IMG/VR virus record: IMGVR_UViG_3300008113_000014 | Location: 44,864-108,863 of that record | DNA: 64,000 nucleotides | Reading direction: 5' to 3' (one strand) | Source of the DNA: a virus | Part shown: positions 1 to 64,000 of the stretch, one piece after another | Numbering within the stretch: the stretch's first letter is position 1 | How the letters are laid out: each line of letters starts with the position of its first letter | The notes under the pieces: generated by a model | The model's database searches: none | Told to the model about the DNA's origin: nothing | The model's input: the letters and a program-made list of their open reading frames with translations, nothing else | Translations under genes and position numbers: made by a program

Positions 1-990
1 TGCTTCGTTAGAAAGCTTTGCTCCTTTGAGAGTTACAACATAGCGTGGAACAGCCTTGTTCTCAAAATAATCAATGTTATATTGAGATGCAAGTTGATCT
101 CCAAGCAATGATGGAATTGCTGCAACAATATCAGGGATACCATAATATGTATTTAAGGGTGAGTATTCCTTTATGTGAATAATTTCATTTGGTCGTGGAT
201 CTGATGTTACTGGGTTTGCATTAGTTGCACCAAAATTTCTAAAGTAAACAACTTTTTGACCAATGATCTGCATAAAGCCATCACGTAGGCGACGTATGCG
301 AATTGTTGTTGATGGGATATGTCCTACGTAACCAATATCTCCGTTTACTGTACGACCAACCTCAATGAAACCATTTCCAGTTGATTCAAGGTCTGTGTAT
401 ACCTTTTCCATTGTTTTTGTAAATGAATCATCATCATTAAGGCCTTCAAGCCAATCACGCATTTCAAACTTCATTCTTTCAATACGCTTGCGTGCTTTAT
501 CTATAGCACTTTGTTCTTTGCCTTCAAAGCTCAACATGGTGCGACCTGTTACTTCAAAAGAATATCCAAGTCCAACAATGTTAGCAACCTTGGCATCAAT
601 GGCAGCATGATTAGCAAAAGAAGTATCATAAAAATTTGCAAGTTCATATAGATTAAATGGAGGAGTAATTACATCAAATAGGCCATATCCATTTCGGTAT
701 ACTGTTCCAGGATTAATTGCTTTTGATGCAGCATCAACACCCGTTGGAGTAGAATTAGCAGAATCTGCATAGGCTTCTGTATTTATATCTACGCCTGTTG
801 ATCCATATGCATACTCTGCTTTGCCAATACTTCTCGTTGTTCTACGACGAAAGTTTTGATCAAGTCCAGAAAATTCTTTTATTGTATCCCAAGACTTATT
901 AAATGGATCTTGCTCTTTAAAAACATTTTCCCGTTCTTCTTGAGTATTTAAACTTGCAGAAATATATGTGTAATCAATATCCTCACTCAT
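1..990 (-). CDS. Phage portal protein (N-terminal part; runs off window start)
   Basis: Not in the ORF track. Minus-strand frame from ATG at 990 reads MSEDIDYTYIS...NHAAIDAKVANIVGLGY...DLESTGNGFIEV...EIIHIKEYSPLNTYYGIP...IDYFENKAVP, which carries HK97/PBSX-type portal motifs. Confidence 0.85.
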   Translation of the reverse strand, partial: MSEDIDYTYISASLNTQEERENVFKEQDPFNKSWDTIKEFSGLDQNFRRRTTRSIGKAEYAYGSTGVDINTEAYADSANSTPTGVDAASKAINPGTVYRNGYGLFDVITPPFNLYELANFYDTSFANHAAIDAKVANIVGLGYSFEVTGRTMLSFEGKEQSAIDKARKRIERMKFEMRDWLEGLNDDDSFTKTMEKVYTDLESTGNGFIEVGRTVNGDIGYVGHIPSTTIRIRRLRDGFMQIIGQKVVYFRNFGATNANPVTSDPRPNEIIHIKEYSPLNTYYGIPDIVAAIPSLLGDQLASQYNIDYFENKAVPRYVVTLKGAKLSNEA

Positions 991-1396
991 CAAAGGCCTC
1001 TCTTCCAGCAACGTTTAATGTATCCTGTGCTGCTTTCCATGCCCCAAGGTCATTCATTGAAGGAATCAACCCACTAGACATTCTGTCAAGCTGCTCTGAA
1101 TGTTGTTCATCAGAAATACGTGTTAGTCCAGGAACAAAGATCGCTTCACCGTCTCCTGGATCACCATAATGTTTTGCTGCACTTTTAAGTTCCGCAATTT
1201 TAGTAAAGTCATTACGCATTGATTCAATGTTTAATACATTGCCACTACCGTCAGTAAACCACTTTCCAGTAGACTTTTTATATACATAAAGTCCCCAATC
1301 GTAATTCTTTTCAATGACCTTTTTACGGACATTTCCTACAATAGGCAAACCAGTCTTTTGATTAATTAGTGGATTATTTACATTACTCATAACCAT
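983..1396 (-). CDS. Hypothetical protein upstream of portal
   Basis: 137 aa ORF whose stop overlaps the portal start; extended -10 immediately upstream. Confidence 0.7.
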   Translation of the reverse strand: MVMSNVNNPLINQKTGLPIVGNVRKKVIEKNYDWGLYVYKKSTGKWFTDGSGNVLNIESMRNDFTKIAELKSAAKHYGDPGDGEAIFVPGLTRISDEQHSEQLDRMSSGLIPSMNDLGAWKAAQDTLNVAGREAFDE

Positions 1397-1437
1397 AAGT
1401 ATACCATAACACTGTTAAAGTGAACAGGCCCTTACCA

Positions 1438-3471
1438 TTAATAGAGTTTAATCTCACAAGCATCTGTTGAGCAATACTGCTCTCCTTCAGCCTCAAGATT
1501 TTCTATTCCATCATAAATAGCAGACCAGTCAATCTTACCAATTGTGCCTACATATGCGTTGTATTCTTCTCTTGAGATTTCGCTATATGGTTGCTGTGGA
1601 TAAACCTTATCTCCCATTGGCAAGAAGGATACAGCCTTTAACTGGCCTTCGTACATATTTAATGCTGGAGCAACAAACTTCTTTTCAGTCTCTTTGTTAA
1701 ATGAAAGTGTTACAGAAACACCATTATCTGACCAATACTTCTGGGCTGTTGCTGCTAGACCAATCTTCTCAAATAGGCTAACATGTTTTTCAGAACGCTT
1801 GTGTCCTGAAGCAACTGGGAAATATACTACTGAGGTATTTGCTGATACTAAGTCTGGTTCAATCTTATACCCTGCAGCTTTAAAAAGATGAAGCATTGGA
1901 TCAGTATTTCCAAAACGTATAGCACGAAGATAAAACTCTCCTCCAGGTCCCCAGTGAACTCCAGGAGTTGCACCAGAAAGTAGTGACACTGATCCTGATG
2001 GCTTGACCGTTGTTACACGAACTGATTCACGAACACATAGCCACTCTGAATATTGATGATCATAATGACGAATCTTTTTGTATCCTTCATCCATCCATTC
2101 ACGAGTTGTTGGAAGTCCATATGTGTCTGCAAATGATGCAATACCTGTCAATGAGGTTCCAATGCGACGATTACGTTGCATAATACCGTTTGTTTGTGGC
2201 CAGTGTGTTGGAAGAAGCGTTACAGTCTTTCCATAAAGGTACGCAAATTTCAACGTCTTGAGGAAGTCCTCCTTGGATTCATGACGATTTAAGTGCACTT
2301 CTACAAGTGTACAAAGTTCGTATGATTCCAATGGCTGCTCCGCACAAGGGTTGAAGCCCATAATGCGACTGTCCTTATAATCAGGAGCATCCGCAAGACG
2401 GCCATAATCACGGGCAACATCAAGCCAGATAAAACCTGGCTCTCCATTGTCTGCAATTAAATCTACATAGTCTTCATATTTTGTTCCAACTGTTGCTGAA
2501 ATAGAGTTGTTTGACATCCATGCCCAACCTGGCTTTTCTGGATCATATGAGTTACGTTCTGGAAATACTTCTGGATTCTTAAGATTAATAAATCCATTAT
2601 CTTCTGCAGTACCAAGTGCAAGAGTAGCAGAACGACGAACATTTCCTGATACCACACAGGTACCAATAAGATTAATAATATCAACAATAGCACGGCTATC
2701 TAAGAACTCTCCTGCTCTAGAGCCAATTACATTGCGAATACGTGTATGGAGATCAATGAGTGGTGCTGGACCGCTTGCAACGCCTCCAAAGCCCTTAATA
2801 GGGGCACCTAGTGGACGGATAAGGTCATAGTTAAAAAGCTGAATTGATTGATTTTGGCGTAAAAATGAGTTAATCAAGATACGAACTGATTCAACCCAGC
2901 CTTCACGAGTATCAGGAATATCATATGTTGATTCTGGCTCTGTTGGTGCGTAGATTGCCATTTTCTTATCTTGGCCAAGAGTATCAAAGCCAACTCCAAT
3001 ACCTAGCATTAATGCATCCATTACCCAAGCAAATAATGCACCAGGATCATTGCGGTCAAGGTCTCTAGTTGAAACCATTGCACAATTTTGGAGGGATGAA
3101 GAGTTGCGCTTTTCCATAGTCATTGGTGTACCAAATGCCCAAAGACCACGACCTGGAGGAGTCCACTTTAATTCAAACATTCTTTGAAAGGCTTCCTGTG
3201 CAGACTTCTGTGCTTTATTATCATTCCATGGTAGACGATTATCTTTAGCATGATTCTTTTGAACTGAATACATACCCTCAATTACACGGCGACAAACCTC
3301 ATGCCAGCGTTCTTTTGTTCCATCTTCTTTAACACGAGAATATGTACGAATAAATGTTATCTCTCCCAATGAATTGGACCCTGCATCTGAAAATCCAAAT
3401 GGAGCTGGAGTAAACTGATATTTATTTACAAACTCTTCTGATAAACGAAACGAAAATACACTTTCTGACAT
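1438..3471 (-). CDS. nrdJ: Class II (adenosylcobalamin-dependent) ribonucleoside-triphosphate reductase
   Basis: PPGRGLW, NCAMV, GNVRRSA, NPCAEQ active site, TTVKPSGSVS, C-terminal CSTDAC redox pair. Confidence 0.93.
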   Translation of the reverse strand: MSESVFSFRLSEEFVNKYQFTPAPFGFSDAGSNSLGEITFIRTYSRVKEDGTKERWHEVCRRVIEGMYSVQKNHAKDNRLPWNDNKAQKSAQEAFQRMFELKWTPPGRGLWAFGTPMTMEKRNSSSLQNCAMVSTRDLDRNDPGALFAWVMDALMLGIGVGFDTLGQDKKMAIYAPTEPESTYDIPDTREGWVESVRILINSFLRQNQSIQLFNYDLIRPLGAPIKGFGGVASGPAPLIDLHTRIRNVIGSRAGEFLDSRAIVDIINLIGTCVVSGNVRRSATLALGTAEDNGFINLKNPEVFPERNSYDPEKPGWAWMSNNSISATVGTKYEDYVDLIADNGEPGFIWLDVARDYGRLADAPDYKDSRIMGFNPCAEQPLESYELCTLVEVHLNRHESKEDFLKTLKFAYLYGKTVTLLPTHWPQTNGIMQRNRRIGTSLTGIASFADTYGLPTTREWMDEGYKKIRHYDHQYSEWLCVRESVRVTTVKPSGSVSLLSGATPGVHWGPGGEFYLRAIRFGNTDPMLHLFKAAGYKIEPDLVSANTSVVYFPVASGHKRSEKHVSLFEKIGLAATAQKYWSDNGVSVTLSFNKETEKKFVAPALNMYEGQLKAVSFLPMGDKVYPQQPYSEISREEYNAYVGTIGKIDWSAIYDGIENLEAEGEQYCSTDACEIKLY

Positions 3472-3557
3472 TTTTATATACCTTTCAAAGTAAAATTAAC
3501 GGAGTGCTTTATGTTCTCTAAAGCAGTACTTAAGTATAACACACTTTAAAAAGAAAA

Positions 3558-3578
3558 ACACGCTCATAAAGAGCGTGT
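3558..3578 (-). terminator. Stem-loop between tail-fibre gene and nrdJ
   Basis: ACACGCTC-ataaa-GAGCGTGT inverted repeat followed by T-run on the minus strand. Confidence 0.6.
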
Positions 3579-3620
3579 AAATCTTTAGTATAGAGTTAGT
3601 ACTCTATTATTTAATAAGTA

Positions 3621-6566
3621 CTATGCTTTTATATCTCCAGATAGTAACCATGCATCTGTTGCTACCTTTGTAAGTGTAGCAGATGAGTAGAGTGCTCTTA
3701 GAGTATTTCCTGGTGCTGCATAGATTGTTACTCCAGCTGCTGCTACAAAGTTTGCTCCACCTGCTCCAGATGATTGCCAGAAACTAATTGATGTTCCTAC
3801 TGGAAAAGCAGTTGTTGCCATAGTTGGAACCGTTACTGCATATGCTCCTGAAATTTGAATTAACTGATCTCTCAGAGCAAGCCCACCTGTTGATAAGTTG
3901 TAGGCTGCTCCAATTGTAGTTGTTGTAGTTGTTAGTGATGGTACACCAGCTTTTGTCTGAGTACCGTCTGTAAACGCTACACCTGAAGCAGAGGCTGTAA
4001 TTAAACCTGATGCTGTAACTGCTGCTGCATTTACAGTGCCTGTGAATGTTGGTGATGCTAGAGGTGCTTTATTTCCAAGTGCAGTTGTAATGGTTGCTGC
4101 GTAGTTTGCATCATCACCAAGTGCTGCTGCGAGTTCATCAAGAGTGTTAAGTGCTGCTGGTGCACCAGTTGTTAAAATAGCAAGTTCTTGCTGAACGAAA
4201 CTTGTTGTAGCAACTTGTGTTGTATTAGTTCCAGTTGCTGCAAGTGGTGCAGTTGGTGTTCCAGTAAGAGCTGGAGATGCTAATGGTGCCTTAAGTCCTA
4301 GGTCTGTAGTAAGACCTGAAATTTTAGACTGAGCAATTCCTGCTGCTGAAGCAATATCTCCATCAACAATTGTTCCATCTGCAATCATTCCTGATGTAAC
4401 AGTTCCTGCTGGAAGAGTTACAGTGCCTGTAAATGTAGGTGATGCAAGTGGAGCCTTAAGAGCAAGTGCTGTTGATGTAGCATCTGAAATTGGCTTAAGT
4501 GCATCTGATGTATTGTCTGCGTTACCAAGGCCAACCATAGACTTGGTTACACCAGAAACGGTGCCAGTAAATGTTGGTGAGGCAATTGGGGCTTTAAGAT
4601 CAAGTGCTGCTTGTGTAGCGCTTGATATTGGTTTTAGAGAATCTGTTGTGTTGTCAACGTTAGCAAGACCTACCATTGTCTTAGTTATACCAGCAACGGT
4701 GCCAGTAAATGTTGGAGATTCAAGTGTAGCGTAACCTGAAATTAGTGCTCCTGTAGGTATTGTAACTGTTCCTGTAAATGTTGGTGAGGCAATTGGGGCA
4801 CGTAGACCAAGAGCAGTTTGTGTTGCTGTTGAAACTGGCTTTGCAGTATCTGCTGTGTTATCAACGTTTCCAAGACCTACGTGTGCTTTTGTAACACCAG
4901 AAACTGTTCCTGTAAATGTTGGTGAAGCTAGTGGAGCATATGTAGATGCTGCTGTAGAAGATGCAAGCTTAAGATCAAGCTGTGTTTGTGTAGCAGTTGA
5001 GATTGGTTTGTTTGCGTCTGTTGTGTTATCAACATTTCCAAGGCCAACGTGTGCTTTTGTAACACCAGCAACTGTTCCTGTGAATGTTGGAGAAGAAAGT
5101 GGAGCGTATGTTGTGCTAGCAGCTACTGCTCCAAGCTTTGAAGCAAGTTGTGTTTGAATATTTTCAGTTAATCCATCAAGGTATCCAATTTCAGTATTAG
5201 ATACTGAACCAACAGTTAATGATGTTGCTTCAAGTGCACCAACTGCAAGGTCATCAAGTGATCCTTGTCCAAAATTAACAGTAGTTGTTGGTGCATCAGC
5301 AACTCCCTTAAACAGTTTCCATTTTGCATCAGATGAGTCCTTTACAAAACCTTGATGTTTAGCTGTTCCATCGTTGTATGAGCCTACAAAACCAATATCT
5401 ACAAGGTTGGCAGCATTACCACTACCAAGATAAATTACTGGGTCTTCAACTGTAAGATTTGTTGTGTTTACAGTTGCACTTGTTCCAGAAACTGTTAAGT
5501 TACCGTCAACAATTAAATCATTGCTAACTGTAAGGTTGACTGCAGTTGCTGTACCAGTTAATGCTGGGCTAGCAAGAGGTGCCTTAAGATCAAGTGCTGT
5601 TTGTGTAGCGGTTGAAACTGGCTTTGCTGCATCTGAAGTATTATTTACATCTGCAAGTCCAACATGTGCCTTTGTTACACCGCTTACAGTTCCAGTAAAT
5701 GTTGGGGATGCGATAGGTGCTTTAAGGTCAAGCGCTGCTTGTGTGGCTGTTGAGATTTGCTTATTTGCGTCTGATGTATCGTCTACGCTTGTAAGGCCAA
5801 CCATTGCTTTTGTAATACCAGATACAGTTCCTGTAAATGTTGGGGAAGCAATTGTGGCTCTAAGATTAATTTGATTTTGAACATTAGCTGAAAGTCCATT
5901 AAGGTATCCAATTTCAGTATCGTCAACGTTTGCAACTTTTGCCTGGAATGCTGTTGCATCAACGGCAAGTGAAATTGTGTTTCCAGGATCACTGTATGTC
6001 TTTAAAAGACCATTTCCAGCAACTATAGCAGTGTCAATAGCATCCTGTGAAAGTTCTGCAATGTCTGCTGAGTTTGCCTTTAAATTCAGTGCAGTCTGTG
6101 TAGCTGTAGAAACAGGCTTATCAGCATCTGATGTATTGTCAACATTTCCAAGACCAACATCTCCCTTTACCAATCCTGCTGGAGATGTAATAGTTTTATT
6201 TGTTAAAGTTTGTGTTCCTGTTGTTGTAACTAAAAGTGAAGTATCTGCAATACCGTGGATGGCTGTTGTATCTGCTTGGTGGTTTGAAAGGTTTGTGGCA
6301 ACTGTTGTAAAGAAAGCTGGATCATCGCCAATTGCTGCTGCAAGCTCATCAAGAGAGTTGAGTAGTCCTGGCGCACCTGCAATTGTTGTAGCAAGGTCAA
6401 CGAAGTATGCTAGGTTTACCCAGTGGTTTACTCCATCACCAATCTTAAATTTATTTGTGTCTGACTCATAACCAATTTCACCTATTGCTAGAATTGGCCC
6501 ATTTCCACTATTTGTAGAGATCCACTGCGCTGCAGTGCCTCTACGTTGTTGCATTCTTGTTGCCAT
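3621..6566 (-). CDS. Long repetitive tail-fibre-like protein with Mtd/hyaluronidase-type N-terminal anchor
   Basis: N-terminus QRRGTAAQW...GEIGYESDTNKFKIGDG; many APxASPTFTGTV and VGLGNVDNTSDAxKPxSTATQ repeats; LNTLDELAAALGDD motif. Confidence 0.8.
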   Translation of the reverse strand: MATRMQQRRGTAAQWISTNSGNGPILAIGEIGYESDTNKFKIGDGVNHWVNLAYFVDLATTIAGAPGLLNSLDELAAAIGDDPAFFTTVATNLSNHQADTTAIHGIADTSLLVTTTGTQTLTNKTITSPAGLVKGDVGLGNVDNTSDADKPVSTATQTALNLKANSADIAELSQDAIDTAIVAGNGLLKTYSDPGNTISLAVDATAFQAKVANVDDTEIGYLNGLSANVQNQINLRATIASPTFTGTVSGITKAMVGLTSVDDTSDANKQISTATQAALDLKAPIASPTFTGTVSGVTKAHVGLADVNNTSDAAKPVSTATQTALDLKAPLASPALTGTATAVNLTVSNDLIVDGNLTVSGTSATVNTTNLTVEDPVIYLGSGNAANLVDIGFVGSYNDGTAKHQGFVKDSSDAKWKLFKGVADAPTTTVNFGQGSLDDLAVGALEATSLTVGSVSNTEIGYLDGLTENIQTQLASKLGAVAASTTYAPLSSPTFTGTVAGVTKAHVGLGNVDNTTDANKPISTATQTQLDLKLASSTAASTYAPLASPTFTGTVSGVTKAHVGLGNVDNTADTAKPVSTATQTALGLRAPIASPTFTGTVTIPTGALISGYATLESPTFTGTVAGITKTMVGLANVDNTTDSLKPISSATQAALDLKAPIASPTFTGTVSGVTKSMVGLGNADNTSDALKPISDATSTALALKAPLASPTFTGTVTLPAGTVTSGMIADGTIVDGDIASAAGIAQSKISGLTTDLGLKAPLASPALTGTPTAPLAATGTNTTQVATTSFVQQELAILTTGAPAALNTLDELAAALGDDANYAATITTALGNKAPLASPTFTGTVNAAAVTASGLITASASGVAFTDGTQTKAGVPSLTTTTTTIGAAYNLSTGGLALRDQLIQISGAYAVTVPTMATTAFPVGTSISFWQSSGAGGANFVAAAGVTIYAAPGNTLRALYSSATLTKVATDAWLLSGDIKA

Positions 6567-6609
6567 TTACTTGCTCCTCCAGGTATCAGTAGTAATATTA
6601 TAACAGATT

Positions 6610-7062
6610 TTAATTGAAGTTATCAATTGAACTTCCGCCATCCCACGTTTCTGTGAATACAGTAGTATTGTATGCACCAGTTTCTATTAGTGCCCCCACT
6701 GTGTCATATGATCCACCCTCAATAAATATACTTGCAAGCATACCATTTCCATCAATAGATGTATCGTGAATATGCTCCTGCAATAATTCTGCATCTGCCA
6801 TATTTGCTAAAGCAGCCCACTGATTATTATAATAAACATGTACTCTGTTATAAACAGTATCGTAGTACAACTGTCCATTTGTTGGACTTGCAGGAGCTGT
6901 TGATGATACAGCCATACCTCCTGTTAATGAATCTACGTACTCCTTAGTTGCTGCATGTGTTGCAATAGTAGGAGTTCCTACTGTTACCGCACCGCCGAAA
7001 GTTCCACCAAGGCCAACGATTATGCCATTCTTGACTTTAAAATCTTTGTTAACCGTTGACAC
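6610..7062 (-). CDS. Tail-fibre-associated protein
   Basis: Shares N-terminus TVNKDFKVKNG with next gene; HAATKEYVD and PxxPxNGQLYYD fibre motifs. Confidence 0.6.
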   Translation of the reverse strand: MSTVNKDFKVKNGIIVGLGGTFGGAVTVGTPTIATHAATKEYVDSLTGGMAVSSTAPASPTNGQLYYDTVYNRVHVYYNNQWAALANMADAELLQEHIHDTSIDGNGMLASIFIEGGSYDTVGALIETGAYNTTVFTETWDGGSSIDNFN

Positions 7063-7082
7063 TTGGTTTCTCCTTTGTTAGA

Positions 7083-9050
7083 TTACTTTAGTAGTGTTCC
7101 AACAACAGTGACTGTTGAGGAGTTGTTAGCAGTAGTTACTAGAAGTTGTACATTTGATCCGCTGACGCCTGCTGATATAGTCATCGCTGAACCATTTGTT
7201 CCAATTGTTCCATACTCTGTTATTGCAATATTGTCAGCTGTATCAAGTGTTAATAAAACCTTTGATATTTCTGTATGGACTCCATAAGCGGTCTTAACCA
7301 AGAACTCTGCTGAACGATAGTCTGCCTTAGCAAAAGCGTATGCTACATTTGAAGCACTTGCTGTTGGTACAGAAATTGTTGCAGCTACCTGAGTTGCAAG
7401 AGAGTTGATATCAACTTCTGTAAAGTTTGGAACAACTGCTTCAAGAGCAGTTACTGCACGAGCATTTGTGAAGTACTTATTTGTACCTTCTGCAAGGTCA
7501 GTTGTTGTAGAATCTGCTACACCGTTTTCTGCGGTAATAACAAGACCTGTACCTGAACCAGTGATTGTAATGTTAGTCTTTGTAGCACTAGTCAAAAGAT
7601 CTGCTGCTGAAGACTTGGCACGAGCATCTGTGAAGTATAGGCTTCCTGATTCTGCTACATCAGAAGTAACAAGTGCATCTGCGTGAGCAATTGCAGCTGC
7701 TTGTGCAGCGTTAGCCTTTGAAGTAGCGTCAGCTGCTGCTGTAGAAACTGATGCAGCATCTCCAGAAACTCTTAGTGCTGCTTCTGCAGCAACCTTTGAA
7801 GTAGCATCTGCAGCTGCAGTTGATACTGAGGCTGCATCTCCAGAAACTCTTAGTGCTGCTTCTGCTGCTACCTTAGATGTTGCATCTGAGGCTGCGGTGC
7901 TGACTGATGCAGCATCACCTGATACTCTAAGTGCTGCTTCTGAAGCAACCTTTGCTGTTGCATCGGCTGATGCTGTTGCCTCTGCTGCTGTCTGGGCTGC
8001 GTCTGCTTCTGCCTTAGCAAATGCTGTTGTAGCAATCTGAGTTGTATCAGTATTTGCTGCTGCAGTCGGTGCTGTTGGTACACCAGTAAGCGCTGGTGAA
8101 GCAAGTGGGGCTTTTGTTCCCAAAGCTGTTGTAATAGTTGTTGTGTAATTAGCGTCATCATTAATTGCTGCTGCTAATTCATTTAATGTATTAAGAAGTG
8201 CTGGTGCACCATCAACAAGATTATCTACTGCGGTTCCAATTGCTGTGTTGCGGTTTGTAACTTCTGTTGCAATTGCTGCTGAGATTGCTGATGCACTTGC
8301 TGACGCTGCTGCGTCAATTGCTTCCGTCTTGGCAGTTGCTACGTTTGCAGTAGTTGCAAGAAGAGCCGTGTTTGCAATTCCATGAACGTTTGTTGTGTCT
8401 GATTCGTGTGAAGAAAGTGCTGCTGCAGCTGTTGCCTCTGCTGCTGCTTGAGCGGCGTTGGCCTTAGATGTTGCATCTGCTGATGCAGTTGCTACTGAGG
8501 CTGAGTCGCCTGATACTCTAAGTGCTGCTTCTGCAGCGACTTTAGATGTAGCGTCTGATGCTGCTGTTGCTTCTGCTGCAGTTTTAGCTGCTGCTGCTGC
8601 ACCGTATGCGTCATAAGTATTTGCTGTTACAGATACTGCACCTGTTGAATCATTATATGAAAGACCAGTTCCAACATTGTTTCCAATGGCATCTTGTGCT
8701 CTTTCATCTGTGAAGTAAAGGTTTGTTCCTTCTGCAAGATCTGCAGTGTCATGGTTTGAAAGGCTTGAAACTGTTCCAGTTACGTCACCTGTTACGTTGC
8801 CTGTTAAATTACCAGTTACGTTACCTGTTAAGGCTGCTGTAACTGTTCCTGCTGCAAAGTTACCATTAGCATCACGCTTTACAACTGTGTTTGCAGTGTT
8901 AGCAGATGTTGATGTACCGCCAATAAGACCAACTATGTAGTCTTGATCTGCTTGCTTCTTTGTAAGAATGTCAAAATTGTTGACTGTAGCTGTTGTACCT
9001 TCAACAATGAGCCCATTCTTTACCTTAAAGTCTTTATTTACTGTTGCCAT
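7083..9050 (-). CDS. Ala-rich tail-fibre-like protein
   Basis: EGTNLYFTDxRA repeats, LNTLNELAAAINDD, 26-aa DATSKVAAEAALRVSGDAASVSTAA repeats. Confidence 0.72.
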   Translation of the reverse strand: MATVNKDFKVKNGLIVEGTTATVNNFDILTKKQADQDYIVGLIGGTSTSANTANTVVKRDANGNFAAGTVTAALTGNVTGNLTGNVTGDVTGTVSSLSNHDTADLAEGTNLYFTDERAQDAIGNNVGTGLSYNDSTGAVSVTANTYDAYGAAAAAKTAAEATAASDATSKVAAEAALRVSGDSASVATASADATSKANAAQAAAEATAAAALSSHESDTTNVHGIANTALLATTANVATAKTEAIDAAASASASAISAAIATEVTNRNTAIGTAVDNLVDGAPALLNTLNELAAAINDDANYTTTITTALGTKAPLASPALTGVPTAPTAAANTDTTQIATTAFAKAEADAAQTAAEATASADATAKVASEAALRVSGDAASVSTAASDATSKVAAEAALRVSGDAASVSTAAADATSKVAAEAALRVSGDAASVSTAAADATSKANAAQAAAIAHADALVTSDVAESGSLYFTDARAKSSAADLLTSATKTNITITGSGTGLVITAENGVADSTTTDLAEGTNKYFTNARAVTALEAVVPNFTEVDINSLATQVAATISVPTASASNVAYAFAKADYRSAEFLVKTAYGVHTEISKVLLTLDTADNIAITEYGTIGTNGSAMTISAGVSGSNVQLLVTTANNSSTVTVVGTLLK

Positions 9051-9068
9051 TTCTTATCTCCTTGTTGG

Positions 9069-9515
9069 TTAAGCCTTTAAACCCATACGAGCAAATCGTA
9101 CGGTTATAGGCGTAATACCCACCACTGGCGTTACAGAAATATTTACTGTATCCGCCACCCTAGAGACGCTAATGGTGCCAATGTTCCCATCGTTGTCTAT
9201 TGTTCCATATTCGCTGACGTTTACATTTGTACCGTCAACAAGTATTGTTAATTCTGTTGCATAAAATTTATTATCTCCAGCAGATGTCTTCTTTATAGAG
9301 ATTAAGTATTTAACCATTCTCCAGACTGTACCGTCAAAGTTGTCAATTACTGTTGCATTCTGAATGTCTGAAATAGTATTTTCATTGTTACCAGAAGTAC
9401 CTAGGTCTGTTGCCTGTGCTGCTGTTGAATCAATTAGGTTTTCGTAGTCCGTTTGTGATGGACGATCACCTGTTTGAAATGTGGTTTTTACTGTGCTAAG
9501 CGGTAGTCTGGACAT
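9069..9515 (-). CDS. Virion protein sharing C-terminal domain with 7083-9050
   Basis: FQTGDRPSQTDYENLIDS N-terminus; C-terminal EYGTI beta domain. Confidence 0.55.
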   Translation of the reverse strand: MSRLPLSTVKTTFQTGDRPSQTDYENLIDSTAAQATDLGTSGNNENTISDIQNATVIDNFDGTVWRMVKYLISIKKTSAGDNKFYATELTILVDGTNVNVSEYGTIDNDGNIGTISVSRVADTVNISVTPVVGITPITVRFARMGLKA

Positions 9516-9538
9516 ATGCCCATTATATCATATTTATA

Positions 9539-9763
9539 TCAAAGTATATAGTTACTAAAGCCAATAATTTGCAACGGGATTGGTACAACAGTAGATAAAC
9601 CACTAGCCTCAATCCGTATTGCTGTTAATCTAATTCTAAAGGGTAAAACAGAGTTAATTGTAACATTTTTACTTGGTGCCCTGACAGATGCTTTTATTGA
9701 AAGATCTTGTTCAATTCTTTTTGTAAATACTGGCTGCTTGTCATAAATCTTAACATTAGCCAT
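9539..9763 (-). CDS. Hypothetical protein
   Basis: 74 aa ORF coupled to upstream gene (TAATG overlap). Confidence 0.55.
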   Translation of the reverse strand: MANVKIYDKQPVFTKRIEQDLSIKASVRAPSKNVTINSVLPFRIRLTAIRIEASGLSTVVPIPLQIIGFSNYIL

Positions 9764-10176
9764 TATGCAGTCACATCTTCAAGGACAATAAGTTTGCCTT
9801 GAGCTACCGTCCAAACTATTGCATCTTGCGGTAAAGAAACCTCAATATCAAAAATATCATTTGTTCGTAGTGTTGCAGTTTGTGCTGGTGATAATGAAAC
9901 AGTAAACTCACCATCTAGATCATCTGCATCTTGAATTGGAACTAAGGTTAAAAGAAGTGTTGCTGTGTCTGTTATTTCTCCAGGAACAACTGGTGTTGTA
10001 GTAGGACGCTTGATCTGCATAGAAATATTCCAGTCAGGAATTTCCAATGGTACTTTTGCATCATCTGTTAAATAAACCTTAAATGCTGCACTATCTCCCT
10101 TGACAAAAGTCCAATTAACGAATGGTGGAGCTTCTCCAATATCGTATGTAGACGCTTGTCCTCTATATGTAGCCAT
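9763..10176 (-). CDS. BppU-like baseplate/virion protein
   Basis: Likely start MATYRG at 10176 after TGGTATAAT; WTFVKGD...L...DIEV...WTVAQG pattern; paralog of 20690-21091. Confidence 0.55.
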   Translation of the reverse strand: MATYRGQASTYDIGEAPPFVNWTFVKGDSAAFKVYLTDDAKVPLEIPDWNISMQIKRPTTTPVVPGEITDTATLLLTLVPIQDADDLDGEFTVSLSPAQTATLRTNDIFDIEVSLPQDAIVWTVAQGKLIVLEDVTA

Positions 10177-10328
10177 TTTTATATTATACCACGATGAAAA
10201 TAAGAAATTAAGAGATTTAAAATAATTTAAATAAATATCACAAAAACTTGCTTTTTGGGGAATTTGGATGCTATACTTAGAGAGTGCTACCAACTGGTAG
10301 CATCTTTAGTCTCTAGGAGGTTATTATT

Positions 10329-10901
10329 ATGAGAAGAGATAAGAAGGTTTGGATTGGAATCCTTGCACTACTTGGGTTGGTTGCTCCTTTGAGTAATTCA
10401 GCCAATGCTTTAAATACCGAAAATAATCTAAGTAAAACAGAAGTTCTTGCTATGCCAACCGCCAAAGCGGTTTTTTTGCTTTCTAAGCCTAAAAGTCTGG
10501 TAGCAGTAAAAAAAGACTTAAACGTTCTGCACAAGTATCAAGATGCCATTAGTCTGACAGATCGTCAACTAAAGGAACTTCTTCATGCCGTTGGTTTCCG
10601 TGGAGAGGGCCTTGTAAAAGCTTGGGCGGTAGCTAAGAAAGAATCTAATGGTCGTCCAATGGCTTTTAATGGTAATGAAAAGACTGGGGACAATTCTTAT
10701 GGTATATTCCAGATAAATATGATTGGAATGCTAAAGGATGGTCGCAAAGAAAAGTTTGGCATTAACTTTAACAGTGAATTGTTAAACCCTGTTATTAATG
10801 CACAGGTTGCCTATCATATGAGTAATGGTGGTAAAGATTGGTCTGCTTGGCATGGAATAACGCCAAAGACTAAGGTTTGGATGAAGAAGTTTCCTATTTA
10901 A
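10329..10901 (+). CDS. Secreted lytic transglycosylase (SLT/lysozyme-like)
   Basis: Signal peptide; AVAKKESNG catalytic Glu, SYGIFQIN, LLNPVINA, WSAW; promoter TTGCTT-N18-TATACT and AGGAGG RBS. Confidence 0.85.
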   Translation: MRRDKKVWIGILALLGLVAPLSNSANALNTENNLSKTEVLAMPTAKAVFLLSKPKSLVAVKKDLNVLHKYQDAISLTDRQLKELLHAVGFRGEGLVKAWAVAKKESNGRPMAFNGNEKTGDNSYGIFQINMIGMLKDGRKEKFGINFNSELLNPVINAQVAYHMSNGGKDWSAWHGITPKTKVWMKKFPI

Positions 10902-11485
10902 AAAGGAAGATCTTTATTTAACGTTACTGGGTATTCGTCATTACCCCTCATAAAGATAGTTGAAAAATATCTTGTAGTATCATTTAGGACTGGTAATGAG
11001 CCATGCAGTATTTCTCCTCCGTGAATAAGGGCAGATCCTGCTTTTGGTTTAATTGTTATTCCTAATTCTGGATAGTCAATCTCTCCACCAAGATAGTCAT
11101 TATTATAGTAAATTACGATGCCGTATCCAAGATAATACCCTTGTGGGGTTGTGTCATTATCACGATGCTGACCAATTGCTTCTTCCTCTTTAAATCTAGA
11201 TATTTTTATTTCTTTTTCACAGTAATAATATGATGGGAATATGTAATCAACTTTATCAAAAATAGCAGTCTTGCAAAATTCATTATTTTCACCAAGGAAT
11301 AAGCTTTTGCCATACCAAAAATCATTCTCATCACCAATATAGTTTTTGTCATGCCATTGATCTTCAGTTGCTTGATTAATAATAGCCAAAATTGACTCTA
11401 GCTCTAAAGAATCTAAAAAGTTTTCAATTTCATAAACATCTTCAGCAAGTTTGTTAATTTTAAAATTATACATAGGGCTAACCAA
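10898..11485 (-). CDS. 2OG-Fe(II) oxygenase (prolyl-4-hydroxylase-like)
   Basis: HRD...YYNNDYLGGEI...KPKAG...HG...R. Confidence 0.88.
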   Translation of the reverse strand: MVSPMYNFKINKLAEDVYEIENFLDSLELESILAIINQATEDQWHDKNYIGDENDFWYGKSLFLGENNEFCKTAIFDKVDYIFPSYYYCEKEIKISRFKEEEAIGQHRDNDTTPQGYYLGYGIVIYYNNDYLGGEIDYPELGITIKPKAGSALIHGGEILHGSLPVLNDTTRYFSTIFMRGNDEYPVTLNKDLPF

Positions 11486-12146
11486 ATTTACTACTATTAA
11501 TATGATTTAGCTCAATATGATTAATGTTAACATGGCTTGGTAGATCAGATACCCAGCGAATGCACTCTGCCATATCCTCAGCGGTAATAGCACTATCACG
11601 TCTTTCTTCTTGTGTATCAATTGTGCCTGGACAAATTTCAGTTATTTTAATACCATATTGAGGAAATTCTAGCCTCATTGTATCTACCAATGCCATCTGA
11701 CCTCTTTTAGCATTAATGTAATTGCCTCCAGAACGGTACGGAACCTTACCACCCAATGAGCTAACAAAAATAATGGTTGGGTTAGTGGACTTTTCCATTG
11801 CTGGTACAAATAACTGAGAAATATACATTGGCCCTGTTACATTAATATCATATGCAATTCTAAAGTTTGCTGGTGTTTCATTAATAATCATTGTTGGACT
11901 AGATCCACCACCTGCATTATTAACTAGCAAGTCTAAAGTGATGTCTTTATATTTTTCAGCAAATAGTTTTATTTGGTCAGAGTCTGTAACATCTATCTGA
12001 TAAATTTCAACATTGTCTGAAACAAGGTCTAACATTTTAGAGATATTTCTTGATGCTGCGATTACCTTGTATCCACTTTTTTCAAGAAGCTTTACGGTTG
12101 CTCTTCCAACACCCTTGCTTGCTCCAGTAACTATTGCTGTTTTCAA
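11478..12146 (-). CDS. Short-chain dehydrogenase/reductase (YdfG-like)
   Basis: TGASKGVG, NNAG, YINAK (YxxxK), PGTIDT. Confidence 0.92.
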   Translation of the reverse strand: MKTAIVTGASKGVGRATVKLLEKSGYKVIAASRNISKMLDLVSDNVEIYQIDVTDSDQIKLFAEKYKDITLDLLVNNAGGGSSPTMIINETPANFRIAYDINVTGPMYISQLFVPAMEKSTNPTIIFVSSLGGKVPYRSGGNYINAKRGQMALVDTMRLEFPQYGIKITEICPGTIDTQEERRDSAITAEDMAECIRWVSDLPSHVNINHIELNHINSSKFG

Positions 12147-12878
12147 TTACATGCTCTGACTAGAATTAAGGCTCATGTGGTTATGAATCCAGTGACCAGG
12201 AACCATAAACTTATACCCAGACTTAACTACGTGTGCTGTGTGAAAGTATGGAGCGTATGCTGGAAATATAACAACGCTATTTGCTTTAGGTTTTAAACCA
12301 AAATCAATAGATTTATCAGCAACTGCAACATCATAGTCTAAGTCTACTGCTGGAGCACCTCTTACCCATCCATCAGAACTTGTCCATCCTCCATCATAAT
12401 CTTTTAGCTGGAAAGAGATTTCTCCACCCTCACAGTCATCATTGAGGTACATGACTAAAGAATATCTTAGGGTTTGGTCTCCATCTAATTGATCAAAGTG
12501 TGCCCCCATGCCCATTCCAGTATTATATTTTTTTATATTAAAGGTTGGAAAAAGCCTTGGCTCATCAAAATCCCCCAAAGAAGATGCGTAGTCTTTGCAA
12601 ACATTGTACATCGTAGTCATAATAGCGTCATATATATATTTACTTTTTTCTGCTACTTCTCCACTAAGGTTGTTTATTGCGTTTACGTCAAATGTTTTTG
12701 TTTCTCCATAAATAAAAGTTTTGTCGTTAGAAGATGTCCAAGGGTTCCAAACATTTACACCTAACTCACTGTATTGCTCAAGAGTATCTAGATCTTTCCA
12801 AACCTTTTTAAAGGTATCAAAATCTTCTATTGCATCAGTATAGTAATAAGTTTTTGGATCTAGTTTTTCTACGTTCAC
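12147..12878 (-). CDS. 2OG-Fe(II) oxygenase
   Basis: HFD...YLNDDCEGGEI...H...K. Confidence 0.88.
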   Translation of the reverse strand: MNVEKLDPKTYYYTDAIEDFDTFKKVWKDLDTLEQYSELGVNVWNPWTSSNDKTFIYGETKTFDVNAINNLSGEVAEKSKYIYDAIMTTMYNVCKDYASSLGDFDEPRLFPTFNIKKYNTGMGMGAHFDQLDGDQTLRYSLVMYLNDDCEGGEISFQLKDYDGGWTSSDGWVRGAPAVDLDYDVAVADKSIDFGLKPKANSVVIFPAYAPYFHTAHVVKSGYKFMVPGHWIHNHMSLNSSQSM

Positions 12879-12887
12879 CTGTTCTCC

Positions 12888-13547
12888 TTAGTATTTGTTG
12901 TTTTCATAGTGGTTTTTTTCTTTAATAAATCCTACTATAACATATCTTATTGGTCCTTCTCCAACATGCTTTACTCCATGCTCGTGCTTATTGTCCCCTG
13001 GAAAAAACAACAAGTCTTTTGGCTTTGGTCTTAATGATATTCCAAGATTTGGAAAGAACAGCTCTCCTTCTACATAGTCATCATTTATATATATAATTGT
13101 TGCATATTTTATTGATGGGTCTGTATGCTGATCTGTATGAGATTTTAGTTCAACTCCTTTTTGCATTCTTTGAATTGTTGCTAATCCACTTAACATTAAT
13201 AAAGGATCTGAATCATCAACCATTGTTGATAATCTTTTATAAAAAACTTGCTGCTCTTTATGATGCTTTATGTTTAAATTTTTATCTGCCCAGTTTTGTG
13301 TGATTTCAAATTTTCCTTCAGCAACAAGGTTGTCTACATCATCTCTTCCAAACTTTTCCATACAAAATCTAGCAAGATTTGTTGTATATTCTATTTCCCA
13401 GTCTGCTTGTGATGCATTATCTATGCATTTTAAAACAAAGTCTAGATCTTCATTTGTAAAAAAATCTTTAATCCAAAGAATTTCATCTGTAACTTCTTCA
13501 AATACAAAATTATTTTCTTTAAGTTTTTCTTTAAACTTTTCAAGCAT
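12888..13547 (-). CDS. 2OG-Fe(II) oxygenase
   Basis: HTD...YINDDYVEGEL...HGV...R; likely start MLEKF with GAGG RBS. Confidence 0.88.
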   Translation of the reverse strand: MLEKFKEKLKENNFVFEEVTDEILWIKDFFTNEDLDFVLKCIDNASQADWEIEYTTNLARFCMEKFGRDDVDNLVAEGKFEITQNWADKNLNIKHHKEQQVFYKRLSTMVDDSDPLLMLSGLATIQRMQKGVELKSHTDQHTDPSIKYATIIYINDDYVEGELFFPNLGISLRPKPKDLLFFPGDNKHEHGVKHVGEGPIRYVIVGFIKEKNHYENNKY

Positions 13548-14295
13548 TTGGCACCTCATTAGAGTTATACTTATTTCCGTCCTTGTCTAGCTTCCAGCCT
13601 TGCTTAAGCAATTCTTGCCATTCTGCTCTTTCAATTTCTTGTTTTGCTCTAGTTTCTTTCATTTCTGCAGCCCAGGCATCTCTTAATTCTTGTGGGTATG
13701 CATCTTCTTCTCTGTCGTCCCAAAAAGAACCAATTGTATATCTAACTCCCTTAGTAATAAGGCTTACCTCGTGCATGTTATTAAATCCACCATCAAAAGC
13801 AGCAAGCATTCCAACTTTAGGTTGTAGACTTATCTCTTGATCTGGGAACTGTAACATTCCACCATCAAAGTCATCGTTCAAATATAAGAATGCTGCATAT
13901 CTACTTCTTGTAAATGCACCAGAGTGTCCGTGTTCGTCTGTGTTGTCAGAGTGTTTTCTTGCATACGCTCCTGGCTCCCACTTTTGTGTGTGATAACCAA
14001 TTTGAGAAATTATTTTTGGATCAAGGTCGTGAACGCTTGCAACTGCATCAATAATTCCTTGTTTTATTTGTGAAAATATGTCACTTGGCAATCCTTCATT
14101 CTTTACATGCTCGTCGTCATCTTGTGGTAAAACAGAAGAGTATGATTCATAAAAAGATATAGGCATCCAGGTAATCAATTCAAGTTCTGCATGCTTGTCT
14201 AAAACTTTTACAAGTTTAGCAGCAGTTTCTGAATCAATAAAGTTTTCATAAACAACAATGTCTTTTGTTATTCTAGTTTTATTGGTTAAGTTCAT
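13540..14295 (-). CDS. 2OG-Fe(II) oxygenase
   Basis: HSD...YLNDDFDGG...HEV...GVRY. Confidence 0.88.
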   Translation of the reverse strand: MNLTNKTRITKDIVVYENFIDSETAAKLVKVLDKHAELELITWMPISFYESYSSVLPQDDDEHVKNEGLPSDIFSQIKQGIIDAVASVHDLDPKIISQIGYHTQKWEPGAYARKHSDNTDEHGHSGAFTRSRYAAFLYLNDDFDGGMLQFPDQEISLQPKVGMLAAFDGGFNNMHEVSLITKGVRYTIGSFWDDREEDAYPQELRDAWAAEMKETRAKQEIERAEWQELLKQGWKLDKDGNKYNSNEVPNA

Positions 14296-15164
14296 TTTAT
14301 TCTCACAGCTCCCTCTATCTCATTTCTTTGTGGGTTGTCTATTCTAAACTGCTCGTTCAGCTTTGGTTGCATGCTAGACCAAACATCTTTTCCAAATTCT
14401 TTTTCTTTCTCATACCATTCATCTGTTCCTTTTTGATATTTTTGCCAATACATTCTTGCTAAAAATTTGTTTTTGTTATAAGACGGCATAACCCCATGTA
14501 AGTATGGTTTGTCATCCTCTGTTAAGTAATCTGGGTGTCCTGATGGAAAAACTAAAAGATCTCCAGCTTCTGGCTTGTACTTAACAAGTTTGTCTCCCAT
14601 AGCAAAGTCAATTTCTCCACCTTCATAGTCATCATTAAAATAAATTGTACATGTTATTATAAACTTATATCCTGGAGCAGATCCTTGCTCTCTCATATAG
14701 TCTGAATGATATCTCATTCCATGTTGTTCTTCTTCGTTGCTGATATGATACTTTCCTATTGTTCCACCTGTCCATCTCCAGGTTGGAATAAGATCGCCTG
14801 ATTCGTCTATGGACAATGACTCTAAATCTACATCAATGTTATATTTTTTAATATAGTCTTCTGTAACTAAATGAAAGTTTTTCATCATTTCTATACCAAA
14901 TTGTTTTTGGTTTTCTTCAATTTCTGTTTTTGTTTCAATGCTTTCTAAACCTCCATCTTTATAATCCATAGAAAAAGAAGGTGTCATTGGATTTAAATAT
15001 TCTCCAAAAATAGACCACTTTGTCCAAGGATTAAAAAGTCTATCTTCTGACTCTATTAAAGAATCTGTTAAAACCTTATAAGATTTTGAAATATCTTTAA
15101 ACATGTTTTTATAAACAAGAATATGTGGATATATCTCTACAGATTCAAGAGCTGGAGTAGTCAT
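14292..15164 (-). CDS. 2OG-Fe(II) oxygenase
   Basis: HSD...YFNDDYEGGEI...KPEAGDLLVFPS...HGV. Confidence 0.88.
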   Translation of the reverse strand: MTTPALESVEIYPHILVYKNMFKDISKSYKVLTDSLIESEDRLFNPWTKWSIFGEYLNPMTPSFSMDYKDGGLESIETKTEIEENQKQFGIEMMKNFHLVTEDYIKKYNIDVDLESLSIDESGDLIPTWRWTGGTIGKYHISNEEEQHGMRYHSDYMREQGSAPGYKFIITCTIYFNDDYEGGEIDFAMGDKLVKYKPEAGDLLVFPSGHPDYLTEDDKPYLHGVMPSYNKNKFLARMYWQKYQKGTDEWYEKEKEFGKDVWSSMQPKLNEQFRIDNPQRNEIEGAVRIK

Positions 15165-15839
15165 TTATGGTTTCCTGTCTCCAGTGTGCTCTGTAATTTC
15201 CCAGAAAAATGGGCATGTAAATCTTAATCCACTCTTTATCTCAGTCACTCCGTGAATATAGTTTTTGTCTCCTGGGAAGAAGTAAGCTGCACCTTTTTTT
15301 GGTTTAAACTGTACACCTTGTAGTGGGAAATACAGTTCTCCTCCCTCATAGTCTTCATTTAAATAGAACAAACTAGATAAATCATAATTAGGAAAATCGT
15401 TTGGAAGTCCAGCGTCTGGGCCATCGTGAAGTTCTTTGTCTGCGTGAGGTTTTTGAAATTGTCCTGGAAGCCACTTTACTATAGTGGTACCTGTAGGGAT
15501 AACCTTTACTTTGTAAAACTCTTCTACTATTGGTTGTAGTCTTTGAAATAGTCCAGCAATGACTGGGGAAATGTTTGGATCGTTTTTATCTAGGCTTGGT
15601 TGAGTTGCTACTCTATCTTTCCAATAATCAGAATCATAAACAACCGTTCCATTTTCATTAACATGACTTTGTGTTACATCCCAAATTGTCAAAGATTTTG
15701 CAGATTTTTCTAAAAACTCTATTTCTTCTTGAGTCATAAAGTTTTCTAGCTCAACGATCATGTCTTTGCTATCACCAAACCAGCCAGATGGTGTGAGTGA
15801 AGCCTTTCTAACTACAACAGAAGCATCCATTTTATCCAT
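15165..15839 (-). CDS. 2OG-Fe(II) oxygenase
   Basis: HAD...YLNEDYEGGEL...HGV...GLRF. Confidence 0.9.
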   Translation of the reverse strand: MDKMDASVVVRKASLTPSGWFGDSKDMIVELENFMTQEEIEFLEKSAKSLTIWDVTQSHVNENGTVVYDSDYWKDRVATQPSLDKNDPNISPVIAGLFQRLQPIVEEFYKVKVIPTGTTIVKWLPGQFQKPHADKELHDGPDAGLPNDFPNYDLSSLFYLNEDYEGGELYFPLQGVQFKPKKGAAYFFPGDKNYIHGVTEIKSGLRFTCPFFWEITEHTGDRKP

Positions 15840-15841
15840 AA

Positions 15842-16570
15842 TTAGATTATACCATTTCCCTTGTTTGATGTATTATCAGTAACAGAAAGACGTAAAACCT
15901 TAGTTTCGTGAGAACCCGTACTTTCACCTTTTTCATTTACTGCATCTCTATACCAGTCAGTCCATTGTCCAGACTTGTTGATTTCTTGTGCAGCTTCACC
16001 ATACGACTGATGAGCCATCTGCCTTTTTCTATCTACATCTGAATAATCAATTATTTGAATTGATGTATTGTCCATTGCCGTCAAAGAAATTGGAATTATT
16101 GTAGCAATTGGGGTTCCTGCTTTTATAGTAATTTCCTTGTTTGCAGATCTTGCTTTAATTGCTAATGGAAAACCAGTATCAAGCCAAGATGTAGATATTA
16201 AAGATGACATTGTTTCAAAATCATCATTAAAGTAATTAACTGGATTAATTGTAAGCATGCTAACGTTTTGCTCAGATCTAAAAGTTAGGCCAGTATGTAG
16301 GCTAACTGTAGACTGCCCTCTTCCAGTATATGTAAAGTCTGAACCTTCTAGTATAGTTACATTCTCTGAACTTGTATCATTTATACCGTTCCAAATAAAC
16401 TTAATGTCTTCAGTACATGAAAGACTCCAGCCAACCATATTCGCTTGTGTAACTGGAAAACATCTATAGGCATGCTTTTCTGGAGTTACATCCATCCAAT
16501 CTCTTTTAATTGACATTGGAGAAAGTATGATTTTTGAATCTGGAAATCTTTCAGCTGATATATTAAGCAT
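15842..16570 (-). CDS. DUF6065-like protein
   Basis: RDWMD...HAYRCFPVTQANMVGW...GTPIATIIP pattern typical of this oxygenase-associated family. Confidence 0.65.
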   Translation of the reverse strand: MLNISAERFPDSKIILSPMSIKRDWMDVTPEKHAYRCFPVTQANMVGWSLSCTEDIKFIWNGINDTSSENVTILEGSDFTYTGRGQSTVSLHTGLTFRSEQNVSMLTINPVNYFNDDFETMSSLISTSWLDTGFPLAIKARSANKEITIKAGTPIATIIPISLTAMDNTSIQIIDYSDVDRKRQMAHQSYGEAAQEINKSGQWTDWYRDAVNEKGESTGSHETKVLRLSVTDNTSNKGNGII

Positions 16571-17226
16571 TAGTCTTTGTCTACCATATACATTTCGTTA
16601 GTGTGAAACTTTTTGTTATAATCAAGCATTGTTACAATAGAATACTTTGTTCCTGAAATAACTGGCATTGCACGATGAGGATACATGAAGTTTGATGGAA
16701 AAATAAATAAATCTCCTGCATCTGCCTTAATGTCTAGGTTCTGGAGTCTAAAGAAAAGTGAACCGCCTTCATAGTCATCATTTGGGTATGCAACAAGTGA
16801 CACTGTGCAGTTATAAGAAAAACCATGATCATGGTGTTCTTGAAAGTGTTGTCCTGGTCCATATTTAATAAAATTAAAAGCTTCCCAATACTTTAAATCC
16901 ATTATGTTGTAGTCTTTTCTGTAATCATCAACACATGGAGACTTAACATCATATAGATCTTGCCAAAGCTCTTGTAGTTTTATTGAGTCTGGTGTTTTGT
17001 TTTGTTCAATATCAGTTTTCTTATACTTAAAATCTACACAGTCTCTGTAGTCTGGAATTAGCTGCTGGTATCCAACATATGCTGGTTGCCAAGTAAATTG
17101 TTCTTTTGAACCTAGTGGCTTTACAACAGATTCAATTCTGTTTATCACATCAATATCTTTATTAATGACACCTTTATAGCATACAATACCATTACCATAG
17201 TTAACCTTTTCTGTCCAAGTTTGCAT
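16570..17226 (-). CDS. 2OG-Fe(II) oxygenase
   Basis: HHD...NDDYEGG...FPSNFMYPH...GTKYS. Confidence 0.9.
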   Translation of the reverse strand: MQTWTEKVNYGNGIVCYKGVINKDIDVINRIESVVKPLGSKEQFTWQPAYVGYQQLIPDYRDCVDFKYKKTDIEQNKTPDSIKLQELWQDLYDVKSPCVDDYRKDYNIMDLKYWEAFNFIKYGPGQHFQEHHDHGFSYNCTVSLVAYPNDDYEGGSLFFRLQNLDIKADAGDLFIFPSNFMYPHRAMPVISGTKYSIVTMLDYNKKFHTNEMYMVDKD

Positions 17227-17234
17227 TTTTCTCC

Positions 17235-18011
17235 CTATTTATATTCTCTTCTAGACCAAACTTTATTTTTATAAATACCGCCGTCTGGTTGGCGATAAAA
17301 ATTTGCATTGGCTATCATTTTAGCATATATCTTTTCTTGATTTTGAAACTCTATCTCATGGCTCCAGTTTTCTCTTTTAAATGGTAAAATTTGGACATAT
17401 GGAGTCCCTGCTGGTATTGTTCCTTCCCAGCCTTCTGCAATAAAAAATGGAAAGGTACCAAGCAGGTGAACACTGTCATTATCAACAACACCAGTTGTAT
17501 TAATAAATGGAAGATCAAATCTATTCATAGGTGTCATAAATAATGCACTATATCCTTCTGGAAGTTCAAATCCCCAATCTGGATACCAGGCAAAATGATC
17601 TTTGTAAAATCCTTTTGGGTGCTCAAACTGTGGCATAGCAAGTCTTTTTCCACAAAAATCTTGATGTCTTTTATCTTCTATCTTAACATCTATTGATCCT
17701 GTCTCAGTTTTAAAAAAAGTAAGGTCACAAGGAGTTCTTAATACATATCCTGTTGAAAACCCATCCATAATTGCTGGACAAGCTTTCCATGTAGGTATTT
17801 TTCCATAGTCATCTGTAGTTCCTTCTTTTGGAAAAGGACAAACTTCTTTTGGTGCTTTGTAGTATTCACCAGTTGGCATTTTTGCAAATCTGTCGGCATC
17901 TTTATACCATTGTGGTATTTCAGACTGTGTTGTTTTAGGCACTGATTTACTATCCTTGTTTAACCAAGGCCTAAAAGATCTAAAGATTACTAAATTATCT
18001 TTTAGACTCAT
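17235..18011 (-). CDS. DUF6065-related protein
   Basis: PQWYK...TWKACPAIMD...GYVL...GVVDND...GTPYVQILPFKRE. Confidence 0.55.
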   Translation of the reverse strand: MSLKDNLVIFRSFRPWLNKDSKSVPKTTQSEIPQWYKDADRFAKMPTGEYYKAPKEVCPFPKEGTTDDYGKIPTWKACPAIMDGFSTGYVLRTPCDLTFFKTETGSIDVKIEDKRHQDFCGKRLAMPQFEHPKGFYKDHFAWYPDWGFELPEGYSALFMTPMNRFDLPFINTTGVVDNDSVHLLGTFPFFIAEGWEGTIPAGTPYVQILPFKRENWSHEIEFQNQEKIYAKMIANANFYRQPDGGIYKNKVWSRREYK

Positions 18012-18723
18012 GATGATGCCCTAATAAATTAATATCTGTCATAATTACAACACAATATTTTGTTCCAGATATCATTGGAAGAGATGCATGTTCATATATA
18101 TAGTTTGATGGGAAAATTGCTATGTCTCCAACTTTTGGTGTTAGTGTGTATCCATCTAATCTTGGAAATTTAATTTCTCCACCTTCGTAGTCGTCATTTA
18201 TATATATAACTGCAGAAACTGTAGTATTGTATGCTGGTCCATGGTCGGCATGAATATTAAAGTGCTTACCCTGTCCCTCATACTTTACAAAATTAAAAGC
18301 TTCATAGTATATAACATTTATTCCCCAATATTTTGCATAGTCATCTATGCATAGTTTTAATTTTTGATAAATCTCTTCGTGTAAATCAATTAGTTCACCA
18401 TTAAACTCATCTCGTGGACCAAGATTTTCTTGCTTATATCTAAAATCTACAGCATCTCTTGCTTTTTTTATTGGTGTAGTAGCATTGGTTACTTGTGCTT
18501 CTGACCACTTATACTTTCTACCATTAGACAAATTGGACTCAAGAATATTGATGTATCTTTTAGAGTCCTCCAAAGAAAACGTATTTCTGTATATATTTAA
18601 TCCAAGTCCTGGATTTTCTATTACAATATTTTTTTCAGATATATCTCTATTAACCCTATTTGATACAGTCTCAGATCTATCTTTAGTAAACCATGGGTTT
18701 TCATTTTCATCATAAGTGTTCAT
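17995..18723 (-). CDS. 2OG-Fe(II) oxygenase
   Basis: HAD...YINDDYEGGEI...FPSNYIYEH...GTKY; own promoter TTTACA...TATAAT and GGGGG RBS. Confidence 0.9.
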   Translation of the reverse strand: MNTYDENENPWFTKDRSETVSNRVNRDISEKNIVIENPGLGLNIYRNTFSLEDSKRYINILESNLSNGRKYKWSEAQVTNATTPIKKARDAVDFRYKQENLGPRDEFNGELIDLHEEIYQKLKLCIDDYAKYWGINVIYYEAFNFVKYEGQGKHFNIHADHGPAYNTTVSAVIYINDDYEGGEIKFPRLDGYTLTPKVGDIAIFPSNYIYEHASLPMISGTKYCVVIMTDINLLGHHHESKR

Positions 18724-18876
18724 CTTTATCCCCTTTTTATTTATTATACACTACCTTTATCTTTTTGTAAACAAAAACAACCCTTGTTGCAAGTATTTTG
18801 CAAGACATGAATGATAGCACTCATAAAACACAAAAGGCCAAACAATGTTGGCCAATTGTATTACTTCTTTTTTATT

Positions 18877-19842
18877 TTACTGTACACCTGGAAGTGTAAA
18901 GTATGGGAAGTAAGGGTTATTTGCAGGGAAGTATGGGAAGTACGGTGGGAAGAATGGGAAGTAAGGGAAGTAAGGGAAGAATGGAGGGAAGAATGGGAAG
19001 AACGGGAAGTAAGGGAAGAAAGGTGGGAAGAACGGGAAGTATGGGAAGAACGGGAAGAAAGGTGGGAAGAACGGGAAGAATGGGAAGAACGGAAAGAAAG
19101 GTGGGAAAAATGGTGGGAAGAATGGGAAGAACGGTGGGAAGAACGGTGGGAAGAACGGAGGAAAGAACGGTGGGAAGAAAGGTGGGAAAAACGGAAAGAA
19201 TGGGAAAAATGGCGGAAAGAATGGACCGAATGTAGAAACAACAGAATTAGATGGTTGTGATGCTGCAGATGTTCCATTTGCATTTACTGCGGTAACGGTA
19301 TAAGTATAAGTTCCAGCAGCAATTTCTGTAATAGTAATTGGTGAAGCAGAACCAGTTGCAGTACGTCCAGATGAAGATGTTACAGTGTGGAATGGTGAAA
19401 TTAAAGCTGAGTTTCCAGTATTTGGACTTGTAAATATAACAGATACTACACCAGATGTTCCACCAGATGCAGATCCAATAGTTGGAGCGTTTGGCTTTGA
19501 TGTTGGAACAACGGCTGCTGAGGCAGCAGATGCTGGTGATGATCCTATTGCATTTCTTGCAGTGACTGTAAAGGTATAATTTGCTGGAGTGCCAGTAGTT
19601 GACATTCCTGTAACAACTATTGGCGAAGATGCGCCAGTGGCTGTAAATCCACCAGCATTAGATGTGACTGTGTAATCAATGATTGGCATCTTGCCATCAA
19701 AAGCTGGTGGTGTAAATGCTACTGATACCTGTCCGCTACTATATGTCCGACCTGAGCCTTGAACAGTAACTGCACCAATAGTAGGAGCTTGTGGGACTGA
19801 TCTTTTTGAAGATTCGGTGGTACCATTATTAATTTGGCTCAT
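18877..19842 (-). CDS. Protein with two fibronectin type III domains and a C-terminal Pro/Phe/Tyr repeat tail
   Basis: PxAPTIG...F.PP...Y.V...YTFTVTARNAIG twice; then about 30 P(P)FF/PYF units. Confidence 0.85.
   Translation of the reverse strand: MSQINNGTTESSKRSVPQAPTIGAVTVQGSGRTYSSGQVSVAFTPPAFDGKMPIIDYTVTSNAGGFTATGASSPIVVTGMSTTGTPANYTFTVTARNAIGSSPASAASAAVVPTSKPNAPTIGSASGGTSGVVSVIFTSPNTGNSALISPFHTVTSSSGRTATGSASPITITEIAAGTYTYTVTAVNANGTSAASQPSNSVVSTFGPFFPPFFPFFPFFPPFFPPFFPPFFPPFFPPFFPFFPPFFPPFFPFFPFFPFFPPFFPFFPYFPFFPPFFPYFPFFPFFPPFFPYFPYFPFFPPYFPYFPANNPYFPYFTLPGVQ
18890..19225 (-). repeat. Coding tandem repeat of 9/12-nt units (PFF, PPFF, PYF)
   Basis: Plus strand gggaagaa(c/t/a)/ggtgggaagaa units with synonymous codon variation. 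Confidence 0.9.
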
Positions 19843-19882
19843 AGCAGTAATTGTACCATAAGATTATACACTTTTTGATATT

Positions 19883-20593
19883 TTATCTAACAAATATGTA
19901 CATATTTTTAGCGACCATTGAGGCATCGTTATCTGTCAGTATTTCTGGGAAAGCTCCATAATTCCTAACCATATCGTTTTCTACCACAAAAGTATGCTCT
20001 AGCGAAATATCATATGAAAATTGATATTTTAGGTTTGCAGCAAAAGTAGTTGGGCTAATACCTGAATCTGGGATATAGGTCTTGAACCAAACTTCCGTAT
20101 TATTACTAAATGTTGTTAAGACTATATCATAACGAACTGTTACAATTGATCCAACCTTTAATGCTGTTAGGTTTATTTTTTGTGACTGTGCATTATACAA
20201 AGAGACATTATTTTCTGGTAAGTATTGTTCATTATTCTTGCCTTTGCAGTCAAAGTTAAATCTGACCCATCCGTCATTTCCTTTTGTAGCACCTAAAATA
20301 ATATTTTTTTGATCTTTATTTGTGTATAGGGCCCAGCCAGATTTTTGTCCTGATGGAGATAGACCACTATCCCCTGCTTTTCCGTCTCTGCCATCTTTTC
20401 CAGGCTTTCCAGCCTCTCCTTGAGGTCCTGGTATGCCTTGTATTCCAGTATCCCCTGTGTCGCCTTTTGGCCCTCTTTCTCCTTGGGCTCCAGGAACTGC
20501 AACATATGAAATTGATTGTTCTAGCTCGTATGGTTGAACAATGTTGTCTGAATATTTTTTTGCTTTACCTGGAAAATCCATGCTTTTTGCCAT
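19883..20593 (-). CDS. Collagen-like (Gly-X-Y) repeat protein
   Basis: GAQGERGPKGDTGDTGIQGIPGPQGEAGKPGKDGRDGKAGDSG. Confidence 0.8.
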   Translation of the reverse strand: MAKSMDFPGKAKKYSDNIVQPYELEQSISYVAVPGAQGERGPKGDTGDTGIQGIPGPQGEAGKPGKDGRDGKAGDSGLSPSGQKSGWALYTNKDQKNIILGATKGNDGWVRFNFDCKGKNNEQYLPENNVSLYNAQSQKINLTALKVGSIVTVRYDIVLTTFSNNTEVWFKTYIPDSGISPTTFAANLKYQFSYDISLEHTFVVENDMVRNYGAFPEILTDNDASMVAKNMYIFVR

Positions 20594-20689
20594 GGGTTAA
20601 TTCCTATTTCTTAACCTTGAATACCTTTGTGCCAATTTTAATAATTGGAGGCATTTTTGTTGTTTGAACAGTAGCTTTTACAACTGGCA

Positions 20690-21091
20690 TTACAAGCCTC
20701 CTGGAGTAATATCGCCAAGCACACAAATTGATCCAATTACTGGAGTCCAGACTGTGTTCTCTGATTCTCCTTGAGATTTTGGAATTGTTGCTTGTAAATC
20801 AAATGGTAGTTCTGCTACAACTGAGGTGTATTTGCTTCCCCAATTTTGTGTAATGTCTGATGAAATAAAAATTGTTGCGGTATGACCAGAAACAGTTACT
20901 TTAAGCTCATCAAGAATATCACCAGCAGGATCGTAGGCGGTAGATGAGAATGACCAAGTACTAATATTCCATCCAGTAACCTCGTCGTCTTGAAGGAATT
21001 GAACAGCAAGGGTAGAAGAGTCTCCACGCACAACAGTCCATTGGATATGAGCTGGTGTGGCTCCTAATTTCTCTGTTGTTGGGGTGCACAT
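20690..21091 (-). CDS. BppU-like virion protein
   Basis: WTVVRGDSSTL...FDLQ...WTPVIG; paralog of 9763-10176. Confidence 0.5.
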   Translation of the reverse strand: MCTPTTEKLGATPAHIQWTVVRGDSSTLAVQFLQDDEVTGWNISTWSFSSTAYDPAGDILDELKVTVSGHTATIFISSDITQNWGSKYTSVVAELPFDLQATIPKSQGESENTVWTPVIGSICVLGDITPGGL

Positions 21092-21418
21092 ATGATTGAT
21101 TATACCATAAAATAAAGCTAGTACTCAGACGCAGTGGGGTGGGTTAGAATCTGAGTACTAGCAGGCTTAAAGTATAACATTATTTATTTAACTATATACA
21201 AAATGGACATTTAGGACACTAAAATTTTATAAGGCCAGGGTATTTGAAATTGTTACCAAAAAGTTATAATTAGGAATATACAAAATGTCCGTTTTATACA
21301 CATTGAATAAATTGTTGATAGTGTATACTTAAAATATATAAAGAAAAGAACTATATCTAAACAAGGTTTTTAAAAGATAGTTTATATATTTTATATAAAG
21401 GAAAATAGGAAAATTAGG

Positions 21419-21703
21419 TTACTTGGATTTAGCAATATAATCTAAAAGAATATCATACATATGATCTAGCTTATCACTAGTTGCTTTTCTTTTATCTCTA
21501 GCATTTTCTTGTTCAACCTTAATTGCTTTAATTTCATCACGCATAGAAGATCCGCCGTTAGTTTTAGTTTCTGATCTGATATCTTCTACAGCTTCTGCAA
21601 TTGGTGCTACTTGAATTTTTATATACCAGCGAATTGAGCCTACTATGACTGTTCCAATTGATAATAAGGCAAGAATGAATTGAGCCCAGTCAGTAGTAGT
21701 CAT
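21419..21703 (-). CDS. Single-pass membrane protein (holin-like)
   Basis: N-terminal TM helix, NGGSSMRD motif, coiled-coil tail. Confidence 0.55.
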   Translation of the reverse strand: MTTTDWAQFILALLSIGTVIVGSIRWYIKIQVAPIAEAVEDIRSETKTNGGSSMRDEIKAIKVEQENARDKRKATSDKLDHMYDILLDYIAKSK

Positions 21704-21890
21704 AATAAGATTATTATATCATTATATAAGACAAAGTTCGGCGGGTGGATACAAAAAATTAAAGTGCTGCTTTTAAGTTTCGCCACTAAGTGAGTTGCAT
21801 TAAAGTCGTCGCCGAAATAGAGATATCAAACCATCACATAGACACACATGGATTGACACAATCCTAGCATGTCTGATACAATGGAATTCT

Positions 21891-22514
21891 ATGCTTGATG
21901 AAATCAAAAATGTTTTAATTGGTGGTTTGCTATCCAAATTGGCAATCCATCATTCTGTATATCGTTTACCTTGTACAAGTGAATATTTAGAAGAACTTGT
22001 ATCTGATGTGCTAAACGAAAACGGTATGCCAAATGACTGGAAGCCCGATAGAAGCCATAGCGTCAGTATAGACATGACTTTAGAGTCAGGACATAGTATA
22101 TCCGTCAAGTCAGGAAGATATGACCCAGTAAAAGGAACTCTTGTTATATCTGGATCTAGGCTAGGCAAACACGAAACATTAGAAAAGATGGTTGAGAGTG
22201 TTTCTTCTACACATGCTGATTACTATGTGTGTTTAGCCAAAGCAGACCAGGATTGGTCCTCTATACCGTCCAAAAATGAGATTAAGACATATCACCTATT
22301 TGTATTTGAAGCGTCAAACCTTGATTATGGTTTTGAGCATTGGTCAAGAAAAGAATCTAAGCATGGCAAAGGCTACAAATATGTAATGGAGATACCTGGG
22401 ATGTCAGCTACTATACGTCCTACTATGTCTCATCAGTTGTGGACTACTGTATCTTGTGATATCATTGGTATACCGTCCAAATTGGAAATTAACAACGACT
22501 TTGGAACATACTAA
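21891..22514 (+). CDS. Putative PD-(D/E)xK restriction-endonuclease-like protein
   Basis: E..LE..., SIDMT...ISVKSG spacing; promoter TTGACA-N17-TACAAT, leaderless. Confidence 0.45.
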   Translation: MLDEIKNVLIGGLLSKLAIHHSVYRLPCTSEYLEELVSDVLNENGMPNDWKPDRSHSVSIDMTLESGHSISVKSGRYDPVKGTLVISGSRLGKHETLEKMVESVSSTHADYYVCLAKADQDWSSIPSKNEIKTYHLFVFEASNLDYGFEHWSRKESKHGKGYKYVMEIPGMSATIRPTMSHQLWTTVSCDIIGIPSKLEINNDFGTY

Positions 22515-22541
22515 AGTCCCGCACAGAAAAGGTGATATAAT

Positions 22542-22727
22542 ATGAACGAAGAAGAAGTAATTGCATTTATGCTAGAAAGTCTTAACAAAGATAATCGTGA
22601 TATTTGCACAAACAATGGAATGGCTCCAGAAGAAATTGAGAAGTCAATTGAACAAAGCCAAGGATCACTCGCCTTTATGATGAGTAATCTATATAGTAGA
22701 ATGAAGGAGAAAAACTTAATTGCTTAA
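22542..22727 (+). CDS. Hypothetical protein
   Basis: 61 aa acidic ORF. Confidence 0.55.
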   Translation: MNEEEVIAFMLESLNKDNRDICTNNGMAPEEIEKSIEQSQGSLAFMMSNLYSRMKEKNLIA

Positions 22728-24408
22728 ATACTATTATCGTCCATCTGAAGCAATTCTTGATGACACATTGATTAAGATTAAAGGCAATGCTGACACAATT
22801 CGCATTGTAGTACAAGCAGAGTCACGTGATGAAGCTCTTGAGTTTGCTAAAGGAATTATTAATATGGCAAATTGGGAATTGGATCACTCAGAAGAGTAAT
22901 CTTCCCAAAACTTGTCTCTGCCCATATTGTCTGTATTAGGCATATGGGTAGATTCTTTTTCAGAGCAATTTATGCATACCGTTTCTGAAAAAATTTGTGT
23001 TTGAAGGTTGTTTGAATCCTCAAATTCTAAGTATGCTTCTAGGTTATCTAAAAATCCCACTGCTTAGACCCCTTTAAAAAATTATTCTGCTTCTGGTTCT
23101 GACCTGTGTGAGTTTTTACATGTGCACTCTGTGCAGCATCTGACAGGTAGCTTTGGTGCAGGTTCTGTTGTATTTTCCATAGATTCAGTATATCACAATA
23201 TGGTGAAAATCTGAAAAAAATTTGATTTAGGCAAAATCTGAATATTTCTTATCTGTGTATGATACATACATAAAGAAAATAAATACAAAAAAAATAGTGA
23301 GCACACAAGATGAATGCCCACTACCTAGCTGGATCTACTGCCACCTTTTGTTTTAGGTGTAGTACCCTATTCGCATTTGCAAGGGTCTATGCGTGTAGTA
23401 CCCTCATCAAAAATAATGATGCCAGTATCTCCACACGCCTCGCATGTGTGTGCGTACATGGCACTTATCATTTATTTACCTTAATGTCCATGACATTGGC
23501 TGAAAACTTTTTAACCTTGCCTAATTCGCTTTCGTTTAGTGATGCGATGAGGTGGTCAATAGCCTTAATCTCATGGGCGATGTTATCTATTGAAATTAAC
23601 TTAGAGCCTTGCCAAATTGAGTATTTGATTTCCATAATTAGTTTTCTTCTTTCGCTAGTAGGTGAGAGTTATTGAGAGGGCGTGATGATGATGAGAACAT
23701 AGCCTCAATCTTAGCCTTATCTTTTTCACGCTGAATTGCATAGCGTTCTTGTTGTTCTTTTCTAATTCGTTCTAGTGTATTCATTTAATGAGTACCTTTC
23801 GTTTTTAACTGTTAGCGATTTGCTAACCTTTTGCTGACCTAGGTTATTTGCCTACTATGTAGGGCTCACTAGGATTTGTGTTACTATTTAATTGTTATAG
23901 GAGTATCCTATCACATACCCTGCCAAAAGTCAAGGCGACACGCCGTTGGCGTGGTGTGATATAGGTCACGCTCCAAGCGTGAAGCATAGGATAACGGCTA
24001 TCGCTACGCCTACAAAGGCTCCAATTAGTCCGTAAGCGACATTCTCATCTAGGAAATCTTGTAGTGCTGTAAATGGGTTCATGTTAGTGACCTTTCGTTT
24101 AGTAGTTATATTTTAACTATCTAATACTGCAAGTATAACATGGATACCTGTCAAAGTCAAGTCCTGACACGGCGTGTCGCATGTGATGTCGCTCACATCG
24201 CCTCGGGCGACTTGTCAAATCAACACGCCGATCATTTTAAGATTGTTATGAGATTGTTATAGTTTTCCCATAAATGTGACCTACATCTCATGTGATACGG
24301 CTCACAATGTCCGAATTGGTAGCATTTTGGATTAGACATTTGTCAGACCCCCATGCTACAATTACAGTATAAAGAAAAACAAGCGGTAAAGAAATCCGCT
24401 AAAGAAAG

Positions 24409-24594
24409 GTGGTCACTATGACTACACTAAACACACTATGCAAGTGGCATGAGCCTCTTGTTTCCGCTATCTCAGAAATTGGAGATGAGCAATTTACACT
24501 ATGCATGAATTGCGATAGCAACATTGAGCGTTACTACTATGATAGTGACCCTGAGCAATTTCCTACATGGACAGATTGGTATGTGACTAAATGA
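24409..24594 (+). CDS. Small Cys-containing early protein
   Basis: Downstream of promoter 24341 and AAGAAAGG RBS; CxxC. Confidence 0.55.
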   Translation: MVTMTTLNTLCKWHEPLVSAISEIGDEQFTLCMNCDSNIERYYYDSDPEQFPTWTDWYVTK

Positions 24595-24773
24595 ACGACA
24601 CTATGCAATTTATAGATGAGCAAGGCTTATGCGCTATGGATAACATTTGCGCTTTCTGCATAACACTATTTGACGGGTGGAATAGATTTTGCCCTAGATG
24701 TAAGGACTATAAGGGCGTTATGGCTCTCCCTGATTTTATCAATACCTATGGAAAGGACGGACTCTCTAAATGA
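24591..24773 (+). CDS. Small zinc-finger-like protein
   Basis: CAFC and CPRC pairs. Confidence 0.6.
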   Translation: MNDTMQFIDEQGLCAMDNICAFCITLFDGWNRFCPRCKDYKGVMALPDFINTYGKDGLSK

Positions 24774-26284
24774 GTACCTTTGTTAATCTCCCCTCAGTAT
24801 GTGGGGCAACATCTGCAAGCGTAGATGTGTATGACTTAGACCTTAACCCTCATGGGGTTATCTGTTGTGACAATTGCAAATCAATTGTGTTATGCCGTAA
24901 GGCTTGGGACTACCTATACAAGGAGGCTAAGTAATGCCAGTATTTAATTTTGAGTTATTTGTAGATGTAGAAGCAGATGATTTTGAGTCTGCCTTATCAT
25001 GGCTAAAGGCTATGCCACTAGAGAGACAACTAGATTTCCATGTCATTGACTATAAGCAATTGGAGGCTTAACAAATGAAAAAAAATGTTTTAATTAGTTT
25101 TGTAACTGAAGCAGACACAGACCTTCAAGCAGTTTTTAATTTGAATAAAGTTTTTGCTAAACTTAGCGAAAACGAATTAGAAAAATTTAATGCGTTTGAA
25201 GTTTTACCTGTTGAATAAATAAAGCCAAGATCGCAGAAATAAAAACTCTGCGATTTTTGCCTCGGGGAGCTGTGTGATGAGTATCACAAAAAATAATTCT
25301 ACGACACGCCCGAAAAGGTCCCCAATTTGTCAGTGGTACCTGCTAGAATTGCTAGTATAAACAAAAAGAAAGGTCGTTAAATAAATGACACTAGATGAAT
25401 ACAAGGCGCTTGTAGAAGCGCAACGCAAGGCAAGCACCTTGCAAGCCATGTCCCTACTAAAGAAAGGCTCAGACAAATGAGCACTTTTGATAGAATACTA
25501 AAAGAGCAACAAGAAAAAAGAATTGCTCAATCAATAAAAGATAAAGCGGTTATTGAAGCCATGTTCTCCAATAACAATCGCCCCCTTAACAATAATCATG
25601 AATTAAAGAAAGTAGAAAACTAATGAAAACTAATTTTGAGATTTCTCAACAGATAAACACTCTTGCTAAAAAGCACTATGGAGACATGGACTTAGCATGG
25701 TCATGGGGTTGCGCCCAAGCACTACTAACTACACCACAGTTAGAGTTAATTCTAGGAATACTATTAGAGAAGGAGCCAGATAATGCCAGTATTTAATTTT
25801 GACATTTCTGTTACCATTGAGGACGATAATTTTGAGTCTGCTTTATCATGGTTAAAAGTTATTCCATTGGAACGACTTGATTTTATTGTTGTTGATTATA
25901 CAGAATTGGAGTTAGACTAATGCTGGTTGTTTTAATTGCTATCACTTCATTTGCTTTTGTAATTTGGATGCATAACGGAGCATAATAAAAAAAGATCACA
26001 GAACTAAAAAGCTGTGATTTTTGCTCGGGCGTTTTCCACAGGCTGTGTATAACTTATGTGTTTAAGGTCACACAAAATCTTTCCCATTTTACGGCGTGTC
26101 GTTTTGACTTCCTGAAACTTATCTGGTATCCTTGTAGGTATAACAATTAAATAAAGATAAATCAGGCAGTGAGCCTAGCAAATAAATGTGACGAGTATCA
26201 CAGTGAGCCTAGCGAATAAATGCCAAGATTTGTCAGCCCCCCGTGATAGGATAGTCTTATCACTTAAAGAAAGGAAGTCTATAA

Positions 26285-26482
26285 ATGACTTACACTATAA
26301 CACTAGAAACCTTTAATGGTTCTACTAAAAAAATCAACCTTGCCTCTAAGGGTGCGGTTGCTCAATTCGTATCACAATACCCAACACAATTACCTGTTGG
26401 CGTATCTGTAAAAATCGCTTGCGATACTCTTGGAATAAGTGGCACACTTCGTGGCACTTCTACACTAACAAAAACAAACTAA
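26285..26482 (+). CDS. Hypothetical early protein
   Basis: Follows promoter 26231 and AAGGAAG RBS. Confidence 0.65.
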   Translation: MTYTITLETFNGSTKKINLASKGAVAQFVSQYPTQLPVGVSVKIACDTLGISGTLRGTSTLTKTN

Positions 26483-26501
26483 AGAATAGGAAATAAAATA
26501 A

Positions 26502-26705
26502 ATGAAAATTGAACACAATCTAAAATTCGTAACTGAATTTGCAGAGGGCCACCCTGTAACTGCAACAGTAATGGCACTTGATGAAAGCACTCGTATCCTT
26601 ATGCTAGAGTCAATGCTAAAAGATTTGGTAGGCTCTCGCCTGCAACCTATCCTTGATGAAATAAATGCTGGTGGGTCCTATGCAATTCTAAAGGTGGCCG
26701 AATAA
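26502..26705 (+). CDS. Hypothetical early protein
   Basis: RBS and operon context. Confidence 0.6.
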   Translation: MKIEHNLKFVTEFAEGHPVTATVMALDESTRILMLESMLKDLVGSRLQPILDEINAGGSYAILKVAE

Positions 26706-26905
26706 TGATGACTCGTAAAGACTATGTAAAAGTTGCCGAAATTCTTAGCAACTATTTTGCTACATCTGTTTTTGATGAACAAGGAGAAATTTTATTTGCT
26801 GATTTGGTAGATGAATTTTCTCTAATGTTTGAAACTGATAACCCAAGATTTGACTCTGACAGATTTGCTATTGCTTGCTATAAAGAATTGGAGATGTCAA
26901 ATTGA
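26705..26905 (+). CDS. Hypothetical early protein
   Basis: MTRKDY...DNPRFD..RF..AC pattern common in small phage proteins. Confidence 0.7.
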   Translation: MMTRKDYVKVAEILSNYFATSVFDEQGEILFADLVDEFSLMFETDNPRFDSDRFAIACYKELEMSN

Positions 26906-27057
26906 TTTTAGATACTGGAACACTAATCGCAATCGTAATTGCACTTGGCGGATCTTTAACAGTTATGTGTTTATTTTGGAAACAAAATATTGCACAACAA
27001 AAAGAAATTCGCAGATTACAAATTTTATTGCGAACTGAGCGACTAAAATAAAATAAA

Positions 27058-27087
27058 AGACCTGAGCATGTCTGTGCAAAACTGCTT
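27058..27087 (+). ncRNA. Mini H-type pseudoknot repeat, copy 1
   Basis: AGAC-CTGAGCAT-GTCT-gtgcaaaac-TGCTT. Confidence 0.55.
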
Positions 27088-27324
27088 GATCCTTTTAAAT
27101 AAAAAAAGCTCGGGGGTTTTTCCACAGGCCTTTGTGGATAACTTTACGTGGTTGTGATTTTTCTCACATTTGTTGAGCGTCTCATTATTTAAGACTACTC
27201 ACTAGTAGGTTGATAAATTATGATTAACAGGATAGACTTACATAGTAAGAAAAAATAAATAACCGAAATTTGTCAGACCCTAGTGGTAGGATAAATAAAT
27301 AACAACAAAGAAAGAGGTTGGCAA

Positions 27325-27537
27325 ATGTCAGCAAATGTCTATTCAATAGAAAACCTACTTGTAGGAAAAACTTATCACTCACGCACTTTAACAGGCGAAA
27401 TCATAGATGCAGAAAAGTCTGATGTCTTTTATGGCTCAGGCTTAGAAAGTTATCGTGTTCAGGTTCGCCCACACTATCCTTCAGTATTTAATCTAAAGGA
27501 CACTTATCGTATTCTATCAGTAAAGGTTGGAGAATAA
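27325..27537 (+). CDS. Hypothetical early protein
   Basis: Follows promoter 27271, GAGG RBS. Confidence 0.65.
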   Translation: MSANVYSIENLLVGKTYHSRTLTGEIIDAEKSDVFYGSGLESYRVQVRPHYPSVFNLKDTYRILSVKVGE

Positions 27538-27541
27538 ATAA

Positions 27542-27733
27542 ATGGGAAACTTACTAGACTTTTTGGTTGATTGTGTTGATTGCCATGATGAGGGTGTCCT
27601 CTTTTTTGGTAATGGTGGCGAGGAATACGACTCAGAATTTTGCGATTGCGCTAAAGGCGTGTCGCTTGAAAATGAATACTGTGCATGGTATGCTGAAAGT
27701 ATCATGAACGAAAACTATAAGGAGAATAACTAA
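27542..27733 (+). CDS. Small zinc-binding protein
   Basis: CVDCHDEG...FCDCAKG. Confidence 0.65.
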   Translation: MGNLLDFLVDCVDCHDEGVLFFGNGGEEYDSEFCDCAKGVSLENEYCAWYAESIMNENYKENN

Positions 27734-27951
27734 TGAACGAATACCTATACTCAGTTACTTGTACCTATGACTCAGATACCTCCACCACTTGGGTAGGGCG
27801 TTATAGTGACGCTTTATCTGCCGTTGAAAGTTATCAAAAGTTTATTGACCATGGACTTGCTAAAGAATACTCAACAATTAACTTGTCTGAACCTTCAGGC
27901 AAGATGCACACAAAAACTTTCTACAAAACAGGATTGGTGGTAACACGATAA
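27733..27951 (+). CDS. Hypothetical protein
   Basis: TAATG coupling, GGAG RBS. Confidence 0.65.
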   Translation: MNEYLYSVTCTYDSDTSTTWVGRYSDALSAVESYQKFIDHGLAKEYSTINLSEPSGKMHTKTFYKTGLVVTR

Positions 27952-28274
27952 TGGGACACAATACAGCGATTGACTTAGCAGAAAACATTGACATAAGCCT
28001 TGAACAGGCTATCGGTTATCACTTACAGGGTAATCACTACCCACCCGTACCGCTAAGCATGGTTCAGCCTTGCATTGAGGCGTTAGACGCTGCACGAGAA
28101 ATGGACGCCATGCGCCAGATTGAAATGCCTGAAGGCATAACCTATAAGGGCAAAACTCATGCACCAGCATGGGCTATCATTGAACAACACCACTTGGACG
28201 CTTGGTTGCCACAAGATGAGGCAGACTATTGGGAAGAAGATGCAGGCTATGAATCAGGATTAGGTTTAGAATAA
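27951..28274 (+). CDS. Hypothetical phage protein
   Basis: HLQGNHYPPVP...IIEQHHLDAW; coupled start. Confidence 0.7.
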   Translation: MGHNTAIDLAENIDISLEQAIGYHLQGNHYPPVPLSMVQPCIEALDAAREMDAMRQIEMPEGITYKGKTHAPAWAIIEQHHLDAWLPQDEADYWEEDAGYESGLGLE

Positions 28275-28348
28275 ATGAGTACTTTTTTTATTCCACACTC
28301 AAAGTATTGCGATTGCCCAGAGTGTTTAGACATGGAGGAACAGAATAA

Positions 28349-28582
28349 ATGAGTGCTACAATTATTGACATGGAACTTGTAAAAGCTGATTCTCTAACTG
28401 TTGATGCGTTAGAACTTGGCGATCTAATTGGTTATGGTGATGAGATTGTTGAAGTAACTTTTATTGAATGTGATTCAACGGGAGATAACTATGACATTCA
28501 AATTGTAAATGATTTTGGTGAAAAAGAAATTGTTCAGTTTGCATTTGATGAAGAAGTTGATTGGTACGTTTATTTAGATTGA
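28349..28582 (+). CDS. Hypothetical acidic protein
   Basis: GGAGG RBS; SH3-like beta pattern. Confidence 0.6.
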   Translation: MSATIIDMELVKADSLTVDALELGDLIGYGDEIVEVTFIECDSTGDNYDIQIVNDFGEKEIVQFAFDEEVDWYVYLD

Positions 28583-28808
28583 AAAACGCCCGAGGGGGCC
28601 CTGTGAGATTCATCACATTTACGAGATTTGATATTTTTCCCCATATCTGGTAAAATTATTACATGAAGAAAAATGCTGAGGAATTAAGACGCCTAATGGA
28701 ATTACGGCGATCTAATGCAGCCTCCGCTGTTCCAAATAAAAAAAAGTATGATAGAAAAAAATGTCAGTCCCTTATGCTAAAATTAAAGAAAGAAAGCGAG
28801 TAGCCACC

Positions 28809-29531
28809 ATGTCAAAATTACTTAGAAGCAAAGATAGGAAAGTAGCAAATGCAGTTACACCAAATGGAAAACAAGCAAGTATCGCCAACACTTTCGGATT
28901 ACCCGCAGGCAAGGCTTATTCATGTCCTGGAGCGACTAGCGTATGCGAGAGTGTTTGTTATGCTGGCAAGCTTGAAAAAGTATTCCCAACAGTAAAGAAA
29001 AACTTATTGCACAATTGGGAATTAGTTAAAGACGCAGACCATGACACTATTGAAGCATTGCTTGAAGACATGATTAGTGAGTTTATTGCAGACTGCAAAA
29101 AGAAAGACGCACCCATGCTATTCCGTATCCACTGGGACGGGGATTTCTTTAATGACACTTACACATTCGCATGGAAGCATGTCATTCTTAATCATCCTGA
29201 AATTCAATTCTGGGTTTATACAAGAGTTAAGTCTGCAGCGGTAATGCTTAAGGACATTGATAATCTATCTTTATACTATTCTACAGATAGTGAGAATAAG
29301 TCTATTGGCGTTACCCTGAAAAAAGATCATGGTATTCGTCTTGCATACCTTGCTAAGAATTTCTTAGTAGGACAAGCAGACATGAAAGAGATGATAGGCA
29401 AGGTAGGGGCTAAGTGTCCTGAGAATAAAAAGGCTATCCCACTTATCTCAACAAATGGTTCGGCTTGCGTTTCTTGCTCATTGTGTGTATACTCAAAGAG
29501 TGACATAGTATTTTCATCAAGTAAAAAGTAA
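28809..29531 (+). CDS. GP88-family (radical-SAM-like) protein
   Basis: FGLPAG...CPGATSVCESVCYA, FRIHWDGDF, FWVYTR, C-terminal CPE...CVSCSLC; start corrected to MSKLL. Confidence 0.75.
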   Translation: MSKLLRSKDRKVANAVTPNGKQASIANTFGLPAGKAYSCPGATSVCESVCYAGKLEKVFPTVKKNLLHNWELVKDADHDTIEALLEDMISEFIADCKKKDAPMLFRIHWDGDFFNDTYTFAWKHVILNHPEIQFWVYTRVKSAAVMLKDIDNLSLYYSTDSENKSIGVTLKKDHGIRLAYLAKNFLVGQADMKEMIGKVGAKCPENKKAIPLISTNGSACVSCSLCVYSKSDIVFSSSKK

Positions 29532-29719
29532 GGAGATAAATGGAAAGCCTATTTATCCTATTAGTAATGGGGTTATTAGTGTTTATGATTTACCAATAAG
29601 TGACTTACATCACACCCGTAAGCGTCTCAAATAGTGAGAAATACAAGAAATGGAGTTGAAAAATGTCAGTAGGAAATGTTATACTTAATACATACAACAA
29701 ACTAAAAAGGAGAAACAAC

Positions 29720-29884
29720 ATGACAGTAGCAAATACATACAAGGTAGGCGACCTCTACACATCACAGAAGTCAAAGGTAACAGGAACAATTCTTGAAATC
29801 TCACCTACTGCAAAGGACACAGTTCGTGTTAAGTTAGATGTTAATGGTAACACACGCTGGACAACATGGAAAGCGCAATCGTAA
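29720..29884 (+). CDS. Small SH3-like protein
   Basis: AAGGAG RBS before ATG 29720; YKVGD...G.I.EI. Confidence 0.6.
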   Translation: MTVANTYKVGDLYTSQKSKVTGTILEISPTAKDTVRVKLDVNGNTRWTTWKAQS

Positions 29885-29910
29885 TCTAACAAGCCAGTTA
29901 GATAGTAACT

Positions 29911-29940
29911 CAGACCTGAGCAAGTCTGCTAAAACTGCTC
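29911..29940 (+). ncRNA. Mini pseudoknot repeat, copy 2
   Basis: CAGAC-CTGAGCAA-GTCTG-ctaaaac-TGCTC. Confidence 0.6.
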
Positions 29941-30003
29941 ACACAAAATGTCAGACCTAACCCCTATACTATAAATAAACCACCAAAGAAAAGAGAAAAA
30001 CAC

Positions 30004-30426
30004 ATGGCACGACAAAAAGCAATCTCAGTAAAGATAGCAACACCAAAAGTAATCAAGGCACTAGAAACTGCACTAGCAAAGTTAGAAGCAGACTACGCAT
30101 CACAAGAAGCAAACGAGGCTAAGTATGAAAAGACTCGTAAGGCTTGGCTAAAAGAAATGCAAGACTACGCTATTGCTAACATCAAGAAGGCAGAGAACTT
30201 TCGCACCAACTATCGTTCATGGTCAAATAATCTTAACATTGACTTTGACTTAACAGTTAGCGAAAAGGATTTGCCTAAAGAGCCTGAGAAGGACTTTGAG
30301 ACAATTCATGTTCATAGTTATCGTGAGCAGAAAGAGGAAATCTCTAACGCAATTCGTATTCTAAAGATGACAGATGAGGAAACAGTTTCCACATCAACTT
30401 ATCAAGCGGTTGCTCGTTATCTGTAA
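30004..30426 (+). CDS. Hypothetical coiled-coil protein
   Basis: Follows promoter 29949. Confidence 0.75.
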   Translation: MARQKAISVKIATPKVIKALETALAKLEADYASQEANEAKYEKTRKAWLKEMQDYAIANIKKAENFRTNYRSWSNNLNIDFDLTVSEKDLPKEPEKDFETIHVHSYREQKEEISNAIRILKMTDEETVSTSTYQAVARYL

Positions 30427-30462
30427 ATAATTTGGGGGGCAACTTAAAGTCCTAAACCCAAA

Positions 30463-30552
30463 CAACCTAAGCAAGTTGCAAAACTGCTTCACTAAAGTTA
30501 CTGCCAGTGCTATAGCGAGGCAGACGTTCCTGAGCATGAATTGAAAAGGCTC
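30463..30552 (+). ncRNA. Mini pseudoknot repeat, copies 3 and 4
   Basis: CAAC-CTAAGCAA-GTTG-caaaac-TGCTT (30463-30489); GTTC-CTGAGCAT-GAAT-tgaaaag-GCTC (30526-30552). Confidence 0.55.
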
Positions 30553-30696
30553 ACTTTTTGCCCCCGAGCTCATGTGAATTTGATCACACCCTTTACGTAC
30601 CACCATTTAAGATCCCTGGATTTACGATTGGCATTTGTCAGTCCAACCTGCTAGAATTATATTAATATCAGAACAACAGAAAGAAGGAAGCCCCCA

Positions 30697-31194
30697 ATGG
30701 GACTAGACATGTACCTAAGTGCTAGAAAGCATTTTGAAAAAATCAACTGGCAAACACTACAGGCTAATGATGAATTATCTTACAATTCACCTGAAGCCGT
30801 ATATCCTAAGTTCAATGACCTAATGGCATTGACACAACTCACAAATGTTGCAACAGATATTTATGGAGCAGAAGTAACAGTTACTTGTGCCTACTGGCGC
30901 AAGGCTAATCAGATACACGCTTGGTTCGTAAAGAATGTTCAACATGATGTTGATAACTGCGGAGACTACTATGTCTCACAAGATAAACTAATAGAATTGC
31001 TTGCACTATGTAAGCATGCCCTAGCAACAAAAGACCCTAGCCTATTCCCACCACAAGCAGGGTTTTTCTTTGGTGGTACAGATATTGATGAATGGTATTG
31101 GCGTGACCTTACTGATACTATTAGTCAATTAGAGCGTATCTTTGCGCTACCAGAAATTGATAAGTTATCATTTTTTTATTCATCATCTTGGTAA
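30697..31194 (+). CDS. Conserved phage hypothetical protein
   Basis: MGLDMYL...YWRKANQIHAWF...LFPPQAGFFFG...FFYSSSW pattern. Confidence 0.8.
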   Translation: MGLDMYLSARKHFEKINWQTLQANDELSYNSPEAVYPKFNDLMALTQLTNVATDIYGAEVTVTCAYWRKANQIHAWFVKNVQHDVDNCGDYYVSQDKLIELLALCKHALATKDPSLFPPQAGFFFGGTDIDEWYWRDLTDTISQLERIFALPEIDKLSFFYSSSW

Positions 31195-31258
31195 TTGACA
31201 TTTGTCAGTGCCATACCCTATAATTAAACTAACCAACAAACAGAAAGAGGTAGCCCTC

Positions 31259-31696
31259 ATGGACCAGCAACAAATTCCACCAGTAGTAAAAACAGATAAT
31301 CACTACATGACACGAGAGTTTTTAGAAACTACTCTTGTACAAAACAAAACACGGATAGATGAATTAGAAAAGCATATCCAAGTCGTAACACAACGCTCAT
31401 ACGGCGAGGCTGCAGAGCGCAACCGTATGCGTACTGAAATGCAAGAGTGGACTTTTGAAGCAATTGAAGCAGGCACACTCAATGAGTCAGAAGGACAAGA
31501 AATTGCTGACATCTGTGGCTTTGAACTTACAAAAGAATTTGAAGTTGAAGTTACAGTTATGTATTCAGTTACAGTGAATGCACGAAATGAAGAAGAAGCA
31601 CAAAATGCAATTCACGATATTGATTTTGATACTGTAGATTACAATTCAGATTCAATTCAATACCTATCATCTTCAATTGATAGAGTAGATATTTAG
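31259..31696 (+). CDS. Hypothetical acidic protein
   Basis: GAGG RBS before ATG 31259; V.ARNEEEA motif. Confidence 0.7.
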   Translation: MDQQQIPPVVKTDNHYMTREFLETTLVQNKTRIDELEKHIQVVTQRSYGEAAERNRMRTEMQEWTFEAIEAGTLNESEGQEIADICGFELTKEFEVEVTVMYSVTVNARNEEEAQNAIHDIDFDTVDYNSDSIQYLSSSIDRVDI

Positions 31697-31711
31697 TAGG
31701 GGGCTACTAAT

Positions 31712-31738
31712 GGACCTGAGCATGTCCTTAAACTGCTT
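31712..31738 (+). ncRNA. Mini pseudoknot repeat, copy 5
   Basis: GGAC-CTGAGCAT-GTCC-ttaaac-TGCTT. Confidence 0.55.
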
Positions 31739-31917
31739 TATTTTTATTTATGCCGTTGCATAAAAATGCAGCTCGGGGGCGTGACCAAGATCACACTGTG
31801 TTTTACGACACATTAAAAAAATGTCCATTTTTTCCCATTTTCAACTATCCTGATTTGCATTTGTCAGACCCATTGTGTATAATTAAATTAACTACAAAAG
31901 AAAAGGAAAAATAACTC

Positions 31918-32934
31918 ATGGCACATGAACTAGAAACACAAAATGGCGTAGCAAGTTTTGCCTCATTTCGTGAACCTGCTTGGCATGGATTGGGTACTGT
32001 ATTCACAGAGGAAAAAACCACAAAAGAAATGTTAGATTTGGCTAATCTTTCTAATTGGAATGTTCGTCTTGAGGATTTGGAAACCCCTTCACATTTAACA
32101 AGCGACAAAAACTATCAGTATGTTTTGCGTACTAACCCTACAGATACAACACAGACAGACATTTTAGGTGTCGTTGGTGAGCGTTATCATGTTATGCAAA
32201 ACGAGGATTTATTCTCATTTGGCGATAACATTTTAGATGGTGGTGGTCGTTGGGAAACGGCTGGCTCAATCAAGGGTGGTCGTGTCGTATTTGGTGCGTT
32301 AGCACTAGAGCGTGAAACTATTCTTGACCCTAATGGTGTTGCAGATAAGGTAAAGACTTATTTGCTCATCAATACATCACATGACGGCTCAATCGCTATT
32401 CAAGCAAGCATAACACCTGTTCGTGTTGTGTGCGCTAACACTCTTAATCTTGCGCTTAACACTACAAAAAAGAAAAATGGCGTTAAGCAATCTTTCAAGA
32501 TACGCCATACACAAACTGCAAGCGGTAAGGTTGCCGTTGCTCGTGAAACTCTTGGGCTTGCTCATAAGTACATGGACTCTTTTGACCTCATGGCTAAGGC
32601 TATGATTGAAAAAGAAATCAATGCTACACAATTCAATGACATCATTTTGGCTGCCTATCCAAAGCCTGAAAAGGACTCTAAGGGTGCTTTCAAGAAATGG
32701 GAAAACAAGGTAGATGTTATTAACGACATTTACACAGGCGAGTTTAACGGCATGATTGCTGGTAACGCTTGGGGTGCTTTCAATGCACTAACTGAACGCC
32801 TTGATTGGTATCGTTCTGCTCGTGGTGGTTCTAACGAATCTATCCTTGCAAGCGCAAGCGGATTTGACCCTGCTATTAACGCAGAAAAAAATCGTTTGCT
32901 AAAAGTTGTGCAAAATGTTTTGCAAATTGCATAA
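31918..32934 (+). CDS. DUF932 / TIGR03299-family protein
   Basis: MAHELE...REPAWHGLG...LGVVGERY..QN...ETAGS..GG...SHDGS...TPVRVVCANTL...GNAWGAFNALTE. Confidence 0.9.
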   Translation: MAHELETQNGVASFASFREPAWHGLGTVFTEEKTTKEMLDLANLSNWNVRLEDLETPSHLTSDKNYQYVLRTNPTDTTQTDILGVVGERYHVMQNEDLFSFGDNILDGGGRWETAGSIKGGRVVFGALALERETILDPNGVADKVKTYLLINTSHDGSIAIQASITPVRVVCANTLNLALNTTKKKNGVKQSFKIRHTQTASGKVAVARETLGLAHKYMDSFDLMAKAMIEKEINATQFNDIILAAYPKPEKDSKGAFKKWENKVDVINDIYTGEFNGMIAGNAWGAFNALTERLDWYRSARGGSNESILASASGFDPAINAEKNRLLKVVQNVLQIA

Positions 32935-32941
32935 CTAAAAA

Positions 32942-32969
32942 AAATCCTGAGCAAGATTTAAAACTGCTC
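32942..32969 (+). ncRNA. Mini pseudoknot repeat, copy 6
   Basis: AAATC-CTGAGCAA-GATTT-aaaac-TGCTC, 4 nt upstream of tRNA-Asp. Confidence 0.6.
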
Positions 32970-32973
32970 GCAA

Positions 32974-33047
32974 GGTTCCATAGATCAATTGGTTAGATCG
33001 CTACCCTGTCACGGTAGAGGCTACGGGTTCAAGTCCCGTTGGAATCG
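32974..33047 (+). tRNA. tRNA-Asp (GTC)
   Basis: Acceptor GGTTCCA/TGGAATC, anticodon arm CTACC-ctGTCac-GGTAG, T arm GGTTCAAGTCC. Confidence 0.93.
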
Positions 33048-33155
33048 CAAGCTTAAGTGGGCCCCGAGGAAATTAGTACAAAACGGACATTTAAGAAACT
33101 ATATAAATAATCTCAGAAAATTTAATTACGACAGACTTGCTTTTTTCCCAGTTTT

Positions 33156-33407
33156 TTGCTACAATTAATTTATGACTACCACAGGAGAAAAATAATGGAA
33201 CAATTCATAGATACACTAGCAGAGCACATTACAGGTGCTATCCAACAAGAAATAGCAGAAGAACTATTTGACCAATGGTCTTACAATAATTTAGAGGAAG
33301 GTGAGGACTATGCAGAAAACAAATTCATGCAATACGCCTCAGATGAATTAAAGCAACAGTATAACGAATACTATGGGTACATAGAGGGAGATGAATTCCT
33401 ACTATGA
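33156..33407 (+). CDS. Hypothetical acidic protein
   Basis: Probable start MEQF after AGGAG. Confidence 0.6.
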   Translation: MLQLIYDYHRRKIMEQFIDTLAEHITGAIQQEIAEELFDQWSYNNLEEGEDYAENKFMQYASDELKQQYNEYYGYIEGDEFLL

Positions 33408-33793
33408 TTACCTCTCAAGAACTAATTGATTATATGTATGACGATAACCTAATACATTTTGACGACAGAGATACATCAGATGATTGTGATTGCCACATTC
33501 ATATAACACTACAAACTATGATTAAATATATGGAGGCAATTGAATGCTAGGTTATACCATTGATGATTTAGATAAGATGAGCAATGCTGTACACAATGCA
33601 TACAAGCATATCACTGACCCTGATGATAAAGAGGGTATTTTAATGGCACAACAATTTCTCCAGGGCCTATGGGCAGAAGGGTACTTTGACTAATGACACT
33701 AGACGATGTATTAGATAAGATTGAGGCTATCATTGATAGTACTCATTCTGTTGTATCCCCGCTAAAAATGGATCACTGCAAGTACTGTACCAC

Positions 33794-34039
33794 TTGGCTT
33801 ACTCTGACAGAGGAGTTAAACTAATGTGGACTAAATATGATTATCTATGTACTGACTGTGATGCTCTTATTGAGGTCACTACCCTGCAAGATCTGAGACG
33901 AGATGTCTATGGCTCTTGTCCCTGTGGATCTAATAAGACAATTAACATTGGGGTAGGAGATGCCTCTCGCCATGAAGAACCTGTGACGAACATCACACCT
34001 GTCAGACTTGTCAAAATCAACAGCAACCCCTATAATTGA
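33794..34039 (+). CDS. Zinc-ribbon protein
   Basis: YDYLCTDC...CPCGS; probable start MWTKY. Confidence 0.6.
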   Translation: MAYSDRGVKLMWTKYDYLCTDCDALIEVTTLQDLRRDVYGSCPCGSNKTINIGVGDASRHEEPVTNITPVRLVKINSNPYN

Positions 34040-34211
34040 TATATGGACCTAAATACATTAAGAGAGTATATAAAAATTCACCTAATTTCATTGGAGCAAG
34101 ATGTTGAGGACGCTAACAATGATATTCCTATTAGTGATGATGAGCACTATGAAGCAGACCTTTATTACGAGGGAGCAATCGCTACCTGTGAACACCTATT
34201 GGAGTATATAA

Positions 34212-34487
34212 ATGGATAATCTAACATTAGAGCCGCACCTACAACGTATGGTAGACGCAGGGGTATCAGGAACAGACATCCTGCACGGAGAGCTTAAGAA
34301 CCTTATGCTAATGGCAGAGCAAGAACTAGCAGAGGCTAGCGAACGTGAGCAGGAAACAGAAGAGGCTATGGACTCTATGGTACGCACAGAAGCAGAAGGA
34401 AGACTAGACGCCTTAGTAGCAGTATATAATCTAACATATGCCTTGTCCTTTGCTATCTCTGACCGTATGAAGTTGACAAACCAATAG
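34212..34487 (+). CDS. Hypothetical protein
   Basis: GGAG RBS, helical acidic ORF. Confidence 0.65.
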   Translation: MDNLTLEPHLQRMVDAGVSGTDILHGELKNLMLMAEQELAEASEREQETEEAMDSMVRTEAEGRLDALVAVYNLTYALSFAISDRMKLTNQ

Positions 34488-34533
34488 GGTTGCTGTAAAA
34501 TTATATTAAACCACCAAATAGAAAGAGACCGCC

Positions 34534-35229
34534 ATGCCAAACTGGGTATATAACGGATTAACCATTGAGGGTAATCCTGATTCCGTAAAGAAGTTAATGG
34601 AGCAGATGAATACACCATTCGTTCGTGTCCATGATAACTGGAGCACTGAGACACAGCAAATGCAAAAGCAACAGGTGACATATCCAAACCCTGTCTTTGC
34701 TTTCTGGAACATTGTTAAGCCTACTAATCTAGAGGCATATGATGGTCCTCAACCAACCAACACAGACTTAGCACAAGCAATGCGATTTGAGTCAGACCAT
34801 TGGTACGACTGGAATGTTCGTAACTGGGGTACCAAGTGGGATGTAGCCGTCTCATCTGTTGATACTCATCCTGATACATACATGGAAGATACTGTTAATG
34901 GTGAGAACCATGTCGTCTACTATAATTTTAATACCGCTTGGTCTCGCCCAATGCCTGCACTAATTAAACTATCTAATCAGTACCCTGACTTGCTATTTAC
35001 TTTATCATATGAGGAAGAAACTGGCTGGGGTGGAGAGTTAGAACTCTTGCGTGGAGAAATTATCTCAGAATCAGAATATGACAACATGTGCCGTGAATGT
35101 GACGGTACATACGAAAACAGTGAACTTGTTGAATGTAGCGACTGCGGATACCATCTATGCCCACACTGTGGCTGGAGCAATGATATGTGTGAGACCCACC
35201 AAAAGACCTATGAGGAGAAGCATGCCTAA
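34534..35229 (+). CDS. DUF1281/YubB ferredoxin-like domain protein with C-terminal Cys cluster
   Basis: MPNW..N.L...WYDWNVRNWGTKWD...FNTAWSRP; CxxC repeats at C-terminus. Confidence 0.8.
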   Translation: MPNWVYNGLTIEGNPDSVKKLMEQMNTPFVRVHDNWSTETQQMQKQQVTYPNPVFAFWNIVKPTNLEAYDGPQPTNTDLAQAMRFESDHWYDWNVRNWGTKWDVAVSSVDTHPDTYMEDTVNGENHVVYYNFNTAWSRPMPALIKLSNQYPDLLFTLSYEEETGWGGELELLRGEIISESEYDNMCRECDGTYENSELVECSDCGYHLCPHCGWSNDMCETHQKTYEEKHA

Positions 35230-35525
35230 GACTACTTATCTTATTGAACTATGTGTTGATGAAAAATGGTATGAGGCCATTAGCACGCTAACCGCTGATG
35301 TATACGAGGATGAAGTATGCGAATGGGTCAGGGTACAGGCAGAGACTGAGACTGATGATCAAGACTGTGAGAACTGTGAAGAGAACCCTAAAGAGCACCC
35401 TGAAGGCAAGTGGTGTACCTCCTGCAGGGATGACTTTAAAGAGTCAGATGAGGACGACGAATGAACTGGACACAATTGACACTATTTGATATACTGGAAG
35501 AAACTACTACAAAAGGAGAAACACC

Positions 35526-35894
35526 ATGGGAGCAAGAATAAATTTTGTATTTAAAGACGCAGAGGCTGCTGTAGGGGAGCCCACATCATCTGTTGTACTT
35601 TACAGCCACTGGGGCCAGGACGGATGGGAAGTTGACATTGCCAAAGCTTTAGAACATGCCAAGCCCCGCTGGAATGATTCATCATACGGGACCAGAATGA
35701 TTATTAGTTATCTTATTCAAGATAGCATTCTAGACGAAACGGGTTTTGGAATCTATTCAATCCGTGGAACTAACTATGACCTGGGGGAGCAGACAGTGGT
35801 TATTGATTTTGTTAATAAGACTGTTACTGATAACGTTCCCGTCAAATGGGATAAGTTTATCCAAGCATATTTACCTGAGCACGCAGTAGTATAA
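35526..35894 (+). CDS. Conserved phage hypothetical protein
   Basis: MGAR.N...LYSHWG pattern; AAGGAG RBS. Confidence 0.7.
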   Translation: MGARINFVFKDAEAAVGEPTSSVVLYSHWGQDGWEVDIAKALEHAKPRWNDSSYGTRMIISYLIQDSILDETGFGIYSIRGTNYDLGEQTVVIDFVNKTVTDNVPVKWDKFIQAYLPEHAVV

Positions 35895-35974
35895 TCATAC
35901 TGCAACGGGGGAGTGCGATTTGTGGTGGGTTGCGCTCCCCCCTTATTTTTGATACAATTAGGTAAGGGAGAACC

Positions 35975-36184
35975 ATGAGAAAAAAACTAATCACAAAAGA
36001 GGAAAAGGTAGCAATCCAACTATCCAATGTCTTAGCAGACCTACGCCTTGACCTTGACATGGTAGGCAAGTATTTGGTACAATTATCACCTAATGTAATT
36101 TATAATCGTTTAATCGTAATCGCTGACTCAGCCCAAGCAGAAAAGGAACAACAGTATGACCACTACCAATACAGACTATTCTAA
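35975..36184 (+). CDS. Hypothetical protein
   Basis: AAGGGAG RBS. Confidence 0.65.
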   Translation: MRKKLITKEEKVAIQLSNVLADLRLDLDMVGKYLVQLSPNVIYNRLIVIADSAQAEKEQQYDHYQYRLF

Positions 36185-36422
36185 AAAGATAGAAATCTTA
36201 AATGACATTTGGCTTAACCATTCCGATAACGAATTTTTTGAGTATTTTATTGAGACTAATGATTTAGGTTTACCAATGGCTCACTTTATTTTTCAGGGTA
36301 TAGTAGAGTCCACCCCATTAGCAAAAGAACTAATAGATCAATCATTTGCTGACCTATTAGAATTGTTTGAGTATGAGGACGAAGGCTTTGAGGCACTAAC
36401 TGATTTTTGGGGTTTTGCATAA
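36156..36422 (+). CDS. Hypothetical protein, paralog of 49774-50076
   Basis: IL..IW...F..FIE.NDLGLP.A shared. Confidence 0.7.
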   Translation: MTTTNTDYSKKIEILNDIWLNHSDNEFFEYFIETNDLGLPMAHFIFQGIVESTPLAKELIDQSFADLLELFEYEDEGFEALTDFWGFA

Positions 36423-36480
36423 AATCTTTCATAAATAAAAGCTGACTTGACAAAAGCCCCTTCGGGGCCCCGAGAGATTT

Positions 36481-37336
36481 TTATCAAACCATAAAACCTT
36501 ATTACGATCAAACCTTTTCTTTCCCCAAATTTGACATTACGAGCAACCAAAAAATTTTCCAGATTCATGGATATTACGACAGCTGTAGAATTTTCCAGAT
36601 TCTAGCATATCAAACCTTCTTTGTCAAACCATGTTATAATAATCTTATGGGAAGAAACTATTTTTCAAAGCATGGTGGACCTTACTTTAAGAACGATGGG
36701 TTCTCTCAACACTCTCATTCCCATGATGATCCACATGATATCAAACCAGACTATGTATCTATCTTTATAGCTGTAGGGTTTGTTACTATGACAGTTTCTT
36801 TACTTATAGTAACCATACTTCTTTAGATCCCCCGCCATAACGCATCAAATAATCCTGTTAGACATTACGATCAACGCTTTAGCGTCCCCGTTTTTGACGG
36901 GGGATATATATAAACCATACACCAAATACCCCCTATAGAATAACAAACCTTTTCTCCTGGTTTTGGATATGTTATTAAATATTATCAAACCTTTCTATTA
37001 TATTATTGGACATTATGGGCAATTTTGTATATGTTTTTATATAGCTTTTAAACTATAAAGGTTTGACAAATAGAGGTTTGTATGATATGATCCATGCCAG
37101 ATGTGAGGTTTGAAGAAAGGTTTGTAAGGTTTGAAGGTTTGGTATGTGAGGTTTGAAAGCCGTGGACATTACGACGCCATCTATAAAAGTGCTCAATTCT
37201 CCACTATCCTCCACTTCCCTCCACCCAAACCATATATTAAAAATATCAGTAAGATCTAATTGTGGATAACCTGTGGATAACTATGTGTAAAACACTAATT
37301 TACGCTATCCAAATTATCGTTTCTACTGTGGATAAC
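36481..37336. other. Putative replication origin (iterons, AT-rich core, DnaA boxes)
   Basis: CAAACC repeats on the left, AGGTTTG repeats on the right, ATTACGA repeats, CTCCAC x3, TGTGGATAA at 37261, 37272, 37327. Confidence 0.6.
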
Positions 37337-37517
37337 TTCTATATTGGTTTGCATATAGATGTGTATTTCAAAAACGGTACAGCTCTTTGGCTATGGGGCA
37401 TATCCTCAAAGCCAGGTGTTATTACCTGGTGTATTTACTATAGGGGTAATGGGGTCTTTCTTGACATACCGTTCAAAATTTAAACAATGCTATAATTGAT
37501 GAAAAGAAGGAGCAACA

Positions 37518-37868
37518 ATGGCATTTCCAGTAATATATGATTTTGATTGTTATGAGGGCGATACTCATACATTTAATGTTGTTGTAAAAGGTTTAAATGA
37601 CACCAACTTCCTTGCACTTGCCAGAGCTGGAACAACTTATACATTTTCAATTGCTAACGAAAGAAGTGCAAGTGCCTCTTTTAAAACTACTGGATATATC
37701 ATAGCTACTACAGACTTAATTTCATGCACTATAAGTGGATCTCTTACTCCTGGGCAATACGTATATTCTGTTAGACAAAATCAACCAGCCTTTGGTGGCG
37801 GATTAGCCCTAGTCTACACCTTTGTTACAGGAACAATAACTGTTAAGAGTAAGGTTCCATCAATTTGA
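37518..37868 (+). CDS. BppU-like beta protein
   Basis: YDFDCYEGDT...PGQYVY...TFVTGTITV; AAGGAG RBS. Confidence 0.55.
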   Translation: MAFPVIYDFDCYEGDTHTFNVVVKGLNDTNFLALARAGTTYTFSIANERSASASFKTTGYIIATTDLISCTISGSLTPGQYVYSVRQNQPAFGGGLALVYTFVTGTITVKSKVPSI

Positions 37869-38123
37869 AAACAATAGAAGTTAACCAAGCAATACAAACC
37901 ATTACAGTTTATATAATTGCAGATACAGTATCTGCAAAACAAAATGTTCCAGTTATTACTGCTTATCAGTATTAATATATACTTTATTTGACTTCCCCGC
38001 AAAAATAGGGTATGCTTGTTTTATGAAGAAAAACGAATGCCAAAAATGTGAGATGAGTCACAAAGATCCCATCTTCTGGGATACTCATCAAACCATGTCA
38101 GATGGAAGGATCTGGTGTACTAA

Positions 38124-38342
38124 ATGACACATGATGAATTATTAGAGGCTACAAAAAGCTCAACCTATATGAACAGTAGAACCCTAAACCATCCATATAT
38201 AGTTATACGTTCTGTCCTGGAATTACATAGGCCACAAGAAATAACTTTGCCTAACGGTGAATGGGGAACAAATTGTATGGAATGTGATGAATGGTCATAT
38301 CCTTGTCCAACTATTAGGGCTATTCAAAAGGAGTTAACATGA
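38124..38342 (+). CDS. Actinophage-type hypothetical protein
   Basis: VLELHRP...CMEC...YPCPTIRAI. Confidence 0.7.
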   Translation: MTHDELLEATKSSTYMNSRTLNHPYIVIRSVLELHRPQEITLPNGEWGTNCMECDEWSYPCPTIRAIQKELT

Positions 38343-38541
38343 AAGTAGATTACGATAAACCACTCCCAATGTATATTTTTGAGTCATGTATTGATTGTGG
38401 CAGGTTCACTAGAACCAAAAGCAAAACCAAACTAACCCTATTTATGATGGATCATTATGGTATGAATGGCATTAAGCGTTGTTCTCATAAGTGGTATGGT
38501 AAATTTGTATATACCCTGCTAAATTGGAAATATAGAAACTA

Positions 38542-38991
38542 TTGAGACATAAAACAGAACCTAAACATGGTACTCGCTCTGGTTATGATTGGCATAGACG
38601 TGATAGGAAAGAAGATCCCTGCATACCCTGCCAAGAAGCCGAAAGAGGCTATTGGAAGAATCAGAGAGTCATTCGTAAGGATCAAATAAATACATTACGA
38701 AAGGACTGGAGATTTCGCACTCCTAATGCTCGTAGGCATTTTCGTAGAAACAATACAGAGCCAGGCAATTATTCAGATGCAGATGTACTCTCAGCATATG
38801 GTTTAGACTGTCATATCTGTCAAACCCCAATAGATTTAAACGCTCCAAGAAAAGTAGGGCAGGATGGATGGGAGAAAGGTTTGCATATAGATCATGTCTA
38901 TCCTTTATCAAAGGGTGGTTTGGATACCCTTGAAAATGTCAAACCTTCTCATGGAAAATGTAATATTATTAAATGGGCAACGTTGGGATAG
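38542..38991 (+). CDS. HNH endonuclease
   Basis: HGT..GY..H...CIPC N-terminus; CHIC...IDHVYPLSKGG...NV...H..CN..K. Confidence 0.9.
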   Translation: MRHKTEPKHGTRSGYDWHRRDRKEDPCIPCQEAERGYWKNQRVIRKDQINTLRKDWRFRTPNARRHFRRNNTEPGNYSDADVLSAYGLDCHICQTPIDLNAPRKVGQDGWEKGLHIDHVYPLSKGGLDTLENVKPSHGKCNIIKWATLG

Positions 38992-39182
38992 TAACCAATA
39001 GTGCTCCTTTGGAGCATGAGGTGGTTTGATACCTCTATTTTCCGCCGAACTTAAAAGAATATGATAAAATAATGCAATGAATAAGTTTGAGTCATCATAT
39101 AGTAAGTTTATGGGTTACAAGGTAGCGTGTAGCAAGTGTGATCAGCTATACTTTAAGCAAAACGATGAGCCTTTTATTTGTC

Positions 39183-40010
39183 TCAGTTGTATAGATTAGT
39201 ATCTTTGTATCCCCAGATACCTCTAAATTCCCTATCTTCTGATTTAAAACCACCTGTTACAGCATGAGCCAATTTAAATAGGTCTGGTATAACCAAGTCT
39301 CCTTGTTGCCATTTATGAACTATTCTTATGTCTTCATTTTCCATAATGATCTTTTCTATTTTTCTTATTAATAATTTAAAATAATCCAAAGATTCTTGAG
39401 ATGGATTTTCACCTTTATAAGAAACCAAAGGAATTATATGAGGATCTGGCAGTATCATGAACCTAATAATTGGCTGACCAGTTAACCAGTGTGTATTAAT
39501 AATTGGATGTTCATCTGAAAGGTTTGTGTCTTCACTTAGAAATCTAGATGACATCTGTGATTTTTTAATAAATTCTGGCTCAGTTACTACGCTGTCAATA
39601 AGAAATTGTTTCTCTTCATCTGAAAGCATTTCAAATACTACCCCTGTGTCTACAAAATATGTCTTTCCATTCTCTGGATTAGTTTTAAAATTATACATAT
39701 TCCAAGTTGAAGCGACAATTGGATTAAGATAGTATGTATGCTCAATGTGCCATTCCACGATTATATCGTCTGGACCAGATACAATGTCAGACTTGCGTAC
39801 ATGATTCTCTACATATTCGCTTGTATTATCAAGGTATCTCCACCCCATAAGCTTTCCAATTTTTGCTCCAAAATCAAACTGCTCTTCTTGGGTTAGATTG
39901 GCATTTCTAAAACATATTACAGAGTCATTAATAAATTTATTCTTGTAATATTCTATATTATTTATTACGCTTTCAACTCCAGGAAACTCTATTGGTTCTA
40001 CGATTATCAT
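39183..40010 (-). CDS. TauD/TfdA-family 2OG dioxygenase
   Basis: VICFRN..LT.EEQ..F, WHIE, G.T.FVD, HKWQQGDLVI.D...H...R. Confidence 0.85.
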   Translation of the reverse strand: MIIVEPIEFPGVESVINNIEYYKNKFINDSVICFRNANLTQEEQFDFGAKIGKLMGWRYLDNTSEYVENHVRKSDIVSGPDDIIVEWHIEHTYYLNPIVASTWNMYNFKTNPENGKTYFVDTGVVFEMLSDEEKQFLIDSVVTEPEFIKKSQMSSRFLSEDTNLSDEHPIINTHWLTGQPIIRFMILPDPHIIPLVSYKGENPSQESLDYFKLLIRKIEKIIMENEDIRIVHKWQQGDLVIPDLFKLAHAVTGGFKSEDREFRGIWGYKDTNLYN

Positions 40011-40029
40011 TTATATATCCCCTTAAATA

Positions 40030-40368
40030 TTATATTTGTCCATTACAAGGATCTGTTAGCCTATGTGATATAGAATGTCCGCAAGGTGATATGCCTGCTC
40101 TACAATGACAATCAAGTCTAGTTGGTTCTTTTGCTACAGCAGTATCAATAACATTACATATCTTATTAATTAAATGTGCTGTAAATACCTCACATGGACA
40201 AATGCCTTCTTTGCTGCCATCTTGGTCGTTACAGAAATTAGGATCAATCATAGACTCATCAAAAACTTGTACGAATTCAGAACTTTTGTTGCACATATAA
40301 CAGATTAAACCCTTATCTGTAAGTGCTGTTATATTATTACCACACTGACATCTATATATGTTATACAT
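40030..40368 (-). CDS. Cys-rich hypothetical protein
   Basis: 12 Cys in 112 aa; co-oriented directly upstream of TauD. Confidence 0.6.
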   Translation of the reverse strand: MYNIYRCQCGNNITALTDKGLICYMCNKSSEFVQVFDESMIDPNFCNDQDGSKEGICPCEVFTAHLINKICNVIDTAVAKEPTRLDCHCRAGISPCGHSISHRLTDPCNGQI

Positions 40369-40425
40369 ACATTTAGTATATCATATTTGACATTCTTCTA
40401 ATCTTGATGCTATAATAAAGTATAG

Positions 40426-40497
40426 TTCAGGTTCCTATAATGGATCGTAGAGCAGTTTCCGAAACTGACAATGTAGGTCTGATTCCTGCACCTGAAG
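40426..40497 (+). tRNA. Atypical tRNA-Arg (CCG)
   Basis: Acceptor TTCAGGT/ACCTGAA, anticodon loop ttCCGaa, non-canonical T-loop TCTGATT; consensus promoter TTGACA-N18-TATAAT at 40387-40416. Confidence 0.6.
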
Positions 40498-40522
40498 CTA
40501 TGCTATTAAAAAAGGATAATAA

Positions 40523-40729
40523 ATGAGATATACGTATAACATTGATATTGCTAAAATGGAAGAAGTTTATTTTAGCCATACCCAGCAAAATTTCTTTGCA
40601 AATGATGAAGAGCGTAAAAAGTTTAATGCTGACCTTATAGTTGAAGCAGAAAACGAAGAAGAATCTGAAAAGATGAGAATGGGAATGACTGATATTACAA
40701 TGTGGTCATTAGTCCATACTGAGCAATAG
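40523..40729 (+). CDS. Hypothetical protein
   Basis: V.AENEEE motif; AAGGA RBS. Confidence 0.6.
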   Translation: MRYTYNIDIAKMEEVYFSHTQQNFFANDEERKKFNADLIVEAENEEESEKMRMGMTDITMWSLVHTEQ

Positions 40730-40736
40730 TCTTGAC

Positions 40737-41330
40737 ATGAATCAAATTATATATAATTCTTTTCCTAGGTCTGGTAATGTTTATGCTGGATATGTTGGGT
40801 CTCACATAATTTGGAGTAATTATGCAACTGTTCATATACCGCAAATTTTTGGGACCAAAGATCTAGACATGATAAGTATTTTTAGAAAGCCTGAAGATGC
40901 AATAGCATCATTGATTAATAAAAGACTTGAGTCTAATAAACACATTACAGTAAGCATTGAAGGCATACAGCGTCAATCTAAAAACCTTCGTGATGAATAT
41001 AAACAATACTTGGATGGCGCAGTGATGCATAATAAATCTACATATATAATTAACTTTGATAGTTTAATTAATAATCCTGTAAAACATTTTGTTGATATAT
41101 CTAATAGATTTAAAAAGCCTCTATTAAAAGATTACGAAGAGTCATTCAACTCACTAACATTTTCTGGAAAACTCTGGGAAGATCAATATGATGGACATGT
41201 GCCTAGAGAAAAAGATGCTACTAGACTATTCATAGAAGATGTAGTTGGATCTATGGAATGTATAAGACATTTAAACGATGAATATACATCTTTTATTAAA
41301 GAATATGAGAGCTATAGTCCTTTGATTTAA
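40737..41330 (+). CDS. Sulfotransferase-like protein
   Basis: SFPRSGN 5'-PSB-like loop; FRKPEDAIAS 3'-PB-like motif. Confidence 0.65.
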   Translation: MNQIIYNSFPRSGNVYAGYVGSHIIWSNYATVHIPQIFGTKDLDMISIFRKPEDAIASLINKRLESNKHITVSIEGIQRQSKNLRDEYKQYLDGAVMHNKSTYIINFDSLINNPVKHFVDISNRFKKPLLKDYEESFNSLTFSGKLWEDQYDGHVPREKDATRLFIEDVVGSMECIRHLNDEYTSFIKEYESYSPLI

Positions 41331-41515
41331 TATAATCTATTGATTATTTAGAGTATGGTATGATATATCTATGAAATCAGGAAAATGCTTTTATTGTCAA
41401 AAAGATGCCACACACTTTGATACAGTCGTAAACAATAAAGACTATATAGTAGCAGATGTCTGTCTGGACCATTTGGCCGTAGGGTTATCGTCCTAATAGG
41501 GTGTGACACATACCC

Positions 41516-42184
41516 ATGATACCAATTTTATCAATACCCGTTTTAAATAGGTATGACTTGTTAGATGAAAACCTAAGTTTGATAGACTATCCCATTAAAG
41601 AAATATTAATTATCAATAATGGCAAAGAAATATACGAGCCAAAAAGAAAAGATTTAAATGTAAGAGTGCTTAACCTTCCATCTAATTTGGGCATGTCTGG
41701 ATCATGGAACCTTACAATTAAGCTTTATCCTCATGAAAAATACTGGATGTTTTCTTCTGCAGATACACATTGGATTCCAGGCTCTTTAAAAAAATTACAT
41801 GAAATTAGTGGAAAATCAAAAATGATTTGTAGCAGTGAAGGTTTTAGTTGTTTTTCTGTTGGTGAAGAGGTTGTTAGACAAATTGGACTATTTGATGAAT
41901 ACTTTTATCCATACGTGCATGAAGATGACGATTATCGTGAAAGATTATTTATCCATAATAATAAAAATAAGTTTCCATATTTAGAGTTTCTTAACAAAGC
42001 AGTAGATGTTTCTGTTCCGCATGGAAGTGCCCAAACAATTAAGAGCGATCCACTTCTTTTGCAAAAATCTAATGAAACATATACTAAAAATAAAAAGTAC
42101 TTAGAATTAAAAAAATCTCAAAATTTTGAAATAATGGGTAATTGGGATATAGATGTAAGAAGGAATCAAGAATGGCTACAATAG
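41516..42184 (+). CDS. Glycosyltransferase family 2
   Basis: IPVLNR...ILIINNG...NLG.SGSWN...IGLFDE.FYP...EDDDY. Confidence 0.85.
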   Translation: MIPILSIPVLNRYDLLDENLSLIDYPIKEILIINNGKEIYEPKRKDLNVRVLNLPSNLGMSGSWNLTIKLYPHEKYWMFSSADTHWIPGSLKKLHEISGKSKMICSSEGFSCFSVGEEVVRQIGLFDEYFYPYVHEDDDYRERLFIHNNKNKFPYLEFLNKAVDVSVPHGSAQTIKSDPLLLQKSNETYTKNKKYLELKKSQNFEIMGNWDIDVRRNQEWLQ

Positions 42185-42837
42185 GAGTTTTACCAGCATC
42201 TGGTAGATCATCAAGAATAGGTGGAATTCCAAAGTTTTGTTTACCAATATCAGATGAAAGATCATTGTTACAATGGCATGTTGAACAGATGCTTGAGGTT
42301 TGTGATGAAGTAAGAGTATCAACAAGGTCTGAATGGGTTCCAATTGTACAGAACATGGATATGAATGTTAAACTTATTGTTCTTGAGCCATCAACAATGT
42401 CTGATGCTATAAAATTTATGGTGGGAGATTGTAATGATACGGTTCTTGTTGGTATGCCAGACACCTACATACACAATACACACAAAAATATTTATAAAGA
42501 AATGCTTACGGTTGATGGAGATTTGATTTTAGGAACATGGGAATGCACTGATGATATAAAAGGAAGGGTAGGACAAGTCCTGCTGTCTGGCAATAAAGTT
42601 ATTGGATCAAAGGATAAGTCTGCCGATTGTGACTATAAGCATATGTGGGGCACAATGTTGTTTAGAAAAAACCTGGTAAGATATATAGACCCAGAGTTAG
42701 AACACCCAGGAAAGCAAATACAAGAGTGGATTAATATGAATTTAAACATCAGGTCTGTAAGTCCTGGCGGTAAATATATGGACATAGGTACGCTTAATGG
42801 TTTAAAGCAACTATATAAAGAAATGGATAAAGACTAA
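42172..42837 (+). CDS. Sugar-phosphate nucleotidyltransferase (RmlA-like)
   Basis: GVLPASGRSSR...PKFCLP...GMPDT...YMDIGT. Confidence 0.8.
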   Translation: MATIGVLPASGRSSRIGGIPKFCLPISDERSLLQWHVEQMLEVCDEVRVSTRSEWVPIVQNMDMNVKLIVLEPSTMSDAIKFMVGDCNDTVLVGMPDTYIHNTHKNIYKEMLTVDGDLILGTWECTDDIKGRVGQVLLSGNKVIGSKDKSADCDYKHMWGTMLFRKNLVRYIDPELEHPGKQIQEWINMNLNIRSVSPGGKYMDIGTLNGLKQLYKEMDKD

Positions 42838-43611
42838 ATGGCAAATAAATACCCTAATGAGGATTACCTCAACAGGAATGTTTCTGAACTATATGATATA
42901 TGGGAATCAAGAAAAGAATACATAGAAAAAGATTTATGGGTAATTAGAAACTTTTTGTCAGAAGAAGAAATAGAATGGCTCAATAAAGAAGCAAATGATC
43001 CAAATGGTTGGTACGACCTAATGAGGGCTACATATTGCGGTAACATTAAAAATAAATTCTTGGGCTATATTCCAGACTATAGTGAGGATGGCATGATGCT
43101 TGTTCCTACAGAAAATTCAAGGTGGGGCTATAGAGAGCCCGTAGGATTCTTTGAACCAAGGTTAGAAGCTGTAATGCCAAAATATTTTGGTGGAGGTGGA
43201 GCATTGCAATCATTTTTTGAAGTTCCTGATGAACAAATAATTGCAGAGCTTGGCAGAGATGTAGATTATGCTATGGGGTGGCATTATGAAAGAGATGATA
43301 GTGACGAAGAAGAGCAGCAAAAAACAATTGTAGAAAATTCAAAAACTCAAAACAAAAAAATAACTAGTCAAGGAAAAATATCAGCATCACTAAGTGTTTA
43401 TATTAATGATAACTTTGATGGTGGTATCTTGGAGTTTAAAAATAAAGAGTATTCTATAAAGCCAGAGGTGGGGATGCTTGTCAATGTTCCTTTATATAAA
43501 GAGTTTGAACATAGAGTTACAAAGGTTACTAATGGCAACAGGCATACAATATATGGAAGATGTTGGGATTCTGGAGATGGTAAATATTTCTCTACTAATG
43601 AGGACTGTTAA
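42838..43611 (+). CDS. 2OG-Fe(II) oxygenase
   Basis: WHYE...YINDNFDGG.L.F...KPEVG...HRV..V..GNR. Confidence 0.8.
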   Translation: MANKYPNEDYLNRNVSELYDIWESRKEYIEKDLWVIRNFLSEEEIEWLNKEANDPNGWYDLMRATYCGNIKNKFLGYIPDYSEDGMMLVPTENSRWGYREPVGFFEPRLEAVMPKYFGGGGALQSFFEVPDEQIIAELGRDVDYAMGWHYERDDSDEEEQQKTIVENSKTQNKKITSQGKISASLSVYINDNFDGGILEFKNKEYSIKPEVGMLVNVPLYKEFEHRVTKVTNGNRHTIYGRCWDSGDGKYFSTNEDC

Positions 43612-43694
43612 TCTTGACATATTTGCGTTACCTTGATATACTTATAATATGAAAGAACCACGTATTATGCAGATGGATTGGAAAGCTTTAGGAT

Positions 43695-43967
43695 ATGAAA
43701 GAGAGTACAAAAATGGACGACTCAGATGGGTTCCTCAGAATGTCACAGAAGATAAACAAGACAAAGATACTTCCTCTTAGATGGTTTGGCAATGCCTGTA
43801 GTGGTATTGCTATTAGGAGTTTAGTTAAAGCTTTTGATTTAGATGAAGATGGTAATTATGGGTACCGTTTTAAATTCCATAGTAAGATTTGGAATTACTT
43901 TAATAAGCCATATGAGCGTTGGGGCACATACTACACTGTTGATACAAGCAAGTGGAATGAAGAGTGA
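43695..43967 (+). CDS. Hypothetical protein
   Basis: ORF in operon; start uncertain. Confidence 0.45.
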   Translation: MKESTKMDDSDGFLRMSQKINKTKILPLRWFGNACSGIAIRSLVKAFDLDEDGNYGYRFKFHSKIWNYFNKPYERWGTYYTVDTSKWNEE

Positions 43968-44614
43968 GACAACCTATTCATGGGGCATTTGAGTCATACC
44001 TGCAGCCAGATAGTGGGGTATGGGACTGGAATGAATCACTACAATCTTGGGAAGAGTTAGATAATTATAAACTACAAGAAGCCCTAACGATTTCTGGATA
44101 TCCAAGAAGTGGAAATACTTTTATTAATCATGCATTCTTTAAGATGTATGGTCTTGCTCATATAAATTTTAATCGTCACACTGTAAAAAGTATTGCAGAA
44201 AGAGATCACACATTTGTTCCATTTAGACATCCTCTTGAAGCAATAAGTTCTTGGCATATATACCAACAGGTGCACTTTTTAGATATAAGGTTTATTGAAA
44301 ATGATATAAAATTTTACAACAGGTTTCATGAAGAAGCATTAAAAATGAAAGATAAGATAACTTTTCTTGACTTTGATTTATTTAAAAATAACTTAAAATA
44401 CTTGGAAAATAAAGTATCAGATCTTTATGGTGTTATTGCAAAACCAGTTGCAGATTATGAAATAAAAGATTTTATGGCCCATAGGAAATTAAACCTAAAC
44501 ATACCCCGCAATGATGGTGAGATTAAACAAGAAGTAATGGCTTTTGTAGAAAAGCAGTATCTATACAAAAAATCTTTAGATCTTTACAATCAAATCAAGG
44601 AATCATCTATTTAA
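43964..44614 (+). CDS. Sulfotransferase-like protein
   Basis: SGYPRSGNTF; FRHPLEAISS; paralog of 40737-41330. Confidence 0.65.
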   Translation: MRQPIHGAFESYLQPDSGVWDWNESLQSWEELDNYKLQEALTISGYPRSGNTFINHAFFKMYGLAHINFNRHTVKSIAERDHTFVPFRHPLEAISSWHIYQQVHFLDIRFIENDIKFYNRFHEEALKMKDKITFLDFDLFKNNLKYLENKVSDLYGVIAKPVADYEIKDFMAHRKLNLNIPRNDGEIKQEVMAFVEKQYLYKKSLDLYNQIKESSI

Positions 44615-45739
44615 CTATAAGCGATTGATCTGCTTGTTTATAAACTCCAAGAATTTACCAGTAATTAGTGCAAACCCTAGCTCAGGCTTAGCATTAACAC
44701 ATTCTGGACTGACTATATACTTTGCCCACTCCTTTACAGATGCCTTGTTCTTGCCTGCTGTATCTGCTAAAAGGTAGGATACAATCCCTAGAGGGTATGC
44801 TCCAGCCTCTTTGGTAGAGTAGTCGTAGGTAAGTATATTGTTTGAGTCTATTGAGGCTTCTCCAAGGAATGCTGATACATTTGCGCTATTAGGCTCAACA
44901 AAGTTACCAGAAGCATTTCCTATGTTTGCCACCTTAAGGTTAAAGAACTTGGCAAAAGAAACCTCTGCATATGTAATAGAATACTTAGTCTTTGATGCAA
45001 GTGTTGCTACACCCTGTGACTGATTTGCTCCAGAGATTCTTCCTATGTTATTTACATCATTAATGTTATTTGGAAATGATGTTGAAAATGAATCAGAGAC
45101 GGGCTTAGTCCATGTATTAGGAGAAAAGGCCTTCATATATCTAACAAAATTATTAGTTGTGCCAGAGTTATCTAGTCTAAAAATAACTTTAATTTTTTGG
45201 TTTGGCATAGTGTATACAATGCTTTTGGTTGACGTTCTTAATACTACTGGGCTGCCAGCCTTATCTTTAATTAGATTACCAGTTGCATCTTTCTTATATA
45301 CTACCTCTTTAATTTTTCTATTGTTGTCAGCCTTAATAGCAGGATCATTCCACATTGTTATTTCTCCCGCAAAAATCTTAGCGACTGTAGTTGATGATAG
45401 ATAAACCTGTCTGTTACCTGGCAGGTTGTGCATAACGGCAATAGGTGCTGCAACTACTGGAATATGAATAATTGATGGCTTCTTAGTTGATGCAGTATGA
45501 GCTGAGTCTGAAAACCAGAAATCACCAATGCCTTTGTCAGATGAGGTCTTGCCAGCACCAGAACCGTTGGCTGAGTATGTTACTAAATTGCCTGTGTTCC
45601 TAGCATAAGATGATCTGCATTCGTCAATGAGGTTGGCTGGGAAAGATGCACCATTGCCAACAATATTTTCTGCTGCAAAGGCTGGGGTAGAAATAGATAG
45701 AGCAGCAACTACTGCCATTACGATAAGTTTAATTCTCAT
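44615..45739 (-). CDS. pstS: Phosphate ABC transporter substrate-binding protein
   Basis: Signal peptide; G.GASFP, Y...GSGAG, DF..SD, IFAGEITMWNDP.I, R.D.SGTT, YPLGIVSY. Confidence 0.92.
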   Translation of the reverse strand: MRIKLIVMAVVAALSISTPAFAAENIVGNGASFPANLIDECRSSYARNTGNLVTYSANGSGAGKTSSDKGIGDFWFSDSAHTASTKKPSIIHIPVVAAPIAVMHNLPGNRQVYLSSTTVAKIFAGEITMWNDPAIKADNNRKIKEVVYKKDATGNLIKDKAGSPVVLRTSTKSIVYTMPNQKIKVIFRLDNSGTTNNFVRYMKAFSPNTWTKPVSDSFSTSFPNNINDVNNIGRISGANQSQGVATLASKTKYSITYAEVSFAKFFNLKVANIGNASGNFVEPNSANVSAFLGEASIDSNNILTYDYSTKEAGAYPLGIVSYLLADTAGKNKASVKEWAKYIVSPECVNAKPELGFALITGKFLEFINKQINRL

Positions 45740-45788
45740 AATAAGAGTATATAGTAAATAAACTATATTATGATAAAAAATAGGCTCA

Positions 45789-45821
45789 TTTTACCAAATG
45801 TTCACCTAATGTTCTACTTGA
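45789..45821 (+). promoter_or_regulatory. Putative PHO box (three 11-nt direct repeats)
   Basis: TTTTACCAAAT-GTTCACCTAAT-GTTCTACTTGA upstream of pstS. Confidence 0.5.
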
Positions 45822-46719
45822 CATACCTGTAGCCAAGCTGTATAATAAAAGTATGACAAACCAAGAAATAGCAACACTGTTAGATCAAGAATCCTATCGC
45901 ATTTGGGACACTACTAAGGTTATTAAGAATCAAGACTACCATGATGGATTAGTTAAGGGACTTAAGATGGCATCTAAATTGGTGGCTAAACTGTGAAGAT
46001 TAACTATGGAACACAAACCGCTAGCTATTCTTTAGGAGTATACGTTCACAACTGGGGCTATCCAATTAAACATGAGTGGGAAATTGGGCTATACTTATTT
46101 AAGTGGTATATAGGATTGGATTTTTTTAAATGAGTTTAGATGACATGATATTGAGAGAAGAGATTGCAAGGGCTATTGAGGCTATTCCAATTGAAGACTC
46201 TGTTACTAATGCACTTGGCATGCGTATACTTGCTGCTAAAGTTGCAAGGGGACAAGACAATAATCTGTCAAGCATATTTGAACAGCAGATAGACTTTGAA
46301 TAAACATTACGATATACCAGATCCATTCCAAACCTTTATATCCAAGAAATATGCTAACGCTAAAGGATACATGCATGACTTCTTTACTGGAGAATGGTCT
46401 TATAAGTGTTTAACTTGTAAGGATGATCTTTCTGGTCCATCCCGCAAAATATTGACAAAGATTAGATTGTTTCATACAAGAAATGAGTGCTTGGGTGGAT
46501 ACTAAATAAAAACGTCTTCAAGGCATCTATTACAAAACCAGTCAGCTGATCCTGCAGACTTTCTAGCGCCACCATAAACAACTTCATTGTTATCTACCTT
46601 ATCAATAACTTCCCCATACATATATCCGTATACTATGGGTATTAGCCAATGGTCGCATTCATACATAATATAATCATACCACACTTGCAATACCGCTGAT
46701 TTTCTGGTATGATATATAT

Positions 46720-46956
46720 ATGGAAACAAATGGGTGGACTAAAGACTTAGATGATGAGCAAAAGACATATGTCATGGATCTCATTATTACTACTGTAAAA
46801 GAAATCAGAGAGCAGATTGCTCAAGATATTGAGGCAACTGTTCCTGTGTGGCAGGGCCTAGGTTTTATGAAAAGTCGTAGAACTAAAGCTGCATTTAAGG
46901 TCTGTGCTGCTATTGCAAGAGGCCAAAATGAAAAGGTAGGGGAAAATAATGAATAA
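46720..46956 (+). CDS. Hypothetical protein
   Basis: REQIAQDIE...AAIARG motif; leaderless-type promoter. Confidence 0.6.
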   Translation: METNGWTKDLDDEQKTYVMDLIITTVKEIREQIAQDIEATVPVWQGLGFMKSRRTKAAFKVCAAIARGQNEKVGENNE

Positions 46957-47077
46957 ACGTATCTATATATGTGAAGATCCAGAGTGTGGGACAAAGATTA
47001 CTATTGAAGCTAAAGGTGATTTAGCTGAATCTATCATATGTCCATGTGATAAAATAATGCCAACCATTGGTGCATAA

Positions 47078-47305
47078 ATGTGGTCATGGATTTTGGCTGT
47101 AATAGGTGTAGCTGGCATCTATTTTGTTGGTCGTAAGACTATATGGGGCTGGCTTATTCTATGTGCAAATGAGATCCTGTGGATTACATATGCATTAATA
47201 ACAAAACAATATGGTTTTATATTTTCTGCTATTGCTTATGCAGCAGTATATATTAAATCATTTATACATTGGCGTAGAGATGATGCGGAAGGAGTAACAC
47301 AATGA
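47078..47305 (+). CDS. PnuC-like small membrane protein
   Basis: Three hydrophobic helices; GW...N..LWI.YA...QYGF. Confidence 0.6.
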   Translation: MWSWILAVIGVAGIYFVGRKTIWGWLILCANEILWITYALITKQYGFIFSAIAYAAVYIKSFIHWRRDDAEGVTQ

Positions 47306-47404
47306 TTGAGTTAATTCTTTTATCTGTTGGAGCATTTGCACTTGGGTATGCAGTTTCATATTTAGTAATGACATTTGGTATTAAACAAGATAAGTAATTG
47401 TTTG

Positions 47405-47478
47405 GCTCCAGTAGCTCAGTTGGTTAGAGCCCCAAACTCATAATTTGGTCGTCGTAGGTTCAAGTCCTACCTGGTGCA
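47405..47478 (+). tRNA. tRNA-Met/Ile2 (CAT)
   Basis: Anticodon arm CCAAA-ctCATaa-TTTGG; canonical D and T arms. Confidence 0.9.
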
Positions 47479-47482
47479 CTAT

Positions 47483-47555
47483 TGGTCTGTAGCTCAGTTG
47501 GTAGAGCGCCGAACTGTTAATTCGGATGTCACAGGATCGTGCCCTGTCAGACCAG
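47483..47555 (+). tRNA. tRNA-Asn (GTT)
   Basis: TGGTCTG/CAGACCA; CCGAA-ctGTTaa-TTCGG; unusual T-loop ATCGTGC. Confidence 0.85.
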
Positions 47556-47559
47556 CAAT

Positions 47560-47634
47560 GCGAAAGTAACTCAATGGTAGAGTACTACCTTGCCAAGGTA
47601 GATGTTGCGAGTTCAAATCTCGTCTTTCGCTCCA
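47560..47634 (+). tRNA. tRNA-Gly (GCC)
   Basis: GCGAAAG/CTTTCGC-TCCA; CTACC-ttGCCaa-GGTAG. Confidence 0.93.
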
Positions 47635-47635
47635 A

Positions 47636-47707
47636 GCCTTTATAGCTCAGAGGAAGAGCGGACGGTTTCTACCCGTTAGGTCGGAGGTTCAAATCCTTCT
47701 AAGGGCA
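47636..47707 (+). tRNA. tRNA-Arg (TCT)
   Basis: GCCTTTA/TAAGGGC; GACGG-ttTCTac-CCGTT; GGTTCAAATCC. Confidence 0.88.
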
Positions 47708-47760
47708 CAAAAAACAGAAAAGCCAGCCTATTTCTAGACTGGCAATCCTGAAAGTAAATA

Positions 47761-48075
47761 TTAATTTACTTGGTTATTTTTTCCACCACCAGAAGATTTA
47801 GCCTTCTTTGCAGCAGCCTCACGAACTGTTGAGGCTTTCTTTACAGGTGGCTTAGCAGCCTTCAGAGCCTTTTCTACGGAGCTAGCATCTGGCAAGATAC
47901 CAAAAGCCTTGTCATTAGGGTTGATTGCTCTAATTGCAACGGGTGCAAGTGCTGCAACAAGTGCAGTCCATAGATCCTTTGGATCTGTCACGCCTGCCAT
48001 GTATAGGGCAAGACCTGAAGCAAGGACTGAACGTCCGTATGAAGCAAGTAGTGCCTTTAGTTGTGTTGTATTCAT
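47761..48075 (-). CDS. Holin-like membrane protein
   Basis: Two hydrophobic segments, R.INP.D..FG motif, Lys-rich tail. Confidence 0.6.
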   Translation of the reverse strand: MNTTQLKALLASYGRSVLASGLALYMAGVTDPKDLWTALVAALAPVAIRAINPNDKAFGILPDASSVEKALKAAKPPVKKASTVREAAAKKAKSSGGGKNNQVN

Positions 48076-48122
48076 TTTTTCCTCCTAGGATATTTGATCA
48101 TTTTTTATCACTATGAGACTGA

Positions 48123-48974
48123 CTATATTTTAGTCAGACCCAATTCTCTGTATTCTTTTATAAAAGATATTAATCTTTCTCTTTCTTCTTCTTTATTAGC
48201 ATTCATTAATATTTCATTAATACCTTTTTGTTTTAATTCTTTAATAAAATTGTCAAACTCTTCGTAAGTAAAGTATTCAATATCTGTTATCTTACTTTGT
48301 TTTTCTCCATCTTTCCAAATTGGTCTTTGTGCATACTCGTTAGACCTATCAAGATCTTCCTTTGTTTTTCTTATTATTGGTGTTATTGCCAACATTATTT
48401 TTCTATTATCAATATTAAAACTATTTCCAGGATCTTCTCCACGCCCTTCACGAATTACAGTCCAGCGACCATTTTTATAATCTCTATAAGGCAAAATAAT
48501 TTTATTATCATTTACTGCTGTTGCATTAAAAACATACTCGTTTGTTGTTGATGTATAAAAATCTAAGACTGGTTTTGTTTTATTTCCAGGCATGGTGTTA
48601 AGAATGTTAACATACTCTATAAGATAGTTAGACCTATCAATACGATCAGACTCATCATTTATGTTGCCAAGAATACCGCCAAAAGATTTTTCGTGATCTT
48701 TTATATATCCAGATATCAGGTTAATCTGTACTCTGTTTGGCATAATTAAGCTTAATGATTTGTTTATCATACAAAGATATTGAGGAGAAATAGTGTGGGG
48801 TCTAATTGCAACTAAATATTTAATCTTTTCGTTGTGTTTAATATCTCTTGCTATTCTAGTAAAAACATCACCCAATACTGCATCATAAACAAACATAACA
48901 CCATCAAAGTGATGTTGCTCTAGTCTAGTGATCTCACCTTGTTTAAAGTTTCCACCAAAATAATAAAATTTCAT
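48123..48974 (-). CDS. Luciferase-like (LLM) flavin monooxygenase family protein
   Basis: KYLVAIRP..ISP...RVQINLISG motif as in SsuD-like enzymes. Confidence 0.7.
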   Translation of the reverse strand: MKFYYFGGNFKQGEITRLEQHHFDGVMFVYDAVLGDVFTRIARDIKHNEKIKYLVAIRPHTISPQYLCMINKSLSLIMPNRVQINLISGYIKDHEKSFGGILGNINDESDRIDRSNYLIEYVNILNTMPGNKTKPVLDFYTSTTNEYVFNATAVNDNKIILPYRDYKNGRWTVIREGRGEDPGNSFNIDNRKIMLAITPIIRKTKEDLDRSNEYAQRPIWKDGEKQSKITDIEYFTYEEFDNFIKELKQKGINEILMNANKEEERERLISFIKEYRELGLTKI

Positions 48975-48981
48975 ATAACCA

Positions 48982-49140
48982 TTATCTCACATATGTTGTT
49001 AAAAAAGAGTAACCTACCCAAAGACCAATGATTCCAGCTACGCCTGCAAATACTGGAGGTGCTGGAACTGGTAACTTAAAGGCTGCAAATACGATACCGC
49101 ATCCAAACCCTGTAAGTGTTGATAAAATTATATCTTTCAT
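48982..49140 (-). CDS. XapX/DUF1427-like small membrane protein
   Basis: Own translation: MKDIILSTLTGFGCGIVFAAFKLPVPAPPVFAGVAGIIGLWVGY. Confidence 0.75.
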   Translation of the reverse strand: MKDIILSTLTGFGCGIVFAAFKLPVPAPPVFAGVAGIIGLWVGYSFLTTYVR

Positions 49141-49547
49141 TGTGTCTCCTCAACTGGCAATAGCTTCTTTAGTTCTTTATATTCTGATGATATTTTTTTC
49201 ATTGAATGATAATGTGGATAAGCTGAACCAACTTCACCATATTCATCAAAGTATGCTATCTCTGGTTCAACCTCATTTACAAAATGAGAAACTCCTTTTT
49301 GAATATCTTCAATATATTCATATGCCCAATCACGAGAATCAGAAAGAAATTTAATAAAGTTTTCTTTGTGAACATCATTGTTTAAATCATCATTGTTCTT
49401 TAATGAAGAAAGACTTTCAATTTTTGAATATGCTACAGATAATACTTTTACTGCATCTCTTAGTTTTAATATCTTTAATAATAAAAATATACTAAGGATA
49501 GATGGAGCTATCGCTATAAAGGATAATGCTATGTTCATTGTTGTCAT
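49137..49547 (-). CDS. Membrane-anchored hypothetical protein
   Basis: N-terminal TM helix; coupled ORF. Confidence 0.65.
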   Translation of the reverse strand: MTTMNIALSFIAIAPSILSIFLLLKILKLRDAVKVLSVAYSKIESLSSLKNNDDLNNDVHKENFIKFLSDSRDWAYEYIEDIQKGVSHFVNEVEPEIAYFDEYGEVGSAYPHYHSMKKISSEYKELKKLLPVEETQ

Positions 49548-49774
49548 TTAATTGCCTCTCTTGATACTAAAACTATTGCGCCTTCCATCTCTAATGCTTT
49601 TTTTAACTGAACCACATATTGTAATGCTTCTATTTTTTCATTATGTCCCATTTTAAGAAAATGATATTCATTCAACTTGATTGTTAAAAAATGCTCATTG
49701 TCAATTAGCTCTACCTGAAAATTTTTAGGGGAAATTATAGAGTGAAAAGCTCTACGCATATTATCTGTGTACAT
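49544..49774 (-). CDS. Hypothetical protein
   Basis: Coupled ORF in operon. Confidence 0.65.
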   Translation of the reverse strand: MYTDNMRRAFHSIISPKNFQVELIDNEHFLTIKLNEYHFLKMGHNEKIEALQYVVQLKKALEMEGAIVLVSREAIK

Positions 49775-50076
49775 TATTTTTTATCTTTTCTATCTACAAA
49801 GTTAAAGATATCTTCCAATGATTCCCAGCCAAGATCTTCAACAACTTCTAATGCTGCTAAAAATATGTCCCAGGTTTCATATACATATTGTTTAGCTAAC
49901 TGTGTTGGCTCTACAAGCTCATTATCAATTAAAAATGCAATAGGCAAACCAATATCGTTATACTCAATAAAATCTTTAAAGTATTTATCATTCTTATAGT
50001 CCATCCATAGTTCACCAAGAATTGAACAGATTGATTCAAAACTACTTACTTGGTGTCCATTGTTAGAGTTTTCCAT
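49774..50076 (-). CDS. Hypothetical protein, paralog of 36156-36422
   Basis: ILGELW...FIEYNDIGLP. Confidence 0.7.
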   Translation of the reverse strand: MENSNNGHQVSSFESICSILGELWMDYKNDKYFKDFIEYNDIGLPIAFLIDNELVEPTQLAKQYVYETWDIFLAALEVVEDLGWESLEDIFNFVDRKDKK

Positions 50077-50333
50077 ACTTCACCCCACTGCTCCTTTGTT
50101 CTATGCTTACTAAACTCTCTAGATATTTCGCCATTTTCTAAGTATATACCGCCCCAAATTCCCCACTCTTTTCCTGATACTCCATTAGCAAAGCATACTT
50201 TTTGAACTGGACAGGCCTGACAAAGATTATCTATTATTGGTCTGATTAGTTCATCATCTTCATATTTATCAAAAAATAAATTTGTATCCATATCAAAGCA
50301 GGCGCCATTATCTTTCCATAGGTGCTGCTCCAT
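50046..50333 (-). CDS. whiB: WhiB-family Fe-S transcription factor
   Basis: W...GAC......FF...CQACPVQKVC...GIWGG. Confidence 0.92.
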   Translation of the reverse strand: MEQHLWKDNGACFDMDTNLFFDKYEDDELIRPIIDNLCQACPVQKVCFANGVSGKEWGIWGGIYLENGEISREFSKHRTKEQWGEVWKTLTMDTK

Positions 50334-50335
50334 AT

Positions 50336-50545
50336 CTACACCTTATATCTATTTGGAATATCCCAGCCATTACGATCAGGTACAAATGTTTTTGCCAGAT
50401 ACCATTTGCCTTTACGATAGATTCCATTGATTGCAGTCTTGGCAATATCAGACTGTTTAGTTTCTACAACTGTCCAACCATCCCAGTGTAGATTATAGTT
50501 CTTTGAAACAATTTTTTCCATTGTTTGCAAATTATTGACGATCAT
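50336..50545 (-). CDS. Hypothetical protein
   Basis: LHWDGWTV; operon context. Confidence 0.65.
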   Translation of the reverse strand: MIVNNLQTMEKIVSKNYNLHWDGWTVVETKQSDIAKTAINGIYRKGKWYLAKTFVPDRNGWDIPNRYKV

Positions 50546-50555
50546 TTTTTACCCC

Positions 50556-50906
50556 TTAGTATCTGAAAATTCCTACTTCAATATTATTTTTTTCAGCAAC
50601 TGACACAAGCTTTGATAAAGGTTGTTTAGGTTTGCTTAAATAAATAAGATAGTTTACGTGCAATATGTTTTCTTCAACCCATGATGTAGGTGCTTTAAAG
50701 AATTTTATTTTTCTGCCACGAGATTTAAAACCACGTTCAGACAGATTACAAAACTCAGACACAAAAGAATTAATAGCAGCAGGTCCTGCAGCATATACTG
50801 TTAATTCTTTATCTCCTTCTTTCATCCCAGAAAGAGCAACACCCATAGCACGAAGAAAGACTTGGTAGTCATTAAAGTCAGTTGTTCCATGCACCGCTAC
50901 TATCAT
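50556..50906 (-). CDS. SLOG/YspA-like (DUF2493-like) protein
   Basis: MIVAV.GT.DFNDY N-terminal motif. Confidence 0.55.
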   Translation of the reverse strand: MIVAVHGTTDFNDYQVFLRAMGVALSGMKEGDKELTVYAAGPAAINSFVSEFCNLSERGFKSRGRKIKFFKAPTSWVEENILHVNYLIYLSKPKQPLSKLVSVAEKNNIEVGIFRY

Positions 50907-51297
50907 CAGAATTTCCATTCTTTAAGCTATCCAATATGAATAGCATTTTATCAATATCCCGCTTTGACATATTGTTTGTATCAACTGGCCTTACAGTATC
51001 TGGATTTACTAAACCTTCTACTGTATCTGCCACATAAAACATATTGTCATGTACCCAATATGCCTGACCTTCTATTATTAAAACCTTCACCGTATTACTA
51101 CGCATATGCTTTCTTGCTTGAGAAAGCGGTTTTGGTATTTCAAAAAGATCTTTTGGAATAAAGTTTTTTACTATTTGATGTATATCGCTTTGTGTATATA
51201 CAACCTTAATAAAATACTTTTTACTTCTTTTTACTGCTATTATAATTATAGAGGATGTAACAAGCAATGTCAAGCCAATGGCTAATATATATGTCAT
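50878..51297 (-). CDS. Membrane-anchored hypothetical protein
   Basis: N-terminal TM helix. Confidence 0.65.
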   Translation of the reverse strand: MTYILAIGLTLLVTSSIIIIAVKRSKKYFIKVVYTQSDIHQIVKNFIPKDLFEIPKPLSQARKHMRSNTVKVLIIEGQAYWVHDNMFYVADTVEGLVNPDTVRPVDTNNMSKRDIDKMLFILDSLKNGNSDDSSGAWNN

Positions 51298-51450
51298 ACT
51301 CTCCCCGTTAAATAGACTAATCTTTCTTAGGATGTTTTACAGTATAGTTATCAATAATAGATTTTATAGTACCATTTTTGTTTAAACGGACAATTTTTCC
51401 ATCTTTGATCTGTGTAGCATTAAAAGATCCAGCTTTTCTTTTTGGCATTA

Positions 51451-52443
51451 TTACTCAACATTCTTTTTAGTTTGAAATATTTGTATTAGTTGCTGGGATG
51501 TTGTATGGTCTTTTCCAAAATCAGCAAACAAAGCCTTATCTTTTTCACGATTAACAATTCCTCTTGACCAAGAGAATCCTGCGTCTCCACCCCATGCAAG
51601 CCACATAATGTATCCATTAGAAGGATTTGCTGTGTTTCCCCAGTCCTTGCCCTTTTTGTCTACTTCATGACGTGAGAAATATGAGTACATTCTCTTAACT
51701 GTACTAAGAGATATTGTTTCTCCTCTTGCTAACTGCCCTGCACGAGTCCAGCCAACTGCAGTACCTGCACCAGTTGCTTTGCCATCTTCCTTAAACTTAA
51801 TTGCTCTACGAGCAGCAGATCTTGCTCCTGCTGGTGGAGAATAACCTTCAGCCTTTGACAATGAATCTGTTTCGTATTCAACTGTATCATCATCTTCAAA
51901 TAAATCATTTGCTTTTGCAGCAGGAACACAGTTAGGAACTGGTTTACCATTTTTACCTGGCTTCATTCCACGCTGTACATATCCATCCCAGCATGGTGCT
52001 TTCTTGTTCATTTCTTCTCCACAAACTGGACAGTCTGGACAGTCAACATTCATTTCTTTACATGTTTCACATCCACAACCTTCGTATGCCTTGCTAACTG
52101 ACGATGAATCATTGCAACAGTGTGACTTACCAATTGATGAATCATACATTGCCATTGCCACTTCTGAATCCATTTCTTTTTCTTTCATAGAGTGATTATT
52201 TATATCAATAATTTCAGCATCCTTGTACATCATTCCAATGCTGTATGCTGTTGGTTCCCATGTACCGTCTTCTTCTTCGTAAATTCTAACAGCCATTGCT
52301 GGGTTTTCTGGTGGCATTGATTCAATTGCATACTCTGTTCCAGGAACACCATAGGTGCCACCTTCACTCATAATATGCTCTACCATGCCATGAATCATAC
52401 CCTCTGATGTCATGCCCATAACAAAGTCGCCTTCTTTTATCAT
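51451..52443 (-). CDS. Multidomain phage protein (possibly head-associated)
   Basis: Cys clusters, PCWDGY...VPNCVP module, GT.VGW.RA.QLA...RMYSYFSRH...W.AWGGD domain. Confidence 0.55.
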   Translation of the reverse strand: MIKEGDFVMGMTSEGMIHGMVEHIMSEGGTYGVPGTEYAIESMPPENPAMAVRIYEEEDGTWEPTAYSIGMMYKDAEIIDINNHSMKEKEMDSEVAMAMYDSSIGKSHCCNDSSSVSKAYEGCGCETCKEMNVDCPDCPVCGEEMNKKAPCWDGYVQRGMKPGKNGKPVPNCVPAAKANDLFEDDDTVEYETDSLSKAEGYSPPAGARSAARRAIKFKEDGKATGAGTAVGWTRAGQLARGETISLSTVKRMYSYFSRHEVDKKGKDWGNTANPSNGYIMWLAWGGDAGFSWSRGIVNREKDKALFADFGKDHTTSQQLIQIFQTKKNVE

Positions 52444-52455
52444 ATACTGATTATA

Positions 52456-52839
52456 TCAGAGTTCTTGTTTGCCTACTACCCTTTTAAGCTCTTGTATAGA
52501 CCATTTTTCTTGCTTGGAAAGCCTACTCACTTCTTCTGGATTGTATGCCTTTTCATTTAACGATATAAGTGGATCATCTTTAAAGAAATCTATATCTACA
52601 TACCCTTTTTCCCATAGAGCCATGAGTTCATCATTAACAAAATTTAAGTGATCATTATATAAATCAGGCATAAGTTCTTTAACTTTTGGGGTAAACAAAT
52701 ATAGCATTTCTCCAGTCTCAGGGTCAACTCCTGCAACCTCTAAACCACCCTCAAGAATTAAGTCATCTATTATCTGACTTATAGCATCATCATCAAACAT
52801 CCGTGAAGTCCAAGAATTCTTGACGAGTTTTTGCACCAT
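52456..52839 (-). CDS. Hypothetical protein
   Basis: GLEVAGVDPETGE..Y...LWEKG; probable start MFDDD. Confidence 0.6.
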   Translation of the reverse strand: MVQKLVKNSWTSRMFDDDAISQIIDDLILEGGLEVAGVDPETGEMLYLFTPKVKELMPDLYNDHLNFVNDELMALWEKGYVDIDFFKDDPLISLNEKAYNPEEVSRLSKQEKWSIQELKRVVGKQEL

Positions 52840-53044
52840 TCATTCTTTTAACTTCTACGCCATCTTGAATTAATATATATGTTGGTATAGATTTAATTCC
52901 AAACTGTTCTGACAACTCTATCTCTGTATCTACATCAACGTATAAGAAATCAATCATTCCTTCACGCTTAAGCTCATCTGTAATTGGCCTAGTGCGTTGG
53001 CAAGGATTACACCAGTCAGCAGTAAAGTATAGTACGTGCTTCAC
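52793..53044 (-). CDS. Thioredoxin
   Basis: FTADWCNPC, IPT cis-Pro motif. Confidence 0.92.
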   Translation of the reverse strand: MKHVLYFTADWCNPCQRTRPITDELKREGMIDFLYVDVDTEIELSEQFGIKSIPTYILIQDGVEVKRMNGAKTRQEFLDFTDV

Positions 53045-53448
53045 TTACCAGACTTCTTTCTAACTTTTGCAAGCAGGGCAAAGTCTTTAACCTTTGTGTC
53101 TCCAAGATATCCCCAAGCATAACCATCATTGATCATCATGTCATTAAGAGATACAGTGTTTCCATCTATATATACCCAGCCTAAAATGCGACCATACTTC
53201 TCAGATGAGTCCATCTTTTCAGTCTTGATCACAACAGACTTAGCATCCTTAAGAGACTTCTTTAAATACTCCTTGGCTTCTAGCCCTAGAGCCTTCTCAG
53301 CAAGATCCTTTGTGCGGGACTCTGGGGTATCAATACCAGCCAATCTAACACGAGATGCAAATAGGATATCAAACCCCAAATCAATAAGAACGTCAATGGT
53401 ATCTCCATCTACTACATTCTCTACTTTTCTTACATAGTATTCATACAT
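53041..53448 (-). CDS. Thermonuclease (SNase-like)
   Basis: VVDGDTI...RVRLAGIDTPE...KYGRILG. Confidence 0.92.
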   Translation of the reverse strand: MYEYYVRKVENVVDGDTIDVLIDLGFDILFASRVRLAGIDTPESRTKDLAEKALGLEAKEYLKKSLKDAKSVVIKTEKMDSSEKYGRILGWVYIDGNTVSLNDMMINDGYAWGYLGDTKVKDFALLAKVRKKSGK

Positions 53449-53660
53449 TATTTTCTCCCCCATTTAACTTTATTCCAACCACGCTCATGGAAGTAATAAA
53501 GAATTGTTTTTGTAAATACCTCAAAACTTGCGATTGCACCTGCTGTTACTGGCTCTTTGGTTATTACCCAAGAAATAACGAAGGTGTCTGCTGTCCCAAT
53601 TATACGCCAAGTGATGGCCTTTAGTGCTGATCTTTGCTTGGATACATTCATGATGGCCAC
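53448..53660 (-). CDS. DUF2061 membrane protein
   Basis: RS.LKAITWR...YYFHERGW. Confidence 0.85.
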   Translation of the reverse strand: MAIMNVSKQRSALKAITWRIIGTADTFVISWVITKEPVTAGAIASFEVFTKTILYYFHERGWNKVKWGRK

Positions 53661-53696
53661 TCAATATTGTTTGGCTTGGTTATTAAGTTCCAGACT

Positions 53697-54458
53697 TTAG
53701 ATACCCATTTCTTTACGTTTTTGCGTAGCCGATATAGCATGAATGTCTGCCCCCAAATCTACTTGTTCAATCTTATATCCTACATCACGACCATAAACAA
53801 TGTTAGTAATGTTAGGTAGTCTTAATACTAATGCGCCATCCATAAATTCATCTTTGGCAATATACTCTTTTACCTGATCAAACTTAAGGGGGTCCTTCTC
53901 ACTTGTGTTGTAGGTATTACGGACTCCAAGAAGTACTTGGTCAGTTCTCTTGCCAGCTTCCCTGTAAAGGGCGTGGTGGCCCTCGTGCCAAGGCTGGTAC
54001 CTACCCAGCATGAGCGTAGTAGGTGCAGACCAATCATGAAGACTAAACTTATCAATGATATGAGATGACTTTGCTTCTGCATCTAGGTTGTGACTAATGA
54101 ATGATACATCAAACTCTGTTGGTCGTTCAAACATCTTATTAGTGTCTTCAAAACGACCCTCTGCAATTGTGTCCATGAATACCAAAATGTCTGGCTTACC
54201 AAATGCTACACGAGTTAGATCTGTTGGACATACAAAATCAACGATTACTGGAGCAACACCTTGCTTAGAAATAAGTCTTGCCATCTCGCCCATGCGACGA
54301 GCCTGCTCAATTCTGTCTTCTGGTGCAAAACCTAAATCTGAATTGACTGTTGCACGGACTTCATCTGCATTAAGATGAATAGCATTAATGCGTTCTTTGA
54401 GTGCCTTGGCTAACTCTGTCTTTCCTGAACCTGGGAGACCTATAATCTGAATTATCAT
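53697..54458 (-). CDS. cysC: Adenylylsulfate kinase fused to a HIGH-family nucleotidyltransferase domain
   Basis: GLPGSGKT, DEVR...DLGF..EDR; C-terminal GRYQPWHEGH and ISAT..R. Confidence 0.8.
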   Translation of the reverse strand: MIIQIIGLPGSGKTELAKALKERINAIHLNADEVRATVNSDLGFAPEDRIEQARRMGEMARLISKQGVAPVIVDFVCPTDLTRVAFGKPDILVFMDTIAEGRFEDTNKMFERPTEFDVSFISHNLDAEAKSSHIIDKFSLHDWSAPTTLMLGRYQPWHEGHHALYREAGKRTDQVLLGVRNTYNTSEKDPLKFDQVKEYIAKDEFMDGALVLRLPNITNIVYGRDVGYKIEQVDLGADIHAISATQKRKEMGI

Positions 54459-54721
54459 GCGTGTGGTTCTTCTTTTGCTTTGTTTTCAATTAGCTTATCA
54501 CGTTCATCAACTATTGTAATTGCAAATGACATCATTTTTTTATATCCTTCTTTATTATTCATAATCTTATTATAGTGATGTCCACAAAACATAAGATCCC
54601 CATCAATTCCAGTAACCTGTACTAATGCTTCTGCAGCGCATGAATCACAGCGATCTTTTGGACTCAATGTCCACTCTTTTTCAATAATGTTTTCTGTAGT
54701 TGTCATATTCATAGTATACAC
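54455..54721 (-). CDS. Actinobacterial-type zinc-binding protein
   Basis: DRCDSC...LMFCGHH...VDER. Confidence 0.7.
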   Translation of the reverse strand: MYTMNMTTTENIIEKEWTLSPKDRCDSCAAEALVQVTGIDGDLMFCGHHYNKIMNNKEGYKKMMSFAITIVDERDKLIENKAKEEPHA

Positions 54722-54913
54722 TTACTTTCTATTGTCAGTGGAATAAAATCCAGTACCGTTAAAAACAGCTCCTACATTAGAGTATACACGAACTAGAGTA
54801 TGATTACAAGTTTCACAGTTATATCCAGGGTCTTCTTCTTTAATAGATCTTTCTTTTGTATACCTTGTTGCACAAGGCATGCAGTCATATTCATATACTG
54901 GCATAATTAACAA
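54722..54913 (-). CDS. FmdB-family zinc-ribbon protein
   Basis: MPVYEYDC..C...C..C...FNGTGFYSTD. Confidence 0.88.
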   Translation of the reverse strand: MLIMPVYEYDCMPCATRYTKERSIKEEDPGYNCETCNHTLVRVYSNVGAVFNGTGFYSTDNRK

Positions 54914-55515
54914 TCATGAATCCAAGTAACAATGGCATATTTTGTACCAGATTTAACTGGATGAGCAATATGTCTATAAGCGTAATTAGATGGAAAAACT
55001 ATCAAAGATCCAGCTTTTGGCTTAATTTTAATTCCAAAGTTAACGAATTCAATCTCCCCTCCCTCATAGTTATCATTTAAATAAAGTATTGGAGAAACAG
55101 CTCTTTTAGAAGATGTGTCACCATCATAATGTGATTTAAAATATTGTGATTCTACATATTTTAATAGGCTATTTCCTTCTCTATAAACAAGTGGTTGATG
55201 AATATCAAAAGTTATTTTATAGCTGTATAAACATTTTTTAAGAATTTTATCAAACTTGCTGTTAATATTTTTTAAGTCTACATTTAATTCTGAGCATTGC
55301 TTTAAAGAAAGAGCAGAGTTAGTTCTTACCGATTCTAATCCCTTTGCTCCATCTTCTTCACTTTTAATTTTTGCTTTTTGGAAAGATACTATGAGGTTTG
55401 GGTCTGAAGATATACCGTTTAAAATAATTATATCTTCAGCCAAATCATCCCAAACATCCTCATAAATAGCAATTGCACCAGCAACAATAGTTGTTGGATT
55501 AATTAAATCTAGCAA
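54907..55515 (-). CDS. 2OG-Fe(II) oxygenase
   Basis: HYD...YLNDNYEGGEI...FPSNYAYRH...GTKY. Confidence 0.9.
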   Translation of the reverse strand: MLDLINPTTIVAGAIAIYEDVWDDLAEDIIILNGISSDPNLIVSFQKAKIKSEEDGAKGLESVRTNSALSLKQCSELNVDLKNINSKFDKILKKCLYSYKITFDIHQPLVYREGNSLLKYVESQYFKSHYDGDTSSKRAVSPILYLNDNYEGGEIEFVNFGIKIKPKAGSLIVFPSNYAYRHIAHPVKSGTKYAIVTWIHDC

Positions 55516-55521
55516 TCTTGA

Positions 55522-55722
55522 TCACTTGACCTTATGTCCGAATTTAACCCAAACTCTTTCATGAAGGAAATATCCAAGTGCTTCCCAGCCAATATAAATA
55601 AGGGCACCAAGACTTGCATACTCCCACTCACCAGTAAACAAATAGATTACACCAGCAACACCAACAAGATGAAAGGTTTCCCAACTTGCTGTTTTAAGTA
55701 GAGTTCTTTTTGTTGATTCCAT
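55522..55722 (-). CDS. DUF2061 membrane protein (second copy)
   Basis: RTLLKTASW...YFLHERVW. Confidence 0.75.
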   Translation of the reverse strand: MESTKRTLLKTASWETFHLVGVAGVIYLFTGEWEYASLGALIYIGWEALGYFLHERVWVKFGHKVK

Positions 55723-56352
55723 TTATTTGGTTTTCTTAACTACTGGCTTAATCTCTTTTGGTAATGCTTTTTTAACTGGTGCTGCAACAGGCTTATTCGG
55801 CGTTTCTGGTGCAACCATCTTATTTAGTAATTGAGCATTTTCTTCACCAGTGTAAACTGGACGACCCCAACCAACAACAGCGTTGACCAACTTCTTTTTA
55901 TTATTCTTTACATATGCACGAGTTTTTTCTACGCACATTCCACCGTTGCGCTGATCTCCCTTTGCAGTTCCTGAAGTGTTTCCTTCAATAACTTGTATCG
56001 TTCCATCACCATTGTTCTTAATGCAAATACCTACATGCGAAATACGATTTACACCATCATCTGGGAAATCAAAATAGATCCAGTCTCCTGCTTGTGGATC
56101 ATCATTACGTGCATCTGACCAACGACCCTCTTTCTTAAACTGATCTGACGCTGCTACTGTTGATGCAGACTTAGGGAATGACTTAACTCCCGCTGTGAAT
56201 GCACACCAAGAAACAAAGCTTTGGCACCATGGTTGGAAGTTAACCTTCATCCATGCACCGTACTTTGTTTCGTTATCTTTTGGACCTTCAATAGTCCCCA
56301 GTTCTTTCTTTGCAACCTCAATAATTGCTTCTAATGATCCTTTAATTGCCAT
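55723..56352 (-). CDS. CHAP-domain peptidoglycan amidase (endolysin candidate)
   Basis: PWCQSFVSW, GDWIYF, SHVGI, IEGNT. Confidence 0.9.
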   Translation of the reverse strand: MAIKGSLEAIIEVAKKELGTIEGPKDNETKYGAWMKVNFQPWCQSFVSWCAFTAGVKSFPKSASTVAASDQFKKEGRWSDARNDDPQAGDWIYFDFPDDGVNRISHVGICIKNNGDGTIQVIEGNTSGTAKGDQRNGGMCVEKTRAYVKNNKKKLVNAVVGWGRPVYTGEENAQLLNKMVAPETPNKPVAAPVKKALPKEIKPVVKKTK

Positions 56353-56386
56353 GGTACCCTCCTATAGGTTTATATCTATTATAGCA

Positions 56387-56662
56387 TTAGGAGGCTTTAG
56401 ATGTCAAACGAATATATGTCCTTATTCTGTGACAATTGGCACATACTACTTCGCATTTTGCTATCTCTTTTTTAATGGCTGCCCACGAAAATCCATCATG
56501 AATCATTCTAGATACGTTGTATTTTTTATCTTTTAGATGATCAAAATCTAAGACTATTGGATTAGTTAATCCACAGTCTGCACACCCAGAGTTTTGTTTT
56601 ATTTCTGAGAGTCTTTTTTTTAACTGTTGCTTATTGTAATGTTCTAACTCTTTGTTAGTCAT
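56387..56662 (-). CDS. Small HNH-like nuclease
   Basis: CADCG...LDFDH...EIAKCEVVCANCHRIRT. Confidence 0.85.
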   Translation of the reverse strand: MTNKELEHYNKQQLKKRLSEIKQNSGCADCGLTNPIVLDFDHLKDKKYNVSRMIHDGFSWAAIKKEIAKCEVVCANCHRIRTYIRLTSKAS

Positions 56663-56679
56663 AATATATAATAAGGTAT

Positions 56680-57435
56680 TTAGTTATTAAGAATAGACTT
56701 ATGTCCAGAAATTGCAAGCTCAATATCTTTACAAATTAAATCGTATTCTTCTTCAAAAACCTTCTTAGATCTTCCTATGCCAATCATGACTGGATGCCCA
56801 GCTTCTGTTAGAGAATCACTAAGTGTTTTTTCTATGTCATAGTTTAATACTGTGCAATGATAGTGCTTAATGACATATCCATCCTTGTCAATTAAATATT
56901 TTTCAAAATTACCGCCCATGAATTCACCTTCATCAAATCCTAGGTTTAGCCACCAAGAATAGTAATCCTGTGAAACCTTTATTCCAAGTCTGTGATTTGT
57001 CTGCTTTAATTCTCTCATTTGAGTAGCTATTTCTTGATACATTGGGTGAACTGGAAGGTTGTCTTGACCTAAACCATTTTTTCCATGGGCATCTGAAGTT
57101 GATGGGTGTGGATTAGATCCAACCATTTCAGAATACTTAAAGGTTACTCCGTATACATCTTCCCCGTAGTTTTTAGAATCTAGTCCACAAGTAATACCTT
57201 CTGACCATTTGCCTTTAGTAACTCCTGGACCACAGTAATCATTGGTTGGAATACCTATAACCTGAAAATCATCACCACCATATTTTTCTTGAAGCCACTG
57301 TAAAACTTCTAGCTGATTAGCATTACCGCATCCAACAGTAGTGTTAACAATCATTGTTACTTTCCCTTTAAATTGATCAAGAAAGTTAGGGGTTCCTTCT
57401 GCGGAGTTTAATTGAATGTCATAGATTGATTTCAT
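56680..57435 (-). CDS. Glutathione peroxidase family protein (Cys-type)
   Basis: KGKV..IVN...CG...Q, G.P.ND, NFEKYLIDKDG. Confidence 0.85.
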   Translation of the reverse strand: MKSIYDIQLNSAEGTPNFLDQFKGKVTMIVNTTVGCGNANQLEVLQWLQEKYGGDDFQVIGIPTNDYCGPGVTKGKWSEGITCGLDSKNYGEDVYGVTFKYSEMVGSNPHPSTSDAHGKNGLGQDNLPVHPMYQEIATQMRELKQTNHRLGIKVSQDYYSWWLNLGFDEGEFMGGNFEKYLIDKDGYVIKHYHCTVLNYDIEKTLSDSLTEAGHPVMIGIGRSKKVFEEEYDLICKDIELAISGHKSILNN

Positions 57436-57462
57436 AACTTGATTGTATCATATTTTAAAAAG

Positions 57463-57544
57463 CCCCACACAGGCAATTCACCTGACTTGCGCCACGGTCT
57501 CTATCCAATGGGTAACTAATCCATCACTAAGGTCCTGTGTGGGG
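57463..57544 (-). ncRNA. Candidate structured RNA (three-way junction) downstream of hsp20
   Basis: 11-bp closing stem CCCCACACAGG/CCTGTGTGGGG plus two internal hairpins, one with a GCAA tetraloop. Confidence 0.5.
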
Positions 57545-57558
57545 ACTATTTAATTGTA

Positions 57559-57975
57559 CTACTTGATTTTGATTGTTTTAGGCTTCTTTTCTTCAGGAAC
57601 AACACGAACAATGCTGATTGTTAGCAATCCGTCTTTTAGTTCAGCACTAGACACTTCCATATATTCTCCAAGAGCAAAGGATCGTACAAATTTACGTCCA
57701 GCAATACCCTTGTGAACAACTTCAGCATCTGTTACTTCTACAATATCACCCTTGATAATTAGTGTTCCATTATCTACTGAAACATCAATATCATTTTTTG
57801 TAAATCCCGCAATTGCAACGGATAATCTATATGTATCTTCATCCAATTTAATAAGATCATATGGAGGATATGATTGTAGATTTGTTTTATGTGCTGTGTT
57901 TAAACGACTTAGCTCCCTATTGAAGCCAATAAAAAAAGGATCATTGAAAAGATCCATAGCGAATTGATTTACCAT
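57559..57975 (-). CDS. Small heat-shock protein (Hsp20, IbpA-like)
   Basis: YPPYD, A.AGF, HKGIA.R.F.RSF.L, A.LKDGLL.I, I.I tail. Confidence 0.93.
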   Translation of the reverse strand: MVNQFAMDLFNDPFFIGFNRELSRLNTAHKTNLQSYPPYDLIKLDEDTYRLSVAIAGFTKNDIDVSVDNGTLIIKGDIVEVTDAEVVHKGIAGRKFVRSFALGEYMEVSSAELKDGLLTISIVRVVPEEKKPKTIKIK

Positions 57976-57976
57976 T

Positions 57977-57999
57977 TTATTCCCCTTTCAAGCGAATAA
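57977..57999 (-). promoter_or_regulatory. ROSE-like RNA thermometer hairpin covering the hsp20 RBS
   Basis: mRNA UUAUUCGCUU-gaa-AGGGGAAUAA; UCGCU lies opposite the Shine-Dalgarno sequence. Confidence 0.55.
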
Positions 58000-58045
58000 G
58001 TTAATGTACCCCCGCAGGCAGTACATATATATTATATCATATCTC

Positions 58046-58696
58046 TTAGTTATGCCACTTATCTCTTCCCTTTGGTGGTTTGCTATAACTGCTATCATAC
58101 CCTATGCCTGGTCTTCCATCTAATGAAAAGTCAGCATACTGACCATTTGCATCAACATAGTGTAAAAATGCCTGTGCGTGCCAAGAACCATCAGGAGCAT
58201 CAAAGGTTTCACGCCAATGTTCTAACTCAATACCTTTATAGATCACCATGTCTCCAGGTAAAGTTACATGTTCTTTTCCGTCTACCCAAATATTCCAAGT
58301 GTAATCTTTATCTTCTGTATTGTAAAAATATCCTAAATTAACCGTTGCTGATATTTCACAAGCAAACCTATCCTTATGTTTTTTAAGATAATCTCCAGGT
58401 TTATATAATCTGTGGTAGGAGTATGTTGGAAAAAGATTAAGTCCTGTAGCTAATTCAACTGTTTTTTGCATTGCTACCAACAAAGACTCTGTAATAGGGT
58501 TTGCATATCCTGCCTGTGTTGGAGGGCTTATAGAATCACCTTTAATATTAGGGTTAGAAATTGAATCAAAATATATTGCATTAGCAAGAAGACTTGCTTC
58601 ATTTTTTGTTAATGCATTACATATTTTTACATAGCCATCTTTATTAAAAAGAATAGAGGCTTTATTGTTTTCTTCTATAGGATTTAAGTATGACAT
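58046..58696 (-). CDS. 2OG-Fe(II) oxygenase-like protein
   Basis: PTYSY.R.Y..G..L..HKDR..CEIS...PGD...Y.G....HWRE...FLHYV. Confidence 0.8.
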   Translation of the reverse strand: MSYLNPIEENNKASILFNKDGYVKICNALTKNEASLLANAIYFDSISNPNIKGDSISPPTQAGYANPITESLLVAMQKTVELATGLNLFPTYSYHRLYKPGDYLKKHKDRFACEISATVNLGYFYNTEDKDYTWNIWVDGKEHVTLPGDMVIYKGIELEHWRETFDAPDGSWHAQAFLHYVDANGQYADFSLDGRPGIGYDSSYSKPPKGRDKWHN

Positions 58697-58714
58697 ATTC
58701 TGTATTTTTCTTTT

Positions 58715-60169
58715 TTATTTTTTAGTCACTATAATATTGTCATAATTGCCATGTGTTAGAACTTCAATAGTTAAACCCTCAACAGTCACTTTATCCCCTT
58801 TATGAAGTATCAAGTCTGCTGAAGATGGAGTTAAACAGGTACTTCTAAGTACTGGTCTTTCACTTGGAAAGATTGGCTTAAGAAACTCTTCACCGTGAGT
58901 AAAATTACCATCATAGGTATAAACAAGAACGCCATCTCCAATTATCGGATTCTTGCATGAAAACTTGGAAGATCTGCGAGATTCAATTACTACAGCTTTC
59001 GTATCAGACACAGGAATTACTGCCATTTTTACTCCGTCTTTTTCCGATGACAGCGGTACAAGAGTTAATCTTGTTTGTTTTAAATTATCTTTAGTTTTAC
59101 AAAAAATCTTTTCATTGGACATCCAGCCTGCGACAAAACGAAGCCAGCCACTCAACTCTCTTGTAATTCCGCCTTCATTTCCCATAATGTCCATCACTTG
59201 AAAGGGGCTTGAATTTCTTGATGCTCCAACATGTGGAATAGCAATAGCGTGCCCAAACTCGTGAGCCCAATATGACCATATTTCTCTATCAGGTTTAAAA
59301 AAGATTGCACCAGCCATTGAAAAAGAACTGATTGAGCCCTCATTTGTAATAGCACCTTGTAATGCTTTATCCCACGGGAATCCCTGGATTGACTCTGTAA
59401 CAACTGTTTGTGCTTCTGGTAACAAGAAATTTATTGTTTTTACATTTGTAAAATCAAAAAATGGATCAGCACTTTTCAATGCATCCTTAAATAGTTTCTC
59501 GTTGTTACTTGAACTATTTAAATTTGCTGAAAGAGGAGTGACATAATCAGTTGATTTACCAGGGACTGTTACCCACTTATCAAGTACAACCCATTCAATT
59601 TTTAACTTACCCTCACTGACCGTTGAATACCACTCAGACAACAATTTCATTTGTTCATCAACTCTAGATCTGAAGTTTTTCTCTCCTGCTAAATCAGGGA
59701 AATCAATTGGAATTAGAGCCCATTTAATTGTGCCATTGCGTGGGGTTAATGGAGTTACAGCAGGAAAGCCAGATGGTAGAGAATATATGGGTGCTTCTGG
59801 AGCATCCCACCCCTTGGCCCTTCTTGGTCCATTCAGATTAGTTTCTTTAATCTTGCATAGATCAATGTTATCAGTTAAATCAGAAGGAACAGTGTAAACA
59901 TCTTCAGTTTTTGGGGTGGCAGTTGGAACAGGATCTTTACTTTTTATTGGAGCTGGTATGTTTATTTTTTTAATTGCCCATCTATAAACCTTACCGTTTT
60001 TTAAACAAATAGTATTATTTTTTACTTTGTTTAACATTGATTTAGAGCATGACTTATTTGTAAATTCGTACTGTTGAATATTTTTTTGACTGTATTCTGG
60101 TGCAATTGGTGCTTGTGTTGGTGCCAATAGTGATGCAACTGTTATTGTAGATATACAAATTACGCACAT
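58715..60169 (-). CDS. Secreted zinc metalloprotease (M6-like)
   Basis: Hydrophobic N-terminus; IPIDFPD, HEFGH...H zincin motif, DIM Met-turn, IESR, GVLVY. Confidence 0.75.
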   Translation of the reverse strand: MCVICISTITVASLLAPTQAPIAPEYSQKNIQQYEFTNKSCSKSMLNKVKNNTICLKNGKVYRWAIKKINIPAPIKSKDPVPTATPKTEDVYTVPSDLTDNIDLCKIKETNLNGPRRAKGWDAPEAPIYSLPSGFPAVTPLTPRNGTIKWALIPIDFPDLAGEKNFRSRVDEQMKLLSEWYSTVSEGKLKIEWVVLDKWVTVPGKSTDYVTPLSANLNSSSNNEKLFKDALKSADPFFDFTNVKTINFLLPEAQTVVTESIQGFPWDKALQGAITNEGSISSFSMAGAIFFKPDREIWSYWAHEFGHAIAIPHVGASRNSSPFQVMDIMGNEGGITRELSGWLRFVAGWMSNEKIFCKTKDNLKQTRLTLVPLSSEKDGVKMAVIPVSDTKAVVIESRRSSKFSCKNPIIGDGVLVYTYDGNFTHGEEFLKPIFPSERPVLRSTCLTPSSADLILHKGDKVTVEGLTIEVLTHGNYDNIIVTKK

Positions 60170-60177
60170 TTATTTTA

Positions 60178-60396
60178 TTATTCCTTTATTTTAAATACTA
60201 CCTGGCAAGGATCTCCGCCATCTTCCCACTCTTGCATTTCTTCATCTGTCATATATGTATCACCTTCATGAGTATTGCAGAATGGTTCTGTTATCCATCC
60301 TCTTTCAATACCGTTTTCAAGCCAGATCTCAAACTCATTGTAGTTTGCTTCTGAGCTTTGTATGTCTTTTAATATCTCATCAAATTCTTCGTACAT
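60178..60396 (-). CDS. Hypothetical protein
   Basis: GIERGWI...CNTHEG...GGDPC. Confidence 0.65.
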   Translation of the reverse strand: MYEEFDEILKDIQSSEANYNEFEIWLENGIERGWITEPFCNTHEGDTYMTDEEMQEWEDGGDPCQVVFKIKE

Positions 60397-60411
60397 AATA
60401 AAAGTATACTC

Positions 60412-60930
60412 CTAAGAACTTAGAATGTCAATAGGGCCAATGCAGGATGTACTATATGCAACCGCTGCATTTAATGCTAGAGTCAGACGACGCTTGGGAT
60501 CTTTGTGACTTTGGGTAGAATAAAGAGAACCCATAGCGTAGTCTGCCCCTGATCCTACGGCAATAAAGTCTCGCTCATAGGAAACCAATGTAAGGTCAGA
60601 TGCATCATGCTCATACAACTTTCCTTTTAAACCAACTAATAATGATAGCTCACTTTCTTTACCACCAATATCCCATTCACTATAAAAAGATTTAAGTGCT
60701 TTTAAGAATTTACCGTGCATAAATTTATCAGGGTTGCCTTCTACGGCTGGTGGGATAAAGTTATACTGAACTATTTGACCATCAAATGTTCCAGCAAACC
60801 CAAAAATATAAGGTCCAGTTTTCCAGATTTTTGGTTTGTCAATAGGAACTATGTAGTTGCCTTCTGACGCACCACGCTCTCCAGCGATGTACACTTTTCC
60901 GTCTTTCATTATTCCTGCAATGCAAGTCAT
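60412..60930 (-). CDS. HslV/proteasome-beta-like Ntn peptidase
   Basis: N-terminal MTCIAG nucleophile, KI, GFAG, AVGSGADYAMG. Confidence 0.85.
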   Translation of the reverse strand: MTCIAGIMKDGKVYIAGERGASEGNYIVPIDKPKIWKTGPYIFGFAGTFDGQIVQYNFIPPAVEGNPDKFMHGKFLKALKSFYSEWDIGGKESELSLLVGLKGKLYEHDASDLTLVSYERDFIAVGSGADYAMGSLYSTQSHKDPKRRLTLALNAAVAYSTSCIGPIDILSS

Positions 60931-61001
60931 GCCTACCCCTTAGTCACTATATTATAAGTATAGCAGAGGCAGGCATGGCTGTCAATCAAGGCTAAATATG
61001 A

Positions 61002-61286
61002 CTAATTAGCCTTTTTGTCTACTGTTTTAAAAGCATCATTGATTTCTGACAATGAAAGCTTTCCATCGTCCAAAAAAGCCCTTGCCAGTCTTTCAATAAC
61101 TGTTGCTACTCCTAAGAGTCCTGCAAGCATAACTGCTTGAATGGTGTCAATTCCTACTACGGCTCCTGCTCCCAAGACTGATAGTCCTGATGCTGCGAAT
61201 ACCGCAAGAATTCTCATTAAGATATTTGTTATTGCTTTCTGTGGATGATCCTGCTTTGGGGGTTCTACTATTTTTTTAACTGCCAT
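61002..61286 (-). CDS. Two-TM membrane protein (holin-like)
   Basis: Hydrophobic helices then DDGKLSLSEIN. Confidence 0.6.
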   Translation of the reverse strand: MAVKKIVEPPKQDHPQKAITNILMRILAVFAASGLSVLGAGAVVGIDTIQAVMLAGLLGVATVIERLARAFLDDGKLSLSEINDAFKTVDKKAN

Positions 61287-61287
61287 T

Positions 61288-61515
61288 TTATTTTTCCTTT
61301 CGTAGTGGTATTGTGATTAACCAGATTATTGTAGTTGCAAGTACTGCAATACCAACAATGTCTCTTGCTGATCCTGTCAAAGTTAGCCATGCAATAAAGA
61401 AGCCTAGGAGGGTGAATGCTTGTGCAATTAATTCCATTCCTGCATCTTTAAACCATTTAATTAATCCCTTTAGCATTTTGCCTACTAGATTGATGGCTTT
61501 ATTGATTATTTTCAT
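61288..61515 (-). CDS. Two-TM membrane protein
   Basis: Two hydrophobic helices. Confidence 0.65.
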   Translation of the reverse strand: MKIINKAINLVGKMLKGLIKWFKDAGMELIAQAFTLLGFFIAWLTLTGSARDIVGIAVLATTIIWLITIPLRKEK

Positions 61516-63623
61516 TTGTTCCTCCTTATCATTGCCCCTGCAATTTGCGATGCAATTACAACTGGGACAATTACTTCTTGTGCTTTCTCTCTCTGATCGT
61601 CTGTCATATCCATACCTAACTCAGAGAAATTAGATAGGAGTTCTGTAACATCCACTTCAAATACTGCTCCAAGTGGGTCTGCTAAGAATGCTTCTGTTTG
61701 TACTTCTGTTACTGCATCTGCTAATGTGAATGGCATTGGAGTTTCTCCTGCTTCCGCTTCTCTATCTGAGAACTCAACAAATGCTTCAGCAAGTGCTGGG
61801 TTAGACTTCATCTGCTCAGCAATCTGTGCAACTTCTGAAGGCTTAATGCCAAGGTCTTGTGCAACTTCAGCCTTTGCTTCTTGAGTCAATGCTCTAAGTG
61901 TTTGGCTAACTGCTGTTACTTGTTCAGGGGAAAGAGTAACTAACTTATTATCACTGCTTGTAAGGTTAGCAATAACATTAGATAGATCTTCTTCTGTTCC
62001 AGTTCCTTTTTCAGGGACAAGGGCTGCTAATACCTCATCAGTAATTTCTACATCTGGCTCAGTCCAAGGATTCTCTTCTGGCTTTGGATCTGGTCCAGGT
62101 TCTGGTGAAGGTTCTGGGGTAGGCTCTTCAGTAGGCTCTACAACTGGCTCTTCAGTTGGTTCTGGATCTGGGGTAACTTCTGGGGTGGGTTCAGGTGTAG
62201 GCTCTTCTGTAGGGTCTACTGTAGGCTCTGGAGAAGGTTCTGGGGTAGGATCAGGTGTTGGTTCATCTGTTGGCTCTTCAGTTGGCTCTGGTGAAGGCTC
62301 TGGGCTTGGTTCATCCGTTGGTTCTTCAGTTGGTTCTGGAGAAGGTTCTGGTGTGGGTTCTGGGGTTGGCTGATTGGCTGCAGCGTTGGCTGCTGCTTGT
62401 GCAATAGCAGCATTAAGTTCTCTTTGTGATTGCTCGTCATAGTAACGCCATGCGTCATCAATAGCATTATTGACATCAACTATTGACTGCTCATATTCAT
62501 TTTCTGCATCTTCTTTATTTTGTAACGCAGTTGCTACATTTGATACAGCAGTATTATAGTTATTAGTTTTAGTTGTCAGGGTTTGGTTGTATCCATTAAG
62601 TGTTGATACTGCTTGGTTATAAACATTTAATTTATCATTGTATACATCTTGGGCTGAATTTCTTGCAGCAAGGGCATTGTTATAGTCGTTGGTTTGTTCT
62701 TGAGTTGCTCCAGGCCCAGAAGAGAATGTATTTAAATTACAACTAAAGTTTTGTCCCCATACTCTAGGGTTTCCAGCATAATCACAGCCTGCTCCAGTCC
62801 ATCCTCCAGGAATTCCCCATCCAAGATGATAAGATCCTGGACCACCACCGTTGTACCACCAAATCTCTACATCAAAAACCTTATCGCTTGTTACATCATA
62901 TACAGGAGAATAATCACTCCAAGCTGTTCCTTGCTCTATCCAATTATCTATGGCCAATGATCCATCAATATACATTCTAAAACCATCATCTGTATATCCT
63001 GCAAAGTATGCCTGAGTAAACCATGAAGGAACTGTTATACGACCACTAAAATTAACTATAAAATTTTCATACCGATTACCGCAAACTGGAAGTTGCATAT
63101 GATTTGAGTTCCATGTGCCAGTACATATTACAGATCCAGTAACTGCTTGACTACCATTTCTTAACAGGGTATAAACAGTATATTCCAGTCCTGCTCCACC
63201 AGCACTATTTAGGGCTTGTTGGGCTGTTTGGAGATTGATATTGGCTATACCAAGGGCATCATAGGCATCATTCTTATTGGTTAAGGCAGTTTCTACCTCT
63301 GCTGTTTGTCCATCTAATGCTGATTGGGCTAAGTCTTTTTCTTCAAGTGCCGTGGCTTCTGCGTCAAGAGAATCGTCATATAGGTCAGAAGTTTGAGTCT
63401 GGGTTTCTTTTGCAGATACCGCAATGGAATATTTATCTTCTGCCTCTTGAATTAAAGATATGAATTCATCTTGGTAGCCTAGGTCGTCTACGCTGTTATT
63501 AAGTTCCTGGATTTCTTGGGCTGCGATTGTTAATGGATCATCAGAATGGGCTTCTGTTGGAGCCATAAAAAGCCATCCAAAAGCAAGAAATGATACAGTC
63601 AATATACGCAAAAATTTATTCAA
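61512..63623 (-). CDS. Secreted/surface protein: coiled coil, PA14 domain, Pro/Thr/Glu linker
   Basis: Signal peptide; F...FSG.I......TDDGFRMYIDG...IDNW...WYNGGG (PA14); PTPEP repeats. Confidence 0.8.
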   Translation of the reverse strand: MNKFLRILTVSFLAFGWLFMAPTEAHSDDPLTIAAQEIQELNNSVDDLGYQDEFISLIQEAEDKYSIAVSAKETQTQTSDLYDDSLDAEATALEEKDLAQSALDGQTAEVETALTNKNDAYDALGIANINLQTAQQALNSAGGAGLEYTVYTLLRNGSQAVTGSVICTGTWNSNHMQLPVCGNRYENFIVNFSGRITVPSWFTQAYFAGYTDDGFRMYIDGSLAIDNWIEQGTAWSDYSPVYDVTSDKVFDVEIWWYNGGGPGSYHLGWGIPGGWTGAGCDYAGNPRVWGQNFSCNLNTFSSGPGATQEQTNDYNNALAARNSAQDVYNDKLNVYNQAVSTLNGYNQTLTTKTNNYNTAVSNVATALQNKEDAENEYEQSIVDVNNAIDDAWRYYDEQSQRELNAAIAQAAANAAANQPTPEPTPEPSPEPTEEPTDEPSPEPSPEPTEEPTDEPTPDPTPEPSPEPTVDPTEEPTPEPTPEVTPDPEPTEEPVVEPTEEPTPEPSPEPGPDPKPEENPWTEPDVEITDEVLAALVPEKGTGTEEDLSNVIANLTSSDNKLVTLSPEQVTAVSQTLRALTQEAKAEVAQDLGIKPSEVAQIAEQMKSNPALAEAFVEFSDREAEAGETPMPFTLADAVTEVQTEAFLADPLGAVFEVDVTELLSNFSELGMDMTDDQREKAQEVIVPVVIASQIAGAMIRRNK

Positions 63624-63684
63624 GTGGTGGCTCTCCTTACCACCATTATATCAAATTATTCAGTTAGACATTGCAAATATAACA

Positions 63685-63715
63685 AAAAAGGGAGCCAAAT
63701 TAATGGCTCCCCTTA
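63685..63715 (-). terminator. Intrinsic terminator
   Basis: AAGGGAGCCA-aattaa-TGGCTCCCCTT imperfect inverted repeat with T-run on the minus strand. Confidence 0.7.
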
Positions 63716-63727
63716 GTGTTGGACTAA

Positions 63728-64000
63728 TTACTTAAGTAAAGCAACCTTAGCCTTTGGATTCTTTGCATTCCACTTCTTAGCAAGTGCATTGAATGATGCC
63801 TTAAGTGCCTTAAGTGCAGCAGCGTTATCTGCTGTTAGCTTAGCAATAGTTGCATCCTTAGCAAGTACAACTGCATCTGAAGCAGTCTTTGCATCAGCAA
63901 GTGCCTTAGCAGAAGCAGCCTTCTCAGCAGCAAGTGCTGTAGCAGAAGCAGCCTTCTCTGCTGCAAGAGCAGCATCTGAAGCAACCTTAGCAGCAGCAGC
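63728..64000 (-). CDS. C-terminal end of Ala/Lys-rich coiled-coil protein (partial)
   Basis: ...AALAAEKAASATALAAEKAASAK...FNALAKKWNAKNPKAKVALLK stop. Confidence 0.7.
   Translation of the reverse strand, partial: AAAAKVASDAALAAEKAASATALAAEKAASAKALADAKTASDAVVLAKDATIAKLTADNAAALKALKASFNALAKKWNAKNPKAKVALLK

Follow-up and report, generated by a model that had tools for sequence, protein, structure and literature searches.

An uncultured, siphovirus-like phage from a lake encodes two fibre proteins that end in long, near-pure tracts of proline and phenylalanine, and the gene for one of them lies directly ahead of an operon of eight diverged 2OG-Fe(II) oxygenases. The 64,000-nucleotide stretch analysed here, which we call the window, is part of a 109-kb genome, and a WhiB gene in that genome points to an actinobacterium as the probable host. 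Genes for proteins with such tracts (PFF-tailed proteins) stand directly ahead of 94 of 95 distinct arrays in related phages, and this near-constant neighbourhood makes the tract a testable candidate substrate. Our preferred reading is that virion fibre proteins are modified by the array, above all in the PFF tract, and we give it a probability of roughly one half. New here are the second PFF-tailed protein, the 180 PFF-tailed relatives, the linkage in 94 of 95 arrays, an array-bearing relative free of collagen-like genes, and the homology between DUF6065 and gp43 of Synechococcus phage Syn9.

Table 1. Features in and around the PFF gene and the oxygenase operon, in window coordinates.
Feature	Position	Strand	Match or remark
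phrog_1084 protein, upstream flank of block	20690..21091	(-)	PHROGs E 6e-6; conserved as flank in relatives
Collagen-like tail-fibre protein, ~14 GXY triplets	19883..20593	(-)	Pfam Collagen E 2.9e-7; PHROG tail-fibre families
FN3-FN3-(PFF/PPFF/PYF)29 protein ending PYFPYFTLPGVQ; candidate substrate and fibre protein	18877..19842	(-)	180 distinct relatives
Terminator-like hairpin then T-run, just 3' of PFF gene	18836..18853	(-)	consensus match only
Sigma-70-like promoter TTTACA-17-TATAAT, ahead of operon	18743..18771	(-)	region's best site, 11/12 matches
Oxygenase 1, HADHG type, Lys	17995..18723	(-)	PF13640 E 4e-11
DUF6065-like protein B, phrog_7084	17235..18011	(-)	PHROGs E 7.6e-31; 22% identity in alignment with DUF6065
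Oxygenase 2, HHDHG type, Lys	16570..17226	(-)	PF13640 E 3.3e-12; 38% identity to oxygenase 1
DUF6065 protein A, Syn9 gp43 homologue	15842..16570	(-)	PF19541 E 1.8e-31
Oxygenase 3, Arg type	15165..15839	(-)	PF13640 E 9.2e-9; triad kept
Oxygenase 4, Lys type, long inserts	14292..15164	(-)	PF13640 E 1.3e-9; missing from some related arrays
Oxygenase 5, Arg type, charged C-terminal extension	13540..14295	(-)	PF13640 E 4.6e-9
Oxygenase 6, Arg type	12888..13559	(-)	PF13640 E 1.6e-9
Oxygenase 7, Lys type, ~30-residue barrel insert	12147..12878	(-)	PF13640 E 7.5e-9
Classical short-chain dehydrogenase/reductase (SDR)	11478..12146	(-)	adh_short E 1.5e-39
Oxygenase 8, Arg type, last operon gene, weakest family match	10898..11485	(-)	PF13640 E 1.3e-4; HRD...H kept
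SLT_3 lysozyme-like gene, convergent, N-terminal signal-like segment	10329..10901	(+)	Pfam SLT_3 E 7.7e-17
phrog_1084 paralogue, downstream flank	9763..10293	(-)	PHROGs E 9e-12
Tail-fibre genes past operon, 148 aa (9069-9515) and 655 aa (7083-9050)	7083..9515	(-)	PHROG tail-fibre families
Tail-fibre gene	3621-6566		PHROG tail-fibre families

The 321-residue product of the PFF gene has two beta-sandwich domains (pLDDT >90 in an AlphaFold2 model), recognised as FN3 by a Pfam fn3 match (E 7.2e-8), and a tract at residues 207-309 that counts 29 units: 12 PFF, 11 PPFF, 5 PYF and 1 PPYF. A first-pass annotation of this DNA had described two FN3 domains with a tail of about 30 such units, tyrosine confined to the distal half, and varied synonymous codons pointing to selection on the protein. 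The architecture stands, and the finer claims hold in part. Tyrosine appears only from unit 18 onward in the window tract, but this is not a conserved trait, as the tails of relatives average 1.6% tyrosine and many contain none. Proline codons are indeed mixed (CCA 20, CCG 12, CCT 10), whereas phenylalanine is strongly TTC (45 of 52 codons, against 119 of 133 TTT in the operon), so that codon use in the tract is special, beyond mere variation. Selection on the protein is borne out by the reading frame: in all 180 distinct relatives, found in lake viral contigs, the P/F frame continues that of the upstream domains. The tract is therefore translated and selected, and its origin as a chance or DNA-only repeat is excluded. 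A second PFF-tailed FN3 protein of 1135 residues, the product of the final tail-module gene of the same genome, has the same tail and shares the end motif PYFPYFT[LI]PG. The position of this gene lies within the structural module, and we infer that the PFF proteins are virion components.

Downstream of the PFF gene, eleven genes on the same strand (18723 to 10898) are separated by intergenic distances of -20 to +9 nt. They comprise the eight divergent HxD...H oxygenases, two DUF6065-type proteins and one SDR that had been read from the sequence at first, with the collagen-like gene upstream and the tail-fibre genes past the operon also in place. Seven oxygenases pass the PF13640 profile at 36.6-47.6 bits (cut-off 27), and oxygenase 8 falls below it at 23.3 bits. 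The HxD...H motif is present in all eight, and the 2OG-binding residue, about ten residues after the distal His, is Lys in four and Arg in four. Packed within 7.8 kb, the enzymes share only ~20% pairwise identity, yet each has orthologues across phages in a conserved gene order, which indicates non-redundant roles. Enzymes of the PF13640 family are known for hydroxylation of Pro, Lys, Asp and Asn. The window's eight are P4H/PLOD-like and, from their sequences, candidate hydroxylases of peptidyl proline or lysine. Oxygenase 1, the commonest gene directly 3' of the PFF gene in relatives, has as its best solved relative the small P4H of Bacillus anthracis (PDB 3itq, 5hv0; E 1.3e-4 by profile, with LH3 next), an alignment that spans only the catalytic core (~80 residues), the N-terminal halves being unrelated. 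For oxygenase 2 the best solved relative is the mimivirus collagen lysyl hydroxylase L230 (E 0.003). The SDR, for which an NCBIfam search gave no specific subfamily, is found in about half of related loci.

Each of the two DUF6065 genes is paired with one HxDHG-type oxygenase. Protein B gave no match in a Pfam search; its distant homologues occur in HF1/HF2-type haloviruses, where they adjoin tail genes. Cys37 is invariant in DUF6065. The model of protein A (pLDDT 71) finds its best structural matches in dUTPases, with Z 10, whereas the next fold reaches 3.8, and its modelled fold is dUTPase/dCTP-deaminase-like. No significant similarity to dUTPase sequences was found (best E 0.21), and the stretch equivalent to dUTPase motif 4, which is GDRIAQ in those enzymes, is AGTPxAT and lacks both Arg and Gln. 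With the fold in common and the catalytic sequence motifs missing, DUF6065 was rejected as a dUTPase or dCTP deaminase enzyme; its fold is also compatible with nucleotide chemistry. Comparison with Syn9 gp43 (hhalign) gave 95% probability (E 3.4e-8), and this homology, together with the dUTPase-like fold, places the window array among the Syn9-type tandem dioxygenase arrays.

The tandem dioxygenase array of Syn9, gp41-gp54, was described by Iyer, Abhiman, de Souza and Aravind in 2010 (PMC2938197). Both arrays hold many diverged classical 2OG-Fe(II) dioxygenases in tandem, each includes a conserved-Cys protein of dUTPase-like fold, and in both cases tail-fibre and low-complexity genes immediately precede the array. 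They differ in lineage, the window belonging to an actinophage-like siphovirus and Syn9 being a cyanomyovirus, and in content, as the window has two DUF6065 genes, each with its HxDHG-type partner, and an SDR. Family profiles found no tryptophan halogenase and no JmjC/MINA member among the window's 11 operon proteins; gp49 of Syn9 matches JmjC. The window and its relatives also have the Pro/Phe-tailed gene directly upstream, whereas the Syn9 description is without a candidate substrate, and the PFF gene is absent at the arrays of the cyanophages Syn9 and S-SCSM1.

Co-occurrence of PFF-tailed FN3 genes with the oxygenase array had been set beforehand as a test, and inside the clade the outcome is strongly positive. 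Of 95 distinct arrays whose sequence extends 1.5 kb or more upstream, 94 have a PFF gene directly ahead, a count inflated by shared descent since all linked loci come from one phage clade. The PFF gene is likewise directly in front of the array in all 40 loci retrieved with DUF6065 as the seed, and 54 of the 61 PFF genes found via a DNA pattern that ignores FN3 have the array within 3 kb downstream. At least four of the seven exceptions (L163, L206, L215, L221) are additional PFF genes whose records carry an array at another place, and the other three (L182, L207, L192) are on short or incomplete contigs. Related arrays contain five to ten oxygenases, two DUF6065 proteins and often an SDR, with the SLT_3 gene as their conserved downstream border, and the adjacency holds across at least three gene orders: coll-PFF-array-slt, coll-PFF-slt-p1084b-tf148-tf655-PFF-array, and tf655-PFF-array.

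Distant DUF6065/oxygenase modules contain no PFF gene, and other low-complexity fibre proteins adjoin them instead. One such locus (L364) places an Ig plus Gly-rich protein amid five DUF6065 genes, another (L369) includes a tail-fibre-repeat protein, and the DUF6065 relatives of HF1 and Syn9 adjoin tail-fibre genes, a setting that speaks for fibre tailoring. These modules and the cyanophage arrays without PFF show that such enzyme families also exist independently of PFF. The initial proposal that the repeat tail is the substrate of a multi-enzyme hydroxylation pathway thus gains from the near-universal adjacency within the clade, but loses from the modules beyond it and from the promoter-like site in front of the operon. 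That site also alters the claim that the PFF gene is followed by a tightly coupled operon: strand and operon are as claimed, but in the window the PFF gene is outside the tight unit because of a 153-nt gap with a terminator-like hairpin and the sigma-70-like site. Judged by sequence, the operon appears to be served by a promoter of its own in this genome, and with these two elements in between, gene and operon may differ in expression time. The site is retained in the closest relatives only, and in several relatives just 21-28 nt separate the PFF gene from the first oxygenase.

In the reading we prefer, the PFF-tract FN3 proteins would be virion fibre parts whose tract, very hydrophobic and made of proline and aromatic residues, forms a shaft or tip, and the battery behind one PFF gene would modify that tract post-translationally. 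The likeliest chemistry would be hydroxylation of Pro, perhaps of Phe or Tyr too, in differing sequence contexts; the SDR may act on a hydroxyl group, oxidising or epimerising it, and DUF6065 could assist the two HxDHG-type oxygenases, either without catalysis or through a thiol. From such changes one would expect a tract that is soluble, stiffer or stickier. Hydroxyproline confers such properties on collagen and on proteins of the plant cell wall. Self-assembly is known for synthetic Pro-Phe-Phe, a tripeptide with the three-residue unit of the tract, and the assemblies of Hyp-Phe-Phe are stiffer, with stronger hydrogen bonding (PMC8113556); but these are free peptides in crystals or fibres and not a polymer on a protein, which makes this an analogy only. 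A more specific and tentative version, which we regard as rather doubtful, is that about eight context-specific hydroxylases with DUF6065 and the SDR turn (Pro-Phe-Phe)n into a poly-hydroxylated rod or adhesive fibre tip. If true, this would be the natural counterpart of synthetic Hyp-Phe-Phe and a structural protein of a new type, built by post-translational modification, and the tract would be the first substrate for the long-unexplained tandem dioxygenase arrays of aquatic phages.

Viruses are known to hydroxylate repetitive proteins, as the prolyl 4-hydroxylase of PBCV-1 acts on proline-rich repeats. Collagen hydroxylation is established for the mimivirus lysyl hydroxylase/glycosyltransferase L230 (per the title of PDB entry 6ax6), and there, as in the window, a viral P4H/PLOD-like 2OG oxygenase occurs with repetitive structural proteins. 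These two systems have one or two enzymes and GXY or PAPK-type repeats, whereas the window has eight enzymes and a Pro/Phe tract; sequence similarity is marginal, and the window operon has no glycosyltransferase. That eight enzymes would serve a two-letter substrate counts against the reading in which the PFF tract is tailored.

The array might instead make or modify something that is not a virion protein, be it a secondary metabolite (a small molecule or a peptide), a protein of the host, a nucleotide or a DNA base, with the PFF gene marking a tolerated insertion site at the end of the tail-fibre module. The describers of the Syn9 array favoured secondary-metabolite or peptide chemistry (PMC2938197), and an SDR suits small-molecule pathways. 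The DUF6065 fold, weak Tet_JBP matches from two oxygenases, the operon's own promoter-like site, two more oxygenase genes distant from fibre genes in the same genome, and the distant modules without PFF speak for it as well. However, the junction of PFF gene and array persists through the different gene orders, family profiles found no synthetase, halogenase, transporter or nucleotide-metabolism gene among the 11 operon proteins, DUF6065 departs from dUTPases in sequence and at motif 4, and the oxygenases' nearest solved relatives (B. anthracis P4H, LH3 and L230) are protein hydroxylases. We consider a target other than virion protein fairly unlikely.

We think it less probable still that the array acts on the collagen-like protein or on the large tail fibres, leaving the PFF proteins as unmodified neighbours. 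Pro and Lys do occur at Y positions in the GXY run of the collagen-like protein encoded two genes upstream, among solved structures the oxygenases come closest to prolyl and lysyl hydroxylases of collagen, mimivirus L230 provides the viral precedent, and one distant locus (L365) groups a collagen-like gene with an oxygenase, a Skp1 hydroxyproline GlcNAc-transferase family member (PF11397, E 9e-14) and three DUF6065 genes. Collagen had been named as a possible second substrate from the outset, a suggestion weakened by a CheckV-complete relative (L032; 100,769 bp, CheckV 100%) that has a PFF gene and at least six oxygenases and gave no Collagen profile match. A collagen-like protein is thereby ruled out as a constant companion of the hydroxylases, and an 82%-complete relative with an array has no collagen-like gene either. 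Where the collagen-like gene is retained in the second gene order it lies 8-10 kb from the array, with a PFF gene directly ahead of the array, and eight diverged enzymes are hardly needed for fourteen GXY triplets.

The further suggestion that the tract is a RiPP-like precursor, from which the operon would excise and oxidise Pro-Pro-Phe-Phe cyclic peptides such as antamanide or cyclolinopeptide A, is highly improbable: a PPFF core is known in natural cyclic peptides (PMC9266943, PMC9182219; Amanita MSDIN papers) and oxygenase 5 weakly matches the peptide oxygenase family YhhC over its full length (E 0.0014, far under cut-off), but the tract is carried by folded FN3 proteins of 170-1566 aa, one of which belongs to the tail module, in some relatives it is flanked by folded domains on both sides, there is no short leader/core precursor, and the operon is without a maturation protease, cyclase, recognition element or exporter.

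One relative of the PFF-tailed proteins, P0003, is already public as NCBI 'Fibronectin type III [uncultured Caudovirales phage]' on a 113-kb contig, annotated for FN3 only under a name silent on the tract. What follows the tract differs by phage and can be a Cys-rich knot, a brief end motif, another globular domain or a putatively self-cleaving Hint-like domain. The Hint-like modules, which belong to some relatives and not to the window's protein, resemble Intein_splicing (E 2e-5 to 8e-5) and Hint_2 (E 3e-3), all under cut-off, and begin with Cys and end with HNK.

The source record (108,863 bp) is complete by CheckV, with the window forming its right-hand 64 kb. The first-pass annotation had described a gene for FN3 domains and a Pro/Phe tract (the PFF gene) beside eight oxygenases, two DUF6065-type genes and an SDR; this layout is confirmed at the locus and is extended by a second PFF-tailed protein and a family of 180 ORFs. 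All eight PF13640-type 2OG-Fe(II) oxygenases retain HxD...H, with Lys at the 2OG-binding position in four and Arg in four, and share only about 20% pairwise identity, except for oxygenases 1 and 2 (38%). The SLT_3 gene at the operon end, which it overlaps by 4 nt, encodes a signal-like N-terminus and keeps the same place in relatives. Well away from the array are two more oxygenase genes of PF13640, at 42838-43611 (+) and 54907-55515 (-); the former is missing the HxD motif in the alignment and may be inactive.

Features of the PFF-oxygenase locus and related elements (window positions unless stated)
Feature	Position	Strand	Remarks
Block on minus strand	21091 down to 9763	-	Order as in the following rows
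phrog_1084 gene	From 21091	-	First of block
Collagen-like tail-fibre gene	19883-20593	-	
FN3-FN3-Pro/Phe (PFF) gene	18877-19842	-	
Gap, PFF gene to operon	153 nt		Terminator-like hairpin and the region's best sigma-70-like site
Eleven tightly packed genes (array)	18723-10898	-	Oxygenase 1, DUF6065-like B, oxygenase 2, DUF6065 A, oxygenases 3 to 7, SDR, oxygenase 8
SLT_3 lysozyme-like gene	10329-10901	+	Convergent with operon
Second phrog_1084 gene	Block end at 9763	-	After SLT_3 gene
Tail-fibre genes			Last, after second phrog_1084 gene
WhiB-family gene	50145-50318 (genome 95008-95181)	-	E 1.5e-11
PFF relative with Hint-like end module	L175:6071-7390		Related viral locus
PFF relative with Hint-like end module	L184:2791-4125		Related viral locus
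PFF relative with Hint-like end module	L222:2931-4295		Related viral locus
PFF relative with Hint-like end module	L209:3560-6478		Related viral locus
PFF relative with Hint-like end module	L021:6092-7477		Related viral locus

Residues 207-309 of the window's PFF protein consist of 12 PFF, 11 PPFF, 5 PYF and 1 PPYF units, followed by ANN-PYFPYFTLPGVQ; neither Lys nor Arg occurs in the tract. The earlier observation that synonymous codons vary holds for Pro, with CCG frequent in the tract and rare elsewhere, but not for Phe, which is encoded by TTC in 45 of 52 cases in the tract versus TTT in 119 of 133 in the operon. This codon use looks like selection on translation or copying of the tract, such as avoidance of T-runs. 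A non-coding or DNA-level nature of the repeat was rejected, as the P/F frame runs on from FN3 in all relatives and the Pro codons vary. The AlphaFold2 monomer contains two confident FN3-like sandwiches and a tract modeled as coil at pLDDT 50-63, so that no fold can be claimed for the tract, and the ESM Atlas offered no usable look-alike for it.

The second PFF-tailed protein of this genome (G000, 15370-18777, -, outside the window; also L158:370-3777:-) has 1135 residues, with FN3 domains and the C-terminus ...PFFPPFFPPTFGPFFPPFFPPFFPPTFGPFFPPYFAGPYFPYFTIPGAE, and has the end motif PYFPYFT[LI]PG in common with the window's protein. Its gene is the last of the tail module, its start overlapping the end of a 1121-residue gene, and upstream of it are a gene with the length of a tape-measure gene (2985 residues) and one for a minor tail protein. 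It is mainly the shared end motif and the tail-module position of this second copy that lead us to regard PFF proteins as components of fibres. The presence of a WhiB-family gene suggests that the host is an actinobacterium, even though the G+C content of the phage is only about 37%.

The earlier interpretation is supported in part: within the clade, the predicted co-occurrence of PFF gene and oxygenase array is borne out. DUF6065 A used as seed gave 80 loci, and in each of the 40 whose upstream DNA exceeds 4.5 kb the PFF gene directly precedes the array. The fetched loci together contain 95 distinct arrays with 1.5 kb or more of upstream DNA; an upstream PFF gene was scored in 89, five were missed only because ORF coordinates overlapped or clusters were split, and the remaining array (L120) has upstream DNA too short to judge. 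In turn, 61 PFF genes found by the DNA pattern have downstream sequence, and the array follows 54 of them. At least four of the seven others (L163, L206, L215 and L221) are extra PFF genes in records that hold the array elsewhere, and the rest (L182, L207 and L192) are on contigs too short or too incomplete for a judgement. The PFF-array junction is constant across three gene orders: collagen-like, PFF, array, SLT_3 (the window); collagen-like, PFF, SLT_3, second phrog_1084, tail-fibre genes tf148 and tf655, PFF, array; and tf655, PFF, array. The gap at this junction is just 21-28 nt in several relatives, and the promoter-like site of the window's gap is restricted to its closest relatives. 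The clade's array is tied in this way to one very unusual protein tract, a concrete candidate substrate, and we put the probability that the array tailors the PFF tract at roughly one half. A complex prediction for oxygenase 1 with tail residues 203-262, controls not included, scored 0.00 and bears neither way on binding.

The nearest solved relatives of the enzymes are, weakly, protein hydroxylases: mimivirus L230 and LH3 for oxygenase 2, and B. anthracis P4H as a weak match of the oxygenase 1 profile. An NCBIfam search of the operon enzymes added nothing specific. The DUF6065 A model (pLDDT 71) reaches a Z of about 10 against both trimeric dUTPases and dCTP deaminases, far above the 3.8 of the next fold, and dUTPase motifs are not conserved in it. 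In prokaryote genomes DUF6065 was found only on five MAG contigs, all of them short, whose assignments spread over four bacterial groups and which are most likely mis-binned phage DNA. Halophage HF1 (L160, 48119-49003) holds a single distant homologue (27-31% identity) of DUF6065-like B, which in HF1/HF2-type haloarchaeal myoviruses lies between the ribonucleotide reductase gene and tail/baseplate genes.

Tandem 2OG oxygenase arrays have been known in aquatic phages since 2010, and secondary-metabolite chemistry was proposed for the type found in Synechococcus phage Syn9 (Iyer et al., PMC2938197). Our literature search found no report of a substrate for these arrays, and searches on DUF6065, PFF-type strings and phage P4H with tail fibres returned nothing relevant. 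The DUF6065 profile matches Syn9 gp43 (95% probability, E 3.4e-8), making the window's array a relative of the Syn9 system. Tail-fibre and Gly-rich genes immediately precede the Syn9 array, and in cyanophage S-SCSM1 a tail-fibre gene is flanked by two oxygenase blocks. The 'short tail fiber protein' SSCSM1_245 of S-SCSM1 (L360:5081-6346) has a central 270-residue repeat in which Arg, Gln, Pro, Phe and Asn abound, as in RQPRNF and RAPFNFR; the shorter paralogue of this protein, SSCSM1_244, is instead rich in Gly.

Outside the clade, the 27 viral loci reached from a distant DUF6065 seed have no PFF gene and between zero and two oxygenases each. Such loci lend some weight to chemistry unconnected with the virion, which we consider rather unlikely. 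The neighbours in the 27 loci are low-complexity fibre-like proteins. One locus (L365:2364-10131) encodes a collagen-like 655-aa protein, a 2OG oxygenase, three tandem DUF6065 genes and a protein of the Skp1 hydroxyproline GlcNAc-transferase family (PF11397, E 9e-14), and resembles a fibre module in which hydroxylation is followed by glycosylation. Another (L364) has an Ig and Gly-rich protein among five DUF6065 genes, and a third (L369) retains the window's flanking genes, with a tail-fibre-repeat protein and a lone DUF6065 replacing PFF and array. The distant loci cut both ways, the enzyme families being independent of PFF yet recurrent beside repetitive fibre proteins, and this recurrence speaks more for tailoring of proteins than for chemistry on nucleotides or metabolites.

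Protein tailoring could also be directed at other fibre proteins, the collagen-like protein having been suggested earlier as a possible substrate. A complete 100.8-kb relative carries the PFF gene and at least six oxygenases and has no Collagen match; by this genome, collagen is evidently dispensable alongside PFF gene and array, which weakens the suggestion. We consider other fibre targets improbable.

Seeding viral contigs with the PFF protein gave 145 relatives, with the P/F tail in the FN3 frame in 76 of 80 fetched, and at least 119 further stretches came from a search with a DNA pattern for FFPPFFPFFPPFF. The tails of all 180 distinct ORFs span 22-187 residues (median 68; 48% Phe, 41% Pro, 1.6% Tyr); the Tyr gradient noted in the first-pass annotation was rejected as a general feature on the tails of relatives. 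The tract is followed by short ends (99), Cys-rich knots (57), Hint/intein-like modules (12) or other domains (12). The Hint-like modules, of ~165 aa, have Cys first and HNK just before the stop, with weak, below-cut-off matches to Hint/intein-splicing Pfam families; if self-cleaving, such a module would give the tract a C-terminus that is reactive. Since it can sit between folded domains, the tract behaves as a shaft segment and not as a peptide precursor, which renders the RiPP-like products proposed earlier highly improbable. Megablast with the region, and tblastn with the PFF protein and with DUF6065 A, gave no match among 50,697 records of cultured phages, although the low-complexity filter may hide tails, and a protein homology search with the tail region gave only 10 weak matches, probably owing to composition correction.

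If the PFF tract is indeed the substrate, it would represent a novel class of modified viral structural protein, provide a role for the DUF6065 family (2859 clusters in the profile search) and constitute a natural Pro/Phe polymer, a kind of self-assembling material so far known solely in synthetic form. Phages of this group abound in lakes, with more than 590 portal relatives and the region near-identical in at least 12 public runs from at least 9 studies (no RNA run among those listed), and its adsorption apparatus therefore matters ecologically.

The window's tRNA genes comprise a cluster of four at 47405-47708 (+) (Met, Asn, Gly, Arg) and a lone tRNA-Asp at 32974-33048 (+), with no tRNA-Phe or tRNA-Pro among them despite the tract's demand. 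Short-read contigs break within the repeat and show a few 3-nt indels. In lake metagenome contigs, summed depth over the repeat (18932-19201) is up to 100-fold above the flanks; repeat DNA that is near-identical is apparently common to many co-occurring phages.

Follow-up and report, generated by a model that had tools for sequence, protein, structure and literature searches.

Ten clustered TGTCAG promoters of a lake actinophage are probably read by the host activator PafBC

The window analysed here, a stretch of 64,000 nucleotides from a phage genome of 108,863 bp, carries a plus-strand block comprising about 30 small orphan genes, a GP88-family gene and a DUF932 gene, the last followed by a tRNA-Asp (Table 1). 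Most proteins of this block belong to no family, and searching ten further plus-strand proteins against Pfam and PHROGs returned orphans except for an HNH endonuclease and a TauD-like oxygenase. Because the phage encodes a WhiB-like protein, and because its DnaE and capsid protein resemble those of Streptomyces phages (54% and 44% identity, respectively), it is, by gene content, an actinophage. It is uncultured, abundant in lakes and lytic-type, and its lineage has approximately 390 relatives in IMG/VR.

Table 1. Positions of the genes and promoters discussed, numbered within the window.
Feature	Position	Strand	Description
Canonical housekeeping-type promoter	21853..21882	+	TTGACA, 18 nt, TACAAT with TGn
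207-aa orphan protein gene	21891..22514	+	Predicted structure: type II restriction-endonuclease (PD-(D/E)XK) fold
P1	24341..24362	+	TGTCAG-N10-TACAAT, TGn; TAGACA at 24333; heads small ORFs 24418-25218
P2	25328..25349	+	TGTCAG-N10-TAGAAT, TGn; heads small ORFs 25385-25920
P3	26231..26252	+	TGTCAG-N10-TAGGAT, TGn; heads ORFs 26285-27051
P4	27271..27292	+	TGTCAG-N10-TAGGAT, TGn; heads ORFs 27325-28582
P5	28762..28783	+	TGTCAG-N10-TAAAAT, TGn; heads GP88-family gene (about 28809-29531; PF17338)
P6	29664..29685	+	TGTCAG-N10-TATACT, TGn; TTGAAA at 29656; heads ORF 29720-29884
P7	29949..29970	+	TGTCAG-N10-TATACT; heads ORF 30004-30426
P8	30636..30657	+	TGTCAG-N10-TAGAAT, TGn; TTGGCA at 30628; heads ORF 30697-31194
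P9	31203..31224	+	TGTCAG-N10-TATAAT; perfect TTGACA at 31195, 18-nt spacing; heads ORF 31259-31696
P10	31862..31883	+	TGTCAG-N10-TATAAT; TTTGCA at 31854; heads DUF932 gene 31918-32934
PstS phosphate-binding protein gene	44615..45739	-	Used for host placement
WhiB-like gene	50046..50333	-	PF02467, 42 bits; marker of actinobacteria and their phages

The first promoter of the plus-strand block differs in class from P1-P10 and, as an ATG lies only 8 nt past its -10 hexamer, its mRNA should be leaderless. Its canonical class (TTGACA with 17-18 nt spacing) occurs in the phage at 21853, 34473, 36054 and 37063; since it exists alongside the TGTCAG promoters in the same genome, the latter form a distinct regulatory group. 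The 207-aa protein encoded behind this first promoter was modelled with AF2 (pLDDT 85). With VIA-align, the best match of the model was 3ndh_B (Z 9.2 over 168 residues), followed by EcoRV, SwaI and NhoI. The entry is titled 'Restriction endonuclease in complex with substrate DNA', and we take it to be ThaI, a cutter of CGCG. Foldseek gave weak matches only, to NhoI, PvuII and DpnI, and Atlas gave a hint to the ThaI and SmaI families. From the model, the protein is a candidate immediate-early nuclease.

A pattern search of the window for TGTCAG-N10-TANNNT returned 10 copies, all on the plus strand and within 7.5 kb, at exactly the positions that a first-pass annotation of this DNA had listed. 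Among 100 dinucleotide-preserving shuffles, the mean was 0.83 copies and the maximum 4. The wider TGTCRG form added no site in the window and, when the search was extended to the whole phage genome, as that annotation had proposed, the same ten copies were the only ones, none lying outside the block; a backwards control pattern occurred once. In the phage, one-mismatch variants and those whose spacer is 9 or 11 nt resembled background, as did the sole exact TGTCAG box with another spacer on the same strand (N9, at 42956). At all ten sites the distance from box to -10 is 10 nt and the GTC is invariant, and each has, 19-60 nt past the -10, an ORF preceded by a purine-rich ribosome-binding site, in agreement with the earlier description. 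An extended -10 (TGn) is present at seven of the ten sites and a -35-like hexamer (at least 4/6 matches to TTGACA at 18-nt spacing) at five, including the two hexamers that had already been pointed out, those of P1 and P9.

This arrangement is maintained among related phages. Across about 125 related loci the box and the -10 are conserved, and in alignments of orthologous regions they are kept where the spacer between them has diverged, which bears out the earlier remark that the spacer is fixed in length and variable in sequence. Eighty close relatives (1.34 Mb) contained the motif 604 times in the forward and 52 times in the reverse orientation; 419 of the 431 unique sites in relatives were TGTCAG and 12 were TGTCGG, with a weak TT..aA upstream of the box in the lineage-wide logo. 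Four complete relatives each carried 8-13 copies in one block (control 0-1), and even a sister lineage, in which the 207-aa protein is only about 64% identical, gave 91 forward and 18 reverse matches (control 4 and 4). The ORFs behind the boxes are likewise conserved across relatives, so their expression is clearly under selection. The motif is not a trait of the family of the cultured relatives, the Streptomyces phages BillNye and Jay2Jay, where 0 and 2 matches did not exceed the controls of 2 and 5, and the block had no megablast match among 50,697 phage records.

The block region is present in lake RNA libraries: metatranscriptome contigs from four lake studies cover it, although such contigs show neither transcript starts nor strand. 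RNA contigs from three studies start at 29686-29688, just past the -10 of P6, which is a weak hint. Furthermore, the points at which RNA contigs of relatives join or diverge coincide exactly with promoters (24358 joined to 29998; divergence at 29949), and this shows cassette shuffling at the promoter sites.

All 80 of the nearest cellular homologues of the phage PstS (51-59% identity) come from assemblies of Ca. Planktophila, Nanopelagicaceae or other actinobacteria. Judged by this one gene, the likely hosts are acI lake bacteria (Ca. Planktophila / Nanopelagicaceae), which are among the commonest freshwater bacteria, and not mycobacteria. The first-pass annotation had suggested looking for pafBC in candidate hosts, and a tandem WYL gene pair, pafB-pafC, was indeed found in all five PstS-nearest genomes. 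In one candidate host (G001), PafC has an HTH_PafC domain (108 bits) plus WYL and WCX, and the second WYL protein matches M. smegmatis PafB (7P5X) at 8e-34 and retains the GTC-reading arginines R46 and R50 ('eRmfeRdk'). Across the host family, 58 of 61 genomes had HTH_PafC.

These bacteria also use the same box and spacing themselves. In each of the five PstS-nearest genomes, recA has cTTGTCAGTGGCnccTGcTACCTT adjoining a LexA box, and the same box lies upstream of carD (in four of the five), of DNA methyltransferase genes and of others, about a dozen besides recA and carD; in one island, boxes head DNA methyltransferase and protease genes. At 20 of 32 oriented host sites a start codon follows 6-8 nt past the -10, and such leaderless starts indicate that the host sites are real promoters. 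Matches to the pattern number 12-17 per host genome (controls 6-12). When 28 more genomes from this family were sampled, a GCGTGTC element was kept at recA but the N10-TAnnnT geometry was not seen; the recA comparison is thus limited to the five PstS-nearest genomes. Host and phage sites share A at -3, W at -1, T at +6, exclusively G or C at +7, and a T after the -10. At +7/+8, however, the preference is for CC in the phage and for GG or TG in hosts and mycobacteria.

Textbook PafBC promoters have no -35 element. Their published consensus, tGTCgg(N10)tA(N3)T, has an invariant GTC and places the box at -28 to -23 (PMC8635444); the phage motif agrees with it, as the first-pass annotation had recognized, and we infer the same position relative to the transcription start for the phage boxes. 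The actinobacterial setting that it had proposed is similarly sound, given an actinophage with WhiB and candidate hosts with PafBC and the same box at recA and carD. Our best reading, to which we would give a probability of roughly 0.7, is that the ten phage sites are promoters transcribed via host PafBC by sigma adaptation. We favour it because of the geometry of the motif, its clustering and its conservation, the presence of PafBC and of the same promoters in the hosts, and the lack of a phage counterpart. On that last point, searches of the whole genome with PF04542, PF04545, PF13280 and PF19187 (Sigma70_r2, Sigma70_r4, WYL and HTH_PafC) gave no match at E<=1; the first-pass annotation had called for such a search, and its second option, a mimic encoded by the phage beyond the window, is therefore unsupported.

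In the mechanism that we propose, host SigA RNA polymerase and PafBC would read the ten promoters together, the HTH of PafB contacting the GTC of TGTCAG at about -26 and SigA contacting the TAnnnT -10. PafBC is activated by ssDNA but not by ssRNA (PMC11804915), so the 'single-stranded nucleic acid' trigger originally invoked holds for DNA and is too broad in including RNA. PafBC would associate with the polymerase only when bound to ssDNA, and ssDNA in the infected cell, possibly from phage replication or recombination, DNA-end resection or host DNA damage, would switch on or boost the small-gene block and the GP88-family and DUF932 genes. Both the binding of PafBC to the ten sites and the time at which they fire, taken to be early in the first-pass annotation, are inferred here by sequence comparison. 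Since most sites have an extended -10 and a near-consensus -10 hexamer, and some a -35-like hexamer, the promoters probably have some basal activity independent of PafBC; indeed, with a -35-like hexamer at five and TGn at seven, the ten sites could function without it.

Could the phage make its own trigger? In a two-step cascade of this kind, the leaderless SigA promoter would first express the predicted restriction-endonuclease-like protein, the first plus-strand gene product. This enzyme would cut host DNA and spare that of the phage; the broken host ends, once resected, would supply ssDNA to activate host PafBC, which in turn would set off the ten TGTCAG promoters as a second transcription wave. 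CGCG, CCGG and TCGA sites are absent from the phage genome, and in the host one or another of them occurs about every 100 bp, so such an enzyme could discriminate in this way. We nevertheless regard the complete cascade as rather doubtful. The separate idea that avoidance of TCGA is self-protection from the phage nuclease is weakened by the close relatives: 65 of 80 loci have a normal TCGA content and 15 have none, and the nuclease-like gene is conserved among them despite this difference.

One competing explanation for the ten sites is that they are ordinary SigA promoters, TGTCAG being kept for another reason, for instance as the target of a repressor or of a shut-off protein, or as a boundary for cassette recombination. 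The frequent TGn and -35-like hexamers and the resemblance of the -10 hexamers to TATAAT fit this view, as do the RNA contigs that join or diverge at promoters. However, a non-palindromic hexamer at a strict 10-nt distance is the type of element read in an initiation complex and not an operator, near-miss spacings occur only at background, and in the host the same arrangement drives leaderless genes lacking both TGn and a -35. We consider this explanation unlikely. Another concerns the reader of the box. Phages often supply their own middle-gene activators. T4 is one such case (PMC8635444), and a phage factor of an unknown family, whether expressed from the canonical promoters or delivered with the virion, might read TGTCAG at -26 and redirect host RNA polymerase in the manner of MotA/AsiA, the likeness to PafBC being mimicry or coincidence. 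A DNA-binding factor could hide among the small orphan proteins that make up most of the block, and a canonical promoter class does precede the TGTCAG promoters. This too seems improbable to us: WYL, HTH_PafC and sigma domains are missing from the genome, the single upstream protein that was folded is nuclease-like and not HTH-like, and the exact box and spacing are already used by the host, which makes a second reader unnecessary. Finally, it is very improbable that the array is mainly a sink, in which ten boxes per replicating genome (nearly as many in 7.5 kb as the pattern matches of a whole host genome) pull ssDNA-activated PafBC-RNAP off host damage-response and methyltransferase promoters, including those of the methyltransferase and protease island, with transcription of the small genes being secondary, because each box is properly placed upstream of a ribosome-binding site and a conserved ORF under selection; a sink could be at most an addition.

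PafBC and sigma adaptation have so far been known only as a host repair switch. If host PafBC does read these promoters, this would be, in the literature searched, the first case in which a phage recruits a WYL-type ssDNA sensor to activate its own gene programme. It would tie infection to the host damage response and provide a simple timing logic for phage genes without any phage-encoded regulator.

Several known systems share parts of this arrangement. The WYL regulators BrxR and CapW of defence islands and DriD of Caulobacter also sense ssDNA and link damage or infection to transcription, but they control host genes, BrxR and CapW mostly as repressors, and use of any of the three by a phage for its own promoters was not found in the literature searched. 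Phage genes with LexA boxes, such as prophage induction modules, similarly couple phage expression to the host DNA-damage signal. There, a repressor is lost through RecA-dependent cleavage of LexA, whereas here we propose positive control by an ssDNA-binding WYL activator; moreover, the only core match to a LexA box in the phage lies far outside the block, and the phage has no TCGA. The T4 middle promoters, in which a MotA box at -30 replaces the -35 and sigma is appropriated with AsiA, likewise keep a fixed distance to a normal -10, although in T4 the activator is phage-made and sigma region 4 is remodelled, while in the present phage no activator was found and the box is that of the host. 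The closest likeness is to the promoters that depend on PafBC, the RecA-NDp or recA P1-type, which are recognized through sigma adaptation in Mycobacterium and other Actinobacteria (Mueller et al., 2021, PMC8635444; Schilling et al., 2025, PMC11804915). These have the same TGTC(A/G)G with its invariant GTC, N10 and TAnnnT; the phage box is placed where their -26 element sits, and the candidate hosts have genes for PafB and PafC in which the GTC-reading arginines are kept. The phage set differs in belonging to a lytic-type phage, in standing ten in a row and in heading small orphan genes instead of repair genes. It also has A at box position 5 in 97% of the copies in the lineage, which fits the CpG depletion of the phage, and its sites mostly carry an extended -10, half of them with a -35-like hexamer.

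We consider it probable (roughly 70%), on the strength of sequence comparisons, that a block of small genes in this phage is expressed from promoters served by the PafBC complex of its host and tuned to single-stranded DNA (ssDNA). The ten TGTCAG-N10-TANNNT promoters reported in the first-pass annotation are all present at the positions claimed, all on the plus strand, compared with a mean of 0.83 such sites (maximum 4) in the shuffled window. Relaxing the box to TGTCRG added no site in the window, and the whole 108,863-bp IMG/VR record (rated complete by CheckV; the window is bases 44864-108863) contains just these ten. Boxes with one mismatch, and spacers of 9 or 11 nt, occurred in the phage at background level only. 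As the TGTCAG class is located between canonical promoters, it is a regulatory group of its own.

Coordinates of the promoters and genes discussed (window positions)
Feature	Position	Strand	Remarks
Canonical promoter, opens plus-strand block	21853-21882	+	TTGACA, 18 nt, TACAAT with TGn; ATG 8 nt downstream of -10
207-aa orphan gene, first of block	21891-22514	+	behind canonical leaderless promoter
TGTCAG promoters P1-P10	24341-31883	+	24341, 25328, 26231, 27271, 28762, 29664, 29949, 30636, 31203, 31862
Perfect-TTGACA promoters	34473, 36054, 37063
HNH endonuclease gene	38542-38991	+	N-terminus weakly matches a WhiB-like PHROG
TauD/TfdA-family dioxygenase gene	39183-40010	-	adjoins HNH endonuclease gene, opposite strand
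PstS phosphate-binding protein gene	44615-45739	-
WhiB gene	50046-50333	-

A further element is found on both flanks of the promoter block, where 13 TGTGA-N6-TCACA palindromes (CRP/GlxR-type boxes, at most one mismatch) lie within 23955-38047; the GTGA-N6-TCAC core occurs 12 times genome-wide versus about 1.1 in shuffles. Such a box is centred 36-74 nt upstream of seven TGTCAG promoters, at no fixed distance, and a single Crp-family regulator of about 230 aa is encoded in each of five candidate host genomes.

The array is conserved among relatives. The DUF932 protein behind P10 (the last promoter) has 390 IMG/VR relatives at 90-99% identity, and 80 of their loci (1.34 Mb) contain 604 forward and 52 reverse copies of the motif. 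Its logo is A-W-W-TGTCAG-n-S-S-N4-TGn-TAnAAT-T, and 97% of 431 unique sites carry A as the fifth letter of the box. When orthologous upstream regions were aligned, the box and -10 were conserved and the spacer sequence varied. Four complete relatives each carry 8-13 sites in a single block on a single strand (controls, 0-1). Furthermore, a sister lineage found through the 207-aa protein (about 64% identical there) carries the motif 91 times forward and 18 times in reverse (controls, 4 and 4), with the first sites 2-4 kb downstream of the gene for that protein. Cultured Streptomyces phages related to this one lack the motif, which is thus a trait of the lake lineage.

The phage (37% GC) has its replication and structural genes on the minus strand, and small plus-strand ORFs occupy 21,900-47,300 of the window. 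Its DnaE-type polymerase shares 54% identity with the enzymes of Streptomyces phages BillNye, Wakanda and Jay2Jay, and its capsid protein 44%; together with the WhiB gene and the PstS matches, this indicates an actinobacterial host, most probably a member of the acI group. Metagenomes hold the phage PstS in over 100 near-identical clusters; beyond the many phage copies, identity drops to 57-58%. The best 80 cellular matches (51-59%) are all Ca. Planktophila, Nanopelagicaceae or other actinobacterial assemblies, with titles largely naming lakes and rivers, and phage PstS is a host-derived auxiliary gene of a freshwater actinophage. The host DNA sampled has 47% GC.

All five genomes nearest by PstS encode an adjacent pair of WYL proteins of about 310-340 aa each. 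In the Ca. Planktophila versatilis pair, HTH_PafC (108 bits), WYL and WCX domains mark one protein, and the other matches M. smegmatis PafB, as present in the RNAP-PafBC structure 7P5X, over its full length at 8e-34. The latter retains R46 and R50, the residues with which PafB reads the GTC triplet (PMC8635444). Across the host family, 58 of the 61 genomes sampled encode HTH_PafC. Upstream of recA, all five candidate hosts carry cTTGTCAGTGGCnccTGcTACCTT abutting the LexA box TCGAACAGATGTTCGG, the PafBC-type box being TGTCAG in four and TGTCGG in one. This match is limited to those five: 28 further genomes of the family preserve GCGTGTC ahead of the recA LexA box without the N10-TAnnnT geometry. 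The pattern matches 12-17 times per candidate host genome and its control 6-12 times. At 20 of the 32 unique ORF-oriented host sites the start codon lies 6-8 nt past the -10, a leaderless arrangement typical of actinobacteria, so these are real promoters. Beyond the fixed letters, host and phage sites share a preference for A at -3, W at -1, T at +6 and T following the -10, and both admit just G or C at +7, where the phage favours C and the host G.

The genes behind the host sites include recA, carD, those for a C5 and an N6/N4 DNA methyltransferase, a trypsin-like protease and a TPR protein, and small orphans. A single island contains many of them; this clustering suggests that PafBC of acI bacteria governs a restriction-modification or defence-like island as well. 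Such promoters are gathered at host loci L191-L220 (for example G005:C1:411676-432683 and G004:C1:926209-990547), with leaderless genes for C5 and N6/N4 DNA methyltransferases, a trypsin-like membrane protease, a small zinc-ribbon-like protein and 115-aa orphans.

The first-pass annotation had tied the phage genes to the host PafBC sensor or to a phage-encoded mimic. All sequence and host comparisons favour the former; the latter found no support, as the whole phage genome gave no WYL, HTH_PafC, Sigma70_r2 or Sigma70_r4 match at E<=1. A phage factor of no known family could still read the box, and we consider this far less probable than host PafBC. Another unlikely alternative is that these are plain SigA promoters in which the box has another role. 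TGn precedes the -10 at seven of the ten sites, and five of the ten show a -35-like hexamer with an 18-nt spacing, among them the TTGACA (31195) and TAGACA (24333) noted previously; these elements suggest a basal promoter level without PafBC. That the array acts as a PafBC sink seems the least likely reading; each site does precede a purine-rich ribosome-binding site and an ORF, as originally described.

Coverage of the block is uneven in the contigs of four lake metatranscriptome studies. Three of the contigs start at 29686-29688, just past the -10 of P6 (the promoter at 29664), these being contig ends and no proof of transcription starts. The points at which several contigs join or diverge coincide with promoters, which shows that cassettes are shuffled there; the promoters appear to be boundaries for the exchange of small-gene cassettes. 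In contigs from relatives (24358/29998, 25372/27325, 29949), a promoter is joined straight to another cassette's ORF, or divergence from this genome falls exactly at a TGTCAG box.

The 207-aa protein matched no sequence family in Pfam or PHROGs. In its predicted structure (pLDDT 85), the best match is the type II restriction-endonuclease fold, headed by 3ndh_B (Z 9.2, 168 residues) and then EcoRV, SwaI, NhoI, SfiI and BglI; Foldseek and Atlas gave weak pointers to restriction endonucleases as well. The 3ndh_B entry, titled just 'Restriction endonuclease in complex with substrate DNA', we take to be ThaI, and the conserved D61...S71-V-K73 resembles the SxK active-site variant of Cfr10I. CGCG, CCGG and TCGA are absent from the phage genome (32, 39 and 78 expected) and normal in host DNA; GGATCC occurs once versus 19 expected. 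CpG is depleted to 0.44 of expectation (1647 versus 3771), which the preference for TGTCAG over TGTCGG also fits. All relatives have few CGCG and CCGG sites. Of 80 close-relative loci, 15 lack TCGA and 65 have it at normal density (about 1 per kb), so that the difference is one of strain level; the 65 loci weaken the case for self-protection from the putative phage nuclease, and the TCGA pattern looks like pressure from host restriction systems. A cascade in which the putative nuclease would generate ssDNA and so engage PafBC is possible but rather unlikely.

In the literature on PafBC with phages or mycobacteriophages, and on RecA-NDp promoters, no description of such phage promoters came up; pafBC and mycobacteriophage resistance are the subject of a 2025 paper cited in PMC12848934. 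In the system described so far, PafBC lodges between the DNA and SigA region 4, where it reads the -26 element, and it associates with polymerase only when bound to ssDNA (PMC8635444, PMC11804915). Activation had been ascribed to single-stranded nucleic acid in general; this holds for ssDNA and not for ssRNA (PMC11804915). On the simplest reading, the same host PafBC-polymerase complex would serve the phage promoters, and ssDNA appearing during infection would switch on or boost the TGTCAG gene block.

Follow-up and report, generated by a model that had tools for sequence, protein, structure and literature searches.

What is the short structured element that recurs six times between positions 27058 and 32969 of this phage DNA, and what does it do at the ends of genes? 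We examined the window, the whole stretch of 64,000 nucleotides under analysis, which belongs to a phage genome of 108.9 kb. The original prediction had described six H-type pseudoknots here, in which stem 1 changes sequence but still pairs and the loop pairs with a downstream tail. All six are present on the + strand, and they are the only copies in the genome. They are listed below with the tRNA gene that follows the last of them (S1 and S2, stems 1 and 2; L3, linker; knot scores are from our covariance model).

27058 to 27087, + strand: knot copy 1; S1 AGAC/GTCT, loop CTGAGCAT, L3 GTGCAAAAC, S2 GAGCA/TGCTT; 37.3 bits; 6 nt past the stop codon at 27049 to 27051
29911 to 29940, + strand: knot copy 2; S1 CAGAC/GTCTG, loop CTGAGCAA, L3 CTAAAAC, S2 GAGCA/TGCTC; 41.6 bits; 26 nt past the stop at 29884 and 8 nt upstream of a TGTCAG promoter box at 29949
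30463 to 30489, + strand: knot copy 3; S1 CAAC/GTTG, loop CTAAGCAA, S2 AAGCA/TGCTT; 34.1 bits; 36 nt past the stop at 30426
30526 to 30552, + strand: knot copy 4; S1 GTTC/GAAT with one G.U pair, loop CTGAGCAT, tail AAAAGGCTC; 32.0 bits; 36 nt downstream of copy 3
31712 to 31738, + strand: knot copy 5; S1 GGAC/GTCC, loop CTGAGCAT, L3 TTAAAC, S2 GAGCA/TGCTT; 38.0 bits; 15 nt past the stop at 31696
32942 to 32969, + strand: knot copy 6; S1 AAATC/GATTT, loop CTGAGCAA, S2 GAGCA/TGCTC; 41.7 bits; 7 nt past the stop of a DUF932 gene (31918 to 32934), ending 4 nt upstream of tRNA-Asp
32974 to 33048, + strand: tRNA-Asp(GTC); 68 bits

Every predicted stem 1 pairing was borne out. So were the loop pairings, including that of the single AAGCA loop (copy 3), where A-U takes the place of a G-C pair. 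Copy 4, with the tail GGCTC, makes 4 bp plus an A.G at the last stem 2 pair, and this variant tail recurs. The tRNA-Asp gene was also where it had been placed, 4 nt behind one copy. All copies had been said to lie just after stop codons. This holds for five, which close early genes, but not for copy 4, which trails copy 3.

The original prediction had proposed a covariance model, and we built one. With filters off, a full scan of the window returned six matches only, at 32 to 42 bits (E 5e-10 to 3e-7), and these stood apart from a runner-up at 12.4 bits. No copy beyond the six was found by a regular expression scan of the entire 108,863-bp genome. The 8-mer CCTGAGCA by itself was not enriched, and the signal is the composite structure, not this 8-mer alone. 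As predicted, the element falls outside known families. Rfam 15 at gathering score found only tRNA in the window, and at E≤10 in the region from 26900 to 33100 (6.2 kb) it found tRNA and two chance matches elsewhere, with none on the knots. A literature search (motif string, phage H-type pseudoknots, and hammerhead plus pseudoknot contexts) found no description of the knot. The region had no megablast match among cultured phages, and BLAST of a knot plus hammerhead module against phages also gave none. The homologues that tblastn found for the DUF932 protein were all distant ones in actinophages (~53% identity). One carrier of such a homologue, Streptomyces phage Jay2Jay, does not have the knot.

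We collected 134 distinct copies, drawn from phages (both cultured and uncultured) and from MAGs of many phyla. The cultured carriers include Mycobacterium phage Labelle, cyanophage S-RIM4, and Vibrio, Erwinia, and Bacillus phages, and the host range extends from Saccharibacteria to Methanobrevibacter. Both helices covary, as expected if this is a conserved structured RNA. Pairing cells reached 93% in the 134 copies, compared with 78% in shuffled and 23 to 38% in slid controls. Two-sided changes occurred at four of four stem 1 pairs and three of six stem 2 pairs. In stem 2, G9-C38 became A-U in 12 copies, A10-U37 became G-C in 10, and C12-G35 became U-A in 4. G.U intermediates also occur, which indicates selection on the RNA of the knot-bearing strand. 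At the level of sequence comparison, the fold is established by this covariation. We rejected a double-stranded DNA operator (a TGAGCA...TGCTCA inverted repeat) on the grounds of its variable spacing (11 to >20 nt), the covariation of stem 1, and the presence of G.U pairs.

The knot is 27 to 30 nt long. Stem 1 has 4 to 5 bp of free sequence with a conserved closing C-G pair. It is capped by the 8-nt loop CUGAGCAW, in which GAGCA pairs with the 3' strand UGCUY to make a stem 2 of 5 to 6 bp. L2 is a single alignment column (14) with A or U and rarely C. The A-rich linker has AAAC at its end and probably forms minor-groove triples with stem 1. The unpaired C7 and U8 and the linker AAAC are invariant or nearly so across phyla, and conservation stops 1 to 2 nt past stem 2.

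Several known RNAs have a similar architecture. The preQ1-I riboswitch (RF00522) shares the small H-type layout: its stem 1 is short, its loop bases pair with the 3' tail, and its A-rich L3 ends in AAAAC before stem 2. This likeness, together with the invariant junction bases, might suggest a small-molecule aptamer of the same kind. However, preQ1-I has an L2 of several nucleotides with a ligand-pairing C and a P2 of 3 to 4 bp. With its 1-nt L2 of A or U and its longer stem 2, the knot should therefore be stable without ligand. Also, preQ1-I lies in the 5' leaders of queuosine/preQ1 genes, with P2 sequestering the Shine-Dalgarno sequence or forming a terminator. The knot lies after genes, with unrelated genes downstream, and its stem 2 overlaps neither a ribosome-binding site nor a terminator. 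No Rfam riboswitch model matched it, RF00522 included. We consider an aptamer very improbable.

The knot resembles the compact luteovirus frameshift pseudoknots (BWYV, 28 nt) in size, H-type topology, and an A-rich loop that probably lies in the stem 1 minor groove, and it sits close behind stop codons. Stimulation of -1 frameshifting or stop codon readthrough is nevertheless the least credible function, with next to no chance of being correct. None of the six copies is preceded within 30 nt by an XXXYYYZ heptamer, the longest frame open across them spans at most 52 codons, and the spacing from stop to knot varies from 6 to 36 nt. The Pistol ribozyme core (RF02679) is phage associated too, with a P1 hairpin loop that pairs with a downstream strand past an A-rich linker. 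Unlike Pistol, the knot has no P2/P3 and no cleavage-site linker, and a search of the window and 35 loci with the Pistol covariance model found no match.

Where the knot sits is more informative about its role. In 146 of 158 assignable cases, the long open reading frame upstream was on the same strand as the knot (12 were on the opposite strand). The usual distance from stop codon to knot start is 5 to 30 nt. Downstream of the knot, the next gene is convergent in 26 cases, whereas only 5 knots lie between divergent genes. Of 229 contexts, 57 lie within operons, with a Shine-Dalgarno sequence and start codon in the next 60 nt and without a visible cleavage device. The upstream genes are varied (12 Hsp20, 9 DUF932, 7 HslV, plus ArdA, head proteins, and others), and no recurrent protein family neighbors the knot.

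The sequence just downstream was frequently a device that cuts RNA. In 8 distinct contexts, including copy 6 of the window, a tRNA 5' end lies 2 to 7 nt past the knot. The reverse order was absent, with no same-strand tRNA ending within 200 nt before a knot (117 tRNAs in the loci). RNase P cuts at tRNA 5' ends; after such a cut at tRNA-Asp, the upstream RNA would end in copy 6 followed by 4 nt. In >20 phage contigs, the knot is followed by a type III hammerhead ribozyme that starts 0 to 1 nt downstream (~8 nt in a few contigs) and would cut 5 to 13 nt behind the knot. A complete knot was present in 22 of 24 IMG/VR contigs recovered by a tail-plus-hammerhead pattern alone. Most hammerhead cases come from this pattern, which requires a hammerhead, and only 3 are free of that bias, so their number is not a frequency among all copies. 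The 28-nt sequence of copy 6 recurs identically in L235/L252, where a hammerhead stands downstream.

At the gathering threshold, Rfam gave no match in 20 hammerhead loci because these hammerheads score below the family cutoff of 48.5 bits, and an E-value scan recovered them. Hammerhead_3 matched at 50.5 and 41.2 bits in L150 and at knot-adjacent positions in L245, L238, L244, and L250 (E 1e-6 to 8e-3). L244 has another hammerhead preceded by a plain GC hairpin in the knot's position.

Overall, a knot stands directly 5' of a defined cleavage site in 8 contexts with a tRNA and in at least 22 with a hammerhead. That it is placed after genes and that it adjoins cleavage devices are both established. 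Together with the same-strand upstream open reading frames, the tRNAs and hammerheads just downstream indicate that transcription passes through the knot, which then ends up at a processed 3' end.

Some alternatives fit this placement poorly. In the window, knots occupy the places where terminators are expected: the next promoter lies within 150 nt downstream of three or four copies, and a terminator scan found no canonical terminator in between. Some copies precede T-rich runs. However, the idea that early units end in the knot as a noncanonical terminator or pause signal is hardly credible, because polymerase must read through it to reach the tRNAs and hammerheads; this argument is indirect. 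Metatranscriptome contigs from four lake-water runs contained relatives at 90 to 99% identity; these are assembled contigs, so RNA ends cannot be read from them, and DNA carry-over is possible. In two studies the contigs stop at 29910, one nucleotide short of copy 2; in two others they bridge copy 2, which argues weakly against termination. The abutting tRNAs and hammerheads might instead suggest a folding insulator, which prevents wrong pairing between upstream mRNA and the tRNA or ribozyme that follows. This is decidedly improbable, since ~85% of unbiased contexts have no structured RNA downstream, and in the window only one of six copies does.

The knot might also be a two-way bulkhead in polycistronic RNA. 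Besides 3' exonucleases it would block processes that run 5' to 3' (scanning by RNase E, RNase J, and trailing ribosomes), so that neighboring cistrons would decay and be translated independently. The 57 operon-internal contexts and the position close behind stop codons would suit such an insulator. Even so, we regard it as unlikely, though it deserves to be taken seriously. The excess of convergent over divergent arrangements and the fact that knots come before tRNAs and never after them point to a role at the 3' end of the upstream unit rather than to downstream protection.

On balance, therefore, we favor a role for the knot as a 3'-end cap or cistron boundary at which 3'-to-5' exonucleases are blocked, and we hold this to be probable by a modest measure. 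The original prediction had named a nuclease-blocking 3' cap and a processing signal among its suggestions, and these gain independent support from the tRNA 5' ends and hammerheads directly downstream in other genomes; no result here favors the aptamer or decoy that it also named. The knot would be transcribed within an early mRNA, in the 3' untranslated stretch of a gene, and RNA polymerase would read through it. Cleavage would come next, a few bases behind the knot: RNase P would make the cut if a tRNA stands there, and in other phages a hammerhead ribozyme would do so. Elsewhere, other endonucleases or exonucleolytic trimming would presumably take this part. This would leave the compact knot 2 to 13 nt from the new 3' end. 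There, we infer, it would stop 3'-to-5' exonucleases, stabilize the upstream message, and mark the cistron boundary.

Some observations sit uneasily with a cap. For 11 copies a canonical terminator hairpin lies within 45 nt downstream, and the 3' end would have protection from that hairpin already. The operon-internal copies near a ribosome-binding site have no visible cleavage device. The conservation of loop and linker across phyla exceeds what a mere roadblock would appear to need, and it could mean a specific ligand or protein. Indeed, the invariant C-CU...W...AAAC might be read by a conserved protein for which the knot is a binding site or decoy, be it a phage factor or a host RNA chaperone, ribosomal protein, or defense nuclease. 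The strong preference for one stem 2 sequence, despite its ability to covary, is consistent with this. However, no protein family recurs beside the knot, and hosts from Saccharibacteria to Methanobrevibacter would need a near-universal partner. We consider a protein site improbable.

Structures that are retained at processed 3' ends and slow 3' exonucleases are familiar from between cistrons; examples are the RNase III sites of phage T7 and, in bacteria, REP and terminator hairpins. The hairpins in those cases are long and simple, and their sequences differ from lineage to lineage, whereas the knot is a pseudoknot conserved in sequence across phyla. On the favored reading, the knot is also functionally analogous to the MALAT1 and MEN-beta 3' ends, which reportedly consist of an ENE triple helix followed by a tRNA-like mascRNA that RNase P cuts. 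In the 8 tRNA contexts, too, a compact A-rich structure, probably of triplex type, lies directly 5' of an RNase P site and would be left by cleavage as a protective 3' end. The likeness is one of function only, with no sequence relationship. MALAT1 uses a U-rich stem that clamps a genomic A-tract, but the knot is an H-type pseudoknot of phages and bacteria that is also paired with hammerheads and mostly has no visible cleavage device.

A broader proposal seems to us a real possibility, though somewhat short of probable. The knot would be a universal, self-contained, exoribonuclease-resistant 3' cap in use among the phages of most bacterial phyla and among some archaeal viruses. Paired with interchangeable cutters, namely hammerheads and, where tRNAs or tRNA-like minihelices are present, RNase P, it would divide long transcripts into individually stabilized messages. 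Prokaryotes would have their own version of the MALAT1 triple-helix/mascRNA module, and the hammerheads that occur naturally in phages would acquire a biological role. If this is true, few cis-acting RNA elements of phages are as widespread as this 27-nt module, which is absent from Rfam and from searchable papers. The stabilization and separation of phage messages without long hairpins would be explained, and the many hammerhead ribozymes and solitary tRNAs scattered in phage genomes would have a function. It would also offer synthetic biology a very small, portable 3'-end stabilizer.

Two other ideas were rejected. A tRNA acceptor-stem mimic with a 3' ACCA was dropped as lineage specific, because ACC follows stem 2 in 16 of 84 freshwater relatives and is absent from the bacterial set. 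The UGA of the loop is not generally used as a stop codon: 86 open reading frames end there, compared with 66 and 67 in the control frames, which is no general excess. One small-peptide family is the exception.

We examined positions 26900-33100 of the window directly for H-type pseudoknots of 27 to 30 nt (knots). The source record is a 108,863-bp IMG/VR virus with 37% G+C, and the window is its right-hand 64 kb. The six elements described in the original prediction are all present, and all are on the + strand:

27058-27087, + strand: knot copy 1, 6 nt past the stop codon of a + strand ORF
29911-29940, + strand: knot copy 2, 26 nt past the stop codon of a + strand ORF
30463-30489, + strand: knot copy 3, 36 nt past the stop codon of a + strand ORF
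30526-30552, + strand: knot copy 4, 36 nt beyond copy 3, with tail GGCTC and linker end AAAA
31712-31738, + strand: knot copy 5, 15 nt past the stop codon of a + strand ORF, with linker end AAAC
32942-32969, + strand: knot copy 6, 7 nt past the stop codon of a + strand ORF
32974-33048: tRNA-Asp, its 5' end 4 nt beyond copy 6

The six have a common design: a 4- to 5-bp stem (stem 1) of variable sequence with a C-G closing pair, an 8-nt loop CT(G/A)AGCA(A/T), and a return strand. An A-rich linker follows, ending in AAAAC except in copies 4 and 5, and then the tail, TGCT(C/T) except in copy 4. The tail pairs with loop (G/A)AGCA as stem 2. Thirty-seven distinct copies were used to build a covariance model (alignment A1, with R1), which, run on the window with filters off, recovered the six at 32 to 42 bits, with everything else at or below 12.4 bits. 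A relaxed regular expression found no knot besides these in the whole 108,863-bp genome. Every copy had been placed just past a stop codon, which holds for five of them but not for copy 4, which trails copy 3. The predicted 4-nt gap between copy 6 and tRNA-Asp was borne out.

A pattern fixing only the loop and tail matched 112 IMG/VR contigs, and in nearly all of them the bases on either side of the loop pair, with differing sequences. The covariance model gave 163 matches in 100 of these 112 loci, often two to six per locus, and a looser scan additionally recovered loop and tail variants. When one genome per prokaryotic species was searched, about 80 of the 125 matches listed had a proper stem 1, and about 30 had the closing pair only, which is the chance expectation. 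In an alignment of 134 distinct copies (A3), the pseudoknot pairs form in 93.2% of cells, compared with 78% in column shuffles and 23 to 38% when the 3' partners were slid, although the percentage paired is inflated because at least four of the five stem-2 pairs were demanded of each copy. Both sides change at all four stem-1 pairs, and two stem-1 pairs, each showing four or five pair types, are paired in 134/134 copies. Within stem 2 (numbered by alignment column), G9-C38 is replaced by A-U 12 times and by G.U 28 times, A10-U37 by G-C 10 times and by G.U once (it is never unpaired), and C12-G35 by U-A 4 times and by U.G 15 times. Selection could not have made these double changes, because A9 or G10 with a consensus tail would pass the filter, yet such copies hardly ever occur. 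G.U pairs are frequent and show that the constraint acts on RNA of the knot's strand. A covariance-model search of phage metagenomes had been proposed as a check, and both stems covary in these 134 copies; by such comparison, the predicted pseudoknot fold is well supported.

Unpaired C7 and U8 and linker AAAC are invariant across phyla, and these bases may make tertiary contacts, with room for a ligand or protein. A preQ1-I-like aptamer has its architecture in common with the knot, but this reading does not hold up on L2, stem-2 length, position, or gene context. In some copies the tail AAAAGGCYC replaces AAACUGCUC, which converts the last stem-2 pair to A.G. This tail recurs in window copy 4 and in six other lineages (loci L018, L026, L100, L121, L225, and L226); it arose or persists in several lineages. 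Rfam 15 had no match to the knot in the window at gathering thresholds or in the knot region at E≤10, and in 35 further loci it reported only tRNAs, hammerheads, and one DUF2800 RNA. Full-text literature searches on the motif, phage H-type pseudoknots, and hammerhead contexts found no description. The original prediction had recognized no family for these elements, in agreement with the Rfam results, and the knot is a member of a large RNA family that is apparently undescribed.

Knots occur in uncultured freshwater phages related to the window phage and in cultured phages of Mycobacterium, Synechococcus, Paracoccus, Vibrio, Erwinia, Bacillus, Enterococcus, and Prevotella (Lak). In Mycobacterium phage Labelle, the knot (56437-56471) is 8 nt past the gene 85 stop, and in cyanophage S-RIM4 it is at 45609-45643. 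Among the matches listed, contigs were assigned to Saccharibacteria, Lachnospiraceae, Lactobacillaceae, Polynucleobacter, Calothrix, Omnitrophota, Thermodesulfobacteriota, Planctomycetes, and Methanobrevibacter. A tiny ORF (20 to 26 aa, MKRFxxPRxAHCxEGC...S) whose stop is the UGA of the knot loop also occurs in MAGs from several phyla of anaerobes (L120, L132, L139, L158, L169, L176, L184, L187, L212, and L219), in several cases followed by a terminator. It had no NCBIfam match, and it may be a cellular small-peptide gene using the same knot.

Gene context was scored in 227 distinct contexts from the closest flanking ORFs, counting those of 90 codons or longer. The upstream ORF was on the same strand as the knot in 146 and on the opposite strand in 12, the knot lay between a gene and a convergent gene 26 times and between divergent genes 5 times, and distances from the upstream stop cluster at 5 to 30 nt. 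Therefore, the knot goes with the upstream gene, as part of its 3' end, and not with a downstream leader. A bulkhead acting in both directions would agree with operon-internal knots, but the strong 3' asymmetry of placement disagrees with it. Against a recoding signal, the six window copies have neither slippery sites nor open frames. The upstream genes are varied, including Hsp20 (12/125), DUF932 (9/125, one of them at window 31918-32934), HslV-like (7/125), ArdA/ArdC anti-restriction proteins, head proteins, and ribonucleotide reductase. A conserved protein partner for the knot is possible, but its genomic trace is absent; no partner protein recurred beside the knot among the upstream genes surveyed. 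A ribosome-binding site lies within 60 nt downstream of the knot in 57/229 contexts, and 131/229 have none of four scored neighbors. The knot might insulate the folding of a structured neighbor, which would account for the copies that have one, but these are a minority.

The neighbors that do recur are tRNAs and hammerhead ribozymes. Eight distinct contexts have a tRNA 5' end 2 to 7 nt past the knot (tRNAs for Asp, Glu, Leu, and one more), with the next nearest at 75 nt, and none of the 117 tRNAs in the loci ends within 200 nt before a knot on the same strand. In two MAG contigs, the knot runs directly into a type III hammerhead; locus L150 has two hammerheads, at 50.5 bits (above the Rfam family cut-off) and 41.2 bits. 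A pattern requiring only a knot tail and a hammerhead core found 24 IMG/VR contigs, and in 22 of them the knot is complete. The stems of these knots vary; four pair AAGCA with TGCTT, several have GAGTA loops, and in two copies the closing pair is flipped to G-C. Rfam placed hammerheads where they were expected in L245, L238, L244, and L250 (E of 1e-6 to 8e-3), and several contigs have two knot-hammerhead modules. Hammerhead stem III usually begins 0 to 1 nt past the knot (about 8 nt in L235, L248, and L252), and the GUC or GUA cleavage site is 5 to 13 nt behind it. In L244 (1736-1755, - strand), a plain GC hairpin, GGGAGC-UAAC-GCUCCC, takes the knot's usual place directly before the second hammerhead. 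The 28-nt sequence of copy 6, which precedes tRNA-Asp, is identical to the L235/L252 copy, which precedes a hammerhead. Judged by sequence, then, two unrelated RNA cutters are placed so that the cut would fall a few bases 3' of the knot. Because a tRNA or ribozyme 0 to 8 nt downstream requires polymerase read-through, the knot is not an efficient terminator, and the transcription terminator reading is contradicted. No canonical intrinsic terminator was found after any of the six window knots.

After the cut, the upstream RNA would end in the knot and a 2- to 13-nt tail. When PNPase or RNase II meets a stable structure, it stalls several nucleotides 3' of it, and RNase R can engage only if the single-stranded 3' tail is about seven nucleotides or longer. 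A knot this compact, its A-rich strand lying in the stem-1 groove, would be the type of structure that resists unwinding. Given cutters just 3' of the knot, read-through, and a knot left at the cut end, the best-supported reading is that the knot would be a 3'-end cap, stabilizing the message upstream of it and setting a boundary between cistrons. The favored interpretation in the original prediction, a nuclease-blocking 3' cap or processing signal, is thus supported, though unproven. A cap would fit the five window copies at early-unit ends and copy 6 before tRNA-Asp. MALAT1 has a triple helix followed by the tRNA-like mascRNA, and a knot with a downstream cutter would follow the same logic, without sequence relationship. 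The coupling to hammerheads and tRNAs gives a specific, testable mechanism. Most copies have no visible cutter downstream, and there the 3' end would need other nucleases or trimming. Behind eleven copies there is an ordinary terminator, so that a cap looks redundant. Relatives of the window region are present in RNA libraries as lake metatranscriptome contigs; at copy 2, those of two studies end 1 nt short of the knot and others bridge it, which speaks neither for nor against RNA ends at the knot.

Two further neighbors were observed. In L188 (5407-5592), a string resembling the knot, but with a poor stem 1, is 2 nt ahead of a DUF2800 RNA (RF02960, 156 bits). In L084 (about 1479-1509), a tRNA-like minihelix seen by eye (acceptor-like stem plus T-arm, GGGTTCAATTCCC), with no ARAGORN call, begins 2 nt past the knot. 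In RNA-library contigs of related phages, knot boundaries coincide with one edge or the other of deletions or replacements in window 31711-31843 and 32825-32940 (joints 31711>31775, 31715>31843, and 32825>32940), which hints that knot repeats mark mosaic junctions between gene cassettes.

The 24- to 34-kb region around the knots is of early type. Window 23955-38062 has some ten TGTGA-N6-TCACA (CRP/GlxR-type) boxes, perfect or nearly so, mostly just upstream of one of ten + strand TGTCAG-N10-TAnnnT promoter-like boxes (24341-31862). This arrangement suggests that early promoters are tied to a host cAMP-receptor-type regulator. Also present are the following:

27109, 28589, 30568 (- strand), and 31772: G-rich boxes GCTCGGGGG or CCCGAGGGG, between a knot (or gene end) and a CRP-like box

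The GCUC of the G-rich boxes could take the place of the proximal tail in pairing with the knot loop GAGC.
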